64,000 nucleotides of DNA from Alphaproteobacteria bacterium. GTDB lineage: Bacteria > Pseudomonadota > Alphaproteobacteria > CAAHEQ01 > UBA3637. The translations under genes and the position numbers were made by a program. Shown in pieces: positions 1-64,000 of the stretch (positions are counted from its first letter, which is position 1; the number at the start of each line of letters is the position of its first letter). The stretch lies in the NCBI GenBank assembly GCA_015062245.1, contig SUVA01000003.1, positions 21,372 through 85,371 of the forward strand, in the 5' to 3' direction. The notes below the pieces were generated by a model that did not search any database, was not told the DNA's origin, and saw nothing but the letters and a program-made list of their open reading frames with translations.

Positions 1-9767: not shown

Positions 9768-12700
9768 ATGTCTAAAACAAAGATGTTAGATGCAAACGAA
9801 GCCGCCGCTGCGGTGGCTTATAAGCTGAATGAAATGTCTATCATTTATCCGATTACCCCGTCTTCACCGATGGGTGAATGGGCCGATGCTTGGGCAGCCG
9901 GTAAGCAAACAAATATCTGGGGAAAAGTTCCGGAAGTATTGGAAATGCAATCTGAGGCCGGTGCTATTGGTGCCGTTCATGGTGCTTTGCAGGCTGGTTC
10001 TATGACCACAACATATACAGCTTCTCAGGGCTTGTTGTTGATGATTCCCAATATGTATAAAATTGCCGGTGAATTGATGCCGTTTGTGATGCATGTGGCC
10101 GCCCGTACAGTTGCCGGTCATGCTTTGTCCATCTTTGGTGATCATTCTGACGTGATGGCCTGTCGTCAAACAGGTTTTGCCATGTTGGCTTCCAATTCAG
10201 TTCAAGAAGCCCATGATATGGCTGCCGTGGCCCAAATGTCCACTTATTTATCACGCATTCCTTTTTTGCATTTCTTTGATGGTTTCCGTACATCTCATGA
10301 AATCAATAAAATCAATATGATGAGTGATGATGATTTGCGTGCTTTAATGGCCGATATCCCGACAGATTTTACCGGTAAAAACGCTTTGACACCGGATAAT
10401 CCTTCCGTACGTGGTACAGCTCAAAACCCGGATGTGTTCTTCCAAATTAAGGAAGCTGCCAATAAGTATTATCAAGCTTGCCCTGAAATTGTTGAAAAAT
10501 GTATGCGTAAGTTTGAACAAGTTATTGGTCGTTCTTATCATATTGTGGAATATTTTGGTGCACAAGATGCCGAACACGTTGTTGTGGCTATGGGTTCAGG
10601 TATTGAAACATTACAAGAAACAGTTAAAGCTTTGAATGCCAATGGTGGAAAATATGGTGTTGTGGCGGTTCGTTTGTATCGTCCTTTCCCATCCAAAGCT
10701 TTTGTGGATGCCTTGCCCGCTACTGTTAAATATATCACCGTTTTGGATAGAACAAAAGAAGCCGGCTCTGTTGGTGAACCGTTGTATTTGGATGTTGTTT
10801 CTGCATTGGCCGAAGCTGCTGTCAATGGTCATGTTATGCCAAAAGTTTTGGGCGGTCGTTATGGTATTTCTTCAAAAGAATTTACACCCGCAATGGCCAA
10901 GGCTGTTTTTGAAAACAAAGAAAAGAATCACTTTACCGTTGGTATCAATGATGACGTAACTCACGCATCTTTGGCTTATGATGCCACCTTTAATACAGAA
11001 GGTGATGATGTCAGCCGTTGTATTTTCTTTGGTTTGGGTTCCGATGGTACAGTGGGTGCCAATAAAAACTCAATCAAAATTATTGCAGATAATGATGATA
11101 CATATGGTCAGGCTTATTTCGTGTACGATTCCAAAAAATCAGGTGCGATGACAACATCTCACTTGCGTTTTGGTAAAAATCCGATTAAAGCCCCTTATTT
11201 AATTACATCTGCCAATTTTGTGGCCTGTCACCATGAACCATTCTTGCATAAGATTGATTTGTTGGCTGTTGCTGCCCCGAAATCAGTGTTTTTGTTGAAT
11301 ACACAAACACCCATTGAACACGTTTGGGATAGTTTGCCACAAGAAGTACAACAGGAAATCATTGCCAAAGAAATTAAGATGTATGCTATTGATGCTGTGG
11401 CCGTTGCCCAAAAAACAGGCATGGGTCGTCGTATCAATACAATTATGCAGGCTTGTTTCTTTGCTATTTCCGGTGTTTTACCCAAAGATGTGGCTATTGA
11501 AAAGATTAAAGCGGCCATTACGAAAACATATATGCGTAAAGGTCAGGAAGTTGTTGATGCCAATATCAAAGCGGTTGATGCCACTTTGGATCATTTGCAT
11601 GAAGTTCAAATCGGTCAAGCCAATTCAACCATTCGCCGTCAACCCGGTATTCCGGCTTATGCCCCTGAATTGTTGCAAAAAGTAACCGGTGCCATTATTG
11701 AAGGCCGTGGTGAAGAATTACCTGTCTCAGCCTTTGAATGGACAGTTGATGGTAAATGGCCAACCGATACGGCAAAATATGAAAAACGTCGTGTGGCAAC
11801 ACAAATTCCGTGCTGGGATCCTGAAACATGTATCCAATGTGGTAAATGTATTTCAGTGTGTCCGCATGCCGCTATCCGTGCCAAAGTGGCAAAAGCCGAA
11901 GCCTTAGCAAATGCACCGGCCGGCTTTAAGTCTGCTGATTACAAAACAGCTGAATTTAAAGGTGATAAGTTTGTGATTCAAGTGGCACCGGAAGATTGCA
12001 CAGGATGTACTTTGTGTACTCAGGTTTGTCCGATGAAGGCCAAAAACACATTGGTAATGGAACCGGTTGAAAAGAATTTGGATAAAGAAATCAAAAACTT
12101 TGATTTCTTTGAAAAATTGCCGGATGCCGATCGTTCAAAATTGAACACAAAGATGATTAAGAGCGTGGCCTTAATGCGTCCGTTGTTTGAATTCTCGGGT
12201 GCTTGTGCCGGTTGTGGTGAAACACCATATGTTAAAATGATGACACAATTGTTTGGTGATCGTTTGTTGGTTGCCAATGCCACAGGTTGTTCGTCTATTT
12301 ATGGTGGCAACTTGCCAACAACACCATATGCCAAAAACAAAGATGGACGTGGTCCGGCTTGGGCAAACTCTTTGTTTGAAGATAATGCTGAATTTGGTTT
12401 GGGTATGCGTACTTCCGTTGATTCCAAAACAGAATTTGCCATTCAATTGTTGTCTGAATTAAAAGACAGCATCGGTGTTGAATTGGTGGATGCCATTTTG
12501 AATGCTGACCAAACAACAGAACAGGGTATTGCCGAACAACGTGCCCGTGTTGCCTCTTTAAAAGAAAAATTGGCAGGTTTGTCTGGTGAAAAAGTTAAAT
12601 TACTTGTTGAACATGCCGATTACTTGGTCAAAAAATCCGTTTGGATTTTGGGCGGTGACGGTTGGGCCTATGATATCGGCTACGGTGGATTGGACCACGC

Positions 12701-13277
12701 CTTGTATTCAGGTAAAAACGTGAATATCATGGTGATGGATACGGAAGTGTATTCCAACACCGGCGGACAACGTTCCAAAGCCACACCGATTGGTGCCAGT
12801 GCCAAATTTGCCGTTTCGGGCAGTTCTTTGCCCCGTAAAGACTTGGGCGCTATTGCCATGAGTTCGGGTGAAGTTTATGTGGCCAGTATTGCCTTGGGTG
12901 CTAATGATATGCAGGCTTTGAAAGCTATGAATGAAGCTGAATCCTTTAACGGACCAAGTTTGATTATTGCTTACAGCCATTGTATCAACCATGGTTATGA
13001 TATCGGTAAAGATGGATTGAACCATCAACAAATGGCTGTCAAGTCAGGTTTGTGGCCTCTTTATCGCTTTGACCCGCGTTTGAAAGCAGAAGGTAAAAAT
13101 CCGTTCCAATTGGATTCTAAACCTTCCATTCCTGTGGCTGACTTTATGGCAACAGAAACACGCTTTAAGTATGTGAAACAACAAAACGCAGAAAATTACG
13201 AAAAGTTGTTGAAACAGGCTCAAGCGCAAGTGGATGAACGTTGGGCGTTCTATACAAAACTTGCCGAAGGCAAATAA
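9768..13277 (+). CDS. nifJ: Pyruvate:ferredoxin (flavodoxin) oxidoreductase, single-polypeptide type (1169 aa)
   Basis: Fused PFOR domains; two 4Fe-4S motifs (CIQCGKCISVCP, CTGCTLCTQVCP); TPP-binding GGDGWAYDIGYGGLDH; size typical of NifJ/PorA-type enzyme. Confidence 0.9.
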   Translation: MSKTKMLDANEAAAAVAYKLNEMSIIYPITPSSPMGEWADAWAAGKQTNIWGKVPEVLEMQSEAGAIGAVHGALQAGSMTTTYTASQGLLLMIPNMYKIAGELMPFVMHVAARTVAGHALSIFGDHSDVMACRQTGFAMLASNSVQEAHDMAAVAQMSTYLSRIPFLHFFDGFRTSHEINKINMMSDDDLRALMADIPTDFTGKNALTPDNPSVRGTAQNPDVFFQIKEAANKYYQACPEIVEKCMRKFEQVIGRSYHIVEYFGAQDAEHVVVAMGSGIETLQETVKALNANGGKYGVVAVRLYRPFPSKAFVDALPATVKYITVLDRTKEAGSVGEPLYLDVVSALAEAAVNGHVMPKVLGGRYGISSKEFTPAMAKAVFENKEKNHFTVGINDDVTHASLAYDATFNTEGDDVSRCIFFGLGSDGTVGANKNSIKIIADNDDTYGQAYFVYDSKKSGAMTTSHLRFGKNPIKAPYLITSANFVACHHEPFLHKIDLLAVAAPKSVFLLNTQTPIEHVWDSLPQEVQQEIIAKEIKMYAIDAVAVAQKTGMGRRINTIMQACFFAISGVLPKDVAIEKIKAAITKTYMRKGQEVVDANIKAVDATLDHLHEVQIGQANSTIRRQPGIPAYAPELLQKVTGAIIEGRGEELPVSAFEWTVDGKWPTDTAKYEKRRVATQIPCWDPETCIQCGKCISVCPHAAIRAKVAKAEALANAPAGFKSADYKTAEFKGDKFVIQVAPEDCTGCTLCTQVCPMKAKNTLVMEPVEKNLDKEIKNFDFFEKLPDADRSKLNTKMIKSVALMRPLFEFSGACAGCGETPYVKMMTQLFGDRLLVANATGCSSIYGGNLPTTPYAKNKDGRGPAWANSLFEDNAEFGLGMRTSVDSKTEFAIQLLSELKDSIGVELVDAILNADQTTEQGIAEQRARVASLKEKLAGLSGEKVKLLVEHADYLVKKSVWILGGDGWAYDIGYGGLDHALYSGKNVNIMVMDTEVYSNTGGQRSKATPIGASAKFAVSGSSLPRKDLGAIAMSSGEVYVASIALGANDMQALKAMNEAESFNGPSLIIAYSHCINHGYDIGKDGLNHQQMAVKSGLWPLYRFDPRLKAEGKNPFQLDSKPSIPVADFMATETRFKYVKQQNAENYEKLLKQAQAQVDERWAFYTKLAEGK

Positions 13278-13295
13278 GTTGAAATGATCAACCCG

Positions 13296-13327
13296 AGGCC
13301 TTCCTTAAAAAGAAGGCCTCTTTTTTA
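13296..13327 (+). terminator. Rho-independent terminator after PFOR (gaggccttc-loop-gaaggcctc + T-run)
   Basis: Perfect 9-bp stem followed by TTTTTT read directly. Confidence 0.5.
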
Positions 13328-13521
13328 ATAAGGAAATAAAATGAGTAAATTTAGATTTGGGTACTTTATGGCCATGTGGGCTATCGCTGAAGGTGAAAAA
13401 AGAAAACAAGAAGAACGCTATCATCAACGTCAAGAAAGTAAAAGAAATTTACAAAAAATCCACAAACAGAATGTTTCTAAATCATTAGGACAACATAGAT
13501 ATACGTATTTATTTAATCGTT

Positions 13522-14061
13522 CTAGATAATTTCCAATTTGATTTTATTATCTTCGTGCGTCCATTTTAGGGTGTGATTTTCTTGATTTAGCTGATGCATC
13601 AACCATTCTGCTTCTAATGTTTGAATGTCAGATGATGCCGGTGGATTATTTGATAAAATTTCAAGTATATTATTATTTAATATCAAATCGTTAGATAATA
13701 TAGTTAAAGTATTATCTGAATATAAAATTTCACCACCGGCCATGACAAATTGAAGTCCACAGGCGACCAAAGAAAGTTCTAATCGTGTATTAATTTCGCC
13801 TGAAAAAGAAATTTTTGGTCCCAATGTTTTTAAATAATCTAAAATCAGGCCCTTATCAATGGATTTTGTTTGTGTTCCGAACAATGCCCGATAATACTTT
13901 AATCTGGCCATCAGCATATCCGTATTTTGTTTTAACATTTGAGGGGCTTCATTGACAAAAGACGGATCTAAATTCATTAAATCAACCGTGCTGGATAGAG
14001 CTCCGATACCACCGGCTAAATCGTGTGAAAGTTTGACCGTTAAACACTCAGAAAAATTCAT
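13522..14061 (-). CDS. chpT: ChpT-like histidine phosphotransferase (CckA-ChpT-CtrA relay)
   Basis: N-terminal LTVKLSHDLAGGIGALSSTVDLMNLDP and later LMARLKYYRALFG parallel the ChpT/HPT motif (LCHDLISPxxAIxxGLELL ... FxRxAFG); start overlaps stop of upstream gene. Confidence 0.55.
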   Translation of the reverse strand: MNFSECLTVKLSHDLAGGIGALSSTVDLMNLDPSFVNEAPQMLKQNTDMLMARLKYYRALFGTQTKSIDKGLILDYLKTLGPKISFSGEINTRLELSLVACGLQFVMAGGEILYSDNTLTILSNDLILNNNILEILSNNPPASSDIQTLEAEWLMHQLNQENHTLKWTHEDNKIKLEII

Positions 14062-14951
14062 TGTTTTCCTTTCTTCTGTTTCATTGAATTGAAAATCTTT
14101 TGACCAATTTCATCAACATTTTCTATAAAATTGATATTGGCTTTTTCAAAGGCTAGTTTTTTTTGTTCAATGATATCCGAAAACAAAACGGATTCCATGC
14201 CAAGTAAAGGCCTTTTTGTGGAACGGTTTAAAAAACGCCCCGGTATGTAGGCAAATATCTTTTTATGTTTTTTTTGCGTTTTGATAAAATCGGCCAATTC
14301 TTGTTCCAATTGGCCATGTATTTGACCGATAATTAAAATAATTTCGGAAGTTTTATCCTTTAAAAGAGATTGAACAACGGGAACGAAAGTTGTCCCGATA
14401 AGATGATCTGTTCCCAAAGTAACACATTTTGAAACACCTAAACCCTGTTCATTTAATTGAGAAACAGCTTCATATATCAAAGAGGAGGAACGCCCGACAA
14501 TGGCAACTTTTCCGCTTTTAAATAAATGAGAGGGTAGAGTTCCGACTAAGGCTTGATCAACATTTAAAATACCGTTAGAGGATGGCCCCAAAAGTTGAAC
14601 CCCATTTTCTTTTGCAACCATTTTCATCTTTAATGCATCGTGCATGGGGACATGTTCAGTTGTGCAGATTATCAAAGGAATGCCGGCTTTCGCGGCCTGA
14701 ATAACGTCCTCTAATGCGTGGGCAGGGGTAGAAAAAATAACACTGATTTTAGGTGCGTATTTTTTTACAGCCTGTTTTACTTGATTAAAAACAGGAATTC
14801 CCATCAAATTGGTTAAATGACTTTCTTGACTGATACCTGCAACAACATTTGTTCCATATGCCAAAGCTTTTTCCAATTGATATAAGCCCATTTCACTGGT
14901 AACACCTTGAAAAATAACGGGGGTTTTTGAATTAGGAAAGCAAAACATCAA
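14058..14951 (-). CDS. Succinyl-CoA synthetase alpha (SucD)-like protein, apparently lacking the catalytic phosphohistidine
   Basis: Collinear with SucD (VIFQGVTSEMG, GISQ, IVGRSSSLIYEAV, LGTDH). At the position of the conserved KRMGHAGAII it reads KRPLLGMESVLF (no His). The CoA-contact Cys of GPNCPG is GPSSNG here. Confidence 0.6.
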   Translation of the reverse strand: MMFCFPNSKTPVIFQGVTSEMGLYQLEKALAYGTNVVAGISQESHLTNLMGIPVFNQVKQAVKKYAPKISVIFSTPAHALEDVIQAAKAGIPLIICTTEHVPMHDALKMKMVAKENGVQLLGPSSNGILNVDQALVGTLPSHLFKSGKVAIVGRSSSLIYEAVSQLNEQGLGVSKCVTLGTDHLIGTTFVPVVQSLLKDKTSEIILIIGQIHGQLEQELADFIKTQKKHKKIFAYIPGRFLNRSTKRPLLGMESVLFSDIIEQKKLAFEKANINFIENVDEIGQKIFNSMKQKKGKQ

Positions 14952-16087
14952 TATCCCTCCTTGGCTTGTTTAATAACCTCTTGAACGGCTAAATCTATTT
15001 GTGATGTATAATAAAAAGGAATAAGTGATTTTCGTAAAATGGCTTCGCCTTCCGTTGCATCCAAGCCCACCATTCGCACAACAATAGGAACGCCTATGGC
15101 GATTTCACCAGAGGCATCAACTAAGCCCTGTGCAATGTTTTTGCAACTGGTCAATCCGCCAAAGATGTTGACCAAAATGGCATCCACATCCGGTTCGGCC
15201 AAAGCCAATTTCAATGCGGTTGTGATGGATTTAATGGTTGGATTTGTTCCGACATCCAATAAACAAGCAACGGAAGCATTGTTTTTATGGATTAAATCAA
15301 CTGTGGCTAATCCCAGCCCGATTCCGTTACTTAAACAGGCAATGTTTCCGTTTAATTTCGTATATCTGAAAGCATTTTTCTTGGCTAATGCTTCCCGTTC
15401 ATGTCCTAATTTTGTTTCACGACATTGTTCCAATTCAGGAAAACGAAACAAAGAATCCGGATCAAAAACCAAACGACCGTTGACCACAATTAATTTTTCA
15501 TTTTTGCACACAACCGGACTTAATTCTATGGCCATAGCGTCATAAGATAAAAACAACTGAAATGCCTTATTTAAAATTGAAATAAATTGTTTTTTTATTC
15601 CGGCTTTTTTTAATTTTAATTTGTCACAGACTTTTTTGTAAAAATCGTTATTCAGTTTCAAATTTTCAATTTGCAAAGATAATATTTGAGAAGTATTTTG
15701 ACAGATGGAAAAAGTGATTCCTGGATTTTCAAAATCAACACGAAAAACCAAACGGCAAAAAGCATCCAATGTCGTGGCCTGTTCAATATAAAGGCGTTGT
15801 ATAGTGGAAGAAAAAACGGGGTTCGGTTCATGAAAAGATTCGCCTAAAATTAAAGTGGCGCTTTGTTCAACTTCCTGAGGTGTTGTGGCAAAAAATTTGT
15901 GTTGCAGTTCTTCATCAGTATAGGGTGGGGCAGAGGTCATCATTTGCGGTTTTAACCAAAAAGCATCGCCCCCCATTTGCTGGGCAACTTCTTTGGCCTC
16001 TTCTGGTGTATAGGTAATCTGACCGTCCAAAACAGGCAATCCTGCAGAACGAAAGATTTGCTTTACATAATATTCGTTTAATTCCAT
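14948..16087 (-). CDS. Succinyl-CoA synthetase beta (SucC)-like ATP-grasp protein with degenerate nucleotide-binding loop
   Basis: N-terminal MELNEYYVKQIF (cf. MNLHEYQAKQLF). C-terminal ligase-CoA motifs are conserved (NGNIACLSNGIGLGLATVDLI, ILVNIFGGLTSC). The GGRGKAGG ATP-binding loop is replaced by PQMMTSAPPY. Confidence 0.6.
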   Translation of the reverse strand: MELNEYYVKQIFRSAGLPVLDGQITYTPEEAKEVAQQMGGDAFWLKPQMMTSAPPYTDEELQHKFFATTPQEVEQSATLILGESFHEPNPVFSSTIQRLYIEQATTLDAFCRLVFRVDFENPGITFSICQNTSQILSLQIENLKLNNDFYKKVCDKLKLKKAGIKKQFISILNKAFQLFLSYDAMAIELSPVVCKNEKLIVVNGRLVFDPDSLFRFPELEQCRETKLGHEREALAKKNAFRYTKLNGNIACLSNGIGLGLATVDLIHKNNASVACLLDVGTNPTIKSITTALKLALAEPDVDAILVNIFGGLTSCKNIAQGLVDASGEIAIGVPIVVRMVGLDATEGEAILRKSLIPFYYTSQIDLAVQEVIKQAKEGY

Positions 16088-16137
16088 ATTCCCCTCTTTT
16101 TTACTTAATCATATAGAGATAAAAAGATATTGTCAAG

Positions 16138-17004
16138 TTATTTATCACTTAATGATTTTAATTTTTGCCAAAAAGTTTTTGGTGGATTTTTTTGAATCAA
16201 GGATGATAAAAATTCAGGCAAAGCCTTTTCCAATTCGTTCATTTCATAAAAGGTTTGAACTTTTCCGTCTTGGATTAAAGAAACATCACCCGTTTCTTCG
16301 GATACAACCAAACATAAAGCATCTGTTGTTTCGCTTAAACCGATGGCTGCACGATGACGTGTGCCGTATTTCCAACTGAGAGTTGCATCTTTTGAAAGCG
16401 GAAGAATGACGCCGGCCTTGGCAATACGATTTTGGGAACAGACAACCGCTCCGTCATGCAAAGGAGTATTGACAAAAAACAAATTTATCAAAAGCTCTGT
16501 TGAAATTTTGGCATCTAATGAGATTCCGCCTGTGCAAACGGTATTGACGGGTTCCATTCTTTCAAAAGCAATTAAAGCGCCCGTTCTGTATTTTCGCCAA
16601 TAGGCAATGGATTGTATTAAGATGTTGACTAAGCTGTCGGATAATTGTTTTCGTTTTGCTTTTGTGAAAAAGGTTACCTGATTGCCCAATAATGACATTA
16701 ATCGTCTGAGTTCGGGCTGGAAAATAATAACAGCCGATAAAATCAACAATAAAATAAAGTTTCGCAGAAGTCCGGCTAAAATTCTTAAATGAAAGAGCAT
16801 GAAAAATTCACTGATCAACCATGTAAAAACCAAAAAGAAGAGCATTCCTTTAACTGTTTTTTCGGCCGGTGAGTTTTTAACAAAGCTTTTATAACAAAAC
16901 CATAAAAAGAAGACAATAATAAATAATTGCAACAAAAAGCTGACCCATGAGAGCCCGGTGTTTCCCAATAATTCTTGCAACTCTGTTTTTAATGTGCCAA
17001 TCAT
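16138..17004 (-). CDS. cdaA: Membrane diadenylate cyclase (c-di-AMP synthase) CdaA
   Basis: Three N-terminal TM helices then IIFQPELRRLM (matches B. subtilis CdaA IIFQPELRRAL). DAC domain motifs PLHDGAVVC, RIAKAGVILPLS, YGTRHRAAIGLSETTDALCLVVSEETGDVSL. Confidence 0.8.
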   Translation of the reverse strand: MIGTLKTELQELLGNTGLSWVSFLLQLFIIVFFLWFCYKSFVKNSPAEKTVKGMLFFLVFTWLISEFFMLFHLRILAGLLRNFILLLILSAVIIFQPELRRLMSLLGNQVTFFTKAKRKQLSDSLVNILIQSIAYWRKYRTGALIAFERMEPVNTVCTGGISLDAKISTELLINLFFVNTPLHDGAVVCSQNRIAKAGVILPLSKDATLSWKYGTRHRAAIGLSETTDALCLVVSEETGDVSLIQDGKVQTFYEMNELEKALPEFLSSLIQKNPPKTFWQKLKSLSDK

Positions 17005-17095
17005 AAAAATCCCCTTTCTTTTTGTATCGTAAATAAAAAGTATGAATAAGTCAAGAAAATATCTTGCAAAAATTAAAAAAATATGCTTATATTAA

Positions 17096-18217
<1,122 letters not shown>

Positions 18218-18234
18218 TCGTATTTGCTAAAAAT

Positions 18235-18268
18235 TTAGCCCTCAAATTTATAGAGGGCTATTTTTTTG
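18235..18268 (+). terminator. Rho-independent terminator after gap (agccctc-loop-agagggct + T7)
   Basis: Read directly. Confidence 0.5.
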
Positions 18269-18383
18269 CCAACTATTACACCAAATAATAAGTATTTTTG
18301 ATAATATTTTATATTTTTAGTTGCAATATGTATGAAATATACCTATAAGTATAAAACAAACAATTTAAAAAAGGAGAAAAAAA

Positions 18384-18665
18384 ATGTTAGTTTGTAAAAA
18401 TGTTATTGTCAATGGGCGCAGAACCAGTATGCGCTTGGATCGTGAAACGTGGATATCTTTATCGGATATTTGCCAAAGGGAAGGGATCACAATTCACGAA
18501 TTGTGTTCTAAAATTGATGCCAGCAAAGGTGGATCGGGTTTATCATCGGCCACACGTTTGTTTGTGCTGACGTATTTTCGGTTTTTGTTGAATCAATACG
18601 AACACCATAATATCATGCAAAACAAAACCTTTAATCCAGAACCGGTGTTAAAACAAACGGTATAA
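18384..18665 (+). CDS. Ribbon-helix-helix (RHH_4-type) DNA-binding protein
   Basis: RTSMRLDRETWISLSDICQREGITIHELCSKIDASKGGSGLSSATRLFVLTYFR follows the alphaproteobacterial RHH_4 pattern (RSISL...ALxEIAxxxG.S...L..ID..R..GNLSSAIRVFVL); AGGAG RBS. Confidence 0.55.
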   Translation: MLVCKNVIVNGRRTSMRLDRETWISLSDICQREGITIHELCSKIDASKGGSGLSSATRLFVLTYFRFLLNQYEHHNIMQNKTFNPEPVLKQTV

Positions 18666-18683
18666 AGGTTGATATCAATATAA

Positions 18684-18712
18684 AAATCCCCCACTGCTTG
18701 GTGGGGGATAAG
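18684..18712. terminator. Bidirectional terminator hairpin (atcccccac-tgcttg-gtgggggat) between convergent genes
   Basis: Perfect 9-bp GC-rich stem flanked by A/T runs on both sides. Confidence 0.4.
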
Positions 18713-18728
18713 TGAGGTATAAATCCAC

Positions 18729-19919
18729 TTATGGATCCCGACAAATGGCGGAGTTGTTGAGGTAGCCACTGTAGCGAGAGTCGTCGAGGACAGCACCGCT
18801 GTTGTGGGAGACAAAACGCGTGCCACAGGAACCTGACTTGCTATTATCCGCTAGCCAAAGACTACCAGATTCTCCAAAGACATCTGTACTTCTAATCGCT
18901 ACATTTGTGGCCGAACAATCACTATCTGATCCGCCATTGCAAATACAAGGTTTCGTTGCGTAATTTGAGTGTGAACTGTTAAAATAACAGTGTGTATTCG
19001 TGCCACTGTCCGCCAGCCCTAAATCAGACATAGTCACAAGTTGTTTGCCATGCGCTTGACACAGGTTGGACGCACTCCACCAGTTCATTGTGCCTGAACT
19101 CTTATACACCGTTAAAGCACCACCGGGCAGGTTGAGGGTTTTGACCGTAAAATCATTTGTATCATCCAATTCTCCCTTATCCGTACACGTTCCCGTCCCC
19201 GGATTCGTACAACTACCATCACTGAACTTGCAGTATTTTGTCGTATCCACATTGCCTTCGGCATCCTTACAATCGCCGTTCTGGGTACACCCACTCGTTG
19301 GTTTGGCGCAGATGTATGTTGAGGTATTCGTCCCCTTTGCACAATACGTCCCTTCGGCGCAACATTCTGTCCCGCACATAAAGACACCGTTCGGACATTT
19401 GCATTCGCCGTGGAAACACTTTAGTCCGTCATCACATGTTACATTCTTACAGGCTGGGTCAAACTTTCCCCCTGTTGGGCTTTTTTCGCCTTCGGCCTCT
19501 GTGGTTGCCAAGTTTTTGTAATAAGTGATGGTAGCATTGCCTGATTCATCACAAACAACATCACGCACCATACCGCCTTTGGAATTTTTCATTTGTGTGC
19601 AAACATCTTTATCAATGCCCGATAGTGTTAAATTAAATTGAGTGCCGTTATCGGTAAGAGTGGTTGCATAGCCTGAGTTGGCAAAATCGGTGATTGTTGA
19701 TGGTAATTTCCCGTCATTGGTCATGGCATAAGCCGACACCGTTGTTGCCATCATGGATGCTTTATGCAAGGCCTCATTGGCTTTGTGTTTTTCCACCGCT
19801 TTGGAATAGGCCGATATGCCACCAACACTCAACACGCCCACAATGGCCAGCACGCCCAGCATTTCAACCATACTGCGCCCCTTTTGACTTCTTTTATCAT
19901 TTTTGTTTGTTTTATTCAT
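18729..19919 (-). CDS. Type IV pilin-like N-terminus fused to Cys-rich EGF-like repeats and a C-type-lectin-like C-terminal domain (396 aa); candidate adhesin
   Basis: Class-III signal-like N-terminus QKG|RSMVEMLGVLAIVGVLSVGGISAY with Glu at +5 and a hydrophobic helix; central CxxGxC repeats (CDDGLKCFHGECKCPNGVFMCGTECCAEGTYC); C-terminal WWSASNLCQAHGKQLVTMSDL resembles a CTLD start. Confidence 0.5.
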   Translation of the reverse strand: MNKTNKNDKRSQKGRSMVEMLGVLAIVGVLSVGGISAYSKAVEKHKANEALHKASMMATTVSAYAMTNDGKLPSTITDFANSGYATTLTDNGTQFNLTLSGIDKDVCTQMKNSKGGMVRDVVCDESGNATITYYKNLATTEAEGEKSPTGGKFDPACKNVTCDDGLKCFHGECKCPNGVFMCGTECCAEGTYCAKGTNTSTYICAKPTSGCTQNGDCKDAEGNVDTTKYCKFSDGSCTNPGTGTCTDKGELDDTNDFTVKTLNLPGGALTVYKSSGTMNWWSASNLCQAHGKQLVTMSDLGLADSGTNTHCYFNSSHSNYATKPCICNGGSDSDCSATNVAIRSTDVFGESGSLWLADNSKSGSCGTRFVSHNSGAVLDDSRYSGYLNNSAICRDP

Positions 19920-19939
19920 AATTTTTACTCCCTTTATTT

Positions 19940-20140
19940 AAACAAAACACGCCTTGATGAGAGGCGGGTTGGAAGTTCGAAACTATAAACGCTATAGCAT
20001 TACATATTTGGGTTGGATAACCCTTATTTTGTAACCATCCAACCCTGACAGTTGGATTTTACGTCTTTCAGACGGCGTTTGAAGGATTTCGAAGCCTCCA
20101 CTGCGAGAATCACCCGACAGCAGTTCCAGTATAAAATGAT
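19940..20140. other. GC-enriched, hairpin-rich intergenic block; candidate structured ncRNA or long 5' leader (unclassified)
   Basis: Local GC clearly above flanking AT-rich DNA; nested inverted repeats (gggttggataaccc / ggttggat...atccaacc, cgtctgaaagacg); no ORF. Confidence 0.2.
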
Positions 20141-20170
20141 TAAATTTTTTTTGCAAGTAAAAAATATGCT

Positions 20171-20199
20171 TGACATTATAAAATCATTTGTGTAAAATA
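20171..20199 (+). promoter_or_regulatory. Near-consensus sigma70 promoter (TTGACA-17-TAAAAT) immediately upstream of the tRNA-His 5' remnant (probable native tRNA-His promoter)
   Basis: ttgacattataaaatcatttgtgtaaaat read directly; it drives only the truncated tRNA fragment at 20216. Confidence 0.4.
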
Positions 20200-20209
20200 T
20201 AAACTATTC

Positions 20210-20256
20210 ACCAGATGGCGGATGTAGCTCAGTTGGTTAGAGCGCTGGTTTGTGGT
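20210..20256 (+). repeat. Distal attachment-site repeat: 47-nt exact copy of the 5' half of tRNA-His (leader through anticodon loop)
   Basis: accagatggcggatgtagctcagttggttagagcgctggtttgtggt is identical to 27809-27855; the sequences diverge right after the anticodon GTG. Confidence 0.7.
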
Positions 20257-20619
20257 TCCGCTTTTCAACTTCCAAATTTTCTGATAAACACCGCATAAAA
20301 GACAAGAGCAGAATTCTTGTATTGAATTTGTTATAAGTCCTGTCATTATTGTTCTATCTTGAAATTTGAATGAATGGAAAGGTATCTTTTGGGCGCTTAA
20401 ATTTTGGAAATTCAGAACGCCTAAAAGCTCAAACCTCATTTTCTATCCCTAAACTCTCCCTAAACGATGGAATAATCACTTTTGTAAATGGGAAAAAGGA
20501 CTTTTTTCTTTGGCATTTACATTAGCCTCATTAGCCGCATTTGCCCCTTACATTAATATTATGCCCGAAATTTTTGAAAATGTCAAAAGAAATTAAGGGG
20601 TTATTTAAAAATAAACGCG

Positions 20620-21108
20620 TTATTTTTCACGAAATGATAGCATAAAATCCAAATTTCTTTTTGTAATCCAAAAAGAAAAAAGTAATCCTAAGAATGAAAT
20701 AAGTGCATAATAGGAAGAGATAACTAAACATACTTTCCATTCTGTTGTGGAAAACAAAAAGGCAAAAATTATTGATAGTAAGCAGGTCATAATTGTCCAT
20801 GATAGAAAATTGAGTAAATTTTTCAATGGTCGATATTGTTCTTTTTTCCAGCCATCTTTGTATTCTGATTTTAAGTAATTGGTGTAATCTTCTTTATCAT
20901 ATAATTTTTCTTTCATATGTGGTATTAGGAAACTTTGCATTGTAAATAAGATGGAGGCAATAGCAAAATATGCAGAAATCCAACTTCCTGTTCCATTAGG
21001 ATCTTTTGGAACTAATGGAATGAGGGTCAATACAAAAGATAATTCCTTTACTTTGAAAGAAATAACCAAAGGAATAATAAAAGTAAATATTGTAAAAAAT
21101 ACCTTCAT
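20620..21108 (-). CDS. Small integral membrane protein (162 aa, ~4 TM), island cargo
   Basis: Four hydrophobic segments (FFTIFTFIIPLVISF, ISAYFAIASILFTMQSFLI, LSWTIMTCLLSIIFAFLF, LVISSYYALISFLGLLFSFWI); 3 nt downstream of the 292-aa gene. Confidence 0.5.
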   Translation of the reverse strand: MKVFFTIFTFIIPLVISFKVKELSFVLTLIPLVPKDPNGTGSWISAYFAIASILFTMQSFLIPHMKEKLYDKEDYTNYLKSEYKDGWKKEQYRPLKNLLNFLSWTIMTCLLSIIFAFLFSTTEWKVCLVISSYYALISFLGLLFSFWITKRNLDFMLSFREK

Positions 21109-21111
21109 TTT

Positions 21112-21990
21112 CTAAATAATCCCTAAATCTCTACAGATAACATTTGATTTTACAAAATCTAACATATGAACAATAGTTGGATGGGTACTTAACTCTTCTG
21201 TATTAAATTTTTTTAATTCCCGTGTTACGTCATCGTAATCATAAGATGTTAATGGCCTAAAAATATTGTCTAAATTTATAACTTCCCTTTCTCCTTCTTC
21301 ATTTTTCCCAACCACTTTCAATTTTTTAGTACCTAATTCTTTTAAGTCAAGAATTTTAGGGATTATATCAGATAAAGGAGCCTTCCTTTTAAAAATTATT
21401 TGTTTTTGTTCGGATTTTACAAAATCAGGAGTAAAAATAGAACGTTTTGTAGATTGCTCTAAATACGATATTGAAGTGATTGAAAAAAACCTATTCAATG
21501 CCATAGAAGCTTCTTCAGCCTTTATTATTTGGATGCAAGAAATCTTATTTTTTCTCTTAAAGCTCAGTGACGAGCTGTCGTAGCCTTTTAGTGAAACAAA
21601 ATCATCAAAAAACTTTCTTAAAATTTTTTCTAACACAGATAATGAAGCAGAATTAGCATATGTCAACCATATCCCTGATGTAGTATTTTTATTCAAAATG
21701 AAAAAGTTGTATTCCGCACCATCTTTGATTTCGGCTATTTCTGTAGAATATCCCCCATTAGGATTTACTACTACTCTGCAATGTGCTGAGTAGTCTCGAG
21801 AAGAAAAAAGTAGTCCGGCGTAATAAGAGGAGGAAGCAACTGGTTGAATAAAAAGATTTCTCTTTTTTTTACAGATATCAATTGGTCCTTCTTTTTGAGA
21901 AGTTATATAATCAAAAAGATCTGAAATGGAAAAATCGATATCTTTTTGCTTTTTTAAAATAATTTTAAAGGGATATGCGTTTATATTCAT
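21112..21990 (-). CDS. Hypothetical cytoplasmic protein (292 aa), island cargo, no recognisable domain
   Basis: Long ORF co-directional with and between the XRE gene and the membrane-protein gene; composition typical of the element (very AT-rich, Lys/Ser/Phe-rich). Confidence 0.45.
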   Translation of the reverse strand: MNINAYPFKIILKKQKDIDFSISDLFDYITSQKEGPIDICKKKRNLFIQPVASSSYYAGLLFSSRDYSAHCRVVVNPNGGYSTEIAEIKDGAEYNFFILNKNTTSGIWLTYANSASLSVLEKILRKFFDDFVSLKGYDSSSLSFKRKNKISCIQIIKAEEASMALNRFFSITSISYLEQSTKRSIFTPDFVKSEQKQIIFKRKAPLSDIIPKILDLKELGTKKLKVVGKNEEGEREVINLDNIFRPLTSYDYDDVTRELKKFNTEELSTHPTIVHMLDFVKSNVICRDLGII

Positions 21991-22050
21991 CTAAGACTCC
22001 AAAAAAAACTGTACTATTTATAGCAGAATTTTAAGAAAAAATCAAATTGT

Positions 22051-22389
22051 TTATTTCATTTCCAAAAGGGCCTCAATCTGTTTAAGGGCGGTTTTGAGTG
22101 TCTTTTCATCCTGTCCTTCTAATAATCGGGTAATAGTCTTTAATGTGTCTGAATGTGGTTTGTTCTGTGTGGATATATCAGTCAATAAATCTTGAACGGG
22201 GACATTGAGTGCGTTAGCAAAGGAAAGAAGTGTTGTAATTTTGGGGTCACTGAGTCCACGTTCTACATTTGAAATGGTATTTATCATTTTACCGGATACT
22301 TCGGCAAATTCCTCTTGTGAAAGTCTTTTTTGTTTGCGTAAAACGGCAATACGTTTACCAAGCGTTTGTAAAAATACTTTATTTGTCAT
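22051..22389 (-). CDS. XRE-family HTH transcriptional regulator (Cro/cI-like)
   Basis: LRKQKRLSQEEFAEVSGKMINTISNVERGLSDPKITTLLSFANALNVPVQDLL = classic HTH_XRE; start placed at MTNKVFLQ (the upstream in-frame extension lacks an RBS). Confidence 0.7.
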   Translation of the reverse strand: MTNKVFLQTLGKRIAVLRKQKRLSQEEFAEVSGKMINTISNVERGLSDPKITTLLSFANALNVPVQDLLTDISTQNKPHSDTLKTITRLLEGQDEKTLKTALKQIEALLEMK

Positions 22390-22465
22390 AATACCTCTTT
22401 TGTTATGGTAGTATTTTCCTATTTTGCTGTGTAAAAGACCATAACGGTAAAATGTGTATTTTGGC

Positions 22466-22494
22466 TTGACATTTCTAAAAATACATATTATACT
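22466..22494 (+). promoter_or_regulatory. Sigma70 promoter (TTGACA-17-TATACT) for the PD-(D/E)xK-like gene
   Basis: cttgacatttctaaaaatacatattatact read directly. Confidence 0.45.
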
Positions 22495-22519
22495 GTGTTT
22501 ATTGATTACAATAAACACA
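22494..22519. promoter_or_regulatory. Perfect 11-4-11 palindromic operator (TGTGTTTATTG-atta-CAATAAACACA) between -10 and RBS
   Basis: Exact inverted repeat read directly; positioned to block transcription; the divergent XRE repressor is the obvious candidate binder. Confidence 0.45.
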
Positions 22520-22531
22520 TGGGAGTATGAA

Positions 22532-23467
22532 ATGAACGGTCCAAACATCTTCGATTATGCTACCAGTGAGCTCTCTCAAGATGCTTTTTTGTGTTATCTG
22601 TTAGCCTTTGGAAAAGAAAAATATAAAATGGATTTTCCGAAAGAGTATATGCTTGCTCATAAGTTTCTTGCAAAATGTGGTATTGATGAAAAAGAGGAAA
22701 TATTGTCCGTTGGACAACAGGTGGAACATATTGATGTTTTAATTATTACAACTTCCCACATTCTTATTATTGAAGATAAAACTTATACTGATGAACATGA
22801 TGATCAAATAATTCGTTATGTGAAAAATATGAGGAAATCTGAAGAAAAATTTTTAAATGATAAAAAAATTAAGGTATGTTTTTTAAAAACAGGCGATTAT
22901 GTTAAATCCTATTCTTCAAGTGATGAAAGTGTTTTACAAAATAAAGATTGTTGTTCTTTAAGACGTAAAAATTTATTGGAATTACTAAAGGATTATTATA
23001 AGTGTAATTTAGTATTTGAAATGTTTTATAAACGACTTCTTTCCGTTGAAGAAGCTATAGAACAATGTGATAGTGAAAATATATTTGATTGGAATCGCTA
23101 TAAATGGTTCGATTTCCTTTATAATACTTTAATTGAGAAAAAGAAAGTTTTTGACATAAAATGGGTTCATAATCCTAATGGCGGTTTTTATGGTTGTTGG
23201 TTTGGTTCTCATAAACTAGGAGAAATTGAGAAGTATAAACAAATTGAAATTCATTTCAATGAAAAGGGAACAGAATTTGTAGATTTGTGCTTAAAATGTT
23301 CATCTGAAAGTAAAGAGAAAACTCAGAAATATAAATCAGATATGGAAAAGTGGCAAAAGGAATCTGGTTTTAATCGTCCTGATCGTTGGCGTATTGGTCG
23401 GACAACAACCTATGCCACAAAACAAGCAATCAATGTTCGGGATATTCAAAACTTTATCAAAAAATAA
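22532..23467 (+). CDS. PD-(D/E)xK nuclease-like protein (312 aa), island cargo
   Basis: E...D...E-x-K arrangement (SELSQDAF ... HIDVLIITTSHILIIEDKTY) with the hydrophobic-strand context typical of restriction-endonuclease-fold nucleases; GGGAG RBS 6 nt before the ATG. Confidence 0.4.
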   Translation: MNGPNIFDYATSELSQDAFLCYLLAFGKEKYKMDFPKEYMLAHKFLAKCGIDEKEEILSVGQQVEHIDVLIITTSHILIIEDKTYTDEHDDQIIRYVKNMRKSEEKFLNDKKIKVCFLKTGDYVKSYSSSDESVLQNKDCCSLRRKNLLELLKDYYKCNLVFEMFYKRLLSVEEAIEQCDSENIFDWNRYKWFDFLYNTLIEKKKVFDIKWVHNPNGGFYGCWFGSHKLGEIEKYKQIEIHFNEKGTEFVDLCLKCSSESKEKTQKYKSDMEKWQKESGFNRPDRWRIGRTTTYATKQAINVRDIQNFIKK

Positions 23468-23496
23468 CAACTGAAAGGAAAGGAAGATGGCAAAAG

Positions 23497-23616
23497 TATA
23501 TGTAACACAGTATGATTATCAAGCAGATTTAAAAGTTTATAAAGTACAAAATGACTATCAGGCAAAATGGCAAACAAGCAATCCTTTTATTAGTCGATTA
23601 GGATAATATAACTCAT
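23497..23616 (+). CDS. Small ORF (39 aa, MAKVYVTQYDYQADLKVYKVQNDYQAKWQTSNPFISRLG) with strong RBS
   Basis: aggaaaggaag RBS then ATG; below the ORF-track cutoff; followed by a terminator. Confidence 0.25.
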
Positions 23617-23652
23617 AATAAGGCATGTCTTTGACTTTGAAAAAAATTTTAA

Positions 23653-23688
23653 AGGATAGGGCGGAAAAACTCCGCCCTTTTTCTTTCT
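23653..23688. terminator. Bidirectional terminator (gggcggaaaaactccgccc flanked by T-runs) between convergent island genes
   Basis: Read directly. Confidence 0.45.
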
Positions 23689-25925
23689 TACACGGAATCA
23701 AAAACTTCTGGATTTACTATATAAAGTGTTTTTTGACGACCCCTTGATTCCCCTGGTCGAGATATTTTTTTAGTTTTTAACCATCCATATTTTATCAAAA
23801 TAGAGGTTGCTTTTTCCGCTTGTTCCTTTCGCCGAATTCCAGGAACAACTGCGTTGTAATAGATATCCCTTAAGGTAAAGCTCTCAATTTTGTTGTTTAA
23901 GATATATTGAGCTAATTTTCTGGCTTCTTGCTGATATTCTGGCGCCATATAAATTCCATAAACACGTTTTGCCATAGGAAATAAGTACTGTTCATAAAAA
24001 TTTATAGCAGTATTAAGAGCATTTAACCCAATGAAATCAGGCTCTGGATTTTCGCTATCTGCCCACCATAAATATTCAAACATCAAACTTAAACGAACAA
24101 CAACACCCTGTCCTTTATTCAAGAAAAAACCCAATTTTTCATCTTCCCGTTCAATCGCTTGTGCAAAATGGACGTGTTTTAAGTACCACTGATTAAACAT
24201 TTCCTGAGCCTCATCAGAAAATTTTAATTGCTTTTTGGGATTCTCAGCATTATCCCCATAAGGATTGACTAAATTGAATAATTTTTTAAGTGCACGGAAC
24301 ACTTTTTCGTTATTCGGAGCTACTTTGGGGATAGCAGGGGCTACAACCTCTGGATAAGCCCAAAGAAAACGAGGGACAAGCCCGTCTTCGGCGTTACCCA
24401 AAAAGGCGTCTATGACCCTTTTAGGCTGGATAGTGCCAAAAATTGAAATAAGCAAATGTGGTACTTCAATTCTATCTTCCCCAAATTTTACACGATCGGA
24501 AGAATAATATTTACCATTATAGGTTTCAAGCCAAAAACTTTTTTCAGCGTTGCCACTGGTGTATCGATTCATTCCTGCTAACCATCCATACAGCTCGTCT
24601 CGAAAAACGATTGCCCCAGTTGTATTGTTTTGTAAGTTTTGAAGAAGTGCTTCCTGCGTTGTATCACAAAAACAAAAACGATATGATTGTGGTTTTGGAG
24701 GCTTATTCAAATTATCGGGAATCGTTTGTTTTTTATCTGGATTTTTTTTGATATCCTTATACCAGTTCTTTAACTTTTTTTCATAAGCTATATTTTCACC
24801 TTTCCAAACGTTATAAGCCCTCTCAAACTCTGGCTTACGTGATTTTTCCAAATCACATAAAATGCTTTTTATAGGACTGATAGTCGGCGTTTTTCTTGAG
24901 CTCGGATCTCCAACAATTCCCATAAAAAAACAGGGGTATTCTACAAAACCAGGCCATGGGGAAAGGCTGCGGGCTAATCCCATACAGGCACCCGTTGCTG
25001 CTATTAAAGAAAATCCAACATAGTCAACTGCTGCATTACAACTGGCAGCTGTTTCCACTACCCATTCTTCCATAGTTTGAAAACAATCGGTTTTCATCCT
25101 TGGAGCAGGTTCAATAATTTTTTCCTTTAAAATGGATAAATCAAGTTCTTGGAAATCTGGATTATCCAAGGTTTCAGAAAAAGAGATTGAATTTTCTAAT
25201 GTTCTTTCTACTTCTTCAATTTCAAGTCCACTTTGTAAAGCTGACTTAATAATTTTGTTATATATATTTGCCATATTTAAACTCCTTTCTTTGGCAAGTT
25301 GTTGGATGCGAATTGATTTTCGCAAAAGTGTATCATTGCGTTTACCCTCTGGGGCATTTGAAATGTCTTCCAAAAGTGCTGATATATCGTTAATTCTGGC
25401 GTTTTTGCCTGTTATAATTTCTAGCAACCATTCAGGCGCTTCTGGAAAAGTTAAATCATTAGGATTTACATTTTCCCAATGATATTGGTTACCGTTTTCA
25501 TGAACGGAAAAGGGGGCAACAATATATCCCCCGTCTGCACGTATATCAATATGCGGGGCAATTTTACTGGCGCTTGACCTAATAGTTATATTTTCGGGGT
25601 ATTTAAAATAAAGGTGTTTTCCTCGCCCTGTTAAAACGGCTGGGGCATTTAATTTACCATACTCTTTTTCCAAAAGTTGAAGTGATTCAAATCCTTCTTG
25701 TTCGTCAATATCAACTACGAAAATACCATTTTCTTCCCCAGTTGGGAGACCAATATTACAAGGGGAAAATTTTTCACTCCATTCCGTTATTTGTTTTAAG
25801 TCTGTTGTGGCTCCCTTAAAACCTGTTTTAATAAGGGGAGCCTTTCCACGATATTTCACGGGGAAGACTTTCATATTTAACCGAACATATTGTTTGGCGA
25901 TGTTATAAAAGTTGTTTTCAATCAT
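23688..25925 (-). CDS. Bifunctional DNA primase/polymerase (AEP Prim-Pol N-terminal domain) with C-terminal P4-alpha-like/DUF3987-type region; element replication protein
   Basis: VVDIDEQEGFESLQLLEKEYGKLNAPAVLTGRGKHLYFKYPENITIRSSASKIAPHIDIRADGGYIVAPFSVHENGNQYHWEN matches the Prim-Pol signature (lDiD...tpsGGrHlyf...G.DvRgdGGYvvaPpSvh.sG..Y.w); 745 aa. Confidence 0.75.
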   Translation of the reverse strand: MIENNFYNIAKQYVRLNMKVFPVKYRGKAPLIKTGFKGATTDLKQITEWSEKFSPCNIGLPTGEENGIFVVDIDEQEGFESLQLLEKEYGKLNAPAVLTGRGKHLYFKYPENITIRSSASKIAPHIDIRADGGYIVAPFSVHENGNQYHWENVNPNDLTFPEAPEWLLEIITGKNARINDISALLEDISNAPEGKRNDTLLRKSIRIQQLAKERSLNMANIYNKIIKSALQSGLEIEEVERTLENSISFSETLDNPDFQELDLSILKEKIIEPAPRMKTDCFQTMEEWVVETAASCNAAVDYVGFSLIAATGACMGLARSLSPWPGFVEYPCFFMGIVGDPSSRKTPTISPIKSILCDLEKSRKPEFERAYNVWKGENIAYEKKLKNWYKDIKKNPDKKQTIPDNLNKPPKPQSYRFCFCDTTQEALLQNLQNNTTGAIVFRDELYGWLAGMNRYTSGNAEKSFWLETYNGKYYSSDRVKFGEDRIEVPHLLISIFGTIQPKRVIDAFLGNAEDGLVPRFLWAYPEVVAPAIPKVAPNNEKVFRALKKLFNLVNPYGDNAENPKKQLKFSDEAQEMFNQWYLKHVHFAQAIEREDEKLGFFLNKGQGVVVRLSLMFEYLWWADSENPEPDFIGLNALNTAINFYEQYLFPMAKRVYGIYMAPEYQQEARKLAQYILNNKIESFTLRDIYYNAVVPGIRRKEQAEKATSILIKYGWLKTKKISRPGESRGRQKTLYIVNPEVFDSV

Positions 25926-25951
25926 TTTTTATCCTTTCATTTAGATTGAAT

Positions 25952-26365
25952 TTATTCTTCACAATTAAAAAGTCTATCCAAATAGCTACAAGCTGCTTCA
26001 ATGGTGTAATATACTTTTTTGTTTACACACACGTATTGGGAATGATCATCTCTTGTAATAACTCCTTCCAGCATAGAATCTTTATTTCGTAAAGTATTGC
26101 AATTTAGAAATCCGCAAACTTCACAGAATTTTGTTCTTGCGATTGTTTCACCATATGTCTTGATTTTTGCCTTTAATTTGTATAACAAATTTGGGCTGAT
26201 ATAATTTTTGATCATTTTAAAGACCTTTGTTTTTAGGTTATGGGGATCCCAGATTAAAACCACTGTTTTTCTGTTCCCACCTAAAAACGCAGCAAATCTT
26301 ATTTTCACCTTTTTATTTTTATTTATTTTATAAGTTTTTGATTTTAAATAATTATATCTAATCAT
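25952..26365 (-). CDS. Hypothetical Cys-containing protein (137 aa) between integrase and primase
   Basis: ORF only; CEVCGFLNC ... CVNKK ... C pattern suggests a zinc ribbon; start overlaps integrase stop. Confidence 0.35.
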   Translation of the reverse strand: MIRYNYLKSKTYKINKNKKVKIRFAAFLGGNRKTVVLIWDPHNLKTKVFKMIKNYISPNLLYKLKAKIKTYGETIARTKFCEVCGFLNCNTLRNKDSMLEGVITRDDHSQYVCVNKKVYYTIEAACSYLDRLFNCEE

Positions 26366-27542
26366 TTTCTGACTCCGAATTGAGCGTGCGAACAGCTTTA
26401 CGCAAAGAATTATTGGATAAATGTGAATATCTGAGGGTCATGGAAATATCAGAATGCCCTAAAAGTTCTTTAACCACAAAAATAGAATTTCCTTTTTCCA
26501 CAAGGCGACTTGCATACGTATGTCTTAATGTGTGAAAGACAACCTTTTGCCGTCTATCAGTGATTCCCTGATTGAGGCCCAATTTTTTCACGGCTCTTTC
26601 ATAAGTTCTTGATACATGTTCAATTTTTTTACCATTTCGGCTTGGAAAAAGGTGTTGATTTGTTTCTTTGTTTGGAAGTTTTGAAACTTCTTCAAAAACA
26701 CGATCTGTCATAAAGGCAAAACGGTTTTTCTTGTTTTTTGTATCTTTTAGAGTGAATTCTTTTTGATTCAAATTGACATCCGCCCAAGTCAGATTAAAAA
26801 TTTCTCCTGCTCGTAATCCACAGTCTGCCGAAATTAGAGCCATTAAATATACTTCATAGCTTCTCTTTTTAAGTTCTGTAAATAGAGCTTCCAATTCTTC
26901 AGCTGTTAAATAGCGTATGCGCCGATTGTCTTCTTTTTTACATTTTATTTTTGACGCAGGATTTTCCAAGCCAAAGTATAAATTTTCTTTTTTTGCAAAA
27001 TTGAACACTTGGCGCATAAGGGCAATCGCATAATTTTGACTTCGGACAGATAGTTGTTGATCTGCCATTATATTTTGCACCCTAATGAGGCTATTGCGGC
27101 TTATTTTTTCTAAGGGTAAAGAGCCAAAATAAGGTTCAAGCCATTTTTTAAATAAAACAAGCTCTCTATCATTTGTACTCTTTTTATGATATATTTGGCA
27201 ATAAGGCATATAACAAAGAGAAAAGATTTCCCTAAAAGTTTTGCTTTGAATACAATTCCTCTTATTACGTTCAAGAAGTTCATTGTTTTTCTTTTGTTGT
27301 TGTTGGGCTATTTCTTTTAAAGAGAATGCTGTACCAGCTTTTATACGTTGTTTTAAATCCCCTAATATATGATAAGCCTTTTCAGCTGTCCAACCCAGCG
27401 ATTTAAAACCAATCGGTTCTTCGTATTGTTTACCATTAACAGTATAGCGGATTGAAAAATAAATATCTTTCTTTCCTTGAGAGACACATTCTCTTTTTCT
27501 TACCCCTGGAAAATTTTTTGTCATTTTTACACTTCCTTTCAT
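26358..27542 (-). CDS. int: Tyrosine-type site-specific integrase
   Basis: Catalytic region HTLRHTYASRLVEKGNSIFVVKELLGHSDISMTLRYSHL (R...HxxR...Y); N-terminal SAM-like/arm-binding region; lies 270 nt from tRNA-His, reading away from it. Confidence 0.85.
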   Translation of the reverse strand: MKGSVKMTKNFPGVRKRECVSQGKKDIYFSIRYTVNGKQYEEPIGFKSLGWTAEKAYHILGDLKQRIKAGTAFSLKEIAQQQQKKNNELLERNKRNCIQSKTFREIFSLCYMPYCQIYHKKSTNDRELVLFKKWLEPYFGSLPLEKISRNSLIRVQNIMADQQLSVRSQNYAIALMRQVFNFAKKENLYFGLENPASKIKCKKEDNRRIRYLTAEELEALFTELKKRSYEVYLMALISADCGLRAGEIFNLTWADVNLNQKEFTLKDTKNKKNRFAFMTDRVFEEVSKLPNKETNQHLFPSRNGKKIEHVSRTYERAVKKLGLNQGITDRRQKVVFHTLRHTYASRLVEKGNSIFVVKELLGHSDISMTLRYSHLSNNSLRKAVRTLNSESEND

Positions 27543-27769
27543 GTGTTTTTTTGTTTGACAAAATTATCCCATATTTAAGAGAGAAAAACACGTCACTCAA
27601 TGCGTCACTCAGCGTTTTTCGTAAGTAATACATAACAAGTTTGATAAATATTTTAGGACAGCTTAATTTTTTAATCCCTAAATACCCCCTAAATTTTTGA
27701 GAATACATTTTAAAAATCTTCAAAAATAAAGGAAAATAGGTTTGAGAGGATAAAAATAGATTTTTTACT

Positions 27770-27798
27770 TGACTTTTGGTAAAAAATCTGCGAAAATA
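27770..27798 (+). promoter_or_regulatory. Weaker promoter-like sequence (TTGACT-17-GAAAAT) driving the intact tRNA-His; sits inside the element side of the repeat
   Basis: acttgacttttggtaaaaaatctgcgaaaat read directly. Confidence 0.3.
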
Positions 27799-27815
27799 AG
27801 GCTTATCAACCAGAT

Positions 27816-27893
27816 GGCGGATGTAGCTCAGTTGGTTAGAGCGCTGGTTTGTGGTACCAGATGTCGTCGGTTCGAGTCCGATCTTCCGCCCCA
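27816..27893 (+). tRNA. tRNA-His (anticodon GTG) with G-1 and encoded CCA
   Basis: Cloverleaf folded by eye: G-1, acceptor GCGGATG/CTTCCGC, D-arm GTAGCTCAGTTGGTTAGAGC, anticodon loop TTGTGGT, T-arm GTCGG-TTCGAGT-CCGAT, discriminator C, CCA. Confidence 0.85.
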
Positions 27894-27912
27894 TTTTTTT
27901 CAAGGAGTCTTT

Positions 27913-28134
27913 ATGGCAAAAGAGGAAGTATTGCAATTTACAGGTACCGTTGTGGAAGCTTTACCCAACGCAACTTTTCGTGTTCAATTGGAAAACGGTC
28001 ATGAAATTTTGGCGCATACCTCCGGAAAGATGCGTAAGTTCCGCATTCGTGTGATGGTTGGGGATAAGGTGGATATTGAAATGACCCCCTATGACCTGTC
28101 CAAAGGACGTATTTCTTTCAGACATAAAGCCTAA
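27913..28134 (+). CDS. infA: Translation initiation factor IF-1
   Basis: [73 protein letters not shown] matches IF-1 along its whole length; the track ORF's N-terminal extension across the tRNA is spurious. Confidence 0.9.
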
Positions 28135-28161
28135 TATATATTAAAAGGGGAGGGCTTATCT

Positions 28162-29271
28162 ATGTGGTTACTTTTGTTGTGTGTGGTGCTGTTTTGTGCC
28201 TGTCTTTTTTCATTCCGTTTGGGGCAAAAGAACTTTATAAAATCATCTAAACTGTTAGCAAAAGAGTTAGATAACTTTTCGGCTTTTATTTTAACAGCTT
28301 CCTTTATTGTCGGAACTGCTTTTTTATCTGCTGTTAAAGGATTGCCGATTTATACATTAAATATTTTTGTGGGACTGTTGTTGGCTGTTTTTTATTTTTC
28401 ACAAAAAAAATTGACAAAGTTGAAAAAAAACTTGATTTACTTTGCCTTGTCTTTGGTGGCGGTTTTGGGGTTGTTATTGCCACAGGAAAGCTTTTCTTTT
28501 TATTATCTTTTTGGATGTTCCTTTTTGGCGTTGTTATGGTTAATCGGATGGCGGTTATTTTGCCATTTTGATAAAGAACCCTTGGTTTCATATATAACTG
28601 CAACTTCTTGGGCTTTTGCTTTGTTTTTGGTCGGGATGATGATACCTGTTTTTGGGAATGTTTTGGGTGTTTTTTGCGCCATTATCGGTGTAAGTGTATT
28701 TGCCGTTTTGCGTTCCAGATTAAACTTAGGTGTTTTGAATTTCGGTCCTTTTGCCTCGGAAATTATCGGCTTTGTTTTTGGTGGTGTTTGGACTTTGGTT
28801 ATATTGAACACTAATCCGCTTCTTTTGATTTTACCCTATGGTTATTACCTGATGGAAGTATGCCGAACATTGATTGCAGATGTAAAAAAACAAAATCCGG
28901 AAACATTGTTTTCTGTGGCTTTAAAAAGCGAAGTCAGAAAGAAAAGAGCTATATCTGTTCTTTTTTCGCATATTTTTCTTTTAAGTGTTTTGGCCGGCGT
29001 TTTATCATTACTTGGTTTTAATGTTCAAAAAAATAATTTGGTCGTTTTATGTTTGTTGGTGATTGTGGGGTTTGATTTATATAATAATTTGGTCAATTTG
29101 GAAAGACCTGTCGGAACATGGAAGGATATGTTTTCTTCAATAAAAGAAGGAATAAAACAATTACCAAAAGGCATTAAAAGCGCTTTGAATACCCCAAAAG
29201 AAAGATTAAAAAAGAAAAAAACAACTAAAAAGTTAAAAAGTAAAACGAAAGAAAAGGGGCGTAAAAAATGA
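28162..29271 (+). CDS. Polytopic membrane protein (369 aa, ~10 TM) with C-terminal poly-Lys tail; function unknown
   Basis: Hydrophobic throughout; ends [24 protein letters not shown]; stop overlaps uvrB start. Confidence 0.45.
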
Positions 29272-31289
29272 TTCCTCTTTATAATAAACCGGAATTGTTG
29301 GGGGACGCGGATTTTCATCTGGAGTCCCCTTTTTCACCCGCAGGTGATCAACCTCAGGCGATACAGGAATTGATAGACGGCCTAAAAAACAACGAACATA
29401 ATCAGGTTTTACTGGGTATTACAGGTTCAGGAAAAACATTTACAATGGCCCATGTGATTAATGCCGTTAAACGTCCGACTTTAATTTTGGCGCACAACAA
29501 AACTTTGGCCGCTCAATTGTATGGCGAAATGAAATCTTTCTTTCCAAACAATGCTGTGGAATATTTCGTTTCCTATTATGATTATTATCAACCCGAAGCT
29601 TATATTCCCAAAACAGATACTTATATTGAAAAAGATTCGGCTATCAACGAACAAATTGACAGATTACGCCATTCGGCCACACGCCATTTGTTGGAAAGAC
29701 GTGATGTGATTGTGGTGTCATCTGTATCCTGTATTTATGGTATCGGTGATGCCGAAAGTTATTCGTCCATGGCTTTTTCGTTAAAAAAAGGTGATACTGT
29801 TGATTTAACACAACTGACCCGAAACTTGACAGAATTGCAATACAAAAGAAATGATATCGCTTTTGAACGAGGTTCTTTTCGTTTAAATGGTGATGTTTTG
29901 GATATATTCCCCAGCCACTATGAAGATTTGGCATGGCGTGTTATGCTGTTCGGGGACGAAATAGAAGACATTTTTGAATTTGATCCTTTAACGGGAAAAA
30001 AGAAAATGCAGTTGCCTGAAATCACCGTCTTTCCGGCCAGTCACTATGTTACACCAAGACCGGCTCTTTCCCAAGCCATTAAAACGATTCGGCAGGAATT
30101 AAAGGAACGAATTAGTTATTATAATGAACACAATATGCCCTTGGAAGCCGAAAGAATATCCCAAAGAACGCGTTATGATTTGGAGATGATGGAAGCCACC
30201 GGCTCATGCAAAGGTATTGAGAACTATTCCAGACATTTAACAGGGCGAAAATCCGGTGAAGCCCCGCCCACATTGTTTGAATACCTGCCAAAAGACGCTT
30301 TGGTTTTTATTGATGAAAGTCATGTGACTATTCCCCAAATAGGTGCGATGTATAAAGGTGACCGTTCACGAAAAACAACTTTGGCAGAATATGGTTTTCG
30401 CCTGCCATCATGTATGGATAACAGACCTTTAAAGTTTGAAGAATGGGAAAAAATGCGACCTGATACCATCTTTGTTTCGGCAACCCCTGGACAATGGGAG
30501 TTGGAACAAACAAAGGGGGTTTTTACCGAACAAATTATTCGTCCCACAGGTTTATTGGATCCCGAATGTATTGTGCGTCCTGTATCCACACAAGTGGAAG
30601 ATTTAATATCGGAATGTCAGTTGGAAACGGCCAAAGGCCACCGTGTTTTGGTAACAACTTTAACAAAAAAAATGGCCGAAGATTTAACGGATTACCTGAA
30701 CGAAAACGGTGTTCGGGCTAAATATATGCACTCGGATATTGATACTTTGGAAAGAATTCAAATCATTCGTGAGTTACGATTGGGTGAATTTGATGTGTTG
30801 GTTGGGATCAACCTTTTGCGTGAAGGTTTGGACATTCCCGAGGTTGCCTTGGTGGCGGTTTTGGATGCCGATAAAGAGGGTTTTTTGCGTTCTTCCACTT
30901 CATTGATTCAAACGATAGGGCGGGCGGCCCGTAATGCCGAAGGACGTGTGATTTTATATGCCGATAAAATGACAGGTTCGTTGGAATATGCATTGAACGA
31001 AACGAATCGTCGTCGTGAAAAGCAAATCGCCTTTAATTTAGAAAATCATATTACGCCAAAAGGTATTCAAAAGTCTATTCCGGATTTAATTAAAGACTTT
31101 AATGATTTAACGGGAAATTCTCAAAGCAAAACGGTTAAAATTGAAGAATCTGTGGAAGAATTGAAAAAACAGATGTTGGCAGCGGCCGAAGACTTGGATT
31201 TTGAACGGGCAGCCGAACTACGTGATAAAATTAAAAAGTTGACAGATATTGAATTGATGGATGGGGAAACATTAATATGGAAAAAATGA
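29268..31289 (+). CDS. uvrB: Excinuclease ABC subunit B
   Basis: Walker [13 protein letters not shown], helicase motifs, C-terminal UVR domain [16 protein letters not shown]; 673 aa. Confidence 0.9.
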
Positions 31290-31972
31290 TTTATGGTCTG
31301 CTTATATTATTGGTTTTAATTGGGATATTTTTTTATTTAAGTATTCCTAAAACATTCCACTATAAAGACAGAAGTCAAAAAATTCAGTTTTTGGTGGTTC
31401 ACAGTTTCGCTTTGCCTGTTGATGAAATGATAAAACGTTTAGATGAATTGGGGGTTAGCACGCATTATTTGATAGATGAAAACGGAAAAATCATTCAATT
31501 GGTTGATGATGATAAGGTGGCTTTTCATGCAGGGGTCAGCTATTGGAAAGGTCAGACAAGCTTAAATGAAACAAGCATTGGCATTGAATTACAAAGTAAG
31601 ACATTGGGGCAAACACCATTTTCACCAAAACAATTGGAAGTATTTAAAAACTTGACAGAAAAATTGATAAAAAAATATGATATTCCAAGGGAAAATGTTG
31701 TGGGACACAGCGATATTGCCCCAACACGGAAAGTGGATCCCGGTAAAATGTTCCCATGGCGTGATTTACAAATTGGCCCCAAGGATATAGAGCAGGGGGA
31801 TATTCGTCAAAAATTATCCCAAATCGGCTATGATACGACGAATTTAAAGGCGGCCGAAGTGGCGTATTATCGCCATTTTCATCCGGATTTGGTTGAAACA
31901 GATGAAGATATCATGCATATGGAAGAAAATTTGGCTCAATTAATTGATGATAAAAACAGCCCATTAGAGTAA
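31277..31972 (+). CDS. N-acetylmuramoyl-L-alanine amidase (amidase_2 / AmpD-AmiD family) with N-terminal membrane anchor
   Basis: VVHSFALP ... [11 protein letters not shown] ... IGIELQ ... [16 protein letters not shown] motifs; N-terminal TM segment. Confidence 0.7.
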
Positions 31973-32036
31973 ATAATTCTTGATTTTTTTTACTTTTTTT
32001 TGTACAATTTCCCCTATTCAAAGAAGGAGTTTGGAT

Positions 32037-33101
32037 ATGCAAGAAAAATTGTCTGAAATTAAATCAACGGTATTACCGGCTGTTGAAAGTGCGAAAACTT
32101 TGGCAGAATTGGATGCCGTTCGTGTGGGCGTTGTCGGCAAAAACGGTTCTTTAACAGCCATGATGAAAGAAATGGGGGCTTTAAGCATTGAAGAAAAAAA
32201 GGTTTTCGGTGCTGCCATCAATGCTGTTAAAATGCAAGTAATGAAAGCGATTGAAGATAAAAAATCAGCACTGGAAGATGCTGAATTGAATCAAAAATTA
32301 CAAGCCGAAAGTATTGATGTAACATTGCCGTGCCGTCCGCAAAATGTTGGCCGTATCCACCCGATTACTCAGGCCATTGAAGAATCTTTGACAATCTTTG
32401 CTCAAATGGGTTTTGATTTGGCAGAAGGCCCTGATATTGAAGATGATTGGCATAACTTTGAGGCTTTAAATTTACCAAAGGAACATCCGGCCCGTCAAAT
32501 GCAGGCAACATTCTTCTTTGATAATAAAAATATGTTGCGTACCCAAACTTCGGGTGTTCAGATTCGTACGATGGAAAATCAAAGACCGCCTATTAAGATT
32601 GTATGTCCCGGTCGCACATATCGTCGTGATTACGATGCGACACATACACCGATGTTCCACCAAATTGAAGGTTTGGTTATTGATGAAAAAACAAATTTGG
32701 CCAACCTGCGTTCCGTGTTGATGGAATTTTTTAAGCTGTTTTTTGAAACAGATGATGTTGCTTTCCGTTTTAGAACTTCTTATTTCCCATTTACAGAACC
32801 ATCTTATGAAATGGATTTGGGTGGAGTCATGGCCCGTAATATCGGTAAAGAATGGTTGGAAATGGGCGGATGCGGTATCGTTGACCCCAGAGTGTTAAAA
32901 AATTGCGGTATTGATCCCGACAAATATCAAGGTTTTGCTTTTGGTATCGGTTTGGACAGATTGGCCATGATGAAATATGGGATTAAGGATTTGCGTCCTA
33001 TGTTTGAAGCTGATATGAAATGGATTAAACATTATGGCTTCTTGCCTTTGGATGTGCCGACAATTACCAGTGGTCTTTCCTTGAATGGAGGTAAAAAATG
33101 A
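32037..33101 (+). CDS. pheS: Phenylalanine--tRNA ligase alpha subunit
   Basis: Class II aaRS motifs (FRxSYFPFTEPS, GCGIVDP); start set at MQEKLSEIK. Confidence 0.9.
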   Translation: MQEKLSEIKSTVLPAVESAKTLAELDAVRVGVVGKNGSLTAMMKEMGALSIEEKKVFGAAINAVKMQVMKAIEDKKSALEDAELNQKLQAESIDVTLPCRPQNVGRIHPITQAIEESLTIFAQMGFDLAEGPDIEDDWHNFEALNLPKEHPARQMQATFFFDNKNMLRTQTSGVQIRTMENQRPPIKIVCPGRTYRRDYDATHTPMFHQIEGLVIDEKTNLANLRSVLMEFFKLFFETDDVAFRFRTSYFPFTEPSYEMDLGGVMARNIGKEWLEMGGCGIVDPRVLKNCGIDPDKYQGFAFGIGLDRLAMMKYGIKDLRPMFEADMKWIKHYGFLPLDVPTITSGLSLNGGKK

Positions 33102-35461
33102 GATTTTCTTTAGAACATTTAAAACGTTATTTGAAAACAGATAAATCGGTAAATGAGTTGGCCGAAAAATTAACGATGTTAGGTCTTGAAATTGAAGAAA
33201 TTCAAGATTTGGCATCTTCTTTGGATGGTTTTGTGGTTGGTGAAATTATGGCTGTTGAACAACACCCCAATGCTGACAGATTGCATGTTTTACGTGTTTT
33301 TAACGGGCAAGACACTCTGCAAATCGTTTGCGGTGCCCCCAATGTACGGGTGGGGATGAAGTCTATTTTGGCTGTCCCTGGGTGCTTGATTCCGAAATTT
33401 CAGGAAAAATTACAGGCCGGTAAAATTCGTGGTGTTGAATCCAACGGTATGATGTGTGCCGAAGATGAACTTTTAATTGGTGAAGATCATACCGGTATTA
33501 TTGATTTAAAAACAGATTTACCGGCAGGAACACCTGCCGCCAAGGCTTTGAATGCCGATGTCATTTTTGATATCAATGTAACTCCAAATCGTCCGGATTG
33601 TTTGGGCGTAAAAGGTATTGCCCGTGATTTGGCTGCCGCCGATATGGGTGAATTTGTGCAAGCTGATATTCAGGAGATTAAAGGCAGCTTTGAAAGCCTC
33701 ATAAAAGTATCCATTCAAGATGAAACATGCCCAATTTATACGGGCCGTTATATTCGTAACGTCCAAAACGGTGAAAGTCCCGAATGGATGAAAAAAGCCT
33801 TGATTGCCGCAGGATTGCGTCCGATTTCGGCTTTGGTGGATATTACCAATTATTTAAATATCAGCGAATGTCGTCCTTTGCATGTTTTTGATGCCGATAA
33901 ATTGACAGGAAATATCACTGTTCGATCGGCCAAAGAAGGAGAAAAGATTCAAGCTTTGGATGATAAAGAATATACTTTAACGTCAGATGTTTGTGTAATT
34001 GCCGATGATTCAAAAGCACTTTGTATGGCCGGTATTATGGGGGGTGTAGATACAGCCGTTTCAGCTGAAACCAAAAATGTCTTTTTGGAAAGCGCCTATT
34101 TTTTGCCGGCAAAAATCGCCAGAGCAGGGGGACTGACCAATGCTTTGTCCGATTCACGTTCACGCTATGAACGTGGTATTGATCCGGCCAGTTGCGAAGC
34201 CGATAATAATCGTGCCACCCAAATGATTTTGGATATATGTGGCGGTGAAGCAAGTGCTATTGAAATTGCGGGTGCTGTCCCAGATTGCGAAACACAAATT
34301 CAATTCAATTATGATGAAGTCAAACGTTTAACGGGAATGGAAGTTCCTAAAGAAAAAATGCAACAAATCTTGACAAAACTCGGTTTTAAAGTTGACGGTA
34401 ACAGTATAACCGTTCCGTCCTGGCGTTGTCATGATGTTTCTTTACCGGCCGATTTAGTGGAAGAAATCGTGCGTGTTTATGGTTTGGAAACTTTACCTGA
34501 AGAACCTATGCGGGCTGATACTTTGCCTATTGGAACTTTGTTGCCCCAACAAAAAAGGGAAGTGGCCGTGCGTCGTGCTTTGGCATTCCAAGGTTTGAAT
34601 CAAGTAATTACATGGTCGTTTATGGATTCTAAATTGGCTAAATACTTTGATTCAAAGGGGTTGAAATTATCAAATCCGATTTCATCTGATTTAGATGAAA
34701 TGCGTCCGTCTTTGGTTGCCAATTTATTGTCTGCCGTTAAACGTAATCAAGATATGGGTTGTGGTGATGTTCAATTATTTGAAGTAGGTCCTGAATTTTT
34801 CAAGGATACACCTGATGGTCAACGGTTAGTTGCCTGTGCTGTTCGTGCGGGAAAATACTTACCAAAAACTTGGACGGAAACGAATCGTTTCGTGGATGTT
34901 TTTGACGCCAAGCAAGACGCCATAACGGCTTTAATGGCAGCTGATGCCCCCGAAAGTTTGACGGTTTATAAAAATGCACCATCTTGGTATCATCCCGGTC
35001 GAAGTGGTTCTTTACAGTTGGGGAAAAATGTTTTGGCTGTTTTTGGTGAAATTCATCCGAAAGTTTTAAAAGCATTTGATATTAAAACGCCTGTGGTGGC
35101 CTGCGAGGTTTATTTGGACACAATACCAATGCCAAAAAAACGTAATAATAAGATGATGAAAGAGTTCAAAAAATCACCATATCAGGCTGTTACACGTGAT
35201 TTTGCTTTTGTGATGGACAAGGGGGTTGAGGCCCAAAAATTATTGGCCAGCATTCAAAATACAGATAAAAATTTGATTCAATCTGTTACTGTTTTTGACG
35301 TCTATCAAGGCGATAATTTACCGCAAGGCAAAAAACAAGTCGCTGTTCAGGTTGTTATCCAATCTATGGAAAAAACATTAACGGATGCCGAAATTGAAGG
35401 GGTTTCACAGCGTATTATAATAAATGCCCAAAAAAATGTCGGCGCTGAATTACGACAATAA
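33098..35461 (+). CDS. pheT: Phenylalanine--tRNA ligase beta subunit
   Basis: 787 aa; tRNA-binding N-terminal domain, B3/4 and B5 regions; overlaps pheS stop. Confidence 0.9.
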   Translation: MRFSLEHLKRYLKTDKSVNELAEKLTMLGLEIEEIQDLASSLDGFVVGEIMAVEQHPNADRLHVLRVFNGQDTLQIVCGAPNVRVGMKSILAVPGCLIPKFQEKLQAGKIRGVESNGMMCAEDELLIGEDHTGIIDLKTDLPAGTPAAKALNADVIFDINVTPNRPDCLGVKGIARDLAAADMGEFVQADIQEIKGSFESLIKVSIQDETCPIYTGRYIRNVQNGESPEWMKKALIAAGLRPISALVDITNYLNISECRPLHVFDADKLTGNITVRSAKEGEKIQALDDKEYTLTSDVCVIADDSKALCMAGIMGGVDTAVSAETKNVFLESAYFLPAKIARAGGLTNALSDSRSRYERGIDPASCEADNNRATQMILDICGGEASAIEIAGAVPDCETQIQFNYDEVKRLTGMEVPKEKMQQILTKLGFKVDGNSITVPSWRCHDVSLPADLVEEIVRVYGLETLPEEPMRADTLPIGTLLPQQKREVAVRRALAFQGLNQVITWSFMDSKLAKYFDSKGLKLSNPISSDLDEMRPSLVANLLSAVKRNQDMGCGDVQLFEVGPEFFKDTPDGQRLVACAVRAGKYLPKTWTETNRFVDVFDAKQDAITALMAADAPESLTVYKNAPSWYHPGRSGSLQLGKNVLAVFGEIHPKVLKAFDIKTPVVACEVYLDTIPMPKKRNNKMMKEFKKSPYQAVTRDFAFVMDKGVEAQKLLASIQNTDKNLIQSVTVFDVYQGDNLPQGKKQVAVQVVIQSMEKTLTDAEIEGVSQRIIINAQKNVGAELRQ

Positions 35462-35476
35462 TGGAGGTAAAAGAAC

Positions 35477-36043
35477 ATGAAAATAGATTACAATAAATTA
35501 AGAGAAATTTTTCAAAGAGATAATGCAGCTAGAAAATTTTTACTCAATGCACCGGAAGAAGAGACTATTGCACTTTGGAACCAGATTGGAAATGGATTTT
35601 CAAAATTGGAAAGTAGGGCTGAATGTAATGAGTTTTTGGGAATAATTGCAAATGCAAATGGCGCTTTATCAATTAAAGAGCGTAAAGAAGTTTTAAAACG
35701 CTTTAGAGATACTTATCATCACTCTTTGGTCGGCTCAATAGCAGGAGGAAACCCTCTGCCGATTTCTTTGTCTTTTGATGATTATGATTTTATAAAAAGT
35801 GCTTTTTTACGTTCTCAAAAAGCTCAATTTACAAAGACTGCCCGTGAACAAACCGCCCAAAAATTGAAAGAACTTCATAAAGATGGTATGTCCTTAGAGG
35901 GTAGAAAAGCCTATCTTGTTGAAACAGCCAAAAACACTTATCCTTTAAAGAAAAAAGGCAAAGGAGATGCAATCATCCATCGGACATTAAAGGAAAGAAG
36001 TAAGCTACAAAAACTAAAAAAGTTTTTAACCCGAACAAAATAA
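35477..36043 (+). CDS. Hypothetical Lys-rich protein (188 aa)
   Basis: ORF with RBS; no domain recognised; terminator hairpin follows at ~36052-36090. Confidence 0.4.
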   Translation: MKIDYNKLREIFQRDNAARKFLLNAPEEETIALWNQIGNGFSKLESRAECNEFLGIIANANGALSIKERKEVLKRFRDTYHHSLVGSIAGGNPLPISLSFDDYDFIKSAFLRSQKAQFTKTAREQTAQKLKELHKDGMSLEGRKAYLVETAKNTYPLKKKGKGDAIIHRTLKERSKLQKLKKFLTRTK

Positions 36044-36249
36044 AGAATAATAGCTCTGATAAATTGTCAGAGCTATATTTATTTTAAAATTAACCAAATA
36101 TAAAGTATTTAAAAGTTATCAACAAAGTTATCCACATATTTTATAAGTATTTGTTTTTTAAAGAGAATAGCGCGTTTTTCTTAAATACAAAATGTCGCAT
36201 AATTTATATTATGTATAGTATATGGCAATTTTAAGAAAGGAAAAAGAAT

Positions 36250-37020
36250 ATGACAAAGACATTGACCGAATTGATTTTTTATGATAAAATTATACAAAAG
36301 GAAAAAATAATGAAGAATTTACCAACAAACACTTATCAGCCAGCTGAACAGAAAATTTTTTCTAATTTATCTCTATCACCGCTTCAAATATCTTTATTGG
36401 ACAGATTGAATAACTTTGCCACTTATCAGGCGCAAAACAATTCTGAAGTTCGTCGAATGGCCAATAAGACGGTCTATCAGACAAATTATGAGCTAAAATT
36501 GGCTTTGGTAGCCTTGCTGACGACATGCGCCTTACTGGATCCCACACGTGAAGGCCAAGAAACTGAGAAGTTTTTTAATTCCCAAATAAACATCATTCAA
36601 AAAACACCTCAGGAAAAAATGATTTATTTTGGCCCTATCCGTCCATTTTTACTTCAAAATTTTTTAATTCCTGAAATGGTTGATGATTGGATTACTTACC
36701 GTGATGCACATGGTGACGGCATTTATGCGTTGAAAGATAAAAAAACACGTTTGCAAGGCTTAAATTCGTTTTCTCCAGGCGGTTCACCTGTTATGGAATT
36801 TGCCCGTTTTTATCGTAAATTTATGGAAGAAAAGATAAAGAAAGAAAATGATTTTCGTCAACAATTTCAACAAACAGCTTTAAAAAGCCTGACGGACGAA
36901 ATTGTACGCCAACAACTGCAAAATGGTCGTAATCCTGCTGAGATTTTATCACATATAATGTCTGCTGATTTATTGTCAAGTGATTGTAATGATCAGCAAT
37001 TATCACTTCCAAAAAAATAA
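36250..37020 (+). CDS. Hypothetical protein (up to 256 aa; true start possibly at MKNLPTNTY, 36310)
   Basis: ORF only. Confidence 0.4.
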   Translation: MTKTLTELIFYDKIIQKEKIMKNLPTNTYQPAEQKIFSNLSLSPLQISLLDRLNNFATYQAQNNSEVRRMANKTVYQTNYELKLALVALLTTCALLDPTREGQETEKFFNSQINIIQKTPQEKMIYFGPIRPFLLQNFLIPEMVDDWITYRDAHGDGIYALKDKKTRLQGLNSFSPGGSPVMEFARFYRKFMEEKIKKENDFRQQFQQTALKSLTDEIVRQQLQNGRNPAEILSHIMSADLLSSDCNDQQLSLPKK

Positions 37021-37073
37021 TATCGTTGACAAAGTCTTATAAATGAAGTAAAACAATAAAAAAGAGGTGAAAA

Positions 37074-37433
37074 ATGACAAAAAAAACACAAGAAAACAAA
37101 ATTTTGTTGAATAGATTGGCTTATTTTTTCAAACATTTTAAGCCTGAGCAGAAAAAATTTATGTCCAAATCTATGGATGATTTTTTGAATGAATCAAAAA
37201 AAACGGCGCCGACATCTAAAAGTTTATATAAAATTTTGGATTTTATGACGGAAAAAGTTTTCAAACCCATCGGAAAAATCAAAAAATCAGTTCAAAATTT
37301 AAAAAAACGTCGTGAAAAAATGAAACCATCACTTTTGTTGTTGCACGATTCACCTGAACGTGTTCAACAAAGATATCGGGGCTATTTAAAACCACGTCGT
37401 GTGCGCAAAAGAAATACATCCAAAAACAGATGA
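37074..37433 (+). CDS. Hypothetical highly basic protein (119 aa)
   Basis: ORF with AGAGGTG RBS; K/R-rich C-terminus; stop overlaps queH start. Confidence 0.35.
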   Translation: MTKKTQENKILLNRLAYFFKHFKPEQKKFMSKSMDDFLNESKKTAPTSKSLYKILDFMTEKVFKPIGKIKKSVQNLKKRREKMKPSLLLLHDSPERVQQRYRGYLKPRRVRKRNTSKNR

Positions 37434-37963
37434 AAGAAAAATTATTATTGGTTTCGTGTTGTGCCCCCTGCTCTGTAGCGGTTATTCAGGATTTAAAATC
37501 CAAAAACACTGACTTTACAGTGTTGTTTTACAATCCAAATATTCAACCAAAAGAAGAGTATTCCCGTCGTTTAGAGGAAAACAAAAGGATTTGTCAACTT
37601 TTTGATATCCCTTTCGTTGATTTGGAATACACACCTGAATTATGGCAAAAAAAGACAAAGGGATTAGAAAACGAACCCGAAAAAGGAAAACGTTGCGATA
37701 TATGTTTTTATATGCGCTTAAAACGGGCGGCAGAATATGCAAAAACAAATGGTTTTACACGGATATCTTCTGTTCTTGGTATTTCCAGATGGAAAGATTT
37801 TGATCAAGTTTGCCGTGCCGGTAAAAAGGTTGAATCAGAAACAGGAGTTATTTATGATACAACCAATTGGCGCAAAGAAGGCCGTTTGGAAAAATCCGAA
37901 AAACTATCCAAAGAATTGGGATTATATCGCCAAAAATATTGTGGTTGTAAGCCTAAAAGCTAA
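37430..37963 (+). CDS. queH: Epoxyqueuosine reductase QueH (DUF208)
   Basis: Signature LLLVSCCAPCS plus CDICF...R and KYCGC motifs. Confidence 0.7.
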   Translation: MKEKLLLVSCCAPCSVAVIQDLKSKNTDFTVLFYNPNIQPKEEYSRRLEENKRICQLFDIPFVDLEYTPELWQKKTKGLENEPEKGKRCDICFYMRLKRAAEYAKTNGFTRISSVLGISRWKDFDQVCRAGKKVESETGVIYDTTNWRKEGRLEKSEKLSKELGLYRQKYCGCKPKS

Positions 37964-37999
37964 TTCAAAGTAAAAAAATTAAAAAAAATAAATTTTTTA

Positions 38000-38028
38000 C
38001 TTGACTATTGTTTTAAAATAGGATAAAA
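38000..38028 (+). promoter_or_regulatory. Promoter candidate TTGACT-17-TAAAAC upstream of tRNA-Cys
   Basis: Read directly. Confidence 0.3.
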
Positions 38029-38044
38029 CTATCACTGTTTTGAT

Positions 38045-38119
38045 GGCCGGTTGGCAGAATGGCTTATGCAGAGGACTGCAAATCCTTTTATACTGGTTCG
38101 ATTCCGGTACCGGCCTCCA
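38045..38119 (+). tRNA. tRNA-Cys (GCA), U73 discriminator, CCA encoded
   Basis: GGCCGGT acceptor pairing ACCGGCC, anticodon loop CTGCAAA, T-loop TTCGATT. Confidence 0.8.
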
Positions 38120-38177
38120 AAATTAGCAAAAAAAGTTCTTGCAATAAAAAATTTTTTTTGCTATAATAACCACTGTT

Positions 38178-38252
38178 TCCAGCGTAGCTCAGTGGTAGAG
38201 CAATCGGCTGTTAACCGATTGGTCGTAGGTTCGAGCCCTACCGCTGGAGCCA
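38178..38252 (+). tRNA. tRNA-Asn (GTT), CCA encoded
   Basis: TCCAGCG/CGCTGGA acceptor, anticodon loop CTGTTAA, T-arm GTAGG-TTCGAGC-CCTAC. Confidence 0.8.
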
Positions 38253-38314
38253 TTAAAATAGAAAGGGGATTTCAGTTTATACTGATCCCCTTATTTCTAT
38301 ATGAAGGAGACAAA

Positions 38315-38776
38315 ATGAAGAAACAAGGTCTTTCTGCCACGAATCGCGAAACGAACATTCGTTTTAATAAGGCTTTGATAGCTTTGAAAAGTTTTTCCAT
38401 CAAGTGGAATGAAAATGCCAAACAAATATTGGTTTGCCAATTAGTTAAAGGCATTAGAGAAGCAAAATTTGGGGATAAAAAAGTGGCCGAAAATTATCTG
38501 AGAGAAGCTTTATCTGAACGTTTTTATAATGATAAAGATGATCAATTTTACTGGGGTCTTAAGGGACAACAGTATCTTGGGGAAGCTATCCAAGATTTCG
38601 TTCCGGTTGCTGTATTATGCCGACCAATACACATGCGCCAAATCCATCAATTTTGCCAAGAAGTGTACCCAGCGGAACTTGCTTATTGGCCAAAGGATAC
38701 ATTTACTAATCCTAGAAAGAAGGAGCCCTTAGCGCATCTTTATTCCATTTTTACGCAACGCCACAAGGAAATATAA
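38315..38776 (+). CDS. Hypothetical protein (153 aa); the track ORF's upstream extension across the tRNAs is discarded
   Basis: ATG at 38315 preceded by GAAGGAGA RBS. Confidence 0.4.
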   Translation: MKKQGLSATNRETNIRFNKALIALKSFSIKWNENAKQILVCQLVKGIREAKFGDKKVAENYLREALSERFYNDKDDQFYWGLKGQQYLGEAIQDFVPVAVLCRPIHMRQIHQFCQEVYPAELAYWPKDTFTNPRKKEPLAHLYSIFTQRHKEI

Positions 38777-39279
38777 TGAGTTATAAAGATAAAATATTAA
38801 AAAAAAGATTGTTTTGCCAATCTTTAATGACTTTAAAGGATTTTGCTTGTTCTAAACCAGAACTATCATTAGAAAACAAACAAGCTATTATTGGTGCTAT
38901 TGCATTAGGTGGAAGTTTGCAAACTCCCGGTCCTCGAAATAAAATACAAACCTATTATCATTTTAATTATCATTATACTCAACGTGGACTTATTCGGGCT
39001 TTCTCGGACAAACTTATCCAAACAGATTCTGAAGAAAAACAAAAAGTAAAAAAAGCAATTTGTATTATTTCGTCTTTATCATCTTGGGCAAATGAAAACC
39101 CTCAATTAACCTCGGATGCATTCCTAAATTTTTCAAATCAAGTTCTTGATAAAAACAATCAATTGGATGCAGTTGCACAAGCCCAAAGGAACTTAAAACA
39201 AAAATATGGACATGAAGTTTTGTTAGACTTGGTCACAATGTCCGGTAATCGTTTTTATAAAAAATATAATCAAAGATAA
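38776..39279 (+). CDS. Hypothetical protein (167 aa)
   Basis: ORF overlapping the previous stop (ATGA); no domain recognised. Confidence 0.4.
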   Translation: MSYKDKILKKRLFCQSLMTLKDFACSKPELSLENKQAIIGAIALGGSLQTPGPRNKIQTYYHFNYHYTQRGLIRAFSDKLIQTDSEEKQKVKKAICIISSLSSWANENPQLTSDAFLNFSNQVLDKNNQLDAVAQAQRNLKQKYGHEVLLDLVTMSGNRFYKKYNQR

Positions 39280-39333
39280 AAAATAATCTTGACAAGTTAA
39301 AAAAATTATTATAGAATAATATCCATTGAACTT

Positions 39334-39408
39334 GGGTGCGTAGCTCAGCGGGAGAGCATTACCTTCACACGGTAGGGGTCACAGGTTCAATCCCTGTCGC
39401 ACCCACCA
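39334..39408 (+). tRNA. tRNA-Val (CAC), CCA encoded
   Basis: GGGTGCG/CGCACCC acceptor, anticodon loop TTCACAC, T-arm ACAGG-TTCAATC-CCTGT; preceded by TTGACA-17-TAGAAT promoter. Confidence 0.8.
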
Positions 39409-39420
39409 TTTACTGACTGA

Positions 39421-39448
39421 GACCTTATATTTTAAGGTCTTTTTTTAT
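39421..39448 (+). terminator. Rho-independent terminator after tRNA-Val (gaccttatattttaaggtc + T-run)
   Basis: Read directly. Confidence 0.5.
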
Positions 39449-39496
39449 AAAAATAAGGGGCTTTTAAGCCCCAAAATTATGATAAATAATATAGGT

Positions 39497-40264
39497 TTAT
39501 CGTTTCAATTCTGTTCTGAATTTTTGGGAAAGATATGTCTCTTCCAACAAACCTTTGATTTTTCCTTTAAACCGTTTCAAATGTTTTGGGCAATGTTCTC
39601 CGTTAATATGGTGGAACAGCATTGTTTCATACATTCCTTCTGTTATATAATTCGGGTCGGCAGGATTAAAACTATACGATAATTTACCATCTTGGATGAT
39701 TCTCATGGAAACTTCCGGATTTTGATGAGATTTTTTTCCTGTTAAAGCAGTAAAAATAGCATTCAATTCTTTTTGATTTGCCATCACAATAATATGTTTT
39801 AATCCTCTTTTTTCTAATGAATTAAAACTATTTTGAATAAGTTTCGTATGAAATCTGGTCAAATATTCTTCGGATAAAGCAGATTCTGATAATGATTTTA
39901 ATTTTATAACAGGAACCTTAAATCCCAACCGGTATAGTTGTCTTCTTAAAATATGAGCTGATTTTAGTGAATTAGAATTTTCTCCACACAAAATAACGTC
40001 TGGTCTTGCTTGAGGATGTTCTTCAACAGAAATTTCCCAATTTTCACCATCTTTGTTGACAAACAAAGGTCTTTCTCCACAAGCATATGCCAATCTTAAT
40101 GAAGATTTTGAAATATCTGTAATATGATTACTTGGTAAAAATTCAAAAGTTTTGCCGTTTTCCGTTTCTGTTTGACACAGTCCCTGACGAATTAATGTAA
40201 TATCCATGATAATACCCCTTTCAGATAACTTTTCTATTTTATCATGAAAGTTGAATTTTGTCAA
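39497..40264 (-). CDS. Hypothetical protein (255 aa; possibly a degenerate histidine-phosphatase-fold protein), start uncertain
   Basis: ORF only; ITLIRQG near a candidate start loosely recalls the RHG motif but His is absent. Confidence 0.35.
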   Translation of the reverse strand: MTKFNFHDKIEKLSERGIIMDITLIRQGLCQTETENGKTFEFLPSNHITDISKSSLRLAYACGERPLFVNKDGENWEISVEEHPQARPDVILCGENSNSLKSAHILRRQLYRLGFKVPVIKLKSLSESALSEEYLTRFHTKLIQNSFNSLEKRGLKHIIVMANQKELNAIFTALTGKKSHQNPEVSMRIIQDGKLSYSFNPADPNYITEGMYETMLFHHINGEHCPKHLKRFKGKIKGLLEETYLSQKFRTELKR

Positions 40265-40290
40265 TATTTTTTATTTTTAAGAAAAACAAT

Positions 40291-41079
40291 CTATTTTAAT
40301 ATAACTTTTTCACCAGGTTTTGGAGTATTAAAAAGCTTGGAAGCCGAACCACCACGCAAACAAATTTCACAAAACTTATTATTCTGCCAACCGGACGAAC
40401 CAGGAGCCAAAATCAAAGAACCGTCTTCTATATCAAAAATACCTTTTCCGACAGAAATATTCTTTTCAATTCCATTTATTTCAACAAATTGAATTGATGA
40501 ATCAATTTTGATATTTGTTTTCAAATTACCATAGCCATCTATTCCCAATATTGTATTTTCGGGAATATTTGGAAGGTTTTCAACTAATTCCCCTAATAAT
40601 TCCCAATCCGTTAATGGCTTTCCGGCGTGTTGAGCTAAACTGGCCACACAGGGCGGAAATACATCCCGTGATCGGAACTGAGAACCTTCTGCGGCACATT
40701 TGACACGATAAACAGGATGATTTAAAAGCGAAAAAGAAAATCCGCCATATACACCAATCACCCGCACGCCATTTTCCAATTCACAAACGGCCAAAAATTC
40801 ACCGGCATTATTTTCTCTGGCTGATAATTCATCTTTTCTGGGGGCTGTATTATGATAGACAATATGATTTTTTCCCAAGCGTGAATTTTGTGCCAATTGC
40901 GCCACAACAAAACCGGTTTCCACAGTATTAAAGGGATGAACGGATAAATTTTTAATCATTGGAAAATCTAAATCCAATTTTGAAAATTCTTCACATAAAC
41001 GTCTGTCAACTTCGGAAAAAGCCAAATCATCCTGACCGCTGATTAAACCGTAATCGGCAATAAAATCAATGTAAAACAT
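40291..41079 (-). CDS. S-adenosyl-L-methionine hydroxide adenosyltransferase (DUF62 SAM hydrolase family)
   Basis: FIADYGLISGQDDLAF (cf. LTDFG..D.YVG), ILGIDGYGNLKTNI (cf. IDRFGNLITNI), APGSSGWQ; start placed at second Met. Confidence 0.55.
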   Translation of the reverse strand: MFYIDFIADYGLISGQDDLAFSEVDRRLCEEFSKLDLDFPMIKNLSVHPFNTVETGFVVAQLAQNSRLGKNHIVYHNTAPRKDELSARENNAGEFLAVCELENGVRVIGVYGGFSFSLLNHPVYRVKCAAEGSQFRSRDVFPPCVASLAQHAGKPLTDWELLGELVENLPNIPENTILGIDGYGNLKTNIKIDSSIQFVEINGIEKNISVGKGIFDIEDGSLILAPGSSGWQNNKFCEICLRGGSASKLFNTPKPGEKVILK

Positions 41080-41145
41080 TATGTCTCCTTTATAAAAAAA
41101 CAAAAAGGCAGAGAAAATGATATTCCCCTGCCCTTTAAAAGTATA

Positions 41146-42912
41146 TTATCTTAATTTGATATGTGTTTCACGCAATTGTTTTTCCGTTACCGGTGAAGGT
41201 GCATGCATCAAAAGATCCTGCGCCTGTTGATTGAACGGGAAGGCAATCACTTCACGAATGTAGTCTTCGTTTTCCAACATCATCACAATACGGTCAAAGC
41301 CAAAGGCTGCTCCTCCGTGAGGAGGCGCGCCGTATTTAAAAGCATTCAACATACCACCAAATTTGGCCTCAACAACTTCTGGGCCATAACCGGCGATTTC
41401 AAAGGCTTTGTACATAATATCGGGTCTGTGGTTACGAATAGCACCGGAGAGCATTTCCAAACCGTTGCCAACCATATCAAATTGATAAGCTTTGATTTCC
41501 AACGGATTCTTTGTCTGTAAAGCTTCCAATTCGCCTTGGGGCATAGAAAACGGATTATGGCTGAACATAGGCTTGCCTGTTTCCGGATCCATTTCATAGA
41601 ATGGGAAATCCACCACCCAACAAAAACGGAAGGCGTTCTTTTCAAACAAATCCAATTCTTTACCAAACAAATTGCGAACTTTTCCGGCAAATAAGGCCGT
41701 TTTTTCACCTTGTCCACAAACGAAGAAAACGCTGTCGTTCACTTCTAAACCAGTCAAGTCAAACAATTTATTCAAACGGTTTTCATCCAATTTCTTAGCA
41801 ATAGGACCTTTGTTCCCCTCTGCTGTACGAACGATATAGCCCAAACCGCCCATTTCATTTTCAACCGCAAAAGCATTTAATTTATCAAACCAACTGCGGG
41901 GTTTGTCAGCCGATTTCGGCGCACGAATGGCACGCACAAAACCACCGTTTGCCACAGTATTGGCAAAAATGCCAAATTCAGAACCGGCAAAAACTTCCGA
42001 AACATCCACAATTGTAAGCGGGTTTCTTAGATCTGGTTTATCTGTTCCATAGGTGAGCATTGCTTCATGGTAAGGGATGCGTTGAAACGGCGCTTCGGAA
42101 CAAACGGAATTAGGGGCAAATTCTTTAAAAATAGCCGTAATTAAATCTTCCCCAACTTTTAAAATTTCATCCTGAGAAACAAAGGACATTTCCCAGTCAA
42201 TCTGATAAAATTCACCTGGTGAACGATCGGCACGACTGTCTTCGTCACGAAAACACGGAGCCAACTGAAAATAACGATCAAAGCCAGCCACCATTAATAA
42301 CTGCTTAAATTGTTGCGGTGATTGTGGTAAAGCATAAAATTCGCCTTTATGAACACGGCTGGGCACCAAATAGTCACGGGCGCCTTCGGGACTGGAAGAT
42401 GTCAAAATAGGTGTTTGGAATTCCGTAAAACCCATATTCCACATAGCATCACGCACAAATTTATTTAAACGGTTACGCATTAAAATGTTGGCGTGCGGTT
42501 TGGCACGACGCAGATCCAAAAAGCGATAGGTTAAACGCTGTTCTTCGGATAATTCGGCAGAATCTGACGTGATTAAAAACGGCAGTACTTGGGCTTCACC
42601 CAACATATCCACCTTATCCACCACAACTTCAATTTCACCGGTGGGCATTTTGGGATTGATGGTCGCCCCGTCACGCAAAACAACCCTTCCTTCCACACGA
42701 ATAACGGATTCAGGGCGTGCTTTTTCCAAATCCTTAAAGCACGGCGCATTGATATCAACCACACATTGGGTGATGCCGTCATTATCACGCAAATCAACAA
42801 ATAAAAGATTTCCATGGTCGCGTTTTGTTTGAATCCAACCGGATAAAACGACTTCTTTGTCAGCATCGCAAGCACGCAACTGACCACATAATTTAGTTCT
42901 GTAAGTTTGCAT
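41146..42912 (-). CDS. aspS: Aspartate--tRNA ligase
   Basis: 588 aa class IIb: OB-fold N-terminus, motif 2 FRDEDSRADRSPGEFYQID, motif 3 GGAAFGFDRIVMML. Confidence 0.9.
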   Translation of the reverse strand: MQTYRTKLCGQLRACDADKEVVLSGWIQTKRDHGNLLFVDLRDNDGITQCVVDINAPCFKDLEKARPESVIRVEGRVVLRDGATINPKMPTGEIEVVVDKVDMLGEAQVLPFLITSDSAELSEEQRLTYRFLDLRRAKPHANILMRNRLNKFVRDAMWNMGFTEFQTPILTSSSPEGARDYLVPSRVHKGEFYALPQSPQQFKQLLMVAGFDRYFQLAPCFRDEDSRADRSPGEFYQIDWEMSFVSQDEILKVGEDLITAIFKEFAPNSVCSEAPFQRIPYHEAMLTYGTDKPDLRNPLTIVDVSEVFAGSEFGIFANTVANGGFVRAIRAPKSADKPRSWFDKLNAFAVENEMGGLGYIVRTAEGNKGPIAKKLDENRLNKLFDLTGLEVNDSVFFVCGQGEKTALFAGKVRNLFGKELDLFEKNAFRFCWVVDFPFYEMDPETGKPMFSHNPFSMPQGELEALQTKNPLEIKAYQFDMVGNGLEMLSGAIRNHRPDIMYKAFEIAGYGPEVVEAKFGGMLNAFKYGAPPHGGAAFGFDRIVMMLENEDYIREVIAFPFNQQAQDLLMHAPSPVTEKQLRETHIKLR

Positions 42913-42929
42913 ATTTTTTACCTTTGTTT

Positions 42930-43100
42930 TTGTTAAGCGTCAGGGCGAATTTCGTCCGCTGTGCCACCTGACTTCAGGATCCAATGAATCCCCTTAATCA
43001 CGCTGTATCGGGCGCAACCCGAGAGGTTCTAATAAGCCAAAAGCCGTTCTTCCCCTGCGCTCCCCTGTGTCGGCAGGATCATAGCAAAGTTCATTATATC
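42930..43100 (-). other. GC-rich structured 5' leader / candidate ncRNA upstream of aspS (unclassified)
   Basis: Marked local GC elevation; stems such as gtcagg...cctgac; no ORF; oriented into aspS. Confidence 0.2.
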
Positions 43101-43178
43101 AAATAAAAAAACAAAAATCAATCACTAATTTTTATTGCTTTTTATAAAAAGTTAATATAAACTTAAAAAAAAGGATTT

Positions 43179-43868
43179 ATGATGCACATTTTAGTTATAG
43201 AAGATGACAAAATCACCAATCAAAACATCTGTCTTTTATTAAAAAAAGAAAAGATGATACCTGAATCTGCTTTTTGTGCCCATGACGGGTTAGAGTTGAT
43301 AAAGTTATATGATTACGATTTAATCTTACTTGACTTAATGTTACCGGATAGACCTGGTCTGGAAGTTTTGAAACAAATTCGCTTGCTGGGAATTAAAACA
43401 CCCGTTTTGGTGATATCCGGTTTACATCAAACGGAAAAGAAAGTGGATTGTTTAAATGCGGGGGCTGATGACTACCTGACTAAACCTTATGAACGAAGTG
43501 AGCTTTTAGCCCGTGTCAAGGCTTTAATTCGTCGCAGTTCAGGTTTGGCTGAATCAGTTATCAGAATCGGTAAAATGTCCATAGATATCAACAAAAAAAA
43601 TGTTTCTATTGATAATAAGACAATTCCCCTCACCCCGAAAGAGTATGCTTTAATAGAATTACTCGCTCTTAAAAAAGGGGTAACTGTCAGTAAAGAAACT
43701 TTCCTTAATCAGCTTTATGGTATTATGGATGAACCGCCTGACAGCAAAATCATAGATGTCTTTTTATGTAAAATGCGCCGCAAAATTAAAAAGGTTACAA
43801 ATGGCGAAGATTATATTCAAAATGTTTGGGGACACGGTTATATTTTAAAATCACCGGATAAAAAATAA
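43179..43868 (+). CDS. ctrA: OmpR-family response regulator, CtrA-like cell-cycle regulator
   Basis: MHILVIEDD ... DLILLDLMLPD ... receiver motifs; C-terminal winged helix; synteny with ihfA/MerR and presence of ChpT. Confidence 0.7.
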   Translation: MMHILVIEDDKITNQNICLLLKKEKMIPESAFCAHDGLELIKLYDYDLILLDLMLPDRPGLEVLKQIRLLGIKTPVLVISGLHQTEKKVDCLNAGADDYLTKPYERSELLARVKALIRRSSGLAESVIRIGKMSIDINKKNVSIDNKTIPLTPKEYALIELLALKKGVTVSKETFLNQLYGIMDEPPDSKIIDVFLCKMRRKIKKVTNGEDYIQNVWGHGYILKSPDKK

Positions 43869-43875
43869 ACAGAGT

Positions 43876-44211
43876 TTATAAATACTCTGCTAATTCGTTT
43901 TTAATATCTATAATTTCGGCAATAAATTTATCGTGATGTTTTTGGGAATCTGATTCGTTTAAAATGGTTTGAGATTCTTCACCCAACGATAAACGTTTTT
44001 GAACACCTTTAATTGTTAAAAAATCTTTATACAATAAATCACGAATACGGGCCAATAAAACAACATCTTCAGCCTGATAATAGCGTCGTCCCATTCTTTT
44101 TAAAGGCTTTACCTGTTTAAATTGAGTTTCCCAAAACCGCAAAACAGATGGTTGAACCTGCAACAATTCGGAAACTTCGGCAATGGTACGATAGGCTTTT
44201 TCGGATTTCAT
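43876..44211 (-). CDS. MerR-family transcriptional regulator
   Basis: YRTIAEVSELLQVQPSVLRFWETQF ... RRYYQAEDVVLLARIRDLL typical MerR HTH. Confidence 0.7.
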   Translation of the reverse strand: MKSEKAYRTIAEVSELLQVQPSVLRFWETQFKQVKPLKRMGRRYYQAEDVVLLARIRDLLYKDFLTIKGVQKRLSLGEESQTILNESDSQKHHDKFIAEIIDIKNELAEYL

Positions 44212-44219
44212 GGCAAGAC

Positions 44220-44513
44220 CTATTTTTTATTGTTTTTCAAAGCAGGAGACGGTTTAAAAGCCAAAACAGTACGTTGACAAATCGGATATTCTTTTCCTGT
44301 TTTGGGATTGCGACCAATACGTTCTTTTTTTAAGTACGGTTCTATTGTGGCAAAGCCTGAAATTTTAACACTGCGACGTGTGGCCAATTCGGCTGTTATA
44401 ATAGAAAATGTCTTTTCAATCAACTTAAAAGCATCAGCACGAGAAAAACCTAATTCCTGATGAATGGCCTCAGCAATGTCTGAACGAACGAGTGTTTTTA
44501 CTTTTTCTGTCAT
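44220..44513 (-). CDS. ihfA: Integration host factor subunit alpha
   Basis: RIGRNPKTGKEYPICQRTVLAFKPSPALK beta-arm and N-terminal helices of IHF/HU; start set at MTEKVK. Confidence 0.8.
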   Translation of the reverse strand: MTEKVKTLVRSDIAEAIHQELGFSRADAFKLIEKTFSIITAELATRRSVKISGFATIEPYLKKERIGRNPKTGKEYPICQRTVLAFKPSPALKNNKK

Positions 44514-44573
44514 TTTTTCTCCTTTGTCCTGCATAAGAGTGCCATATTTTCAAAAATTATGCAAGCATTTTTT

Positions 44574-45626
44574 TTAAGGAGCCGTTGTATCGTCCAATGC
44601 TGACATATTTAAAACTGTGGCAATTTCTTCTTTCGTTTTTTCGCAAATATCATTTTGTGCCATTTTTATGGCGGATTCAATCGCACAAGAAAAACCATAA
44701 GCATCTGTGCCACCGTGGCTTTTAACCGAAATTCCCTTTAATCCCAAGAACATAGCACCATTGTAAATACGCGGATCAAATTTTTTCTTAAATTTTGACA
44801 AACTGGAATGAGCCATTAAAAAACCAAACATTGAAATCCAAGAACCTTTAACTTCTTGCTTTAATGCTTTGGCGATGAATTTAGCAGCCCCTTCAATTGT
44901 CTTTAAGGCAATATTACCCGAAAATCCATCCGAAACAACAACTTGAGTTTTGCCGGCCGAAATATCATTCCCTTCAACAAAACCTTGATAATTGACCTTT
45001 TCACCCATTTCACGCAAAATAGCGGCAGCCTCACGGATTTCTTCACGGCCTTTGGTGTCTTCCGAACCAATGTTTAACAACCCGATAGACGGTTTTTCTT
45101 CATTGAATAAAACGTGGTAAAGTACTTCCCCCATCAACGAAAATTCAACCAAATTCTGCGGATCACATTTGGCATTCGCCCCCAAATCCAACATAACGAT
45201 AGGGCCGTTAGCCGAAGGTAAAATACCCGCAATAGCAGGACGATCAATCCCTGCCAACGTCCCCAGGCAAATTTTACTCATCGCCATTAAAGCGCCTGTG
45301 TTTCCAGCAGAAACAACAGCCTTTGCATAACCATTGCGCACAGCCATAATGGCCTTCCACATACTGGTTTCACGACCAGCACGCAAAATTTGGGCCGGTT
45401 TTGCATCAGCACGCACATAATCGGTTGTATGGTGAACTTTATAACACTTGGGATCCAAACCCACTTCCTGAATAATCGGATTCAGTTTTGCTTCATCCCC
45501 GAATAAAAAGAAAAACAATTCATTGGGATGATTTTGGGCCACAATTGAAACCCCTTCTATGACCGAACGAGGAGCATGATCGCCCCCCATCGCATCAATT
45601 GAAAGAATCAATGTTTCTTTCGTCAA
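44574..45626 (-). CDS. plsX: Phosphate acyltransferase PlsX
   Basis: LSIDAMGGDHAP start, SHGGTD motif; 350 aa. Confidence 0.9.
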   Translation of the reverse strand: MTKETLILSIDAMGGDHAPRSVIEGVSIVAQNHPNELFFFLFGDEAKLNPIIQEVGLDPKCYKVHHTTDYVRADAKPAQILRAGRETSMWKAIMAVRNGYAKAVVSAGNTGALMAMSKICLGTLAGIDRPAIAGILPSANGPIVMLDLGANAKCDPQNLVEFSLMGEVLYHVLFNEEKPSIGLLNIGSEDTKGREEIREAAAILREMGEKVNYQGFVEGNDISAGKTQVVVSDGFSGNIALKTIEGAAKFIAKALKQEVKGSWISMFGFLMAHSSLSKFKKKFDPRIYNGAMFLGLKGISVKSHGGTDAYGFSCAIESAIKMAQNDICEKTKEEIATVLNMSALDDTTAP

Positions 45627-45640
45627 GGGATATTTCCTTG

Positions 45641-45817
45641 TTAGGCCTTAACCAAGACTTCCTTTTTACGGTATGTACCGCAAGAAGGACAGACATGGTG
45701 AGGACGCATCATTTCGCCACATTTTGGGCATTCAACAACGGCGTTGGAAGCCAAAGCATCGTGTGAACGACGCATATCACGTTTAGATTTTGATGTTTTC
45801 TTTTTTGGTGTTGCCAT
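45641..45817 (-). CDS. rpmF: 50S ribosomal protein L32
   Basis: Translated by hand: [58 protein letters not shown] (58 aa, below track cutoff); classic plsX-rpmF pairing. Confidence 0.8.
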
Positions 45818-45864
45818 TTTATTTTCTCACTTTCATTATAATATTTTTACATTATACACAGATT

Positions 45865-46689
45865 TTATTTCTTTTGCAAGGTTTTTTTGACTTTTGGTAA
45901 AAATTTTACCACCTCATCCCTTAATTCCATTGTTGTGGCCAAGAATGTACCTTCTGCTATAATATCTTTTAAATCTGTTTTTCCCGACCAACTTTGAATA
46001 ATACCGCCAGCTTCTTTAACCAACAAATACCCTGTTACAATATCCCACAAATGGATTCGGCTGTCGGCAAATATATCAGATTGACCCGCTGCCACACCGG
46101 CCAAAGCTAAGGTTGTACTGCCATTGATTCGCAGCGAAAGATTTTTCTTTAAAAGTTCCGCCAACGTTTCAGGATAGGCCGATAAAAACGAACCATTTAC
46201 CGAAAGAACCGTTGTTTCCAATGAACGACGGTTGGACACACGCAAACGTTCATCACCCGTTGGACGCATCACAAAAGCCCCCTGACCTTTTTCAGCATAA
46301 TAAAGCTCGTTCAAAACCGGATTAAATATAACAGCATTCAAAACTTCATCCCCACGCATCAAAGCCAAAGAAATAGCAAATGTCGGATTGGCATGAATAA
46401 AATTTGTTGTCCCATCAATTGGATCAATAACCCAACGATACGGCGAATCGTTTTTTGGGGCAATAACGCCACATTCTTCCGAAATAACACCATAATCCGG
46501 TTTGGCTTCCTGTAAATAAGAAATCAATTTTTTTTCAGTCATTAAATCAGCACTGGAAACAAAATCTCCGGGGCCTTTTTTACTTAACTGCAAATGTGAA
46601 ACTTCATGAAAATCGCGCAACAAAGACGAAGAAGCACGACGCACAGCTTTAACCATCAAATTCAATGTTGGCGACAAGCTGTTTATCAT
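45865..46689 (-). CDS. suhB: Inositol monophosphatase family protein (SuhB-like)
   Basis: EECG ... WVIDPIDGTTNFIHANPTFAISLAL motif; start set at MINSLSPTLNLMVKAVRRA. Confidence 0.7.
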   Translation of the reverse strand: MINSLSPTLNLMVKAVRRASSSLLRDFHEVSHLQLSKKGPGDFVSSADLMTEKKLISYLQEAKPDYGVISEECGVIAPKNDSPYRWVIDPIDGTTNFIHANPTFAISLALMRGDEVLNAVIFNPVLNELYYAEKGQGAFVMRPTGDERLRVSNRRSLETTVLSVNGSFLSAYPETLAELLKKNLSLRINGSTTLALAGVAAGQSDIFADSRIHLWDIVTGYLLVKEAGGIIQSWSGKTDLKDIIAEGTFLATTMELRDEVVKFLPKVKKTLQKK

Positions 46690-46960
46690 CTTTTCTTCAC
46701 GGGTTTGTGGGCGTTTTTTCATGGCCGAAGCACGTGGTGTTATTTTCTGATGCATTACAACAGACATATATTTCCCTTTCGTTAAACGTACTATATCATA
46801 TCAAAATATTGTTTAAAGTGCAAGGAAATTTTTAAAAATTATTTAATATCATCACCCAAGGATTTTAATCCCAGTATTATAAAAAGACCTATAATAAAGC
46901 TTTCCATTGTCATTGTCTTCCTTTCTGTAATGTGTATTTTATCATTAAAATTTATTTTTG

Positions 46961-47710
46961 TCAAGCTTTTATATTTACAACCAATCCATCATAAGCTGGT
47001 CTGATATATTTCGGTAATTTTTGACACAGCGTATCATAGTCCATATGGGTTCCAATATGGGTTAAAAACACCCGTTTGGGTTTTATTTTTTCAACCCAAG
47101 ACATTGCCTCATCAAATGAGATATGTTTATTATTTTCTTTTCTGGTCCATCCGCCTAATACCCAAGTATGAATCCCCTGCAAAGCATCAAAGCCTTTTTT
47201 ATCCATTTTTTTTAAATCTGTGGAATAGGCAAAATCCCCTATTCTGTACCCCACTGAAATCAAATTGTCGTGATATTGTTTGATGGGTAAAACCTCTAAA
47301 TGATTGACCTGAAACGCTTTAAACATTTGAATTTTATGTAAATGATAATACGAATCTTTAAAAATATAAGCCTGATGATTTTTAAAATAATCCAAATCCT
47401 GTTGGCTGGCATAAACATCCAAATGACGCCCTTGATCCATCACCATTTTATTGACATCGTCGGCACCACCGGTATGGTCATAATGTAAGTGAGTGTATAA
47501 AAGAGCATCCAATTTTCTGTTTTTAACGCCCAATAATTGCAATCTGATTTCGGGCGGTGTATCAATCAAAATTTGAGTTCCTTTATCTGAAATCAACAAA
47601 GAACTGCGAAAACGGATATTTTTGGGATTGTTTGGATCGCATTCGCCAAATCCACGTGTCAAAGACGGCATACCGTATGATGGACCACATCCTAAAATCC
47701 TTACTTTCAT
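46961..47710 (-). CDS. MBL-fold metallo-hydrolase
   Basis: THLHYDHTGG metal-binding motif; located after tatD as in many Alphaproteobacteria. Confidence 0.65.
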   Translation of the reverse strand: MKVRILGCGPSYGMPSLTRGFGECDPNNPKNIRFRSSLLISDKGTQILIDTPPEIRLQLLGVKNRKLDALLYTHLHYDHTGGADDVNKMVMDQGRHLDVYASQQDLDYFKNHQAYIFKDSYYHLHKIQMFKAFQVNHLEVLPIKQYHDNLISVGYRIGDFAYSTDLKKMDKKGFDALQGIHTWVLGGWTRKENNKHISFDEAMSWVEKIKPKRVFLTHIGTHMDYDTLCQKLPKYIRPAYDGLVVNIKA

Positions 47711-48492
47711 TTATCCCCCTTGAAATACAAACGATTAAAGTTTTCGTCCGTTATCTTTTCCATTTGTTCAGCGGAAATCCGTTTAATTTCGGCCAATTTT
47801 TCCAATGTTTTTTGCACATATGCCGGTTGATTTTTTTTACCACGATAAGGTGTGGGGGCCAACCACGGGGCATCAGTTTCCACCAATAATCTATCCAAAG
47901 GAATTTGGGCAAATATATCTCTTAATTCATCTGCTTTTTTAAATGTAATAACACCAGATGCGGATATATAAAGTCCCACATCCAATGCTGATTTTGCCAA
48001 TTTCAATGAACCCGTAAAACAATGAACAACACCACTGTTTTTTAACCATCCTTTTTGATGCGCTTCTTTTAAAATTTCAATTGTATCTTCTTCGGCATCA
48101 CGGGTGTGAATCATAACCGGTTTATTTAATTTATGGGCAATTTCCAATTGTTTTTGAAATAATTGTTTTTGATTTTCAATTGTTTGCGGGGCCTCGTGAT
48201 AATCCAAGCCCATTTCACCGACAGCAACCAATTTTGGATTTTGGGAAAACAAGTTTTCCAATTTATCCAAATCTTTTTGAAAATCATAATCGGCATATTC
48301 GGGATGTAATCCGATTGCACCATAAACCACTTTTTCTTTTTGAATTAAATCCAATAATTCAGCCCAATCTTTCGCCTCACAGGCAACCCCTAAAATTTTC
48401 CCCACACCATTTTCAACAGCGCTTTGAATTATTTCATTTAAAGGCAAATCATAATCTTGCGCACTTAAATGACAATGTGAATCAATCGTCAT
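47707..48492 (-). CDS. tatD: TatD-family deoxyribonuclease
   Basis: MTIDSHCHL start, GEMGLDY, ETDAPWL motifs. Confidence 0.85.
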   Translation of the reverse strand: MTIDSHCHLSAQDYDLPLNEIIQSAVENGVGKILGVACEAKDWAELLDLIQKEKVVYGAIGLHPEYADYDFQKDLDKLENLFSQNPKLVAVGEMGLDYHEAPQTIENQKQLFQKQLEIAHKLNKPVMIHTRDAEEDTIEILKEAHQKGWLKNSGVVHCFTGSLKLAKSALDVGLYISASGVITFKKADELRDIFAQIPLDRLLVETDAPWLAPTPYRGKKNQPAYVQKTLEKLAEIKRISAEQMEKITDENFNRLYFKGDK

Positions 48493-49412
48493 GATAAAGT
48501 CTCCGAAATTTTTAAAATAATATCTGTTATAACTTGCGCTTTATCCAAATAAAGTGAATCAGATTTTCTGGTCAAAGATTGTACCCAATCATAAAGTTTG
48601 GTATATTTTTGAGCCTCATTCAATGAATTTGAAAAAGCTTGCTCATTTAAAAACCTTTGAATAAAATGTATGGTTAAATCCCATTGAACTGAATCTTTTG
48701 ATACTTCTTTTGAAAAAGAAAAAACCAATGACAGATTTAATTGATTTAAAGGAATTAAAAATCCCTTTAAACGTTCATATAACTGCACACCGTTATTTTG
48801 AATAATTTTATTGGCAATCCCAGGCATCCCATCTGATACTTCAGCAATCCATTGGGCGTTTTCTTCTTCGGGGTAATCTTGATTTATTTTTGTTGTTAGT
48901 TCTGAAACAGACATCGGATGCAAATAAATTTTTTGACAACGTGATAAAATTGTCGGCAACAATCGGGCCGGATTTTCCGTCAATAAAAAGATTAAAGTTT
49001 TATCAAAAGGTTCTTCCAAGGTTTTTAAAAAAGCATTTTGTGCATTGATATTCATCTGTTCGGCCAAAGATACGACCAAAATTTTGCAGGGCAAAGATGT
49101 TTTAAGCGACAAAAAGCCCATTGTTTGGCGGATATCTTCCACCGTTATTTCACTTTTTTTATCTTCATCTGATATTGATTCAACCGAACGACCTTCCAAA
49201 ATTTCCTTTTGAATTTTCTTTTTGGCTTCTTCGGTTAAACCGCATTCCAAAACTTTAAAACCAGATGCCATTCCTTGTTGTCCCAATAATTTTTGGGCAA
49301 TTAAACGCACTGTATCCATTTTGCCCATACCGGCACCACCCACAATCATCCAAGTCATCGCCCTTGGATTTTGCGTATATGAGTCACAAATACTTTGAAT
49401 ATAATCAGACAT
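48489..49412 (-). CDS. holB: DNA polymerase III delta-prime subunit
   Basis: AAA+ clamp-loader: GGAGMGKMDTV Walker-A-like, FLKTLEEP, SRCQ sensor; tmk-holB synteny. Confidence 0.75.
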   Translation of the reverse strand: MSDYIQSICDSYTQNPRAMTWMIVGGAGMGKMDTVRLIAQKLLGQQGMASGFKVLECGLTEEAKKKIQKEILEGRSVESISDEDKKSEITVEDIRQTMGFLSLKTSLPCKILVVSLAEQMNINAQNAFLKTLEEPFDKTLIFLLTENPARLLPTILSRCQKIYLHPMSVSELTTKINQDYPEEENAQWIAEVSDGMPGIANKIIQNNGVQLYERLKGFLIPLNQLNLSLVFSFSKEVSKDSVQWDLTIHFIQRFLNEQAFSNSLNEAQKYTKLYDWVQSLTRKSDSLYLDKAQVITDIILKISETLS

Positions 49413-50037
49413 ATTGTTTTACAATCTCCATTATATCCTGATGTATATCGTCCACCGAACGATTCGTTTGAATAACATGACAACGTTGACTATCCTGCTG
49501 GGCAATTTTTAAAAAGGCCTGACGTAAATTTTGATGAAATTGGATATCCATATCTTCAAATCGGCGTTCATTATTACCTAAGCGATCGCAACTGCGTTTC
49601 AGACCTATTTCAGGCTCTACATCCAAAATAAAAGTTAAATCAGGACGAAAATCCCCTGCAATCATTTGATATAAATCCATCAATTTTTGCTGTAATTCTT
49701 TATCATCTTTACGACCATAGCCCTGATAGGCCAAAGTGCTGTCAGCAAAACGATCACACAGAACAATCTTACCTTCTTTTAATGCGGGCCAGATTTTATT
49801 TACCAAATGATCACGGCGAGCGGCCGAAAACAGTAAAACTTCGGTCAAAGCGTCCCAATTAGCATTACCGCAAACCAATAAAGGACGAATCTTTTCGGCG
49901 CCTTCACTGCCACCGGGTTCACGTGTCAAAAGAACGGATTTTCCCATTGATTCAAGAGCCTGAGCCAACAAACGAATTTGTGTTGTTTTTCCCGACCCCT
50001 CTCCGCCTTCAAAAGTAATAAATAAGCCCGCCATCAT
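49405..50037 (-). CDS. tmk: Thymidylate kinase
   Basis: FITFEGGEGSGKTTQ P-loop, DRF motif. Confidence 0.9.
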   Translation of the reverse strand: MMAGLFITFEGGEGSGKTTQIRLLAQALESMGKSVLLTREPGGSEGAEKIRPLLVCGNANWDALTEVLLFSAARRDHLVNKIWPALKEGKIVLCDRFADSTLAYQGYGRKDDKELQQKLMDLYQMIAGDFRPDLTFILDVEPEIGLKRSCDRLGNNERRFEDMDIQFHQNLRQAFLKIAQQDSQRCHVIQTNRSVDDIHQDIMEIVKQYV

Positions 50038-51176
50038 TAACCACCAAATAATGCTTTGATTTTTCCGAAAAAGCCCACTTTTTCTACATTTTCAGCGGCC
50101 AATAAATCCGTTTCCACCAAAGTTTTATCCGGTAAAATCGTTGTTATTGTTCCTAATTTTTGTCCTTTTTTTATCGGAGCCAATACCGGTTGTTGATAGC
50201 GCACAACGGAAGAAGCCTGAATATCATCTGATATCAAATGGGTTTGGATTAAATTTTTGGCCGCAACCGCATTGACCGTTTTGGCCTCACCCAACCAAAC
50301 ATCCACAGAAGCCAACGGTTTTTGGGTATCCAATAAATTGGAATTTTGGAAATTCGCCAACCCCCAGCTCATCATCTTACGGGCTTCCTCGGCACGCTCA
50401 TTCATACTTTTTAATCCGTTAATGACCATAATTAAACGGCGACCGTCCTTTGCTTTAACAGATGCTGTTAAACCATATCCGGACTTTTGTGTATGTCCTG
50501 TTTTTAAACCATCAGCACCGTCCAAAGAATATAATAACGGATTACGATTGCCTTGTTTAATTCCATTATATGTGAATTCTTTTTGTGAATAAATTTCATA
50601 TTGTTCGGGATAATCACGAATGATATGTTGCGACAATAAGGCCAAATCCTTAGCGCTCATCAAATGTTCGGGATGTGGAATACCTGTGGCGTTTTTAAAA
50701 GTGGAATTTTTAAGTCCCATTTTTTTTGCTTTTTGGGTCATTTTGGCGGCAAAAGCCTCCTCAGTTCCTGCCATATTTTCGGCCACAACAATACAGGCAT
50801 CATTTCCCGATTGAATAATAATTCCTTTTAATAAATCATCCAAACGAACTTTTTGTTTAGGTTCCAAAAACATTGTGGAACCACCCGTGGCAGCCCCGCC
50901 CTTTTTCCAAGCATTTTCAGAAACTTCAAATTCGTCATCCCATTTGTATTTTCCTGATTTGACAGCCTCATCAATCATATAAGCTGTCATCAATTTGCTC
51001 ATAGAAGCGGGATGCATTGGCTCATCGGCTTTTTTATCAAACATAATATACCCTGTATCGGCATCCATCAACAGAGCATACTTTGCCTTTGTTTTTAAAG
51101 TCTCAGCCGAAAGCGGTGTTGCAAACACCGCCCCGACCAAAGCCAATATACATAATTTACTTTGTGATATACGCAT
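50037..51176 (-). CDS. dacC: D-alanyl-D-alanine carboxypeptidase (PBP5/6-type)
   Basis: Signal peptide; SMSKLMT (SxxK), SGND (SxN), KTGHT (KTG). Confidence 0.8.
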   Translation of the reverse strand: MRISQSKLCILALVGAVFATPLSAETLKTKAKYALLMDADTGYIMFDKKADEPMHPASMSKLMTAYMIDEAVKSGKYKWDDEFEVSENAWKKGGAATGGSTMFLEPKQKVRLDDLLKGIIIQSGNDACIVVAENMAGTEEAFAAKMTQKAKKMGLKNSTFKNATGIPHPEHLMSAKDLALLSQHIIRDYPEQYEIYSQKEFTYNGIKQGNRNPLLYSLDGADGLKTGHTQKSGYGLTASVKAKDGRRLIMVINGLKSMNERAEEARKMMSWGLANFQNSNLLDTQKPLASVDVWLGEAKTVNAVAAKNLIQTHLISDDIQASSVVRYQQPVLAPIKKGQKLGTITTILPDKTLVETDLLAAENVEKVGFFGKIKALFGG

Positions 51177-52032
51177 CTTTATAGCCTTGTTGTTTTAATT
51201 GTTGCAAAATTTGTTTTGCCTGTTCTTTATCGGTGAACGGTCCAACTTTAACAATTGATAAAGTCCGATTATTGCGTTGAATTTGTTCAACCTGAACAGG
51301 ATATTGTGATAATTTTTTCTGTAAATTCAAAGCATTTTGATGATTGGCAAAACTACCTAATTGAATTTTTGGCCCATTCAAAACGGCTGGGGTTGTATCA
51401 ACAGATTTTACCATTTTATCTGTACCATCATAAAGCGGTGTTTCATTCATAGGTTGTATTGCAAATAAATCTTTTTCCTGAGCTGTTTTTCCGGCAGGAA
51501 TTCCCTGTTGATAAACACGTCCTGCTTCAACCAATTGTTGTTTTAAAACGGCGCTTTCTTCCGGCATCAAATCCACTTGAACCAAAACAGTACCGGAAAC
51601 AGGCATTCCCAATTCACGGGCAGCACTTTGTGATACATCAATCAAACGATTATTAACCATTGGACCTCGGTCATTGACACGGGCAATTATACTTTTATCG
51701 TTTTCCAAGTTTGTAATTTTAACAATACTTGGCAAAGGTAATGTTTTGTGACGTGCAGACGGAATATTGACATCATAAATTTCACCATTGGCTGTTAAAG
51801 CCGAATCACCGGCCGGCATATACCATGATGCCAATCCTCTTTCTGTGTATTCTTCTTGTTCGGCTGGTGTGTACCAAACACCTTTTATTTCATATGGTTC
51901 TTCCACACGATAAAGAGCGTTTTGGGTGTTGGTATCAGCATATTCCCCCCAAGAATGAACCAAAGGTCCGTTGGATGAACATCCGGCCAATAACATTGTA
52001 CTTAAAATTGTTGTATATATATATTTATTCAT
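51157..52032 (-). CDS. rlpA: Septal ring lytic transglycosylase RlpA with C-terminal SPOR domain
   Basis: Lipoprotein-like N-terminus (LLAGCSS); DPBB region GLASWYMPAGDSALTANGEIYD; C-terminal SPOR-like QLGSFANHQNALNLQKKL. Confidence 0.7.
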   Translation of the reverse strand: MNKYIYTTILSTMLLAGCSSNGPLVHSWGEYADTNTQNALYRVEEPYEIKGVWYTPAEQEEYTERGLASWYMPAGDSALTANGEIYDVNIPSARHKTLPLPSIVKITNLENDKSIIARVNDRGPMVNNRLIDVSQSAARELGMPVSGTVLVQVDLMPEESAVLKQQLVEAGRVYQQGIPAGKTAQEKDLFAIQPMNETPLYDGTDKMVKSVDTTPAVLNGPKIQLGSFANHQNALNLQKKLSQYPVQVEQIQRNNRTLSIVKVGPFTDKEQAKQILQQLKQQGYKDAYITK

Positions 52033-53239
52033 ATTTTTCCTCCTTGTTATGAATATTTAGTTTTGTTAAAACTTGTGAATTTGGATAACCGTCAACCATC
52101 ATATTATTATCACGTTGGAACATGCGGATGGCTTTGCGCATATTTGTCCCCAACAATCCATCAACTGCATCGGCATAATAACCTTTATCCAATAAGATTT
52201 GTTGCAGTTTTTGAAATTCTTCTGTTTTCAGCGGTTCAAAATTTTCAGGGCGAACAGGGGCTGTTCTGCGCCCTGCTATCATATCTGCTAAAATTCCTGT
52301 TGTAAGGGCGTACAATTCCAACTTATTCCAACGATTTAGCAATTTAAAATTTGGATAGGTCAAAAAGAAAGGACCATCCGCCCCCAATGGCGCACGCAAT
52401 TTTGCCAAAATAACAGATTCAGAATCAGAAAATTTCTTATTTCCAATTATTTTAACACCCATTTTTTGCCACTCATTCACATATTTTGATTCACCTATCA
52501 AGCTGTAATCAAAATTTACCGACAAAACCACTTCCCTGCCCCAAGGCTCTGACTCTTGCCAACCCATTTGGTGCAAATAATTGGCGGCCGAAGCCAAAGA
52601 ATCGGGAATGCTGCCAGTCAAACTTTTTGTCCCATTTGAATCGGCATCCACAGCATAAGCCATAAAAGTTGTCGGCATAAATTGGAAATTTCCGATACCG
52701 CCATCCCAAGCACCCAAGATAGGTGGGTAAGGTTCGGATTCCAATATGCGAAAATAAGCCAACAATTCTTTTGTAAAAAATTCACGACGTCTGGGGTGAT
52801 AGGCCAAAGTTCCCAAAGAATCCAACAATGGTGTTTTTCCCATAAATGAACCAAAATTTGTTTCCATACTCCAAAGCGCCAAGAGATATTCTTTTGGGAC
52901 ATGATAATTTTTTGAAACACGATTTAACCAAGTTGTATAAGTGTTTTTCATCTTTTGGGCGTTTTTGACTTTTTCTTGGGTCAAACGAGTGGCTATATAA
53001 TCCCAAAAGTTGCGAATATACTCAGGCTTTTTCACATCTGTTGCAATAACACGTTCCTGTAAAACCATTTTAGGCATATAAAAATCCAAGGTTTTTTGTA
53101 AAATTCCTTCTTTCAGAGCCCGAATTTTAAACTCTTCCTGCCACTTTTTAAAATCTTCATCTTGTGCATGAGCAGAAACAGCACATAAAATTGCCCCTGC
53201 AAAAAAAACGCAACGCATTGATTTTAAAAGTTTTTTCAT
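52025..53239 (-). CDS. Lytic murein transglycosylase (MltB/Slt35 family) with C-terminal peptidoglycan-binding domain
   Basis: Signal peptide; LALWSMETNFGSFMG (catalytic ES.F region); C-terminal LQQILLDKGYYADAVDGLLGTNMRKAIRMFQRD = PG_binding_1. Confidence 0.7.
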   Translation of the reverse strand: MKKLLKSMRCVFFAGAILCAVSAHAQDEDFKKWQEEFKIRALKEGILQKTLDFYMPKMVLQERVIATDVKKPEYIRNFWDYIATRLTQEKVKNAQKMKNTYTTWLNRVSKNYHVPKEYLLALWSMETNFGSFMGKTPLLDSLGTLAYHPRRREFFTKELLAYFRILESEPYPPILGAWDGGIGNFQFMPTTFMAYAVDADSNGTKSLTGSIPDSLASAANYLHQMGWQESEPWGREVVLSVNFDYSLIGESKYVNEWQKMGVKIIGNKKFSDSESVILAKLRAPLGADGPFFLTYPNFKLLNRWNKLELYALTTGILADMIAGRRTAPVRPENFEPLKTEEFQKLQQILLDKGYYADAVDGLLGTNMRKAIRMFQRDNNMMVDGYPNSQVLTKLNIHNKEEKYE

Positions 53240-53356
53240 ATTTTTCCCCGATTCGTTTATTTTATGATACCTTATTTTTCATAAAAAATCACTTGATTTT
53301 TTTATTTTTTTTGAATAAAATGCATCTGTCTGATAAATCCAAGACAAAATCCCATA

Positions 53357-53446
53357 GGAAGGGTGGTCGAGTGGTTTAAGGCACCGGTCTTGAAAACCGG
53401 CGTGGGGGCAACCCCACCGAGGGTTCGAATCCCTCCCCTTCCGCCA
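53357..53446 (+). tRNA. tRNA-Ser (TGA), long variable arm, CCA encoded
   Basis: GGAAGGG/CCCTTCC acceptor, anticodon loop CTTGAAA, variable stem-loop GTGGGGGCAACCCCAC, T-arm GAGGG-TTCGAAT-CCCTC. Confidence 0.85.
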
Positions 53447-53477
53447 ATTAGCATCTCGATTAACGAGATGTTTTTTT
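53428..53477 (+). repeat. Direct repeat copy 1: tRNA-Ser 3' end plus terminator hairpin (catctcgattaacgagatg + T-run)
   Basis: aatccctccccttccgcca-a-ttagcatctcgattaacgagatgttttttt recurs at 53579-53629 with one substitution. Confidence 0.6.
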
Positions 53478-53578
53478 ATTTAAGGGATGAGAACCCGAGC
53501 AGAGGGTTCGTTCACGAATGAAATGAGTGGACGCCTTTGGGCAGTCCTGAGCAAGGTGAAGGATGAGCGCTAGCGAAC

Positions 53579-53629
53579 AATCCCTCCCCTTCCGCCAGTT
53601 AGCATCTCGATTAACGAGATGTTTTTTTT
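53579..53629 (+). repeat. Direct repeat copy 2; the preceding ~95 nt (53486-53578) contain a second, interrupted tRNA-Ser T-arm fragment
   Basis: ccgagcagagggttcg | ~70-nt insert | aatccctccccttccgcca reads as a tRNA 3' pseudo-fragment split in the T-loop. Confidence 0.55.
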
Positions 53630-53680
53630 ATTGACTTATTTGCAATTTTTTTTCTACAATAATCAAAAAGGATATATAAT

Positions 53681-55015
53681 ATGATAAAAACCAACAAAGA
53701 CAACATTTCTTTTGATGAAATTGTAGAAAGTATTCCCTTTGAACAGTTTAAAGCGAGTTTTTTGTCGGCGGAAGAAAAAAAACTGAGTGATACATTGGAA
53801 AAAATAGCAAACAAAGAAACAACACCTTCAAAGATGGAAATAATATTAAGAGGGTTTCTTGAAAACATAAGAAAAAATCTTTCTGATTCAGACAAAGCAG
53901 CTGTTCAATCAAAAGCCTTTGATCCTTTGTACAACATTGCCTATTATGCCCGAGCCATATCACAAATGCATCCGGGATTCAGCCCAGAAGGACAAAAGGC
54001 AGGCTTTGAAACGGAAGATTTTAAATCAGAAGTCGTGAAACTGTATCAAAAATATCAGAGTGAAAATTTAAAACTAATAAATGAAGGCAAAGTCAATCAG
54101 TTACTGACAGACCTTTTAGGAATAGGTCTTACCACCTTACAGGACAATCATTTCAACATTAAAACGGCCCAAAATACACGGGTATATAAAAATGAAGCCG
54201 AAACTTTTTCAAAATGGACTCAGGAACGACCATTAAAAACGAAGCATCCCCAAAAAGGAAATGTTGGTCAAAATGTTGCATATTGTGCCGATAAGTTAAC
54301 AAAAATCCTGATGCAAGAAAATCTTGGAGCAACAGAAAATCAAAGCCCCTTACTTGTTGCTGAACATAAAATAGCGGGAAAAACTTATGGGGTGGTCGCA
54401 ATAAGTTCGGGTATTATTCATTGGGGAACACCCGCACAAGAAGAGGAAGAACAAAAATTTAAAAAACTGAGTGAAAATTTTGAAAAACATTATAAAAATT
54501 GGGATGGAGTTATTATCGATGTCCGTGGTAATGGCGGAGGAGACGGCACAATCAACAGAACAATTACACGAATGCTATCCGGGGAAGAACCACCTTACTG
54601 TTTAAAGGCAACAAAGCGAAAAACGAAAGAAGCCGCATTAAGAGAAGTAAGTTCACCTGCAGTTCCTGAACAAAAAGAATGGATCCCGAAAACCTTTCAT
54701 GGGGCCCATAAAGTCTTTGTTCTGACAGATTCACTAACAAGTTCTGCCTCAGAAAGTTTTGTACCCATGTTAAAACATTATGAAAAGGCAACTTTTATTG
54801 GAGAAAACACGAATGGTTGTTGCCAATATGGTGCAATAAAACCCGTTCATTTACCCTGTGGTGGGATTATGAATATAGGGACACTTTTCAGAACATATGA
54901 AGACGGAATGGTGGAATGTGTTGGACATAAACCAGATATCAATTGTCAGGGACGAGATGCTCTGCAAGTTGCCTTTGAAGAAATTCAAAAGGAAGGAAAA
55001 GGAAAAAAATCATAA
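53681..55015 (+). CDS. S41-family (C-terminal processing/tail-specific-like) peptidase with unknown N-terminal domain
   Basis: GVIIDVRGNGGGDG and VFVLTDSLTSSASESF correspond to the S41 IIDLRxNxGG / TASAAE signatures; 444 aa. Confidence 0.5.
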   Translation: MIKTNKDNISFDEIVESIPFEQFKASFLSAEEKKLSDTLEKIANKETTPSKMEIILRGFLENIRKNLSDSDKAAVQSKAFDPLYNIAYYARAISQMHPGFSPEGQKAGFETEDFKSEVVKLYQKYQSENLKLINEGKVNQLLTDLLGIGLTTLQDNHFNIKTAQNTRVYKNEAETFSKWTQERPLKTKHPQKGNVGQNVAYCADKLTKILMQENLGATENQSPLLVAEHKIAGKTYGVVAISSGIIHWGTPAQEEEEQKFKKLSENFEKHYKNWDGVIIDVRGNGGGDGTINRTITRMLSGEEPPYCLKATKRKTKEAALREVSSPAVPEQKEWIPKTFHGAHKVFVLTDSLTSSASESFVPMLKHYEKATFIGENTNGCCQYGAIKPVHLPCGGIMNIGTLFRTYEDGMVECVGHKPDINCQGRDALQVAFEEIQKEGKGKKS

Positions 55016-55103
55016 AATGATACTCTTTCAAATTTATCCCTAAAAGGTGGTCATTTTAAGAAATGGTTGCATTCTCTTCGTCATAAAAACAAACAAAAAT
55101 AAC

Positions 55104-56711
55104 TTACTCCTTTATTTCACTTTCATTTTTTAAACGTTCGTAATCAGGCGAAACCTTGGTTAAATCTTGTGCCTCTGGGAAAAGCTGGTGCAAAGCTTTT
55201 TCCAACCAATATACCGCTTGCAACTTATCAGGGCGCTCATTTTGATAATAATCAGCCAAATAAAGCTGTGCCTGAACCTCACCACTTTGGGCGGCATAAG
55301 TATACCATTGTAGGGATTTTTCCAAATCTTGATGAGCTTTATTATCCGAAAAAATCTGCCCCAATTTCAACATAGAGGGAAAATGTTCTTGTTGAGCCGA
55401 TAATTGATAATAATATATGGCCCTTGAAATATCCTGAGGCACACCGATACCCTTTTCAAAAATTTGACCTAATTCGTATTGGCTGAGAGCATCGCCCATC
55501 TGAGCCATTTTTCCTGTCCATGCCAAATCCCAATTTAAATCGTTTGAAAAGTTTTCAGCTTTTAACGGAAAAACAAGCACCAAACAAAGAAAAAAACAAG
55601 CAAGGGATTTTAATAATTTTTGGGCTATTTTATTTTCAGGATAACTTTTCACCCAACCTTTGGCAAATTTTTTGGCCAATTTTTTATTGGTTATGAATAA
55701 TTTTTCTATGCAATTTTTAATTTTTAAATTTAAACCCTTACAATTTAGTGTTTGTAAGCGAAAGTAGAGCCCCAAAGCCTCATCATATTGTCCCAAAGTT
55801 TCTTGAATAACGGCTAAGGCCAACAACGCCTGAACATCCTGATTGTCATACTTTAAAACGATTTGGTAATAATCCAAGGCCAATGGTAATTTCCCTTGTT
55901 TCATCATTAAACGCCCCATTGATTTATGCGCATCCAGATTATTTTTATCCAAAGAGAGCAATTTATTATAGTAATATTCGGCTGTTTCTAAATCATTTAA
56001 ATTTTCCGCACAAACGCCAGCCATCAAAAACGCATTCAATTCATAAGGATTTTTCTGAATGTATTTTTTTAAAACATCCAATGCTTGATTATAATCTTTT
56101 TTTTCTATTAAACATTTTGACAATAATAAATCATCATCAATAAAATCCAAATATTTTTCAATTTCATCCAGTTGCCTTTTTTCCAACAAATAAACAACAA
56201 TATCTTTTGCCACAATCGGATTCGTTTTTAATTGAAAAGAGGTCGTTAAATTTTTAAGTTTATTTTTTTTACCCGAGCAAAATGCCAATCCGTGATAACC
56301 AAGATAAGCGTAATCGGTTGAGACTAGTTTTTCAAAAATATTTTTAGCCATATCCTTTTTATTCTGCGCCAAAGCAATCCATCCCAACTGCGCCTGAACA
56401 TTCGGCATATCGCAAAAAGGTTGATAGGTTTTTATTGCTTTATCATATTGACCGCTGTGTTGATAAACTTCCCCCAAAGCCAATTGATAATTTTTTTGAT
56501 TAGGATAAGCTTTCACCGCCAGATTTAAAAGGTCTATCGCTTGGACATAAATACCTTTTTTATAGGCAATCAATCCCAATAAATAAAAACAATCACCATG
56601 TGTCGGCGCCCAAACCAATACATCTCTTGCTTTTTGTTCGGCCTGATTTAAACGACCATTATTATAATCGTCAAAAGCCAAATCCAAAAGGTTGTCAATG
56701 TCATTCATCAT
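55104..56711 (-). CDS. TPR / Sel1-repeat protein (535 aa)
   Basis: Multiple TPR-like 34-mers; C-terminal Sel1-like repeats (ALSQYELGQIFEKGIGVPQDISRAIYYYQLSAQQ..., AQLYLADYY). Confidence 0.65.
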   Translation of the reverse strand: MMNDIDNLLDLAFDDYNNGRLNQAEQKARDVLVWAPTHGDCFYLLGLIAYKKGIYVQAIDLLNLAVKAYPNQKNYQLALGEVYQHSGQYDKAIKTYQPFCDMPNVQAQLGWIALAQNKKDMAKNIFEKLVSTDYAYLGYHGLAFCSGKKNKLKNLTTSFQLKTNPIVAKDIVVYLLEKRQLDEIEKYLDFIDDDLLLSKCLIEKKDYNQALDVLKKYIQKNPYELNAFLMAGVCAENLNDLETAEYYYNKLLSLDKNNLDAHKSMGRLMMKQGKLPLALDYYQIVLKYDNQDVQALLALAVIQETLGQYDEALGLYFRLQTLNCKGLNLKIKNCIEKLFITNKKLAKKFAKGWVKSYPENKIAQKLLKSLACFFLCLVLVFPLKAENFSNDLNWDLAWTGKMAQMGDALSQYELGQIFEKGIGVPQDISRAIYYYQLSAQQEHFPSMLKLGQIFSDNKAHQDLEKSLQWYTYAAQSGEVQAQLYLADYYQNERPDKLQAVYWLEKALHQLFPEAQDLTKVSPDYERLKNESEIKE

Positions 56712-57864
56712 CTATGGACCCCAATCTGCCAATCACCATTTCCTGATTTATTTTAACGCATTCCATCAAACCGAAACTGATAAACAATGTCATCATAGCT
56801 GTTCCACCATAGCTCATCATCGGTAAAGGCACTCCAACAACCGGCATCAATCCCATCACCATTCCCAAATTGATAAAGACATAAAGGGCTAAATTGATGG
56901 TTAAACCGGCGGCCAAAACCTTGCCAAAAAAATTATGAGATTTTAAAACAATCCAAAAACCGTAACCGATTAAAAACATATACAGGCCAACCAATAAACA
57001 TGAACCCAACCAACCAAACTCTTCGGCAAAAACGGTGAAAACAAAATCCGTGTGTTTTTCGGGAATAAAATTTAGCTGACTTTGTGTTCCCTGCATAAAA
57101 CCTTTTCCGAAAAAACCACCCGAACCCAAAGTAATTTTAGATTGCGAAATATGATATCCAGACCCCAAAGGATCCTGTTCCGGATTTAAAAAGATTAGAA
57201 CACGTCTTTTTTGGTAATCATGCAATAAAGACCAAATAATCGGAAAAGCGCCCAAAGCCCCTAAACCTAAAATAATGAATTTCCAAATTTGAACACCAAC
57301 CAAAAAGAAAACAGCCAAACTCATAAAAACCAACATCATGGCCGTACCCAAATCAGGCTGTTTCAAAATCAACAAAACAGGCATTCCCACCATCAAAACG
57401 GGAGGTATCATTCCTTTTATAGAACGAATAACCGATAAATCCGTTGCATGAAAATAACGGGCCAATGCCAAAACCAACGCAATTTTCATTACTTCTGATG
57501 GTTGAACGTTCATAAAGCCCAAATTTAACCATCGTTGAGCCCCCATTCCCGTATGCCCAAACAATTCAACCGCCACCAACATCAACAAGGAAATACCGTA
57601 AATCCAGTAAGCATATTTCATCCATAATCTCAAGTTTGAAAAAGCAATGATGAATAACACCCCCAAACTTAAAACAAAACGAAAAGCCTGACGTCCTCCC
57701 CATGGGGAAAAATTCCCCTTACCTGCCGAATATAAAACCCCCAGACCGATAAAGACGATTAAAGAAATAAAAAATAAATACACATAATCAAACCCTCGGA
57801 TTTTTTCCATCAGGCTGAGATTATAATTTTTCATATAACAGTTTCTGTCTTTAAAAAAGCTCAT
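56701..57864 (-). CDS. rodA: Peptidoglycan glycosyltransferase RodA (SEDS family)
   Basis: Ten TM SEDS protein, PEKHTDFVF..., GVPLPMMSYGGT motif; follows mrdA. Confidence 0.85.
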   Translation of the reverse strand: MSFFKDRNCYMKNYNLSLMEKIRGFDYVYLFFISLIVFIGLGVLYSAGKGNFSPWGGRQAFRFVLSLGVLFIIAFSNLRLWMKYAYWIYGISLLMLVAVELFGHTGMGAQRWLNLGFMNVQPSEVMKIALVLALARYFHATDLSVIRSIKGMIPPVLMVGMPVLLILKQPDLGTAMMLVFMSLAVFFLVGVQIWKFIILGLGALGAFPIIWSLLHDYQKRRVLIFLNPEQDPLGSGYHISQSKITLGSGGFFGKGFMQGTQSQLNFIPEKHTDFVFTVFAEEFGWLGSCLLVGLYMFLIGYGFWIVLKSHNFFGKVLAAGLTINLALYVFINLGMVMGLMPVVGVPLPMMSYGGTAMMTLFISFGLMECVKINQEMVIGRLGSIDDE

Positions 57865-59675
57865 TTTCTATCCTCTATTTCTAAACGCAATGCTTCTTGC
57901 AATATCTTTGATGCAATCGGTGCTGCCACACGTGAACCGCCACCACCGTGTTCCACCACAACAACAATGGCATAGCGAGGTTTATCGGTTGGGGCATAAG
58001 CTGCAAACAAAGCATGATCTCTGTATTCCCAAGGAATATCATCTTCTTTCCATCCTTTTTCACGTTGTTCTTTTGTAATACGCCTTACTTGAGTTGTAGC
58101 GGTTTTTCCGGCCATTTTCATGCCGTTTAAATTAAATCTGGAACCATAGGCAGTAGCCCCTTGTTCATTGACAACCTGAAACATTCCGTCACGTATAATA
58201 TCCAAATTTTTGGGATTAAATTTTAAATCCGTAACTGTCGGTTTTGTTGAGCGTAATAAATGTGGCTGAATCAATTTTCCGTTGTTGGCAATAGCCGAAA
58301 CGGCACGCACGATTTGTAAAGGCGTTACATTTAAAAAACCTTGCCCTATACTTAAATTTAAAGTATCACCCATACGCCAAGAATCTTTGTATTTTTTCTT
58401 TTTCCATTCAAATGACGGAACCAATCCCTGTTTTTCACCCTCTATTTCTATTCCTGTTTGTTGTCCAAAACCCAATTTTCGTGCCGTTGATAAAATATCC
58501 TCAGCCCCAATTCGTTGTGCAGTTTCATAAAAATATACGTCACAGGAAGAGGCCAAAGCCCCAATCAAATCCAAAGGACCATGCCCTTCGTGTTTCCAAC
58601 AATGAAAGCGTTGTTGGCCTAGATTTGTATAACCACCACAATCAATTGTTGTTGAATGCTTTATTGATTTGTTTTCCAAACCGGCCAATCCCACAACCAA
58701 CTTAAAAATTGACCCTGGTGAATAAGTCCCCTGTAAAGTTTTATTTTGAAGTGGCGCCCTTTTGTCATCCCGTAATTTTGACCAATTTTTTACACTGATA
58801 GGCGCCAAAAACAAAGAAGGATCAAAAGCCGGTGCCGATACCATCGCCAAAATTTCACCTGTATTTACATCCATTACAATTGCACTGGCCCCATGATTTG
58901 ACAAAGCCGAAAGAGCATAGCTTTGCAATCTGTTATCAATGGTTAAATGAATATCCTGCCCTGGAACAGGTTGGGTTTTATCCAACAATTGGACCGAACG
59001 CCCGGCTGCATTAACTTCTGTTTTTAATACCCCTGGAATACCTTTTAAAGTGTCATTTAATGTTTTTTCAATACCTGTTTTTCCAATACGATAACCGGCT
59101 AAATTTAAAAGCGGATCATCCTTATCTTTGGCATCTGCATCCGTAAATAAGGAAACATACCCGATTGTATGGGCGTATAATTTTTGTTCGGGATAAACAC
59201 GAATTTTTCCCTGCTCTATCTGAATCCCGGGTAAATCAGGTGCATTTAAATGAAGCAATGCCATCTCTTTATCCGTCAGATTGTCTTTTATGCGAACCGG
59301 CATAAAGGCACGCTTATATTTCACTATTTTTTCAATATGTTCTTTATCTTCTTCATCCATTGGAATTATTTTATAAAAACGTTCCAATGTTTTTTTATAG
59401 TCTTTGGTCTGCTCTTTAATCAAAACAGCCTGAAATGTATTTTTATTATCGGCCAAAATAACGCCGTTTCTATCATAAATTTTACCTCTGTCGGGCATTG
59501 TCAAACGAATTGACAAACGATTTTTTTCGGCCAGCAAAAAGTATTTATCCCCCAAAATAATTTGCAAATAAAATAACCGTATAACTAAAATCAGAGCCAA
59601 TATCAGAAAAAATCCGGATAGCACCAATAATCTTTTTGATAAAATATGATCTTTTTCATAACGCCATACAGCCAT
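57861..59675 (-). CDS. mrdA: Penicillin-binding protein 2 (elongasome transpeptidase)
   Basis: PBP dimer + transpeptidase domains: SPGSIFK (SxxK), SSCD (SxN), KTATTQ (KTG); start set at MAVWRYEKD, overlapping the mreD stop. Confidence 0.8.
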   Translation of the reverse strand: MAVWRYEKDHILSKRLLVLSGFFLILALILVIRLFYLQIILGDKYFLLAEKNRLSIRLTMPDRGKIYDRNGVILADNKNTFQAVLIKEQTKDYKKTLERFYKIIPMDEEDKEHIEKIVKYKRAFMPVRIKDNLTDKEMALLHLNAPDLPGIQIEQGKIRVYPEQKLYAHTIGYVSLFTDADAKDKDDPLLNLAGYRIGKTGIEKTLNDTLKGIPGVLKTEVNAAGRSVQLLDKTQPVPGQDIHLTIDNRLQSYALSALSNHGASAIVMDVNTGEILAMVSAPAFDPSLFLAPISVKNWSKLRDDKRAPLQNKTLQGTYSPGSIFKLVVGLAGLENKSIKHSTTIDCGGYTNLGQQRFHCWKHEGHGPLDLIGALASSCDVYFYETAQRIGAEDILSTARKLGFGQQTGIEIEGEKQGLVPSFEWKKKKYKDSWRMGDTLNLSIGQGFLNVTPLQIVRAVSAIANNGKLIQPHLLRSTKPTVTDLKFNPKNLDIIRDGMFQVVNEQGATAYGSRFNLNGMKMAGKTATTQVRRITKEQREKGWKEDDIPWEYRDHALFAAYAPTDKPRYAIVVVVEHGGGGSRVAAPIASKILQEALRLEIEDRK

Positions 59676-60178
59676 CACGACCCCCTGATATAATAATTTA
59701 ATTTTGCCGTGAACCACGTTATAATCGGATAACATAAACAGGTAAATACATATTGGACAAACCAAAATGAAGGGCTAACCCAAATTCCCGTTGTCAAACG
59801 CCCCAACCATGCCCATGCGATATCCGTTATCAACATTAAAACACAAAAAAATAGCCATAAATATTTAAATGAAAAATTTTGAATATAGGGTTGTAAAAGA
59901 TTGGCCATAAAAAACATCAATACATAAATAAAAGCATTTAATCCCAAAGCCCCCATAGACAAAAAATCAGCAAATAATCCCAAAAGAAAAACAACCAAAA
60001 CATTTAATTTTTTATAATTAAATAAAGCATAATAAAAAATAACGATCAAAACCAATGGCAAATTTTGATGATAATTTTGCCATAAACGAACGGGAGAAAA
60101 AGAAACGCACACCAAAAGAAATGCCCATAAAAAAGGCATCAAAAAAAAGAAAAAATGTTTTAAGCGTTTTAATTTCAC
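59675..60178 (-). CDS. mreD: Rod shape-determining protein MreD (by synteny; polytopic membrane protein)
   Basis: Five hydrophobic segments; positioned between mreC and mrdA. Confidence 0.55.
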   Translation of the reverse strand: MKLKRLKHFFFFLMPFLWAFLLVCVSFSPVRLWQNYHQNLPLVLIVIFYYALFNYKKLNVLVVFLLGLFADFLSMGALGLNAFIYVLMFFMANLLQPYIQNFSFKYLWLFFCVLMLITDIAWAWLGRLTTGIWVSPSFWFVQYVFTCLCYPIITWFTAKLNYYIRGS

Positions 60179-60180
60179 GA

Positions 60181-61026
60181 TTATTCATCCAATTTTAAAA
60201 GATTTTCTGTAATGCCTAAATTCAGCAATCGTACATAAGTTAAAGAATTGGTGTCTTCAAACAGTGCAACCCGAATTGTTTCTTGATTATCATCAAACAC
60301 AACCCCTATCGGCAAATTAGATGGAAAAACCCCCAAATAACCCGAGCTCATTACAATATCCCCTTTTTTGGCAATATAACCTTCATTTGGAAATTGCAAA
60401 TAAGGCTTATCTGTATTATCCCCGATTAAAAAAGCCGTCTTTTTATCATCCCCAACAAAAACAGGCACTCGGGACATATAATCTGTCAAAGGCATCAAAC
60501 GACTGTAATTGTCATCTACTTGAACTATTCTGCCAAACAAAGCTTTGGGGCCAAATCCCAGCATTCCTTTTACAACGCCTTGATTTTTGCCGGAATTTAC
60601 CACAAAAGAACGGGAAAAAGCTCCCCCTTCATCTAAAACAATTTCTGCCAACAAGTGATTTGATTTTTGGGGCGGAACAAATTTTAAATGTTCTTTCAGT
60701 TCTTTATTTTCCGTTTCCAATTGTAAAGCATATAAACGCCACTGCTTTAATTCATTATTTTGTTGTTTTAAGGCCTTGTTTTCATCATAAGCAAAAAACC
60801 AATTTTTAACACCATCAAAACCGCCCTTTACCCAATACAGAGGCTGACGCACAACCGTTATAACAGGCGAAAAACATGAATGCATAAAAGAACGAACAGA
60901 AACAACATTCGGATTGTCCGAACGCACCAAAATCATAATTAACAGAGCAAACAATAAAAACAAAAGGGGCAAAAACCGACGAATCTGTGCTTTTATTCGC
61001 TTTAAACGAAAAATTTTGCACTCCAT
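60181..61026 (-). CDS. mreC: Rod shape-determining protein MreC
   Basis: N-terminal TM, coiled coil (LKQQNNELKQWRLYALQLETENKELKEHLK), beta-rich C-terminus with GD/GYLGVFP motifs. Confidence 0.75.
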   Translation of the reverse strand: MECKIFRLKRIKAQIRRFLPLLFLLFALLIMILVRSDNPNVVSVRSFMHSCFSPVITVVRQPLYWVKGGFDGVKNWFFAYDENKALKQQNNELKQWRLYALQLETENKELKEHLKFVPPQKSNHLLAEIVLDEGGAFSRSFVVNSGKNQGVVKGMLGFGPKALFGRIVQVDDNYSRLMPLTDYMSRVPVFVGDDKKTAFLIGDNTDKPYLQFPNEGYIAKKGDIVMSSGYLGVFPSNLPIGVVFDDNQETIRVALFEDTNSLTYVRLLNLGITENLLKLDE

Positions 61027-61043
61027 GGGTGCCCCCTTTGATA

Positions 61044-62111
<1,068 letters not shown>

Positions 62112-62175
62112 TCAATAAGTTTTCCTATTGTAATACACGAATTTTAATGAAAAAACAAGTCTTTTTTGTGTTTTT

Positions 62176-62916
62176 TTAATTTTTTCTTTCACATAACTTC
62201 TTAACCATTCGATAAAGAGTTTTGATTTCAGAAGAAGTTAGTTCATTTCGCGTAAAAATATTGCGCATATTTTGAAGCATCCTTAACCTTTTTTCAGGCC
62301 ATTGAAAATACCCGCTTTTATCAAGTTCTTTTTCAAAGAATATCAAAAAGTTATCAAGCTCTTTTTGAGTAGCAATTGAACTTATTTTTTTGTCCTTTTC
62401 TGTCCTGTTTTTACTTTGCCACCACGACCAACCAATCAACAAAACAGCCTGAGCCAAGTTTAATGAAGAATGAACAGGGTTTAAATCAACCGAAATAATG
62501 GCATTTGCCAATATAAGGTCTTCATTTTCCAAACCGGTTCTTTCCGGCCCAAAAACAAAAGCAACTTTTTTATCTTTTTTTAAAAAAGATTTTGTCTTTA
62601 ATGAAGCCTTTTCTGGATTCAAAACCGGCTTTTGCATATCTCTGACTCTGGCCGTTGTTGCAAAAGAATAATGGATATCAGCCAAAGCATCTTCCAACGT
62701 GTTAAATATTTCAGCCTGTTTTAAAATCATTTGAGCGCCAGAAGATGCCGAAACAGCCTCATCAGATAAATGAGATTGTTTTGGTTTTACCAATCGCAAC
62801 TCAGATAAGCCACAATTCATCATTGAACGGGCAACCATCCCTATGTTTTGCGCCAACTGTGGTCGCACTAAAATAACAACAGGGGCTTTTGTATGTATGT
62901 TATCTTTACACTTCAT
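62176..62916 (-). CDS. SpoU/TrmH-family RNA 2'-O-methyltransferase (TrmJ-like)
   Basis: VVILVRPQLAQNIGMVARSMMNCG, FVFGPERTGLENEDLILANAII SPOUT knot motifs; 246 aa. Confidence 0.65.
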   Translation of the reverse strand: MKCKDNIHTKAPVVILVRPQLAQNIGMVARSMMNCGLSELRLVKPKQSHLSDEAVSASSGAQMILKQAEIFNTLEDALADIHYSFATTARVRDMQKPVLNPEKASLKTKSFLKKDKKVAFVFGPERTGLENEDLILANAIISVDLNPVHSSLNLAQAVLLIGWSWWQSKNRTEKDKKISSIATQKELDNFLIFFEKELDKSGYFQWPEKRLRMLQNMRNIFTRNELTSSEIKTLYRMVKKLCERKN

Positions 62917-63425
62917 TCTATGTTATTTGTATAGACAGCCGGAACCGTACCCGCACCAATATCAGGACCTGCCTCTGTTGCCATAATTAAAAAGTCCGAA
63001 ATGGCTCTATTATTTATATTGCCTATCGCTTGCATATCCGAACGTGTCATTTTTGGAATTTTATAATTTTCCACAAATGTCATAAAAGCTTCAAACGGGT
63101 CAGCATCAATTTGTGCTTCCAATTCTTCCCAATTCATTTCATCCAAATTATTAACTTTTTTATCAAGAATTTTATCTTTTAAGATAGCCGTATCTTCTTC
63201 AGAAAAAATCACACTATAATCTACATCATCTGACGAATATGTATTATCCCGCATCATACGGATGGCATTTTTTACGAATGCAGCATCGTGATACATTTTG
63301 GTATCAAACAACTCACGTAATCTTTCCACTCCTTCTTTTGACGGTTTTCTATTTTCAAAATCAGCAGTTTGGGCCTGAAGCAGAAACGGTGTTAAGCAAA
63401 CCAATGTTAAAAGTATTTTTTTCAT
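62913..63425 (-). CDS. Hypothetical secreted/periplasmic protein (170 aa)
   Basis: Signal peptide MKKILLTLVCLTPFLLQA; no domain recognised. Confidence 0.4.
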   Translation of the reverse strand: MKKILLTLVCLTPFLLQAQTADFENRKPSKEGVERLRELFDTKMYHDAAFVKNAIRMMRDNTYSSDDVDYSVIFSEEDTAILKDKILDKKVNNLDEMNWEELEAQIDADPFEAFMTFVENYKIPKMTRSDMQAIGNINNRAISDFLIMATEAGPDIGAGTVPAVYTNNIE

Positions 63426-63444
63426 AATAATCCCCCTTTTGTTT

Positions 63445-64000
63445 TTATGAAATTGATTTTCTTTTGCTTTTTAAAAAAGCAATGATACCAACAGGTATTG
63501 ATAAAATATACACCAATCCAAGCAAACTCAAAACACCCCAAGTATGAGTTATTAAACCGGCAATAAATAACAACAAGGCAATCACCAAAACCGAGGCATA
63601 ATCTTTTTTTACATGAATATGCTTTAAACAAACTGTCGGAATTTTACTGGCCATCATTACACCGGCAAAAACAACAAAGAATCCGGCAAACCAAGGTGTA
63701 CGTAAAAAATGCACTCTACCGTCGGTTGCCAACCACATAATCAAAGGCAACATAGCCAAAGTTCCACCGGCCGGTGCGGGAACGCCCATAAAAAAATGTT
63801 TCCAATAATCAGGTTGTTTTTCATCCAACATTGTGTTAAAGCGTGCCAATCTGGCCGCACAGCACATCGCCAAAAACAAAATAAAACACCAGGCAATTCC
63901 AACAGCCATCGGTTTATAATTGATATCATGCATGGCAAGCAAGCGCAAACGTTCATCCATTGTCCATTGATACATCAAAAGCCCCGGCGCCACACCAAAG
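63445..64000 (-). CDS. pssA: CDP-alcohol phosphatidyltransferase (phosphatidylserine synthase-like), C-terminal part; gene continues beyond the window
   Basis: Polytopic membrane region with CCAARLARFNTMLDEK resembling the DG..AR...G...G...D motif; ORF open at the window edge. Confidence 0.45.
   Translation of the reverse strand, partial: FGVAPGLLMYQWTMDERLRLLAMHDINYKPMAVGIAWCFILFLAMCCAARLARFNTMLDEKQPDYWKHFFMGVPAPAGGTLAMLPLIMWLATDGRVHFLRTPWFAGFFVVFAGVMMASKIPTVCLKHIHVKKDYASVLVIALLLFIAGLITHTWGVLSLLGLVYILSIPVGIIAFLKSKRKSIS

Follow-up and report, generated by a model that had tools for sequence, protein, structure and literature searches.

Succinyl-CoA synthetase (SCS), the ADP-forming SucCD enzyme of E. 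coli (1SCU/2SCU), is encoded by two adjacent genes in beta-then-alpha order. Its beta subunit combines an ATP-grasp_2 and a Ligase_CoA domain, and its alpha subunit a CoA_binding and a Succ_CoA_lig domain. Catalysis relies on a phosphohistidine (His246 of the alpha subunit) supported at site I by Glu208, and every characterised member of the superfamily (SCS, ACLY, citryl-CoA and malyl-CoA synthetases, ACD) is known to use such a residue. ChpT, whose structure was solved from Caulobacter crescentus (4FMT/4FPP) and Brucella abortus (4QPJ/4QPK), is a histidine phosphotransferase made of a DHp-like helical hairpin and a degenerate CA-like domain, and it passes phosphate to the cell-cycle regulator CtrA. 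Proteins of metabolic-enzyme ancestry and pseudoenzymes act as cell-cycle regulators in Alphaproteobacteria, tuning the CtrA and division circuitry, as shown by KidO and GdhZ in Caulobacter and by the pseudokinase DivL. However, their ancestry is different (oxidoreductase, glutamate dehydrogenase, histidine kinase), as are their targets (FtsZ, DivJ, CckA), and none of the three is known to be a two-subunit SCS derivative or genetically coupled to chpT. Finally, in Firmicutes, the membrane-bound diadenylate cyclase CdaA belongs to a CdaA-CdaR-GlmM module. Here, we analyzed a stretch of 64,000 nucleotides (hereafter the window) from an uncultured alphaproteobacterium (contig SUVA01000003.1) in which genes related to these systems lie side by side. 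The initial annotation proposed that a c-di-AMP cyclase, a catalytically dead SucCD-like pair and ChpT form a four-gene operon that could link nucleotide or metabolic signalling to the CckA-ChpT-CtrA relay.

We first checked the gene organization, and the observation itself was confirmed. The four open reading frames lie on the minus strand and correspond to cdaA (16138-17004), a SucC-like gene that we call sucC' (14948-16087, 379 aa), a SucD-like gene, sucD' (14058-14948/14951, 296 aa), and a ChpT-like gene, chpT' (13522-14061, 179 aa). The junctions are +50, -1 and -4 nt. The ATGA overlap of sucD' and chpT' at 14058-14061 is correct, but the ATGA overlap proposed at 14948-14951 is not, since the minus strand reads TTGA at 14951-14948. 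The conserved start of sucD' is the ATG at 14948-14946, which is preceded by AAGGAGG and overlaps the TGA stop (14950-14948) by one base (TGATG), in agreement with the fact that all homologs start with MF. These overlaps are not due to chance, since the 1-nt sucC'/sucD' overlap and the ATGA sucD'/chpT' overlap were present in 11 of the 11 species compared. No mdh, sucAB, cdaR (YbbR) or glmM (phosphoglucosamine mutase) gene was found among the Pfam-annotated genes, which cover almost all of the window.

The SucCD-like pair has the beta-then-alpha gene order and the domain architecture of SCS, with ATP-grasp_2 and Ligase_CoA in SucC' and CoA_binding and Succ_CoA_lig in SucD'. SucD' resembles the SCS alpha subunit over its full length (TIGR01019, E=6e-66 over residues 7-285), and its best PDB hits are E. 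coli SCS alpha. Its AF2 model (pLDDT 90) matches SCS alpha chains at TMq 0.81-0.88. Nevertheless, its scores fall well below the curated cut-offs (222.8 bits against 353.2 for TIGR01019 and 219.6 against 336 for NF004230). The E. coli RMGHAGAI sequence corresponds to PLLGMESV in SucD', and no histidine occurs at that column in 117 of 117 family members, as compared to 42 of 42 canonical sequences that had been selected for carrying H246 and E208. E208 is replaced by Gln in the window and in 93 of the 117 members, while it is Glu in 10 and Asp in 10, Lys being found as well. The former His loop (residues 241-255) is the least confident part of the model and the only part of the fold core modelled with low confidence. 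In contrast, the phosphate-cradle residues are retained. S153, S/T155, L156 and E159, at the N-terminus of the alpha power helix, and G245 are kept at 95% or more, and G207 and G211 at 90% or more. Among the positions of the CoA-binding Rossmann motif and its contacts, Q13, G14, T16, G20, T96 and E97 are kept (Q13, G14, T16 and E97 at 90% or more) and K42 is found in 66 of 117 members, whereas G17 becomes Ser or Thr, V72 Ser, P73 Thr and N122 Ser.

SucC' has a degenerate ATP-grasp domain. It scores 225.7 bits against a 370 cut-off for NF001913, the pair as a whole scoring 220-226 bits against cut-offs of 336-375 and sharing only 29-35% identity with the E. coli subunits. For SucC, this identity is about 29%, computed with an E. 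coli reference that was not taken from a database record but agrees with PDB segments. The ATP-grasp glycine-rich loop (51-60), HAGGRGKAGGV in E. coli, is replaced by MMTSAPPYTDEE, and it is replaced, being lost or disrupted, in all 16 sequences compared and gone in the window's clade. In the window's protein, the Mg ligands N199 and D213 are Ser and Asn, respectively, and about 15 residues are deleted from the central subdomain of the ATP-grasp domain, while K46 and E197 are kept. The C-terminal Ligase_CoA domain is well preserved (3.5e-16), with NGIGLGL and FGGLTSC in place of NGAGLAM and FGGIVRC, and both motifs (NGxGL and FGGxTxC) are conserved across the family. Thus, judged by its sequence, the pair is, as initially proposed, not an ordinary SucCD and cannot work as succinyl-CoA synthetase. 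This catalytic loss is ancient and fixed.

Two alternatives were considered at this point. One is that the SucCD-like genes are decaying remnants of sucCD in a reduced genome, as the low scores and the loss of catalytic residues might suggest. However, the reading frames are intact in every lineage, dN/dS is 0.03-0.04 for sucC' and 0.06-0.08 for sucD', family-specific motifs such as PLLGM, GQVHG and TEHVPMHD are conserved and the predicted fold is confident, so that this reading is effectively refuted. These dN/dS values, as well as those of chpT' (0.09-0.12) and cdaA (0.04-0.06), are approximate because dS is near saturation (about 1), but they indicate strong purifying selection. Another explanation could be that SucC'D' is an active but highly divergent CoA ligase, or a related metabolic enzyme with altered chemistry, hitch-hiking beside chpT without any functional link. 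The full-length similarity to SucC and SucD (E about 1e-65), the purifying selection, the presence of PFOR next door in this anaerobe-like gut bacterium and the NCBI annotation of family members as succinate--CoA ligase are in favor of it. We consider it unlikely, given the absence of the phosphohistidine in 117 of 117 members and the loss of the ATP-grasp phosphate loop. Moreover, hitch-hiking does not explain overlapping codons that persisted while SucD' fell to 41% identity and every flanking gene changed.

The last gene encodes a divergent ChpT-type phosphotransferase. The NCBIfam ChpT profile matches its N-terminal 60 residues (E=3e-6), but with a score far below the cut-off (NF046025, 26.7 bits against 225). 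PF10090 does not hit the window's protein, although it hits 7 of 17 clade members (best 1.3e-6). A profile built from the clade hits Brucella ChpT 4QPJ at E=0.005, and His13, on the first helix of a DHp-like bundle and in the motif SHDLAGGIGA that is invariant in 17 of 17 members, aligns with the HD motif of 4QPJ (HDLxxxxxA). The AF2 model (pLDDT 93) predicts the ChpT fold, since the seven best PDB matches are all ChpT (4QPJ, 4QPK, 4FMT, 4FPP; E from 1.7e-10 to 3.6e-12, TMq 0.76-0.82), as compared to at most 0.54 for histidine kinases. ChpT' shares about 18% identity with the solved structures and is shorter, with 169-182 aa in the lineages carrying the three genes against 204-211 positions in the two NCBIfam ChpT profiles. 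A CtrA-like response regulator, the presumed target of ChpT', is encoded in the window at 43179-43868 on the plus strand, 29 kb away and outside the operon. Its best NCBIfam hit is CtrA NF045991 (289 bits, cut-off 350), the next family, PmrA, scoring 177.

To determine which genes form the conserved unit, we compared gene neighborhoods across related loci (numbered L in our survey). The trio sucC'-sucD'-chpT' was present in 11 of 11 species from a genome scan based on ChpT, and in every locus from an independent scan with SucD' motifs wherever the sequence continues past sucD' (L027-L036). It was also found in four much more distant lineages, L038, L039, L042 and L044, where SucD' identity is 41-48% and where hhalign of the downstream gene against the ChpT' profile gave 98.8-99.9% probability. 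The stop and start codons overlap in every lineage examined. In contrast, the flanking genes differ between lineages (PFOR, PolA/GcrA, the latter in L007, IleRS, dnaE, murG and Rho), indicating that selection acts on the trio itself. In L039-L041, bona fide ctrA (356.8 bits, cut-off 350) lies convergent directly after chpT', and the CtrA-like regulator of the window is 52% identical to the L039 protein. In L046, a stand-alone receiver gene overlaps the sucC' start. However, a neighboring lineage (L023, L024) has a related ChpT without an adjacent sucC'D'. We found no paper describing this arrangement, and coupling to a pseudo-SucCD pair has not been described for any studied chpT.

The interpretation initially put forward was therefore only partly supported: the degenerate SucCD-like pair, the ChpT-type protein, the translational coupling of the last three genes and the presence of a CtrA-like regulator hold, but the four-gene set is not the conserved entity. 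cdaA is a bona fide diadenylate cyclase gene (TIGR00159, 199.2 bits, cut-off 188.8; DAC, 3e-39) with DGA (LHDGAVV) and RHR (GTRHRAA) motifs and an N-terminal membrane domain (CdaA_N, 4.5e-4, 20.8 bits, below its 23.8 cut-off). Instead of preceding cdaR and glmM, it precedes the trio and is transcribed divergently from gap (17114-18217, plus strand), a type I GAPDH gene (TIGR01534, 428 bits, cut-off 367). gap is found at the same position in 10 species, in two sequence types (91-97% or about 50% identity). cdaA lies upstream of the trio in 10 of the 11 genome-scan species, all within the window's sub-lineage, but it is missing next to the trio in L022, L030, L033, L037, L038, L039, L042, L044 and L046. 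A promoter-like site (TTGACT-17-TACGAT, 9 of 12 matches, a consensus match only) lies upstream of cdaA at 17026-17054 on the minus strand, in the region shared with gap. A second one, the best sigma-70-like match of the region (TTGACA-17-TATGAT, 11 of 12), lies on the same strand at 16108-16136, inside the 50-nt gap between cdaA and sucC'. In 6 of 10 species, a TTGACA followed by a TAxxAT-like box sits at the same place, while in the other four the gap is only 11-35 nt without such a site.

These data bear on the possibility that all four genes form one module, in which c-di-AMP made by CdaA would be the signal and SucC'D' the receptor or adaptor passing it to ChpT and CtrA. In favor of it, cdaA is intact, under purifying selection and located 11-54 nt upstream on the same strand in 10 species, co-transcription is likely in the four species with short gaps, no terminator-like hairpin lies in the window's gap, and SucD' keeps part of a Rossmann-type nucleotide pocket. 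However, the trio occurs without a nearby cdaA in the nine loci listed above, the loss of catalytic residues predates the cdaA association, a promoter-like site separates cdaA from sucC' in the window, no c-di-AMP riboswitch or other c-di-AMP element was found in the window, and SucCD is not a known c-di-AMP receptor fold. This reading is thus unlikely, and the c-di-AMP link rests on adjacency alone. cdaA is a later, lineage-specific upstream neighbor, probably co-transcribed in part with a trio that also has a promoter-like site of its own.

The retained phosphate cradle suggests another, doubtful possibility, in which the phospho-His of ChpT takes the place of the lost His246 loop in trans. 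SucC'D' would then either charge ChpT from an acyl-CoA plus phosphate, an input independent of CckA, or drain ChpT~P into an acyl-phosphate or acyl-CoA, acting as a metabolic phosphatase. Indeed, what is lost is specifically the mobile His loop and the nucleotide site II, while the beta NGxGL and FGG motifs are kept as well, and the obligate partner is a protein whose only known role is to carry a phospho-His. Against it, E208 varies, the CoA-contact positions G17, V72, P73 and N122 are replaced, this chemistry has no precedent, and a helical-bundle His may not be able to reach site I.

Our preferred explanation, which we hold to be about as likely as not, is that the trio is the functional unit. 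In this view, SucC' and SucD' descend from succinyl-CoA synthetase and have lost catalysis but keep the fold, the subunit pairing and part of the ligand and phosphate pockets, and they would be made in fixed proportion with ChpT through the overlapping codons. The analysis itself establishes the gene identities, the loss of catalytic residues, the purifying selection, the deep conservation of synteny and overlaps and, in one lineage, the adjacency to ctrA. The physical complex, ligand sensing and any effect on phosphotransfer are inferred. Synteny with overlapping codons shows co-expression but not physical interaction. We propose that a SucC'D' heterodimer, a ligand-sensing pseudoenzyme pair, binds ChpT or its phosphorylated His13 and, in response to a small-molecule ligand, gates phosphate flow from a presumed CckA through ChpT to CtrA and CpdR. 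This would couple metabolic state to cell-cycle control in this uncultured clade of gut and rumen Alphaproteobacteria, and points to an undescribed link between the two.

The minus strand of 13522-17004 carries four intact ORFs, so that the initial annotation, which had reported four genes in this interval, holds on the observation itself. The first ORF encodes a bona fide CdaA, with a TIGR00159 score of 199.2 bits for a cut-off of 188.8 and a DAC match at 3e-39. The second contains ATP-grasp_2 and Ligase_CoA domains, and its best family is SucC but at only 225.7 bits against a 370 cut-off. The third contains CoA_binding and Succ_CoA_lig domains, and its best family is SucD, at 222.8 bits against 353. 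The fourth has no Pfam hit and only shows an N-terminal match to the NCBIfam ChpT models (E=3e-6). As annotated initially, the gap between cdaA and sucC' is 50 nt, the sucD'/chpT' junction is an ATGA overlap at 14058-14061, and no cdaR, glmM, mdh or sucAB occurs among the annotated genes that cover nearly the whole window. However, the sucC'/sucD' junction had been misdescribed as a second ATGA overlap. This junction is TGATG, in which the ATG at 14948-14946 overlaps the TGA stop by one base, with AAGGAGG upstream. This ATG is the start called in public contigs, while an exact-sequence look-up of SucD' with the TTG start returned no match. On the opposite strand, a 62-aa ORF (13341-13529, plus strand) with an AAGGAAAT ribosome-binding site runs convergent to chpT' and overlaps its stop codon by 8 nt. 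It is called as a gene in the JGI contigs. chpT' has no T-tract terminator of its own, because the hairpin at 13295-13320 has its T-run on the plus strand.

In order to determine whether the SucCD-like pair is catalytically dead, as initially proposed, we aligned the two proteins with their E. coli counterparts. In SucD', the phosphohistidine motif RMGHAGAI corresponds to PLLGMESV, and GEIGG, which contains Glu208, corresponds to GQIHG. A profile search returned 120 relatives with 37-98% identity to the window's protein, and none of them has a His at the catalytic column. In a second alignment of 117 sequences, this column holds Met in 75, Thr in 17, Ala in 11 and Val in 7, and Glu208 is Gln in 93. 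In SucC', the ATP-grasp glycine loop HAGGRGKAGGV is replaced and about 15 residues of the central subdomain are deleted. In the window's protein, the Mg-ligand positions N199 and D213 are Ser and Asn. We then asked whether these genes could be decaying. The dN/dS between close species is 0.03-0.08 for the pair, although these values are approximate since dS is about 1, and family-specific motifs are fixed. An AF2 model of SucD' has a pLDDT of 90 and superposes on SCS alpha chains at TMq 0.81-0.88, only the former His loop being modelled with low confidence. Gene decay was rejected on dN/dS and motif conservation, and we consider it very improbable. It is also unlikely, in our view, that the pair is an unrelated divergent enzyme.

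Part of the old active site survives. The N-terminus of the alpha power helix (S153, S155, L156, E159), together with G207, G211 and G245, is kept at 90% or more, as are Q13, G14, T16 and E97 of the CoA motif. The beta NGxGL and FGG motifs are also conserved. The pair is therefore dead as a succinyl-CoA synthetase, but it could plausibly still bind a ligand or a phosphoryl group. Another explanation, which we regard as unlikely although the evidence does not rule it out, could be that SucC'D' is not merely an inert adaptor but a remodelled succinyl-CoA synthetase whose own phosphohistidine loop has been replaced in trans by the phospho-His of ChpT, which would occupy the preserved phosphate cradle. 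The energy charge of an acyl-CoA or dicarboxylate pool could then directly phosphorylate or dephosphorylate the CtrA relay, bypassing or opposing the kinase CckA, and this would be a new kind of input into a two-component phosphorelay.

Next, we examined the last gene of the group. Its clade has an invariant SHDLAGGIGA motif containing His13, PF10090 hits 7 of 17 members, and the clade profile finds Brucella ChpT. An AF2 model (pLDDT 93) has ChpT crystal structures as its top seven PDB matches, at TMq 0.76-0.82, while histidine kinases reach 0.54 at most. The gene is a divergent, short ChpT. The window also encodes a CtrA-like response regulator at 43179-43868, with a TTAA-N7-TTAA motif 13 nt upstream of its start. 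This CtrA-box pattern gave 5 matches across the window against 7.8 expected, and thus is not above chance, and none of the matches lies near the operon. Relatives carry GcrA and DciA.

The organism is an uncultured alphaproteobacterium from gut and rumen metagenomes. A search with AspRS to refine the taxonomy returned only 'MAG: Alphaproteobacteria bacterium', and the order may be RF32. To identify the conserved unit, we first performed a genome scan with ChpT' motifs, which found 13 loci. Ten species have gap, divergently transcribed, followed by cdaA-sucC'-sucD'-chpT'. One species from yak rumen (locus L022) has dnaE-sucC'-sucD'-chpT'-ileS with no cdaA nearby, and one locus (L019) is cut off within sucD' and shows only sucD'-chpT'. 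Two more distant loci (L023 and L024) have a 203-aa ChpT with no sucC'D' beside it. In these two lineages, chpT is instead preceded by a conserved 307-aa protein (7050-7973 in L023 and 7068-7991 in L024) that appears to be secreted and has no obvious known family by eye. In all 11 species with the trio, the sucC'/sucD' junction is a 1-nt overlap and the sucD'/chpT' junction is ATGA, whereas the cdaA to sucC' gap varies from 11 to 54 nt.

The GAPDH gene divergent from cdaA (17114-18217 in the window) comes in two very different sequence types at the same position, as seen with loci L007, L020 and L021. One type is 91-97% identical to the window's, and the other is about 50% identical and 335 aa long, suggesting an in-place replacement. 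Beyond gap, an apparent integrated element lies within 18300-27900, between gap and tRNA-His (27817-27893). It carries a tyrosine integrase (26358-27542), a Prim-Pol/DUF3987 protein (23688-25925), PDDEXK_4, HTH and RHH_4 genes, and a 396-aa Cys-rich protein with a prepilin-like N-terminus (18729-19919), and GC falls to 0.31 at 20-24 kb. In the relative L009, infA and uvrB flank gap directly, so this looks like an insertion.

An independent metagenome scan with SucD'-specific motifs found ChpT' directly after SucD' in every locus where sequence continues, and cdaA only in close relatives. An exhaustive representative search showed that the next-nearest SucD relatives (P0029 and P0030), at 41-43% identity, also lack the His. 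Their contigs again carry sucC'-sucD' followed by a 172-182-aa ChpT-like gene with overlapping junctions, and in one lineage bona fide ctrA (356.8 bits, above the 350 cut-off) lies directly after chpT'. Three further divergent members were examined. Loci L042 and L044 each carry the complete trio. In locus L046, which belongs to a distant lineage, a stand-alone 121-aa receiver gene (4496-4861) overlaps the sucC' start, and the contig ends at sucD'. The best matches of this receiver are the receivers of hybrid kinases (BarA, 114 bits), with CpdR at 52 bits, and PtsP (EI-Ntr with a GAF domain) lies upstream. An Ank protein lies next to the trio in L044 (5085-5588) and a VirB4-type ATPase lies near it in L042 (9447-11888), while the window contains a 1646-aa ankyrin-repeat protein (465-5405). 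These features hint at a host- or protist-associated lifestyle for the clade.

The flanking genes differ everywhere. The conserved entity is therefore the trio, and cdaA joined it only in the window's sub-lineage. Thus, the initial interpretation of a four-gene regulatory module is only partly supported. A four-gene module centred on c-di-AMP remains possible but unlikely, since it is weakened by the independence of the trio from cdaA. A search of Rfam at gathering thresholds found only five tRNAs, and no c-di-AMP (ydaO) riboswitch or other element. Concerning transcription, no terminator-like hairpin lies between the genes. The best sigma-70-like match in the region, TTGACA-17-TATGAT (11 of 12), sits in the cdaA to sucC' gap, and a similar element is present in 6 of 10 species. 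Judging from sequence alone, read-through from cdaA together with an internal promoter is the likeliest arrangement.

Taken together, the reading that we favor, with moderate confidence, is that SucC'D' is a pseudoenzyme heterodimer produced stoichiometrically with ChpT, and that it binds ChpT and gates the phosphorelay in response to a ligand. The gene identities, the loss of catalytic residues and the conservation of the trio come from the analyses described here, whereas none of the functional steps has been shown, and the heterodimer, its binding to ChpT, the ligand response and any effect on the relay are inferred. The parts belong to known superfamilies, but the pair lacks the catalytic features that define SucC and SucD, and ChpT' has the predicted fold and the His of ChpT but falls below the HMM cut-offs. 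Literature searches linking ChpT with succinyl-CoA synthetase, pseudoenzymes with SCS, or cdaA with Alphaproteobacteria, or addressing His-less SucD paralogues, returned nothing relevant, and no paper linking ChpT with SucCD-like proteins was found. In concept, the closest precedents are KidO and GdhZ, which are enzyme-derived cell-cycle regulators, and the pseudokinase DivL.

These results also matter for annotation. Public records name these proteins succinate--CoA ligase, CoA-binding protein or hypothetical protein, so that metabolic reconstructions of these MAGs would wrongly credit those labelled succinate--CoA ligase with a TCA-cycle step. Their ChpT, in turn, goes unrecognised because it has no Pfam hit, which fits the remark of comparative studies that ChpT orthologues are hard to find in some alphaproteobacterial groups (PMC2877005, PMC8116508). 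How metabolism feeds into the CckA-ChpT-CtrA cell-cycle relay is an open question, and ChpT itself has been treated as a passive shuttle with no known dedicated regulators. The deeply conserved, translationally coupled pseudoenzyme pair attached to chpT across a large uncultured clade of gut and rumen Alphaproteobacteria gives a concrete and testable candidate for regulation at the ChpT step.

Follow-up and report, generated by a model that had tools for sequence, protein, structure and literature searches.

We asked what has become of the two adjacent genes at this locus, which resemble those for the beta (SucC) and alpha (SucD) subunits of succinyl-CoA synthetase (SCS) and which both depart from them at catalytic positions. 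In the window (the whole 64-kb stretch of DNA that was analysed), the minus-strand ORFs 14948-16087 and 14058-14948 encode full-length homologues of SucC and SucD, here called beta-like and alpha-like. They overlap, are intact and are followed by chpT, the last gene of a three-gene operon.

16108 to 16136, minus strand: sigma-70-like promoter (TTGACA, 17-nt spacer, TATGAT; 11 of 12 matches), putative, from a consensus scan only
14948 to 16087, minus strand: SucC-like (beta-like) subunit, probably a pseudo-subunit; 379 aa, ATG start; MBE6446081.1, E7021_01560, annotated as 'hypothetical protein'
14058 to 14948, minus strand: SucD-like (alpha-like) subunit, probably a pseudo-subunit; 296 aa from the NCBI-annotated ATG; MBE6446080.1, E7021_01555
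13522 to 14061, minus strand: chpT; 179 aa, start overlapping the alpha-like stop (ATGA); MBE6446079.1, E7021_01550

A SucCD-like gene pair outside a TCA context

A spacer of 50 bp separates cdaA from the beta-like gene and holds the putative promoter, and a GAGGGG Shine-Dalgarno sequence precedes the beta-like ATG at 16087. The pair would be transcribed from this promoter of its own and be translationally coupled with chpT. The preliminary description had called both ORFs intact and translationally coupled, and this was borne out: the beta-like stop TGA and the alpha-like ATG have one base in common (TGATG), AGGAGG lies 7 nt 5' of the alpha-like ATG, and neither ORF contains a frameshift or internal stop. 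An alternative alpha-like start, TTG at 14951, would give a protein of 297 aa (ORF 14058-14951).

The pair matches SucCD (EC 6.2.1.5; E. coli, PDB 2SCU/1CQI) in its beta-then-alpha order with overlapping genes, its full-length collinearity and its four domains. Pfam ATP-grasp_2 and Ligase_CoA in the beta-like protein, and CoA_binding (59.7 bits, cut-off 22.3) and Succ_CoA_lig in the alpha-like protein, all score above their gathering thresholds. The subunit-specific models match end to end at scores far from membership: the beta-like protein reaches 225.7 bits with the SucC model NF001913 (cut-off 370) and 220.2 with TIGR01016 (375.6), and the alpha-like protein 222.8 bits with the SucD model TIGR01019 (353) and 219.6 with NF004230 (336). 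The predicted beta-like structure (pLDDT 88) superimposes over its full length on SCS beta chains with TM scores of 0.71-0.81, and these chains rank ahead of citryl-CoA synthetase and ACLY. In SCS, the beta C-terminal domain forms the alpha/beta interface; it is the most conserved part of the beta-like protein and shares its motifs with SucC, and the two proteins probably form an alpha/beta heterodimer. The window pair is co-operonic with chpT, and mdh, sucAB and other TCA genes are not adjacent to it. No canonical sucCD was found within the 64-kb window; an ORF pair of 379 and 291 aa at 50-52 kb, a candidate on account of its size, encodes a D-Ala-D-Ala carboxypeptidase and a lytic transglycosylase.

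Loss of catalytic residues under purifying selection

The nucleotide site in the SCS ATP-grasp domain consists of Lys46, the G52-G-R-G-K56 loop, Glu99/Glu107 and the Mg ligands Asn199 and Asp213, and the active-site His246-alpha of SucD lies in the motif MGHAGA on a swinging loop. These positions were located by HMMER alignment to the E. coli SCS chains and by MAFFT alignment with 57-68 canonical sequences. Compared with SucCD, the pair is without His246-alpha, Glu208-alpha, Asn122/Cys123-alpha, the beta GGRGK loop, Glu107-beta and Asn199-beta, and in the window protein Asp213-beta is gone as well. The altered sites are as follows.

15917 to 15952, minus strand: beta-like residues 46-57, KPQMMTSAPPYT, replacing the E. 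coli SucC nucleotide-phosphate loop K-C-Q-V-H-A-G-G-R-G-K-A
14571 to 14588, minus strand: alpha-like GPSSNG (canonical GPNCPG), with Asn122 and Cys123 both Ser
14322 to 14324, minus strand: codon of alpha-like Gln209, where SucD has the catalytic Glu208-alpha (GEIGG to GQIHG)
14181 to 14216, minus strand: alpha-like residues 245-256, KRPLLGMESVLF, occupying the phosphohistidine loop KRMGHAGAIIAG, with Leu for His246

In the beta-like protein, K46 and Q48 are retained and the remainder of the loop is gone, H50-A-G-G-R-G-K-A-G-G being replaced by MMTSAPPYT. Glu107 is Phe, the Mg ligands Asn199 and Asp213 are Ser and Asn, and about 10 residues of the ATP-grasp domain around E. coli 133-144 are deleted. 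There is no His in the alpha-like NRSTKRPLLGMESVLFSD, where the His246 column holds Leu (in KRPLLGM), and Gly154-Thr155 has become Ser-Ser. It had been proposed that the SucC nucleotide-binding loop is replaced, that the phosphohistidine site is without its His and that the Cys of GPNCPG is Ser; the alignments agree on each point, finding no GGRGK equivalent, Leu at His246, and Ser at the Cys with neighbouring Asn122 also Ser. With no phosphorylatable His, with the Glu/Mg arrangements broken and with no nucleotide-phosphate loop, the pair would be unable to run the SCS reaction. As read from these residues, SCS chemistry itself has been lost, and the two proteins are probably pseudo-enzymes.

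All family members examined show the same catalytic losses, which are thus not due to chance. The GGRGK loop is absent in 120/120 listed beta-like relatives; His246 is absent in 114/114 full-length alpha-like relatives and Glu208 in 107 of the 114, and in two loci (L014, L017) the phosphohistidine loop is deleted outright. Of the two catalytic glutamates of SCS, Glu208-alpha (site I) and Glu197-beta (site II), one is thus missing. Among the ATP-grasp residues, K46, Glu197-beta (118/119 members) and, in most members, D213 survive; the nucleotide loop differs between members, as does Asn199, and more distant beta-like subfamilies retain an R-G-K-like loop. With these survivors and distant loops, some nucleotide binding by the beta-like family may persist. 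Of the residues that we take to contact CoA in E. coli (G14-x-T16-G17, Pro40, Lys42, Val72-Pro73, Ile95-Thr96-Glu97, Asn122-Cys123), the alpha-like protein keeps G14, T16 and T96, with K42 present in 75% of members, and positions G17, P40, V72, P73, I95, G98, N122 and C123 are changed; CoA binding by the pair is therefore not assured.

Each subunit has more than 100 full-length homologues at 36-98% identity with family-specific invariant motifs, and an intact adjacent pair is present in relatives down to 36% identity. The beta-like and alpha-like genes are adjacent in 16/16 loci and overlap in most. All members come from MAGs of uncultured Alphaproteobacteria, mostly from gut (animal, human) or rumen. 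A genome-collection scan with the beta-like alignment gave at least 13 family loci, one of its two patterns also matching canonical SucC, and a metagenome scan with the alpha-like alignment gave one family locus among the matches listed, which were mostly canonical SucD. In a representative library clustered at 50%, the alpha-like family amounts to ~3 representatives, besides a few unrelated His-less singletons. The alpha-like family is cleanly set apart from canonical SucD, scores dropping from 221 bits to 179 between the two. As to a descent of the family from the alphaproteobacterial SucCD, the scores against PDB and canonical sequences, a set with no alphaproteobacterial canonical members, do not discriminate (the four best bacterial entries lie at 143-148 bits, all entries at 116-148).

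Degeneration is domain-specific, and constraint has shifted between domains. The degenerate parts are the ATP-grasp loops and the phosphohistidine loop: by pairwise identity, the latter is the worst conserved segment of the family (25%) and the best of canonical SucD (84%), and the beta ATP-grasp domain stands at 38% versus 56%. In contrast, the beta C-terminal domain (62% versus 68%) and the alpha N-terminal domain (59% versus 64%) are kept. Conserved motifs include GNIAC-x-VNG-x-GL, NIFGG, C325 and VVR in the beta-like protein and R152-S153, Y158-E159 and Q13-G14-x-T16 in the alpha-like protein, and the family has fixed substitutions of its own (beta G291T, A293P, K215R, D234E and E238G; alpha H142F, V107M, G154S and T155S). 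Against a 93%-identical orthologue, dN/dS was 0.048 for beta and 0.074 for alpha, similar to the functional neighbour cdaA (0.060), with 0.032 for the N-terminal part of chpT. This is the purifying selection that the preliminary description had suggested looking for, and its view of a conserved scaffold or pseudo-enzyme, not a decaying gene, is upheld by the dN/dS, the intact pair and the retained fold.

The third gene encodes ChpT and is linked to the pair

ChpT is the central component of the CckA-ChpT-CtrA/CpdR relay, which drives the cell cycle in Alphaproteobacteria. The third gene encodes a ChpT histidine phosphotransferase. Its profile matches Brucella ChpT 4qpj (E=1.8e-9), and its model (pLDDT 95) gives TM scores of 0.76-0.82 to 4qpj, 4qpk, 4fmt and 4fpp, versus ~0.4 to ordinary histidine kinases; the seven best PDB matches are all ChpT chains. 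The model carries the His on a DHp-like helical hairpin, joined by a degenerate CA-like alpha/beta domain, and this residue, His13 in an SHDLAG motif, is invariant in 106 sequences. With the curated models, the window ChpT scores 26.7 bits with NF046025 (cut-off 225) and has no Pfam match, and PF10090 is matched by 66/106 of its relatives (E<=0.01). The third gene shares the fold, the H-box His and a genome with CtrA with the known ChpT proteins (Caulobacter CC_3470, PDB 4FMT/4FPP; Brucella, 4QPJ/4QPK), but is shorter (176-180 aa versus about 205-250) and about 18% identical to them. CtrA, the response regulator normally phosphorylated by ChpT and so its expected partner downstream, is encoded in the window apart from the operon.

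43179 to 43868, plus strand: CtrA orthologue (NF045991, 289 bits; next-best family 177), not contiguous with the operon

Across the family, chpT lies directly 3' of the alpha-like gene in 14/19 loci, mostly with a stop/start overlap, and three ChpT genes on contigs outside the beta-like list were all (3/3) preceded by the pair. The flanking genes reshuffle from locus to locus and the trio of beta-like, alpha-like and chpT stays together. CtrA is found 3.4 kb downstream in L014 and L017. Two loci without an adjacent chpT, L007 and L010, have a single-domain receiver gene directly upstream of the pair; neither receiver is assigned to CpdR or DivK, the NCBIfam scores being far below cut-off. In L008, L009 and L016, the DNA analysed contains no two-component gene. 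For one distant ChpT (P0258), the contigs end 75 nt upstream of the gene. The chpT operon, the confinement of the family to uncultured Alphaproteobacteria and the domain-specific degeneration are observations beyond those of the preliminary description. A literature search found no description of ChpT tied to or co-transcribed with a SucCD-like pair, and nothing relevant on succinyl-CoA synthetase pseudoenzymes or the RF32 TCA cycle.

Candidate roles of the pair

The operon with ChpT suggests that a metabolic enzyme has been reused as a signalling component. Our preferred reading, which we put forward tentatively, is that the pair is a non-catalytic SucCD-derived heterodimer that works together with the ChpT-CtrA phosphorelay and may sense a metabolite; the one line of evidence that points to a functional tie with ChpT is gene linkage. 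The SCS alpha/beta interface and the pocket for CoA, dicarboxylate and phosphate (site I) are built from three elements that the family conserves: the C-terminal domain of beta, the Rossmann domain at the N-terminus of alpha and the anion-binding N-termini of both 'power helices'. The pair would be a non-catalytic partner of the CckA-ChpT-CtrA/CpdR phosphorelay, most likely a module that binds CoA, acyl-CoA or dicarboxylate and adjusts phosphotransfer by ChpT to the metabolic state. This proposal presumes that the heterodimer forms, that it binds a ligand and that it interacts physically or functionally with ChpT, and any direction in which it would regulate is presumed as well. The SCS pocket between the power helices cradles the enzyme's own phosphohistidine, and in a bolder version, which we regard as quite unlikely, dead SucCD would be a metabolic gate on the cell-cycle phosphorelay: having lost that loop, the pocket would dock the phospho-His of ChpT or the phospho-Asp of a receiver such as CpdR or CtrA, and whether the adjoining CoA/dicarboxylate site is occupied would set the flow of phosphate to CtrA.

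Inactive modules of the Pat/PatZ type are the favoured functional analogy. NDP-forming acyl-CoA-synthetase domains without the His serve as sensors of acetyl-CoA, and the Pat/PatZ-type module is regulatory, acetyl-CoA-binding and oligomerising (PMC8556138). Pat/PatZ and the pair belong to the same superfamily and have both lost the catalytic His while retaining the fold. However, Pat is a single polypeptide fused to a GNAT catalytic domain, whereas here two stand-alone subunits have a phosphorelay partner, and in sequence the pair resembles SucCD and not the ACD/Pat branch. The beta-like and alpha-like proteins contain no GNAT domain, and in three loci (the window, L001 and L004) none adjoins the pair; in L002, an acetyltransferase gene lies ~4 kb upstream, with two genes including dnaE between. 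A conceptual precedent is CitA of Caulobacter crescentus, an alphaproteobacterial TCA protein that acts upstream of CtrA in a non-enzymatic way: this citrate synthase governs the G1-S transition, which depends on CtrA, and does so independently of catalysis (PMC7083601). CitA differs in being a still-active moonlighting enzyme of unrelated fold with no chpT linkage, whereas the pair has probably abandoned catalysis.

Other explanations keep the pair conserved for different reasons. It could be a neofunctionalised enzyme that works at the old site I, by acyl-CoA hydrolysis, CoA transfer or another CoA-thioester or dicarboxylate reaction, using neither phosphohistidine nor ATP. The elements that form site I are the best conserved parts, the family-fixed substitutions resemble a re-tuned pocket and not drift, and dN/dS is as low as in real enzymes. 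Yet no candidate nucleophile or base has been gained at a conserved position, Cys123-alpha, the neighbour of the CoA thiol, is gone, the loop covering site I is hypervariable or deleted, and the operon partner is a signalling and not a metabolic protein; we also know of no member of the NDP-forming superfamily that works without the His. We consider this explanation unlikely, if worth keeping in view. A small chance likewise attaches to a conserved non-catalytic role unrelated to ChpT (structural, chaperone-like or with another partner), in which chpT adjacency is inherited synteny. The pair is without nearby chpT in 5/19 loci and its neighbours are otherwise housekeeping genes of the ordinary kind (cdaA, gap, dnaE, ileS, rho), but the trio persists amid reshuffled flanks with stop and start codons usually overlapping, and at two of these five loci the pair has instead acquired a receiver-domain gene immediately upstream, which is hard to square with neutral synteny.

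The coupling of a His-phosphocarrier protein to a His-less SucD, together with the retained anion-binding helix N-termini, could be taken to indicate a three-piece succinyl-CoA synthetase in which ChpT His13 supplies the phosphohistidine in trans. This is very improbable: the ATP-grasp site is without its phosphate loop, Glu107 and, in the window protein, both Mg ligands, Glu208-alpha is gone, the ChpT His sits on a helical bundle and not on a swinging loop, and some lineages have the pair without adjacent chpT. Decay, finally, would make the genes remnants of a TCA-cycle operon leaving a reduced genome. Many catalytic residues are gone at once, and rumen Alphaproteobacteria MAGs of the orders Rs-D84 and RF32, which may not be those of the host, are reported to have reduced metabolic repertoires (PMC8992543). 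The ORFs are nevertheless intact, and the dN/dS of 0.05-0.07 and the large full-length family with its invariant motifs refute the decay explanation, leaving it practically no chance.

Pseudoenzymes that co-retain both subunits of a heteromeric central-metabolism enzyme after catalysis is lost are, to our knowledge, rare, and the dead SucCD pair is a clean test case for enzymes becoming regulators. We know of no metabolic input acting on ChpT; if the link to ChpT is functional, the pair would offer a molecular handle on how metabolism feeds cell-cycle signalling. Should the metabolic gate prove true, a TCA enzyme that was obsolete in an anaerobic gut lineage would have become a phospho-protein-binding sensor. 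JGI and some NCBI records name the family proteins succinyl-CoA synthetase subunits, and metabolic reconstructions that follow this annotation would wrongly assign a step of the TCA cycle or of substrate-level phosphorylation to these gut Alphaproteobacteria.

Catalytic-site losses in the SucC-like and SucD-like proteins

The window encodes a SucC-like (beta-like) and a SucD-like (alpha-like) protein in an operon with a third gene that we assign to chpT. The three genes are consecutive, and their stop and start codons overlap at both junctions:

14948..16087, minus strand: beta-like ORF, 379 aa (MBE6446081.1, E7021_01560)
14058..14948, minus strand: alpha-like ORF, 296 aa from ATG, or 297 aa from TTG at 14951 (MBE6446080.1, E7021_01555)
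13522..14061, minus strand: chpT ORF, 179 aa (MBE6446079.1, E7021_01550)
16136..16108, minus strand: near-consensus sigma-70-type promoter (TTGACA, 17 nt, TATGAT) in the 50-bp spacer between cdaA and the beta-like gene

The beta-like stop and alpha-like start form TGATG, with AGGAGG 7 nt 5' of that ATG, and the alpha-like stop and chpT start form ATGA. All three exact proteins are labelled 'hypothetical protein' in the databases, from a source MAG named 'Alphaproteobacteria bacterium'.

Both subunits pass the Pfam thresholds for the SucC/SucD domain sets (ATP-grasp_2 and Ligase_CoA in the beta-like protein, CoA_binding and Succ_CoA_lig in the alpha-like protein). The NCBIfam models aligned end to end at ~60% of their trusted scores (225.7 vs 370 for SucC, 222.8 vs 353 for SucD), and the collinearity with SucD noted for the alpha-like protein in the preliminary description holds over its full length. 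Residues were then compared with the E. coli succinyl-CoA synthetase (SCS) chains, whose numbering is used here, and with 68 canonical SucC and 57 canonical SucD proteins from the fetched loci plus E. coli. The E. coli SucC/SucD references are consistent with PDB alignments at overlaps and with the canonical consensus elsewhere; residue roles in SCS follow what is described for the enzymes of E. coli and pig.

In the alpha-like protein, both alignments placed Leu at the phosphohistidine His246 (KRMGHAGA to KRPLLGME), with zero His across the whole loop. Glu208 is replaced by Gln (GEIGG to GQIHG), Asn122-Cys123 and Gly154-Thr155 are each replaced by Ser-Ser, and Gly17, Pro40, Val72-Pro73, Ile95 and Gly98 are also altered. 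In the beta-like protein, both alignments showed the phosphate-binding loop H50-A-G-G-R-G-K-A-G-G replaced by MMTSAPPYT. Glu107, Tyr109 and Arg116 are missing, ~10 residues near E. coli 133-144 are deleted, and Ser and Asn replace the Mg ligands Asn199 and Asp213, respectively, while Lys46, Gln48, Glu197 and Pro200 are kept. The losses of the GGRGK nucleotide loop, of the phosphohistidine and of the GPNCPG Cys had previously been read by eye; each reading proved correct, Asn122 being Ser as well, and the formal alignment added further losses. These comparisons show that the SCS reaction as known would be impossible for the window pair, because the phosphoryl carrier, the glutamate of the CoA/dicarboxylate/phosphate pocket (site I) and an intact nucleotide/Mg site are all absent. 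The pair also falls outside the functional SucCD family, since it lacks four defining features: the active-site His, the full pair of catalytic glutamates (Glu208 is lost, Glu197 kept), an intact ATP-grasp nucleotide site and scores above the SucC/SucD model cut-offs.

Conservation and constraint in the family

When the beta-like protein was searched against 5.8 billion proteins (E<=1e-10), 224 relatives were returned. Identities among the 120 listed run from 93% down to 36%, and almost every one is about 379-390 aa long. The GGRGK loop is absent from each of them, and LDVGGGA is replaced throughout by LDVGT-x-P. The alpha-like search returned 268 relatives. Of the full-length ones, 117 were examined, and 114 of these group in one block at >=221 bits, with Leu (102), Ile (5), Phe (3), Val (3) or Met (1) but never His in the His246 column, and with Glu208 lost in 107. 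The other three scored 179 bits and are ordinary SucD with RMGHAGAI, GPNCPG and GEIGG; the family thus stands sharply apart from the enzyme. Outside it, the SucD-like proteins P0298, P0315, P0361 and P0383 are also His-less, and several His-less SucD-like representatives have Tyr at the His position (NMGYASDI, DIGYASDI). A further relative, P0263, has the His and GEIGG together with the family motifs GPSA and SRSASL, and may therefore be an intermediate or sister form.

Between the window and a 93%-identical orthologue (contig L086), dN/dS was 0.048 for the full beta-like gene (0.060 for its ATP-grasp part, 0.032 for its C-terminal domain), 0.074 for the full alpha-like gene and 0.032 for the first 78 codons of chpT. 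Because dS was high (about 0.9-1.2), these ratios are approximate, yet they are far from neutrality. Both subunits are therefore under purifying selection, near the value for the neighbouring control gene cdaA (0.060). Together with the >100 relatives that carry the same losses, this agrees with the earlier proposal that the pair is conserved rather than decaying, and we are highly confident that SCS activity was lost while selection was maintained.

Mean pairwise identity inside the family and inside the canonical set was compared as a measure of where constraint now lies. Conservation of the phosphohistidine loop is higher than that of any other stretch in real SucD and lower than that of any other in the family (84% canonical, 25% family), and the loop is wholly deleted (15 residues) in two loci, L014 and L017. 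The window's wider clade has a new conserved hydrophobic loop motif, K-x-P-L-L-G-M-x-x-V-x-F. Identity in the beta ATP-grasp domain is 38% in the family against 56% in the canonical set, compared with 62% and 68% in the beta C-terminal domain and 59% and 64% in the alpha N-terminal domain. Distant beta-like subfamilies have a nucleotide loop resembling the original (e.g. IHDGNRGKGFF in P0093), so that, judging from the alignments, the nucleotide site seems to have degenerated stepwise, whereas the His is gone from all members.

The C-terminal CoA-ligase motifs, described earlier as retained in the beta-like protein, are indeed nearly complete: GNIAC-x-VNG-x-GL, T272, D274, LD-x-G, NIFGG, C325, VVR, G351, G357 and S364 are kept, as are R152-S153, L156, Y158-E159 and Q163 in the alpha-like protein. 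In SCS, these residues make up the alpha/beta interface together with the N-termini of the two helices gripping the site-I phosphate. The confident AlphaFold2 model of the beta-like protein (pLDDT 88) superposed from end to end on beta chains of SCS (TM 0.71-0.81) and more poorly on citryl-CoA synthetase and ATP-citrate lyase. We infer that the two proteins still form an alpha/beta complex.

Linkage to chpT and genomic surroundings

The 179-aa product of the third gene alone gave zero Pfam matches and a weak NCBIfam ChpT match. A profile of 11 orthologues matched ChpT from Brucella (4qpj, E=1.8e-9) and from Caulobacter (E about 0.01), PF10090 was matched by 66 of 106 relatives, and His13 of the SHDLAG motif is invariant among them. 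The best seven PDB matches to its model (pLDDT 95) were all ChpT chains (TM 0.76-0.82, E about 1e-11 to 1e-12), followed by ordinary histidine kinases at TM about 0.4. On this profile and model evidence, the third gene is chpT.

We examined linkage in 19 loci in all. The beta-like and alpha-like genes are adjacent in 16/16 loci where both are readable, and chpT lies directly 3' of the pair in 14/19 loci with a readable downstream side (the window, L001, L002, L004, L006, L011-L015, L017 and L092-L094), with overlapping codons in most. The outer flanks of these loci vary: upstream lie the genes cdaA and gap (window, L001, L006), dnaE (L002), a prophage (L004) or rho (several others), and ileS lies downstream in five. 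In the reverse direction, three ChpT-like proteins were chosen from contigs absent from the beta-like list, and a His-less pair was directly 5' in 3/3. Five loci have no downstream chpT; in two of them the gene immediately 5' of the beta-like gene encodes a single-domain receiver (L007:5618-5983; L010:3755-4345, overlapping in L010), and neither receiver was assignable to CpdR or DivK. In L014 and L017, ileS comes after the cassette of pair and chpT, with CtrA (328 bits) next in line. A two-component gene was not found in the fetched DNA of L008, L009 and L016. The association of the pair with phosphorelay components is therefore strong, though not universal. In one subfamily of the cassette (L004 and L093), phosphotransferase genes of the APH type (aminoglycoside/choline-kinase-like) lie 3' of chpT in tandem runs of three to five.

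Further features of the window are:

465..5405, plus strand: ankyrin-repeat protein, 1646 aa
9768..13277, plus strand: pyruvate:ferredoxin oxidoreductase, 1169 aa, convergent with the operon
16138..17004, minus strand: CdaA-type diadenylate cyclase (TIGR00159, 199 bits, above cut-off), directly upstream of the operon
18729..19919, minus strand: Cys-rich protein, 396 aa, type-IV-pilin-like N-terminus MVEMLGVLAIVGVLSVGG
~20000..27900: low-GC (31%) integrated element adjoining tRNA-His (27817..27893)
23688..25925: Prim-Pol/DUF3987 primase of the element
26358..27542: integrase of the element
43179..43868, plus strand: CtrA orthologue (NF045991, 289 bits vs 177 for the next-best family)

CtrA is the usual phosphoacceptor of ChpT; its gene here neighbours a MerR-family gene, an IHF/HU-like gene and plsX. 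A second-messenger enzyme, CdaA, thus adjoins the phosphorelay operon, and cdaA also precedes the cassette in both L001 and L006; as far as is known, enzymes that make c-di-AMP are uncommon among Alphaproteobacteria. The low-GC element also carries an HTH regulator and a PDDEXK-like protein. No NCBIfam match was found for the Cys-rich protein, and L001 has an EGF_Teneurin-like gene at a similar position. Large ankyrin-repeat proteins are typical of host-associated bacteria, and one likewise flanks the cassette in L094.

Named family members all come from MAGs called 'Alphaproteobacteria bacterium', except one 'Pseudomonadota bacterium', and a cultured organism was not found among them. Recorded sources are animal or human gut (sheep rectum, roe-deer cecum), and isolate labels suggest samples from rabbit, a human cohort, Brazil and Nepal. 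Reduced metabolic repertoires have been described for rumen Alphaproteobacteria MAGs of the orders Rs-D84 and RF32 (PMC8992543), which are not necessarily the orders of the window MAG. Canonical sucCD was not found within the 64-kb window. The pyruvate:ferredoxin oxidoreductase gene beside the operon is consistent with an anaerobic lifestyle. This acetyl-CoA producer lies next to a dead CoA-ligase pair, a placement that is relevant to the idea of an acyl-CoA sensor and that may be coincidence.

Candidate mechanism and precedents

Purifying selection, the SCS fold and a shared operon with ChpT all persist despite the catalytic losses. The pair may have joined the CckA-ChpT-CtrA/CpdR relay as a non-catalytic partner, in which case it would be a metabolite-binding regulatory module acting on ChpT. 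Two precedents favour this reading: the Pat-type module, which is inactive for want of the catalytic His and works as an allosteric sensor that binds acetyl-CoA (PMC8556138), and Caulobacter citrate synthase, a TCA protein that affects the CtrA pathway without catalysis (PMC7083601). We tentatively regard such a module as the most likely mechanism, and consider the chances of a functional tie between the pair and the phosphorelay to be evenly balanced.

The retained C-terminal invariants would also suit a re-tooled enzyme with His-independent chemistry, which we think unlikely. A conserved protein without catalysis whose role has no tie to ChpT would accord with the five loci that have no chpT after the pair, and seems similarly unlikely. 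A three-piece SCS relying on the His of ChpT could draw on the invariant His13, but would still face the missing glutamate and nucleotide site, and is very improbable. Decay, at which the catalytic losses alone might hint, is practically negligible in view of the selection on both subunits.

The proposed working mode of the regulatory module resembles that of the Pat-type inactive sensor modules. The pair is not a member of that group, as it differs in being made of stand-alone subunits, in an operon without GNAT and in having SucCD rather than ACD ancestry. Full-text literature searches found no paper linking ChpT with succinyl-CoA synthetase and no description of a succinyl-CoA-synthetase pseudoenzyme. 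We rate the reuse of a dead enzyme module for regulation as known in kind, and the architecture and the partner proposed here as new.

What the first reader, a model, noticed from the sequence alone, without database searches (positions are those of the whole stretch)
16138..17004. Membrane-bound diadenylate cyclase (CdaA) in an alphaproteobacterial chromosome
The protein has the three N-terminal TM helices, the IIFQPELRRLM linker and the DAC catalytic motifs (HDGAVV, GTRHRAAIGLSETTDALCLVVSEETG) of Firmicute-type CdaA. c-di-AMP signalling is well established in Firmicutes, Actinobacteria, Cyanobacteria and a few others. It is rare or unreported in Alphaproteobacteria. The surrounding genes (CtrA, ChpT, ihfA-MerR) clearly mark this genome as alphaproteobacterial. 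This is either horizontal acquisition or an undersampled lineage feature.
Basis: partly seen in the sequence, partly recalled or inferred. Interest (0 to 1): 0.7.

Follow-up and report, generated by a model that had tools for sequence, protein, structure and literature searches.

The report
CdaA cyclase in gut Alphaproteobacteria lineage
The gene is a genuine, intact membrane-bound c-di-AMP synthase (CdaA) inherited within an uncultured gut/rumen lineage of Alphaproteobacteria, a class that reviews describe as lacking this signal; it is an ordinary enzyme in an unusual host, already labelled in GenBank.

Summary
Observation confirmed. The ORF at 16138-17004 (-) encodes 288 aa with three N-terminal hydrophobic helices and a DAC domain (Pfam E 3e-39). 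It passes the NCBIfam CdaA equivalog cutoff. All catalytic motifs are invariant across 34 relatives, and the model matches solved CdaA structures.

The host is alphaproteobacterial. The same contiguous window carries ctrA with a CtrA box, a ChpT homolog and ihfA-merR.

The gene is not a recent import. About 75 protein clusters at 52-92% identity form one clade. Where named, they come from Alphaproteobacteria MAGs (one is labelled Pseudomonadota). Synteny is conserved down to 58% identity, divergence tracks the flanking genes, GC3 is typical of the core, and dN/dS is about 0.04-0.06.

The nearest outside relatives (48-49% identity) are lysA-linked CdaAs of gut Gastranaerophilaceae (Melainabacteria), not Firmicutes. 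No cdaR or glmM is adjacent. An old transfer into the lineage's ancestor is plausible but unproven.

The exact protein is already in GenBank (MBE6446082.1). A 2026 survey counted 6 CdaA-positive gut Proteobacteria. No phosphodiesterase, receptor or ydaO riboswitch was seen in the DNA available.

Side finding: downstream lies a conserved sucC-like / sucD-like / chpT module in which the SucD-like protein lacks the catalytic histidine.

Verdict: new member of a known kind, moderate interest.

The parts
16138..17004 (-). cdaA: membrane-bound diadenylate cyclase, 288 aa
   Evidence: ORF. Pfam DAC E 3e-39 and NCBIfam TIGR00159 199.2 bits above the 188.8 cutoff. PDB full-length DAC 9g69_C E 7e-49. 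AF2 model vs solved CdaA: target-normalised TM 0.77-0.89 (mostly 0.83-0.89), rmsd mostly about 2 A.
16720..16953 (-). Region encoding the three N-terminal transmembrane helices (residues ~18-95)
   Evidence: Kyte-Doolittle segments. AF2 helices 2-42, 48-70 and 74-94. Pfam CdaA_N weak and below cutoff.
16261..16608 (-). DAC catalytic domain (residues 133-248) with H183-D184-G185, T215-R216-H217-R218 and S235-E236-E237
   Evidence: Pfam envelope. These residues are invariant in 34 clade members. They align to the same motifs in solved CdaA structures.
17026..17054 (-). Sigma-70-like promoter candidate upstream of cdaA (TTGACT-17-TACGAT)
   Evidence: Consensus scan only. Sequence shown. Not evidence of function.
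14948..16087 (-). sucC-like gene (379 aa), 50 bp downstream of cdaA; its ATP-grasp N-terminal part is strongly diverged
   Evidence: NCBIfam SucC 225.7 bits, below the 370 cutoff. In the PDB alignment the glycine-rich loop region is replaced. Synteny conserved.
14058..14951 (-). sucD-like gene (297 aa) lacking the catalytic phosphohistidine; overlaps sucC-like by 4 bp
   Evidence: In the alignment to E. coli SucD, His246 of MGHAGA is Leu. The same holds across about 120 family clusters: 107 Leu, 0 His.
13522..14061 (-). chpT homolog (179 aa), overlaps sucD-like by 4 bp
   Evidence: NCBIfam ChpT E 3e-6. Family profile vs Brucella ChpT 4qpj_A E 4e-9 over the full length, then Caulobacter ChpT. 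hhalign probability 95.5%. Invariant SHDLAG..GA H-box.
17114..18217 (+). gapdh, divergently transcribed neighbour of cdaA; conserved synteny partner
   Evidence: Pfam Gp_dh_N/C. Same arrangement in L003, L004, L006, L007 and L012.
43179..43868 (+). ctrA (taxonomic marker for the host)
   Evidence: Best NCBIfam hit CtrA at 289 bits vs 177 for the next family. Brucella CtrA receiver domain 112.6 bits over 118 residues.
43152..43166 (+). Full CtrA-box consensus TTAA-N7-TTAA, ending 12 nt upstream of the ctrA start codon
   Evidence: The window-wide count (5) is not above chance (mean 7.8); only the position is suggestive.

Best explanation
The gene encodes a functional CdaA-type diadenylate cyclase. 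Three N-terminal helices anchor it in the inner membrane. A short conserved linker (IIFQPELRRLM) connects them to a cytoplasmic DAC domain. By analogy with the solved Listeria, Bacillus and Staphylococcus enzymes, two DAC domains are expected to meet head-to-head, each holding one ATP and a divalent metal, and to condense 2 ATP into c-di-AMP plus 2 PPi.

The gene is a vertically inherited core gene of an uncultured, low-GC, gut/rumen-associated lineage of Alphaproteobacteria. It is not cargo of a mobile element. Its closest relatives outside that lineage are the lysA-linked CdaAs of gut Melainabacteria (Gastranaerophilaceae). The most likely history is therefore one old transfer of a cyanobacterial-type cdaA into the ancestor of this lineage, followed by vertical descent and rearrangement.

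Shown here: identity, fold, conserved catalytic residues, purifying selection, host class, clade-wide presence and synteny. Inferred: enzymatic activity, direction and age of the transfer, and the physiological role. The role is presumably osmotic and potassium homeostasis or envelope homeostasis, as in other c-di-AMP producers.
For: Family and fold:
- Pfam and NCBIfam above cutoff.
- PDB sequence hits to full-length and catalytic-domain CdaA.
- AF2 model (mean pLDDT 76.7) matches Listeria, Bacillus, Streptococcus and Staphylococcus CdaA at target-normalised TM 0.77-0.89 (mostly 0.83-0.89), rmsd mostly about 2 A, 40-46% identity.
- HDG, GTRHRAA and SEE..G are invariant in 34 clade sequences.

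Selection: dN/dS is 0.036-0.061 against the two closest orthologs.

Host: ctrA plus CtrA box, ChpT and ihfA-merR lie on the same contiguous 64-kb window. NCBI labels the matching records as Alphaproteobacteria.

Lineage feature:
- About 75 clusters at 52-92% identity form one deep clade in an NJ tree.
- The exact protein was read on 23 contigs.
- gapdh<>cdaA-sucC'-sucD'-chpT is conserved at 100%, 64% and 58% CdaA identity.
- CdaA identity (92/88/65/58%) tracks the flanking proteins.
- cdaA GC3 is 0.356, within the core range of about 0.27-0.39, whereas the genes of the nearby island are 0.22-0.28.

Outgroup:
- The best non-clade hits have lysA directly upstream.
- P0141, 91% identical to outgroup P0085, is named Candidatus Gastranaerophilaceae CdaA and is 48% identical to the query. 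It shares LSWKYGTRHRAAIG and SEETGDVS with the query.
- lysA-cdaA-uppS is described as a cyanobacterial hallmark (PMC5986932).
Against: - No enzymatic data exist, and the organisms are uncultured.
- No c-di-AMP phosphodiesterase, known receptor domain or ydaO riboswitch was found in the 64-kb window or in about 200 kb of related loci. This is a small part of a genome, so a complete pathway is unproven.
- The sister-group inference rests on best hits from a word-indexed search of a database rich in gut metagenomes, plus one NJ tree without reference phyla. Only one outgroup subcluster carries a taxon name, and another close cluster is labelled 'Clostridium sp.'.
- Identity to Firmicute catalytic domains (40-46%) is not much lower than to the Melainabacteria proteins (48-49%).
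- The host's order or family was not determined here.
Confidence: 0.85

Rival explanations
1. Recent horizontal acquisition: cdaA arrived lately in this genome, for example from a Firmicute or on the adjacent integrative island.
For: An integrase / Prim-Pol island at about 20.6-27.5 kb, next to tRNA-His, lies only about 3.6 kb away. The class as a whole is reported to lack DACs.
Against: - cdaA lies outside the island and has core-like GC3 (0.356, against 0.22-0.28 for island genes).
- The same gapdh<>cdaA-sucC'-sucD'-chpT arrangement occurs in genomes whose CdaA is only 58-64% identical and which show no integrase or Prim-Pol genes in the ±10 kb examined.
- CdaA divergence matches the flanking genes.
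- The nearest non-clade proteins are under 50% identical.
Confidence: 0.03
2. Assembly or binning artefact: a non-alphaproteobacterial cdaA was joined to alphaproteobacterial DNA.
For: Chimeras do occur at this very gene. Contig L098 (protein P0059) joins a Melainabacteria-like lysA and 5' half of cdaA to DNA 98.8% identical to this window, exactly at the conserved PLHDGA codons.
Against: - The window's cdaA is uniform along its length.
- It is found with the same flanks on many independent contigs from JGI, ENA and NCBI samples (23 contigs read).
- It has orthologs in the same context in diverged relatives.
- It shows in-step divergence.
Confidence: 0.02
3. The protein is a DAC-fold relic that no longer makes c-di-AMP, being either a regulatory pseudoenzyme or a maker of a different nucleotide.
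For: No phosphodiesterase, receptor or riboswitch was detected in the available DNA. The immediately adjacent SucC/SucD-like genes are themselves catalytically degenerate.
Against: Every residue known to be needed for catalysis in solved CdaA enzymes is invariant across the clade, with strong purifying selection. The NCBIfam equivalog score is above the trusted cutoff in the window protein and in two distant clade members.
Confidence: 0.05
4. Functional coupling (compatible with the main explanation): in this subclade cdaA is co-expressed with the His-less SucC'/SucD' pair and ChpT. c-di-AMP synthesis would then be wired to central-carbon status and the CckA-ChpT-CtrA cell-cycle phosphorelay.
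For: - The order cdaA-sucC'-sucD'-chpT on the same strand is conserved over 58-100% CdaA identity, with cdaA-sucC' gaps of 13-52 bp and no predicted terminator between them.
- sucC'/sucD'/chpT overlap by 4 bp.
Against: - The sucC'-sucD'-chpT module exists without an adjacent cdaA in more distant relatives (L095-L097).
- cdaA sits elsewhere in other clade members (L010, L011).
- A strong promoter-like site (11 of 12 matches) lies in the cdaA-sucC' gap.
- There is no evidence of any physical or regulatory interaction.
Confidence: 0.1

Closest known systems
CdaA/DacA of Firmicutes (Listeria monocytogenes, Bacillus subtilis, Staphylococcus aureus, Streptococcus; PDB 4rv7, 6hvl, 6huw, 6gyw, 8ofg)
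   Same: Same architecture: three transmembrane helices plus a DAC domain. Same catalytic motifs. Same fold: target-normalised TM 0.77-0.89 (mostly 0.83-0.89), rmsd mostly about 2 A, 40-46% identity in the catalytic domain.
   Different: No cdaR (YbbR-domain) or glmM gene is adjacent here or in any related locus. The motif variants LSWKYGTRHR and SEETGDVS differ from the Firmicute ISKEFGTRHR and SEETGGIS. The host is a Gram-negative alphaproteobacterium.
Cyanobacterial-type CdaA, especially gut Gastranaerophilaceae / Melainabacteria (lysA-cdaA(-uppS) operon; Synechocystis Sll0505 class)
   Same: These are the highest-scoring non-alphaproteobacterial relatives: about 240 bits, 48-49% identity over the full length including the membrane part, with shared motif variants. 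They share the gut/rumen habitat.
   Different: The lysA-cdaA linkage that marks that group is absent in the window. Here cdaA lies between gapdh and sucC'-sucD'-chpT. The one contig showing both (L098) is a chimera.
DisA, CdaS, CdaM and DacZ (other diadenylate cyclase classes)
   Same: They share the DAC domain.
   Different: All score far below their NCBIfam cutoffs: DisA 45 vs 201, CdaS 135 vs 225, CdaM 101 vs 225, DacZ 17 vs 430. There is no DNA-binding, YojJ or pyruvate-kinase-like module.
Succinyl-CoA synthetase SucCD and ChpT of the CckA-ChpT-CtrA phosphorelay (for the downstream genes)
   Same: SucC' and SucD' align over their full length with SCS beta and alpha subunits. The 179-aa protein matches Brucella and Caulobacter ChpT.
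   Different: SucD' has Leu in place of the phosphohistidine within a conserved PLLGM motif. SucC' lacks the glycine-rich loop. Both score well below the equivalog cutoffs. The ChpT is shorter than the solved ones (179 vs about 230-250 aa).

Membership tests
CdaA-type diadenylate cyclase | DAC (DisA_N) domain | tested here: met
   PF02457 E 3e-39, 133.7 bits against a cutoff of 27.
CdaA-type diadenylate cyclase | Full-length equivalog model (TIGR00159) above the trusted cutoff, scoring better than other DAC classes | tested here: met
   199.2 bits against a cutoff of 188.8. CdaS, CdaM, DisA and DacZ are all far below their cutoffs. Clade members L010 and L011 score 201-202 bits.
CdaA-type diadenylate cyclase | Catalytic motifs DGA and RHR plus the T/S/E residues that bind ATP and metal | tested here: met
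   H183-D184-G185, G214-T215-R216-H217-R218 and S235-E236-E237 are invariant in 34 sequences. They align to the same positions in solved CdaAs.
CdaA-type diadenylate cyclase | Three N-terminal transmembrane helices | tested here: met
   Three hydrophobic segments. Three long helices in the AF2 model. The Pfam CdaA_N match is only sub-threshold (20.8 vs 23.8 bits).
CdaA-type diadenylate cyclase | DAC fold | tested here: met
   Foldseek vs PDB: the top 50 hits are all CdaA, DacA or DacM, E about 2e-15, target-normalised TM 0.77-0.89.
CdaA-type diadenylate cyclase | Synthesis of c-di-AMP from ATP | not testable with these tools
   Needs an enzyme assay or LC-MS.
Firmicute cdaA-cdaR-glmM module | Adjacent cdaR (YbbR domains) and glmM | tested here: not met
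   No such genes were seen in the window, or within up to 10 kb (as far as each contig extends) in L003, L006, L010, L011 and L012.
Cyanobacterial lysA-cdaA-uppS module | lysA immediately upstream of cdaA | tested here: not met
   gapdh is the upstream, divergent neighbour. lysA-cdaA is present in outgroup loci L008, L013 and L014.
Complete c-di-AMP signalling system | Cognate phosphodiesterase (GdpP, DhhP, PgpH or AtaC) | tested here: inconclusive
   No DHH/DHHA1 or 7TM-HD protein was found among the window ORFs scanned (about 60 likely genes of 120 aa or more, plus a few shorter ones) or among the called genes of the related loci. Only a small part of a genome was available.
Complete c-di-AMP signalling system | Receptors (RCK_C, PII-like DarA, KdpD, CBS) or the ydaO riboswitch | tested here: inconclusive
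   No Rfam ydaO hit in the window or 12 loci. No receptor domains were seen in the window. The whole genome was not searchable.
Alphaproteobacteria (host) | CtrA-ChpT phosphorelay genes and class-typical synteny on the same DNA molecule | tested here: met
   CtrA is the best hit by 112 bits, with a CtrA box ending 12 nt upstream of ctrA. ChpT profile E 4e-9. ihfA-merR lies next to plsX. NCBI labels agree. A ribosomal-protein phylogeny was not possible.
Succinyl-CoA synthetase alpha subunit (for the neighbour at 14058-14951) | Catalytic phosphohistidine (E. coli His246 in MGHAGA) | tested here: not met
   Leu in the window protein and in 107 of about 121 family sequences, and never His. It is therefore not filed as a working SCS.

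The most novel reading that the evidence does not exclude
c-di-AMP signalling operates in a whole lineage of gut Alphaproteobacteria. In the subclade represented here it would be built into an operon with a histidine-less, non-catalytic succinyl-CoA-synthetase-like heterodimer and the ChpT phosphotransferase. A cyanobacterial-type second messenger, acquired by transfer in the gut, would then have been wired to the alphaproteobacterial CtrA cell-cycle relay and to central-carbon status.
Probability: 0.1. Interest if true: 0.75.

Novelty: new member of a known kind. Interest (0 to 1): 0.4.

Why it matters
Reviews treat Alpha-, Beta- and Gammaproteobacteria as c-di-AMP-free (PMC10745434). The c-di-AMP field is built almost wholly on Firmicutes, Actinobacteria and Cyanobacteria. 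A conserved, selected CdaA across a diverse gut/rumen alphaproteobacterial lineage corrects that generalisation.

It also gives a natural case of a c-di-AMP cyclase in a cell that runs the CtrA/c-di-GMP cell-cycle circuitry, and a likely example of inter-phylum transfer of a signalling enzyme between gut residents (Melainabacteria and Alphaproteobacteria).

Because c-di-AMP is sensed by host STING, it adds a Gram-negative group to the potential producers in the gut.

The practical weight is limited. The organisms are uncultured, the gene is already annotated in GenBank, the enzyme looks entirely conventional, and the rest of the pathway is unknown.

Tried and rejected
- Metagenome scan with the clade alignment.
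- The fetch of an annotated region on the MAG accession: the record is not in those collections.
The single-sequence model was poor (pLDDT 43.5) and was not used for a fold search. A profile search against PDB sequences settled the ChpT assignment instead.
- Galperin 2023, 'All DACs in a row', is not held. The supplements of the 2026 UHGG survey are not held, so the six CdaA-positive gut Proteobacteria could not be named.
- Rfam found no ydaO riboswitch in the window or 12 loci. This is uninformative rather than negative.
- A CtrA box was sought upstream of cdaA and none was found. Window-wide matches are not above chance.
- P0059 looked like a 60%-identity bridge between the Melainabacteria and alphaproteobacterial clades, carrying both lysA and sucC'. 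It was rejected as a chimeric contig joined at the HDGA codons.
- The idea that the sucC'-sucD'-chpT linkage is specific to cdaA was rejected, because the module occurs without an adjacent cdaA in L095-L097.
- Literature searches linking diadenylate cyclase to named alphaproteobacterial orders, or ChpT to succinyl-CoA synthetase, found nothing relevant.
Full report
1. THE OBSERVATION

An ORF lies at exactly 16138-17004 on the minus strand (ATG start, 288 aa). It is preceded by a purine-rich ribosome-binding site and a sigma-70-like TTGACT-17-TACGAT.

Pfam finds the DAC domain at residues 133-248 (E 3e-39). The NCBIfam equivalog model for CdaA (TIGR00159) scores 199.2 bits against a curated cutoff of 188.8. 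CdaS, CdaM, DisA and DacZ all fall far below their cutoffs.

Hydropathy shows three hydrophobic segments at about 18-38, 52-72 and 74-95. The Pfam CdaA_N model matches only below its threshold.

Against solved structures the best match is a full-length diadenylate cyclase (9g69_C, E 7e-49, residues 23-250). It is followed by the catalytic domains of Streptococcus, Bacillus, Listeria and Staphylococcus CdaA/DacA at E about 1e-33 to 1e-37.

An AlphaFold model built on 34 relatives (mean pLDDT 76.7) has three long N-terminal helices and an alpha/beta domain. That domain superposes on CdaA structures at target-normalised TM 0.77-0.89 (mostly 0.83-0.89), rmsd mostly about 2 A, and 40-46% identity.

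2. IS THE ENZYME LIKELY TO WORK?

In an alignment of 34 clade members (52-88% identical to the window protein), several residues never vary: H183-D184-G185, G214-T215-R216-H217-R218-A-A, S235-E236-E237 and G239, plus the linker QPELRR. These are the DGA and RHR motifs and the Ser/Glu positions that hold ATP and metal in solved CdaAs (alignment; the mapping to the Listeria numbering is from my own knowledge).

Nei-Gojobori dN/dS against the two closest orthologs is 0.036 and 0.061. dS is about 1.2-1.5, near saturation, so the ratio is approximate.

I conclude that it is an active diadenylate cyclase under purifying selection. The activity itself is inferred.

3. WHOSE GENOME IS IT?

The same contiguous window carries several class markers:
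- ctrA at 43179-43868. Its best NCBIfam hit is CtrA at 289 bits, against 177 bits for the next family, but below the 350-bit cutoff. The Brucella CtrA receiver domain is the best per-residue PDB hit.
- A full TTAA-N7-TTAA box ending 12 nt upstream of the ctrA start codon. The window-wide count is not above chance.
- A ChpT homolog (see section 6).
- ihfA-like and MerR-like ORFs beside plsX.
- DciA.

NCBI records holding the identical or near-identical protein are labelled 'MAG: Alphaproteobacteria bacterium'.

The window is 30-43% GC and encodes a pyruvate:ferredoxin oxidoreductase. Matching contigs come from rumen and gut metagenomes. This fits the uncultured low-GC gut alphaproteobacterial groups (RF32 / Rs-D84 type in GTDB). 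That name is my recollection, not a test.

A ribosomal-protein phylogeny could not be run.

4. LINEAGE FEATURE OR IMPORT?

The word-indexed search of 5.8 billion proteins returns about 75 clusters at 52-92% identity, then a gap to 49% or less. In an NJ tree the first group is one deep clade. Where a source name exists, it is Alphaproteobacteria, or in one case Pseudomonadota.

Synteny is conserved. The exact protein was read on 23 contigs, and the places shown carry the same flanks. The arrangement gapdh<>cdaA-sucC'-sucD'-chpT recurs in genomes whose CdaA is 64% (L006, rumen) and 58% (L012) identical.

Divergence is in step with the neighbours:

| Locus | CdaA | SucC' | SucD' | ChpT |
|---|---|---|---|---|
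| L002 | 92% | 92% | 86% | 84% |
| L001 | 88% | 94% | 87% | 84% |
| L006 | 65% | 53% | 62% | 45% |
| L012 | 58% | 57% | 62% | 61% |

Composition is also core-like. cdaA has GC3 0.356, inside the core range of about 0.27-0.39. The neighbouring integrase / Prim-Pol island at 20.6-27.5 kb next to tRNA-His has GC3 0.22-0.28 and is absent from the regions of L006 and L012 examined.

More distant clade members (54-57% identity, L010 and L011) carry cdaA in a different place. There it lies one or two genes from an EnvZ/OmpR-like two-component pair.

The gene is therefore old in this lineage, vertically inherited and occasionally relocated. Recent transfer and mis-binning are both excluded for practical purposes.

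5. WHERE DID IT COME FROM?

The three outgroup loci I fetched (L008, L013, L014; CdaA 43-49% identical to the query) all have a diaminopimelate decarboxylase gene (lysA) directly upstream of cdaA. They sit in Gram-negative-looking contexts.

Searching with outgroup protein P0085 shows that a 91%-identical cluster seen on 613 contigs is named 'diadenylate cyclase CdaA [Candidatus Gastranaerophilaceae bacterium]'. These are gut Melainabacteria, the non-photosynthetic Cyanobacteria. One neighbouring cluster carries a 'Clostridium sp.' MAG label.

Agostoni et al. 2018 describe lysA-cdaA-uppS as conserved in, and unique to, Cyanobacteria (PMC5986932). The 2026 survey of human-gut genomes finds CdaA in 60 of 62 gut cyanobacterial species (PMC12901056).

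The window protein and the Gastranaerophilaceae protein are 48% identical over 248 residues, including the membrane part. They share LSWKYGTRHRAAIG and SEETGDVS, where Firmicutes have ISKEFGTRHRAAIG and SEETGGIS.

So 'Firmicute-type' is not the best description. The closest known relatives are cyanobacterial-type CdaAs from organisms that share the habitat. One ancient transfer into the ancestor of the gut alphaproteobacterial lineage is the simplest history.

This inference has limits. It rests on best hits and an unrooted NJ tree without reference phyla. The margin over Firmicute catalytic domains (40-46% identity) is modest.

A tempting 'missing link' turned out to be a chimera. P0059 on contig L098 is 60% identical to the query, with lysA upstream and sucC' downstream. 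From nucleotide 3066 onward the contig is 98.8% identical to this window. Before that point it is Melainabacteria-like. The junction sits on the PLHDGA codons. This is most likely a mis-assembly.

6. THE NEIGHBOURS

Downstream on the same strand lie a sucC-like gene (50-bp gap), a sucD-like gene and a 179-aa gene. The last two each overlap their predecessor by 4 bp.

The SucD-like protein aligns end to end with E. coli SucD, but the phosphohistidine of MGHAGA is Leu. Across about 120 family clusters the position is Leu in 107 and never His, within a conserved K-x-P-L-L-G-M motif. Where named, all of these clusters are from Alphaproteobacteria or Pseudomonadota MAGs.

The SucC-like protein lacks the glycine-rich loop of the ATP-grasp domain in the best PDB alignment. 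Both proteins score far below the equivalog cutoffs. They cannot be a conventional succinyl-CoA synthetase.

The 179-aa protein is a real ChpT homolog. It has an invariant SHDLAG..GA H-box. A six-sequence profile hits Brucella ChpT (4qpj_A) at E 4e-9 over the full length, and then Caulobacter ChpT. hhalign gives 95.5% probability.

The three-gene module occurs without an adjacent cdaA in more distant relatives (L095-L097). A strong promoter-like site lies in the cdaA-sucC' gap. The cdaA linkage is therefore subclade-specific and only weak evidence for a functional tie.

I found no paper linking ChpT to SCS-like proteins.

7. THE REST OF THE PATHWAY

No cdaR (YbbR) or glmM lies next to cdaA in any alphaproteobacterial locus. 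No DHH/DHHA1 or 7TM-HD phosphodiesterase and no RCK_C, DarA or KdpD-type receptor appeared among the window's ORFs or among the called genes of the related loci. No ydaO riboswitch was found in about 280 kb scanned.

This covers only a small part of a genome, so the result is inconclusive.

8. COMPARISON WITH WHAT IS KNOWN, AND NOVELTY

The protein meets every sequence and structure criterion for the CdaA family. It fails the operon criteria of both the Firmicute (cdaA-cdaR-glmM) and the cyanobacterial (lysA-cdaA-uppS) modules.

The literature describes Alpha-, Beta- and Gammaproteobacteria as lacking c-di-AMP signalling (PMC10745434; producer list in PMC10118264). [quoted passage not shown] The 2026 survey notes that Proteobacteria lack DACs 'with only a few exceptions' (6 species) and does not discuss them.

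The identical protein and several relatives are already annotated in GenBank. This is a new (unstudied) member of a known enzyme family in an unexpected class. It is not a new kind of system.

9. VERDICT

Interest is moderate (0.4). It is a clear, well-supported exception to a textbook-level generalisation, with a plausible inter-phylum origin and an intriguing neighbourhood. But the enzyme is conventional, the gene is already annotated, and the lineage is uncultured with no pathway context yet.

The most novel reading not excluded is coupling of c-di-AMP to the His-less SucC'D'-ChpT module and the CtrA relay. I give it about 10%.

Noticed in passing
window 13522-16087 (-); also L003, L006, L012, L095, L096, L097: A conserved, translationally coupled module of sucC-like, sucD-like and chpT genes. 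The SucD-like protein lacks the catalytic phosphohistidine: Leu within a conserved PLLGM motif in about 120 clusters, never His. The SucC-like ATP-grasp loop is degenerate. The third gene is a bona fide ChpT homolog (PDB profile E 4e-9). This is a probable non-catalytic SCS-like pair tied to the CtrA phosphorelay, and no literature on it was found.
   Followed up: yes
L098 (contig LIUQ22-1 scaffold_7982), protein P0059: A chimeric contig. Nucleotides 1-3065 are Melainabacteria-like (pilin-like gene, lysA, 5' half of cdaA). Nucleotides 3066-4754 are 98.8% identical to window 16470-14782. The join is at the PLHDGA codons. This is probably a mis-assembly, and it distorts trees if P0059 is included.
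   Followed up: yes
L010 5761-10855; L011 10001-14432: In the more distant CdaA subclade (54-57% identity), cdaA lies one or two genes from an EnvZ/OmpR-like two-component pair. The best NCBIfam hits are the osmolarity regulator OmpR and the sensor EnvZ, both below cutoff. A conserved ~155-aa unknown protein and glycosyltransferases are also nearby. This is suggestive, given c-di-AMP's osmotic role.
   Followed up: partly
window 20620-27893: A low-GC (about 0.30) integrative island next to tRNA-His (27817-27893). It carries a tyrosine integrase, a Prim-Pol/DUF3987 primase-helicase, a PD-(D/E)XK nuclease, an HTH regulator and unknowns. It is present in L003 and absent from the regions of L006 and L012 examined. 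It is unrelated to cdaA.
   Followed up: partly
window 17114-18217 vs L012 8790-9863: GAPDH is 92% identical between the window and L012, while the adjacent CdaA, SucC', SucD' and ChpT are only 57-62% identical. L006 has a different, 335-aa GAPDH (54% identical). This points to gene replacement or transfer of gapdh within the lineage.
   Followed up: no
window 465-5405 (+): A 1646-aa protein whose only recognisable part is a block of ankyrin repeats (residues ~637-727). Ankyrin proteins also occur in L096 and L097. This is a eukaryote-like feature often seen in host-associated bacteria.
   Followed up: no
window 18729-19919 (-) and 7094-7993 (-): Cysteine-rich proteins without family matches. 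The 396-aa one begins with a weak prepilin N-methylation-type motif and a hydrophobic helix. L006 has a 374-aa EGF-like counterpart in the same neighbourhood.
   Followed up: no
window 43152-43166 (+): A perfect CtrA-box consensus, TTAATATAAACTTAA, ending 12 nt upstream of the ctrA start codon. This is consistent with ctrA autoregulation. The motif count over the whole window is not above chance.
   Followed up: partly
window 9768-13277 (+): A single-chain 1169-aa pyruvate:ferredoxin/flavodoxin oxidoreductase in an alphaproteobacterium, next to the degenerate SCS-like genes. It points to an anaerobic, fermentative lifestyle for this lineage.
   Followed up: no

What the first reader, a model, noticed from the sequence alone, without database searches (positions are those of the whole stretch)
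18729..19919. Pilin-like N-terminus fused to EGF-like Cys repeats and a C-type-lectin-like domain
The N-terminus (basic leader ending in G, then RSMVEMLGVLAIVGVLSVGGISAY with Glu at +5) looks like a type IV pilin/pseudopilin class-III signal. The remaining ~330 residues are a Cys-rich module with CxxGxC repeats. They end in WWSASNLCQAHGKQLVTMSDL..., reminiscent of a C-type lectin domain. Such a fusion would present a eukaryote-like glycan-binding domain on a pilus tip or shaft. It is a plausible host-attachment adhesin for a symbiont.
Basis: partly seen in the sequence, partly recalled or inferred. Interest (0 to 1): 0.65.

Follow-up and report, generated by a model that had tools for sequence, protein, structure and literature searches.

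The report
Pilin carrying a lectin-fold adhesin
This gene from an uncultured gut alphaproteobacterium encodes a pilus subunit whose outer end is a cysteine-rich stalk topped by a C-type-lectin-fold domain; it is one of many interchangeable, probably sticky pilus subunits in these bacteria, and a previously undescribed folded RNA leader precedes it.

Summary
The ORF (18729-19919, minus strand, 396 aa) is real and has at least 1,453 homologues, all from uncultured gut Alphaproteobacteria. The pilin reading holds. G-1 and Glu+5 are invariant. Residues about 10-126 align to the bundlin/PilS-type major pilin of a type IVb pilus cluster in related genomes (hhalign 99.8%), and that pilin carries the same G|RSMVEMLGVLAI N-terminus. 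The C-terminal 150 residues model confidently, and all 50 best PDB fold matches are C-type-lectin-like domains. The best-superposing one is the calcium-free Bdellovibrio Bd2740 fibre tip. No Pfam Lectin_C or EGF match exists, and the EPN/QPD/WND sugar-binding motifs are absent, so glycan binding is unsupported. The middle part is a disulphide-rich stalk, not demonstrable EGF. The gene is a monocistronic orphan among housekeeping genes. No pilus machinery or prepilin peptidase was found in the window or 10 kb around it. Best reading: a modular type IVb minor pilin displayed at the pilus tip, and one of at least 14 paralogues per genome with swapped C-terminal modules. Unexpectedly, a roughly 190-nt covarying RNA leader with a pseudoknot and a terminator precedes this gene and 37 other sites, at least 28 of them family genes. 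It matches no Rfam family.

The parts
20128..20156 (-). Promoter-like site TTGCAA-17-TATACT. It would give a 5' leader of about 200 nt.
   Evidence: 9 of 12 matches. The -10 box lines up with a conserved TA-rich block at the 5' end of alignment A3 (T12 and A13 nearly invariant). The transcription start is inferred.
19936..20125 (-). Conserved structured leader RNA. Helices: P0 20057-20051 with 20043-20037; P1 20044-20036 with 19975-19967; P2 20035-20030 with 20004-19999; P3 20023-20019 with 20014-20010; P4 19997-19993 with 19987-19983; long-range pseudoknot 20093-20087 with 19982-19976.
   Evidence: nhmmer finds 36 copies. Covariance model R1 finds 38 hits and only this one in the window (19936-20057). 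On structure-blind MAFFT alignments, 92.7% of cells pair against 75.3% when shuffled, and 21 of 27 pairs show double changes. The pseudoknot is 87.5% paired, with 6 of 7 pairs covarying. The fold z-score is -4.36. Rfam gives no match.
19950..19966 (-). Terminator-like hairpin CGCCU-CUCAUCA-AGGCG plus U-run inside the leader, about 25 nt before the ribosome-binding site. This is the putative expression platform.
   Evidence: The hairpin plus T-run is conserved, with stem covariation, in A4. In the variants read, its 5' arm abuts or overlaps the P1 3' strand by 1-3 nt.
19928..19933 (-). Shine-Dalgarno sequence AGGGAG.
   Evidence: Read directly; 8 nt upstream of the ATG.
18729..19919 (-). CDS of the modular prepilin (396 aa plus stop).
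19878..19919 (-). Leader peptide, residues 1-14: basic and ending in Gly-1. Cleavage is predicted at G14|R15.
   Evidence: Sequence. G14 is invariant. Cleavage itself is inferred.
19515..19877 (-). Pilin module, residues 15-135: hydrophobic alpha1N with Glu+5, the long alpha1 helix (20-67), a four-stranded sheet, and the Cys107-Cys123 pair.
   Evidence: hhalign to type IVb major pilins gives 99.8% probability and E 5e-28 over family columns 10-126. Those pilins hit BfpA, TcpA and PilS structures. PilE hits are weak. Pfam N_methyl scores 15.6 bits, below the 21.2 cutoff.
19452..19514 (-). Linker, residues 136-156 (NLATTEAEGEKSPTG...). Model confidence is low here, and paralogues swap their C-terminal modules at this point.
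   Evidence: pLDDT is 65-66 for residues 141-160 and below 50 for 149-152. Many homologues align only to residues 1-150 and then diverge.
19185..19451 (-). Disulphide-rich stalk, residues 157-245, with 15 Cys in small beta-hairpin modules.
   Evidence: Cys positions. pLDDT is 82-95. Weak profile similarity to CREMP modules, E 0.007. EB module and Dickkopf_N appear in a few members; no EGF.
18732..19184 (-). C-terminal compact C-type-lectin-like domain, residues 246-396: WWSAxNxC at alpha1, WLAD at beta2, invariant Cys287 and Cys393, and a variable Cys-containing long loop at 301-352.
   Evidence: AF2 domain model, pLDDT 88.9 and pTM 0.85. All 50 top PDB matches have the C-type-lectin-like fold, including 8oks_B with probability 1.0 and TM 0.64. 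Viral C-type lectin proteins also match. Weak profile hits to mannose-receptor and PLA2R lectin domains fall at residues 264-308. No EPN, QPD or WND.
18686..18709 (-). Intrinsic terminator after the stop codon; the gene is monocistronic.
   Evidence: 9-bp stem with 6 GC pairs, followed by a T-run.

Best explanation
The gene encodes a modular minor pilin of a type IVb pilus.

Shown:
- A 14-residue basic leader ends in Gly, and Glu is at +5 of the predicted mature protein.
- The following roughly 120 residues are homologous to the bundlin/PilS/TcpA-type major pilin. In related gut Alphaproteobacteria that pilin sits in a chromosomal cluster resembling the R64 thin-pilus and BFP systems: a TcpQ-like protein, a secretin, PilO, an assembly ATPase, a platform protein, the pilin and a second ATPase.
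- That major pilin carries the same G|RSMVEMLGVLAI N-terminus as this protein.
- After a flexible linker come a disulphide-rich stalk and a compact C-type-lectin-fold domain that lacks the calcium and sugar motifs.

Inferred:
- A prepilin peptidase cleaves at G14|R15.
- The alpha1 helix docks the protein into the pilus, most probably as the first, tip-located subunit, as with PilV, TcpB and CofB.
- The stalk holds the lectin-fold domain outward as an adhesin. Its ligand is unknown and could be on host mucus or cells, or on other microbes.

The organism keeps many such genes. At least 4 are named from this MAG and at least 14 occur in one relative. They share the N-terminal module but carry different C-terminal modules, which gives a repertoire of alternative pilus tips.

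Each gene is an independent transcription unit. This one and at least 28 others start with a roughly 190-nt structured leader whose terminator probably gates expression by attenuation. The signal it responds to is unknown.
For: - The ORF is real and the family is large.
- G14, R15, S16, M17, E19, M20 and L21 are invariant.
- Profile-profile match to type IVb major pilins: probability 99.8%, E 5e-28, extending past the hydrophobic helix to residue about 117.
- Those major pilins hit BfpA 1zwt (1e-12), TcpA 8uhf (3e-5) and PilS 1q5f (5.5e-5). They match Pfam PilS at 1.7e-17 and Bundlin at 1.7e-11.
- Type IVb clusters occur in L081, L078, L069, L083, L086 and L087. Their ATPase is 83-97% identical across the 120 best clusters. 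These include CAG:495 and the sibling MAGs E7019 and E7010.
- The AF2 model shows alpha1 plus a four-stranded sheet, then confident C-terminal domains.
- The lectin-like fold is found in all 50 top PDB hits and in viral C-type lectin proteins. Bd2740 is a solved calcium-free variant of this fold used as a fibre-tip adhesin (PMC10769870).
- Module swapping occurs at about residue 150. Family members range from 114 to 759 residues after the Gly. One MAG has at least 14 genes.
- The same C-terminal domain is reused in 622 cluster representatives with other architectures.
- The lectin-domain loop and core are the most variable parts, at 34-35% identity against 81% for alpha1N.
- Modular pilins are an established kind and are expected at the tip (PMC8179133).
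- Leader RNA.
Against: - No pilus machinery and no prepilin peptidase lie in the 64-kb window or in the 10-kb flanks of the contig.
- No A24 peptidase homologue appears in 1.36 Mb around family genes or in the type IVb clusters.
- The type IVb cluster was not shown for this MAG itself.
- Pfam N_methyl (15.6 against 21.2 bits) and TIGR02532 (12.9 against 16.3) are below their curated cutoffs.
- Arg at +1 is unusual.
- Fold-match E-values are weak, 8.5e-3 at best.
- Pilus incorporation, tip location, adhesion and attenuation are all inferred.
- Family members of 2,000-3,000 aa, and a 4,335-aa protein with a variant pilin-like N-terminus, are hard to picture passing a secretin.
Confidence: 0.7

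Rival explanations
1. A canonical calcium-dependent, eukaryote-like C-type lectin presented on a pilus to bind host glycans.
For: The fold matches animal lectin-like domains. Weak profile hits to mannose-receptor, PLA2R and mosquito C-type lectins fall on the WWSAxNxC...G..LV segment. The organism lives in the gut.
Against: No Pfam Lectin_C hit in any of 58 members. EPN, QPD and WND are absent from all 35 aligned domains. The long loop that holds the calcium site in true lectins is replaced by a variable Cys-rich loop. The best-superposing match is a bacterial calcium-free variant. Most domains with this fold bind proteins or other ligands, not sugars (established knowledge).
Confidence: 0.15
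2. The pilin-type signal is used only for export and anchoring. The protein is displayed or released without being built into a pilus. Archaeal sugar-binding proteins with class III signals work this way, and so would a secreted substrate.
For: There are dozens of paralogues, some enormous: 2,070 and 3,034 aa, and a 4,335-aa protein with a variant pilin-like N-terminus. The genes are dispersed far from any pilus operon. The same lectin-fold domain also occurs behind ordinary Sec signals.
Against: The pilin module extends well beyond the signal and is homologous to the assembling major pilin through its globular part. Alpha1N is the most conserved segment and matches the major pilin almost residue for residue. 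That is expected if it must pack into the same filament. In a diderm, a cleaved pilin left in the inner membrane cannot reach the surface without the secretin route (established knowledge).
Confidence: 0.15
3. An ordinary Sec signal or N-terminal membrane anchor on a periplasmic Cys-rich protein; the resemblance to pilins is coincidental.
For: The curated pilin-motif models are sub-threshold. ISA|Y at residues 35-38 could be read as a signal-peptidase I site (sequence).
Against: G-1 and E+5 are invariant across the family, and the GRSMVEML pattern occurs at least 589 times in species-representative genomes. Homology to type IVb pilins has 99.8% probability. The identical motif sits on the major pilin inside pilus clusters. 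The hydrophobic stretch is about 21 residues, too long for a Sec h-region.
Confidence: 0.04
4. It is a pilus-tip adhesin, but it targets other bacteria, for aggregation, DNA transfer or predation-like contact, and not the animal host.
For: The best-superposing structural match is the prey-recognition fibre tip Bd2740 of Bdellovibrio. The closest pilus systems (R64, TP114) use PilV tips to pick bacterial partners (PMC9045228, abstract seen). TrbC-like genes lie just upstream of the type IVb cluster. A large, variable repertoire suits many different cell surfaces.
Against: No conjugation or predation genes accompany the gene. Ankyrin-repeat proteins in the window and in relatives hint at dealings with eukaryotes. 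There is no binding evidence either way.
Confidence: 0.3

Closest known systems
PilV minor pilins of conjugative type IVb thin pili (R64, TP114)
   Same: The pilus gene set resembles the R64 type: PilO (PAP_PilO), a secretin, an ATPase, a platform protein and a PilS-type major pilin. A conserved pilin N-terminal part is joined to alternative C-terminal adhesin parts that set binding specificity (PMC9045228; established knowledge of the R64 shufflon).
   Different: Variants here are separate dispersed genes, each with its own promoter and leader, and not one gene rearranged by a shufflon recombinase. No pilV or pilU gene lies in the cluster. The C-terminal part is a Cys-rich stalk plus a lectin-fold domain. 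No sequence similarity to PilV was detected. The system is chromosomal and sits in anaerobic gut Alphaproteobacteria.
TcpB and CofB, the initiator or tip minor pilins of type IVb pili
   Same: A pilin domain followed by a linker and extra beta-rich domains. There is one large minor pilin per system, which primes assembly and sits at the tip (PMC5207764; CofB as described in PMC8179133).
   Different: Those are single genes inside the pilus operon. This one belongs to a family of a dozen or more orphan genes per genome. The extra domains have different folds. Initiator function was not tested.
Modular pilins PilB (vWA) and PilC (concanavalin-like lectin) of Streptococcus sanguinis
   Same: A small pilin module with a grafted functional module that gives adhesion. 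The class was defined in PMC8179133.
   Different: Those are type IVa-like pili of a monoderm, their modules are recognisable by InterPro, and each is a single copy. Database signatures do not detect the modules here, so the published census would have missed them.
Bd2740 C-terminal domain (PDB 8oks), tip of a Bdellovibrio MAT fibre
   Same: [quoted passage not shown]
   Different: Bd2740 is carried on a trimeric phage-tail-fibre-like protein, not a pilin. Sequence identity is 11%. Trimerisation is not known here.
Animal C-type-lectin-like domains and Link modules (LOX-1, CD94, CLEC9A, LYVE-1, TSG-6)
   Same: Overall fold, the W..A...C start of alpha1, a WIGL-like WLAD strand, and Cys positions that fit the alpha1-beta5 disulphide.
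   Different: No Pfam membership and no calcium or sugar motif. The long loop is replaced by a Cys-rich variable loop. TM-scores are only 0.35-0.55.
Riboswitch-type leaders that control pilin genes, for example the c-di-GMP-II riboswitch upstream of Clostridioides difficile pilA1 (own knowledge; topic of PMC6366702)
   Same: A structured 5' leader with an intrinsic terminator directly upstream of a pilin gene.
   Different: No similarity to any Rfam family, including both c-di-GMP classes. The architecture differs: a three-way junction plus a loop-junction pseudoknot. The ligand, if there is one, is unknown.

Membership tests
Type IV pilin / class III signal peptide (PF07963, TIGR02532) | Short positively charged leader ending in Gly at -1 | tested here: met
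   MNKTNKNDKRSQKG. G14 is invariant in 58 sequences.
Type IV pilin / class III signal peptide (PF07963, TIGR02532) | Glu at +5, followed by about 20 hydrophobic residues forming alpha1N | tested here: met
   R15-S-M-V-E19 and then MLGVLAIVGVLSVGGISA. E19 is invariant. The AF2 helix spans 20-67.
Type IV pilin / class III signal peptide (PF07963, TIGR02532) | Score above the curated model cutoffs | tested here: not met
   N_methyl scores 15.6 bits against 21.2. TIGR02532 scores 12.9 against 16.3. 45 of 58 members hit N_methyl, with a best E-value of only 0.0017.
Type IV pilin / class III signal peptide (PF07963, TIGR02532) | Pilin fold: long alpha1 packed on an antiparallel beta-sheet, with a C-terminal disulphide | tested here: inconclusive
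Type IV pilin / class III signal peptide (PF07963, TIGR02532) | Cognate prepilin peptidase (Peptidase_A24) in the genome | not testable with these tools
   None in the window, its flanks, the type IVb clusters or 1.36 Mb of related loci. Whole genomes could not be scanned.
Type IV pilin / class III signal peptide (PF07963, TIGR02532) | Pilus assembly machinery in the same genome | tested here: inconclusive
   A complete type IVb cluster is present in related species and in the sibling MAGs E7019 and E7010. It was not found for this MAG.
Type IVb pilins (bundlin / PilS / TcpA group) | Homology of the globular pilin domain to type IVb major pilins | tested here: met
   hhalign gives probability 99.8% and E 5e-28 over columns 10-126 against pilins. 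Those pilins hit BfpA, TcpA and PilS structures and Pfam PilS and Bundlin.
Type IVb pilins (bundlin / PilS / TcpA group) | Residue +1 is not Phe, and the leader is longer than in type IVa pilins | tested here: met
   Arg at +1 and a 14-residue leader; homologues have leaders of up to about 80 residues. The criterion comes from established knowledge.
Type IVb pilins (bundlin / PilS / TcpA group) | Direct Pfam PilS or Bundlin match | tested here: not met
   No hit for this protein. Three of 58 members match PilS weakly, at E>=0.0044.
C-type lectin-like domain (PF00059 Lectin_C) | The domain fold: two helices, two beta-sheets, N- and C-terminal strands paired | tested here: met
   The domain model has pLDDT 88.9. 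All 50 top PDB hits and most viral hits have this fold. Probability reaches 1.0 and target-normalised TM 0.64, but the best E-value is only 8.5e-3.
C-type lectin-like domain (PF00059 Lectin_C) | Sequence-profile membership | tested here: not met
   No Lectin_C hit at E<=10 for this protein or at E<=1 for 58 members. Only weak PDB profile hits, E 0.02-0.4.
C-type lectin-like domain (PF00059 Lectin_C) | Conserved Cys pair linking alpha1 to the last strand, and a WIGL-type motif | tested here: inconclusive
   C287 and C393 are invariant, and W355 in WLAD is nearly invariant. Disulphide bonding cannot be read from the tool output.
C-type lectin-like domain (PF00059 Lectin_C) | Calcium and carbohydrate site (EPN or QPD plus WND) | tested here: not met
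   Absent from the protein and from all 35 aligned domains.
EGF-like domain | Six-Cys EGF pattern recognised by Pfam EGF models | tested here: not met
   No EGF family hit in 58 members at E<=1. Only EB module (4 members), Dickkopf_N (2) and CREMP at E 0.007.
Modular pilin (sense of PMC8179133) | N-terminal pilin module, a linker, and an additional module not specific to pilus biology | tested here: met
   The C-terminal domain also occurs without any pilin module.
Riboswitch or attenuator leader (for the upstream RNA) | Conserved secondary structure supported by covariation | tested here: met
   with shuffle and slide controls on alignments made without reference to structure.
Riboswitch or attenuator leader (for the upstream RNA) | Expression platform and alternative pairing | tested here: inconclusive
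   A terminator hairpin plus U-run is conserved. The P0 alternative to P1 shows runs of 8.4 against 5.6 in shuffles, with 30 of 31 sequences at 6 or more. Switching was not demonstrated.
Riboswitch or attenuator leader (for the upstream RNA) | Specific ligand or protein effector | not testable with these tools
   The downstream genes are adhesins and give no metabolic clue.

The most novel reading that the evidence does not exclude
Uncultured gut Alphaproteobacteria run a repertoire of a dozen or more alternative type IVb pilus-tip adhesins. These include giant multi-lectin-domain proteins with pilin-like N-termini. Each gene is switched individually by a new class of riboswitch: the roughly 190-nt pseudoknotted leader found here. 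It would sense a gut or host-derived small molecule and so couple what the cell sticks to with what it senses.
Probability: 0.25. Interest if true: 0.8.

Novelty: new variant of a known kind. Interest (0 to 1): 0.62.

Why it matters
Gut Alphaproteobacteria of this group are found in gut MAGs from humans, ruminants and rabbits. The type IVb ATPase of one cluster alone is indexed in about 3,000 blocks of the assembly collection. They appear here only as MAGs, and literature searches found nothing on their function.

The finding gives them a concrete surface biology. They have a conserved retractile type IVb pilus and a large, fast-diverging set of modular tip subunits. These subunits are built from a pilin module, a disulphide stalk and a calcium-free lectin-fold head. 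The modules escape all current domain signatures, which supports the published suspicion that censuses of modular pilins undercount them.

The leader RNA is a well-supported candidate for a new cis-regulatory RNA class. It is attached to adhesin genes and not to metabolic genes, which is unusual and can be tested directly in vitro.

Tried and rejected
- Pfam and NCBIfam on the protein and on 58 homologues gave no Lectin_C, EGF or above-threshold pilin model.
- Foldseek with the whole three-domain model was dominated by designed helical proteins and was uninformative. A separate model of residues 246-396 was needed.
- Pilus machinery and a prepilin peptidase were sought by several routes and not found:
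  - All larger window ORFs were scanned: 50 proteins, all housekeeping or mobile-element genes.
  - Contig flanks beyond both window ends were checked.
  - Neighbourhoods of paralogues were checked.
  - A regex for GspE Walker A found the clusters in relatives.
That sample is of pilin neighbourhoods, not of genomes.
- The search for this MAG's own type IVb ATPase listed the siblings E7019 and E7010 but not E7021. NCBI names carry locus tags only for hypothetical proteins, so absence from the list proves nothing.
- Diversity-generating retroelement idea: lectin-fold domains are their usual targets, and Mtd appeared among the weak hits. No template-repeat copy of any part of the gene exists in the window, and no reverse-transcriptase family turned up among the window ORFs scanned. 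Rejected for this locus.
- Membership of the gene in the adjacent integrase/Prim-Pol island is rejected. The island's direct repeats (20194-20259 and 27793-27858) place the gene about 275 nt outside it.
- Rfam at the gathering threshold and at E<=10 gave no family for the leader.
- Literature searches found no description of this family, of the leader, or of pili in this bacterial group.
Full report
**1. The observation**

One search lists an ORF at exactly 18729..19919 on the minus strand. It is 396 aa long and starts with ATG. AGGGAG lies 8 nt upstream. A strong hairpin plus T-run terminator follows the stop at 18709-18686.

The N-terminus is MNKTNKNDKRSQKG|RSMVEMLGVLAIVGVLSVGGISAY. The protein has 24 Cys, 15 of them in residues 157-245. 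WWSASNLCQAHGKQLVTMSDL is at residues 280-300.

The gene is not a chance ORF. 1,453 proteins match it at E<=1e-3. They include an identical NCBI entry (E7021_01580, Alphaproteobacteria MAG) and at least three paralogues named from the same MAG: E7021_02505, _02705 and _05625.

Residues 41-135 are not Cys-rich. Only one exact CxxGxC exists. The WWSAS motif opens the last domain and does not end the protein.

**2. The organism and the neighbourhood**

The window has 31-42% G+C. It carries ordinary chromosomal genes:
- PFOR, succinyl-CoA-ligase-like genes, CdaA, GAPDH, UvrB, PheST and AspS;
- PlsX, a MreBCD-PBP2-RodA block and lytic transglycosylases;
- a 1,646-aa ankyrin-repeat protein.

No pilus gene or prepilin peptidase is present there. 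None lies in the 10 kb beyond either window end.

The gene sits between an RHH_4 gene and a 7.6-kb integrase/Prim-Pol/DUF3987 island. The island is bounded by a 66-nt direct repeat containing the 5' half of tRNA-His (20194-20259 and 27793-27858). The gene lies about 275 nt outside that island.

Of the 80 best loci, 77 are titled as uncultured Alphaproteobacteria; the MAG names point to human, ruminant and rabbit guts. One further locus is titled an uncultured proteobacterium and another an Acidaminococcaceae bin, the latter probably a binning error.

Paralogues elsewhere are also orphans among housekeeping genes.

**3. The N-terminal module is a type IVb pilin module**

- G14, R15, S16, M17, E19, M20 and L21 are invariant in 58 homologues. 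That gives Gly at -1 and Glu at +5.
- Curated motif models are sub-threshold: N_methyl 15.6 against 21.2 bits, and TIGR02532 12.9 against 16.3. 45 of 58 members touch N_methyl only weakly. Direct PDB hits to PilE are weak, at E about 0.02.

The decisive evidence is indirect. In related genomes (L081, L078, L069, L083, L086, L087) a 184-218-aa protein with the same G|RSMVEMLGVLAIIGVLS N-terminus lies inside a pilus cluster. The cluster comprises:
- a TcpQ-like protein, a secretin and PAP_PilO;
- a protein with no Pfam match;
- a 560-aa T2SSE ATPase, which JGI names bfpD;
- a T2SSF platform protein and a PilS-like protein;
- this pilin, which matches Pfam PilS at 1.7e-17 and Bundlin at 1.7e-11;
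- a second T2SSE ATPase of about 330 aa.

A profile of these pilins hits solved BfpA (1e-12), TcpA (3e-5) and S. Typhi PilS (5.5e-5). The same profile aligns to the present family with hhalign probability 99.8% and E 5e-28. The alignment covers family columns 10-126. It therefore runs through the amphipathic helix, the following loop, and the first strands with their conserved Cys, and is not limited to the hydrophobic segment.

The AF2 model agrees in topology: helix 20-67, four strands between 86 and 134, and the C107/C123 pair.

The ATPase of the cluster is 83-97% identical across the 120 best clusters. These include "Proteobacteria bacterium CAG:495" and two sibling MAGs from the same study, E7019 and E7010.

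I could not show the cluster for the E7021 MAG itself. I found no Peptidase_A24 gene anywhere I could look. Whole genomes cannot be scanned with these tools.

**4. The middle part**

Residues 136-156 are a low-confidence linker. Many homologues share residues 1-150 at 60-92% identity and then carry unrelated C-terminal parts.

Residues 157-245 are modelled confidently (pLDDT 82-95) as small beta-hairpin units rich in disulphides. Pfam sees no EGF domain. Only a few members touch the EB module or Dickkopf_N. The family profile weakly resembles the repeat of a cysteine-rich eggshell membrane protein (E 0.007).

"EGF-like" is therefore not supported as membership. "Disulphide-rich stalk" is the safe description.

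**5. The C-terminal domain has the C-type-lectin-like fold but is not a demonstrable lectin**

A separate model of residues 246-396 has pLDDT 88.9 and pTM 0.85. All 50 best Foldseek matches in the PDB are C-type-lectin-like domains or Link modules: LOX-1, LYVE-1, CD94, NKR-P1B, CLEC9A, Ly49, MGL, CD23, Endo180, TSG-6 and aggrecan G1. The best-superposing match is the C-terminal domain of Bdellovibrio Bd2740 (8oks_B), with probability 1.00 and target-normalised TM 0.64.

E-values are modest, 8.5e-3 to 0.14. The viral library returns poxvirus and herpesvirus C-type lectin proteins.

The family profile gives weak hits to mannose-receptor, PLA2R and mosquito C-type lectins precisely on the WWSAxNxC...G..LV segment.

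Invariant C287 and C393 fit the alpha1-to-last-strand disulphide. WLAD, with its nearly invariant W355, fits the WIGL strand.

Against a lectin function:
- There is no Pfam Lectin_C match.
- None of 35 aligned domains has EPN, QPD or WND.
- Bd2740 was solved as a calcium-free variant of this fold. It serves as one of many alternative adhesive fibre tips (PMC10769870).

The long loop (301-352) and the beta core are the most variable parts of the protein, at 34-35% identity to the query. Alpha1N is at 81%.

**6. A family of interchangeable modules**

In 1.36 Mb of related loci I counted 105 genes with the GRSMVEML-type motif. Of these, 99 are complete ORFs. They run from 114 to 759 residues after the Gly and hold up to 88 Cys. 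One MAG has at least 14, which is a lower bound.

A profile of the C-terminal domain finds 622 cluster representatives at E<=1e-3. Among the 142 newly returned best hits, the domain sits:
- on proteins with the GRSMVEML-type N-terminus, including ones of 3,034 and 2,070 aa with four copies each;
- on a 4,335-aa protein with 13 copies and a variant pilin-like N-terminus (GRTMLEML);
- behind ordinary Sec signals followed by a conserved AFAFGGGG...GVDxIGVH motif;
- alone.

Two paralogues of this MAG are mosaic at the DNA level. Identity is about 87% over the first 420 nt and again over nt 841-1020, and 52-83% in the other 60-nt windows. No template repeat of the kind used by diversity-generating retroelements is present in the window.

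**7. Mechanism proposed**

Shown: the signal motif, homology to assembling type IVb pilins, the domain order and the fold.

Inferred:
- cleavage at G14|R15 by a prepilin peptidase;
- docking through alpha1 into the type IVb filament, most probably as the tip or initiating subunit. Type IVb minor pilins behave this way (TcpB, PMC5207764; PilV, PMC9045228; CofB as summarised in PMC8179133). The modular-pilin paper makes the same argument;
- outward presentation of the lectin-fold head on the disulphide stalk as an adhesin.

The ligand is unknown. Host mucus or cells and other microbes are both open.

**8. An unexpected regulatory element**

The 200 nt upstream of the gene are conserved upstream of family genes in many different genomes.
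- nhmmer converges on 36 copies. At least 28 are followed within about 210 nt, mostly within about 35 nt, by a GRSMVEML gene. One precedes a 152-aa Sec-signal protein that consists of the lectin-fold domain alone.
- A covariance model finds 38 hits in 1.35 Mb and only one in the window (19936-20057). It finds one upstream of the same MAG's paralogue (L004 500-626) and none upstream of the major pilins in the clusters.

On MAFFT alignments made without reference to structure:
- A three-way junction (P1, P2-P3, P4) plus a terminator hairpin is 92.7% paired, against 75.3% in shuffles. 21 of 27 pairs show changes on both sides. Pairing falls to 33-39% when partners are slid by 1-3 columns.
- A seven-base long-range pairing joins the loop of an upstream hairpin to the junction just before the P1 3' strand. 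It is 87.5% paired, and 6 of 7 pairs covary. One pair, for example, reads AU 14, GC 13, CG 1.

An upstream segment can pair with the 5' strand of P1 instead of its normal partner (P0). Mean runs are 8.4 against 5.6 in shuffles, and 30 of 31 sequences reach 6 or more. This alternative tracks the covarying P1 sequence.

The terminator hairpin plus U-run (19966-19950) starts at or inside the P1 3' strand. The minimum-energy fold of the window copy shows P0 plus the terminator, which would be an "off" state. Its z-score is -4.36.

Rfam 15 has no match, either at gathering scores or at E<=10.

I read this as an attenuator or riboswitch-type leader in which forming P1 and the pseudoknot would weaken the terminator. 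The switching and the effector are inferred. The architecture is typical of ligand-binding RNAs, but a protein or RNA effector is equally possible.

**9. Comparison and novelty**

The protein works like PilV, TcpB and CofB, and like the modular pilins of S. sanguinis. It meets the definition of a modular pilin.

It differs from these in five ways:
- the nature of the grafted modules, a disulphide stalk plus a calcium-free lectin-fold domain that current signatures do not detect;
- being one of many dispersed paralogues, not one operon gene or one shufflon-rearranged gene;
- Arg at +1;
- its host group;
- its dedicated structured leader.

It is not a member of Pfam Lectin_C or EGF by test. I rate it a new variant of a known kind. 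The leader RNA is the part most likely to be new in kind.

**10. Verdict**

Confidence in the modular type IVb minor-pilin explanation is 0.7. Interest is 0.62.

Noticed in passing
window 19936-20138 (minus strand); also 37 other sites, e.g. L061 3390-3514, L015 9863-9984, L004 500-626: A conserved leader RNA of about 190 nt, with a three-way junction, a loop-junction pseudoknot, an alternative P0 hairpin and a terminator. It lies directly upstream of this gene and of at least 28 other family genes. Covariation is strong and Rfam has no match. It is a candidate new cis-regulatory RNA class.
   Followed up: yes
window 20194-20259 and 27793-27858; island about 20260-27816: A 7.6-kb integrated element: tyrosine integrase, Prim-Pol/DUF3987 primase-helicase, an HTH regulator, a PD-(D/E)XK protein and unknowns, at 31% G+C. 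It is bounded by a 66-nt direct repeat that duplicates the 5' half of tRNA-His up to the anticodon loop. The pilin gene lies just outside its left end.
   Followed up: partly
L081 1531-11702; L086 4940-15310 (also L078, L069, L083, L087): A conserved chromosomal type IVb pilus cluster in related gut Alphaproteobacteria: TcpQ-like protein, secretin, PAP_PilO, an unknown protein, a 560-aa ATPase, T2SSF, a PilS-like protein, a bundlin/PilS-type major pilin with the GRSMVEML N-terminus, and a second ATPase of about 330 aa. It has no prepilin peptidase gene and no large minor pilin gene.
   Followed up: yes
proteins P0266, P0271, P0284, P0291, P0300, P0329, P0371 and others: A second set of proteins carries the same lectin-fold domain behind an ordinary signal peptide. 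That is followed by a conserved motif...(S/A)AFAFGGGGG... then GVD(S/A)IGVH. This may be an unrecognised sorting or anchoring module.
   Followed up: no
proteins P0243 (3,034 aa), P0245 (2,070 aa), P0251 (4,335 aa): Giant proteins with pilin-type N-termini (GRSMVEMI; GRTMLEML) and 4 to 13 copies of the lectin-fold domain. It is hard to see how these could be pilus subunits in the usual sense.
   Followed up: no
L050 19495-19680 and the ORF that follows: One copy of the leader RNA precedes a 152-aa protein with a normal Sec signal that consists of the lectin-fold domain alone. The leader therefore tracks the adhesin module and not only the pilin module.
   Followed up: partly
window 465-5405; L019 2986-3960: A 1,646-aa protein with ankyrin repeats and otherwise no recognised domains, and a smaller ankyrin protein in a relative. 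Ankyrin repeats in bacteria often mark dealings with eukaryotic cells.
   Followed up: no
window 18729-19919 compared with L004 641-1762: Two paralogues of the same MAG are mosaic. Nucleotide identity is about 87% over nt 1-420 and 841-1020, and 52-83% in the other 60-nt windows. This suggests recombination or gene conversion between family members.
   Followed up: partly
L086 1613-2786 and 16562-19444: Two TrbC-like (conjugative-pilin-like) genes lie just upstream of the type IVb cluster. A VWA / PP2C phosphatase / Ser-Thr kinase trio is conserved just downstream of it, also in L081.
   Followed up: no
L008 (JAZLLX010000012.1): One family member sits on a 3.3-kb contig binned into an Acidaminococcaceae MAG. 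Of the 80 best loci, 77 are titled Alphaproteobacteria and one an uncultured proteobacterium, so this is probably a binning error and not a transfer.
   Followed up: no
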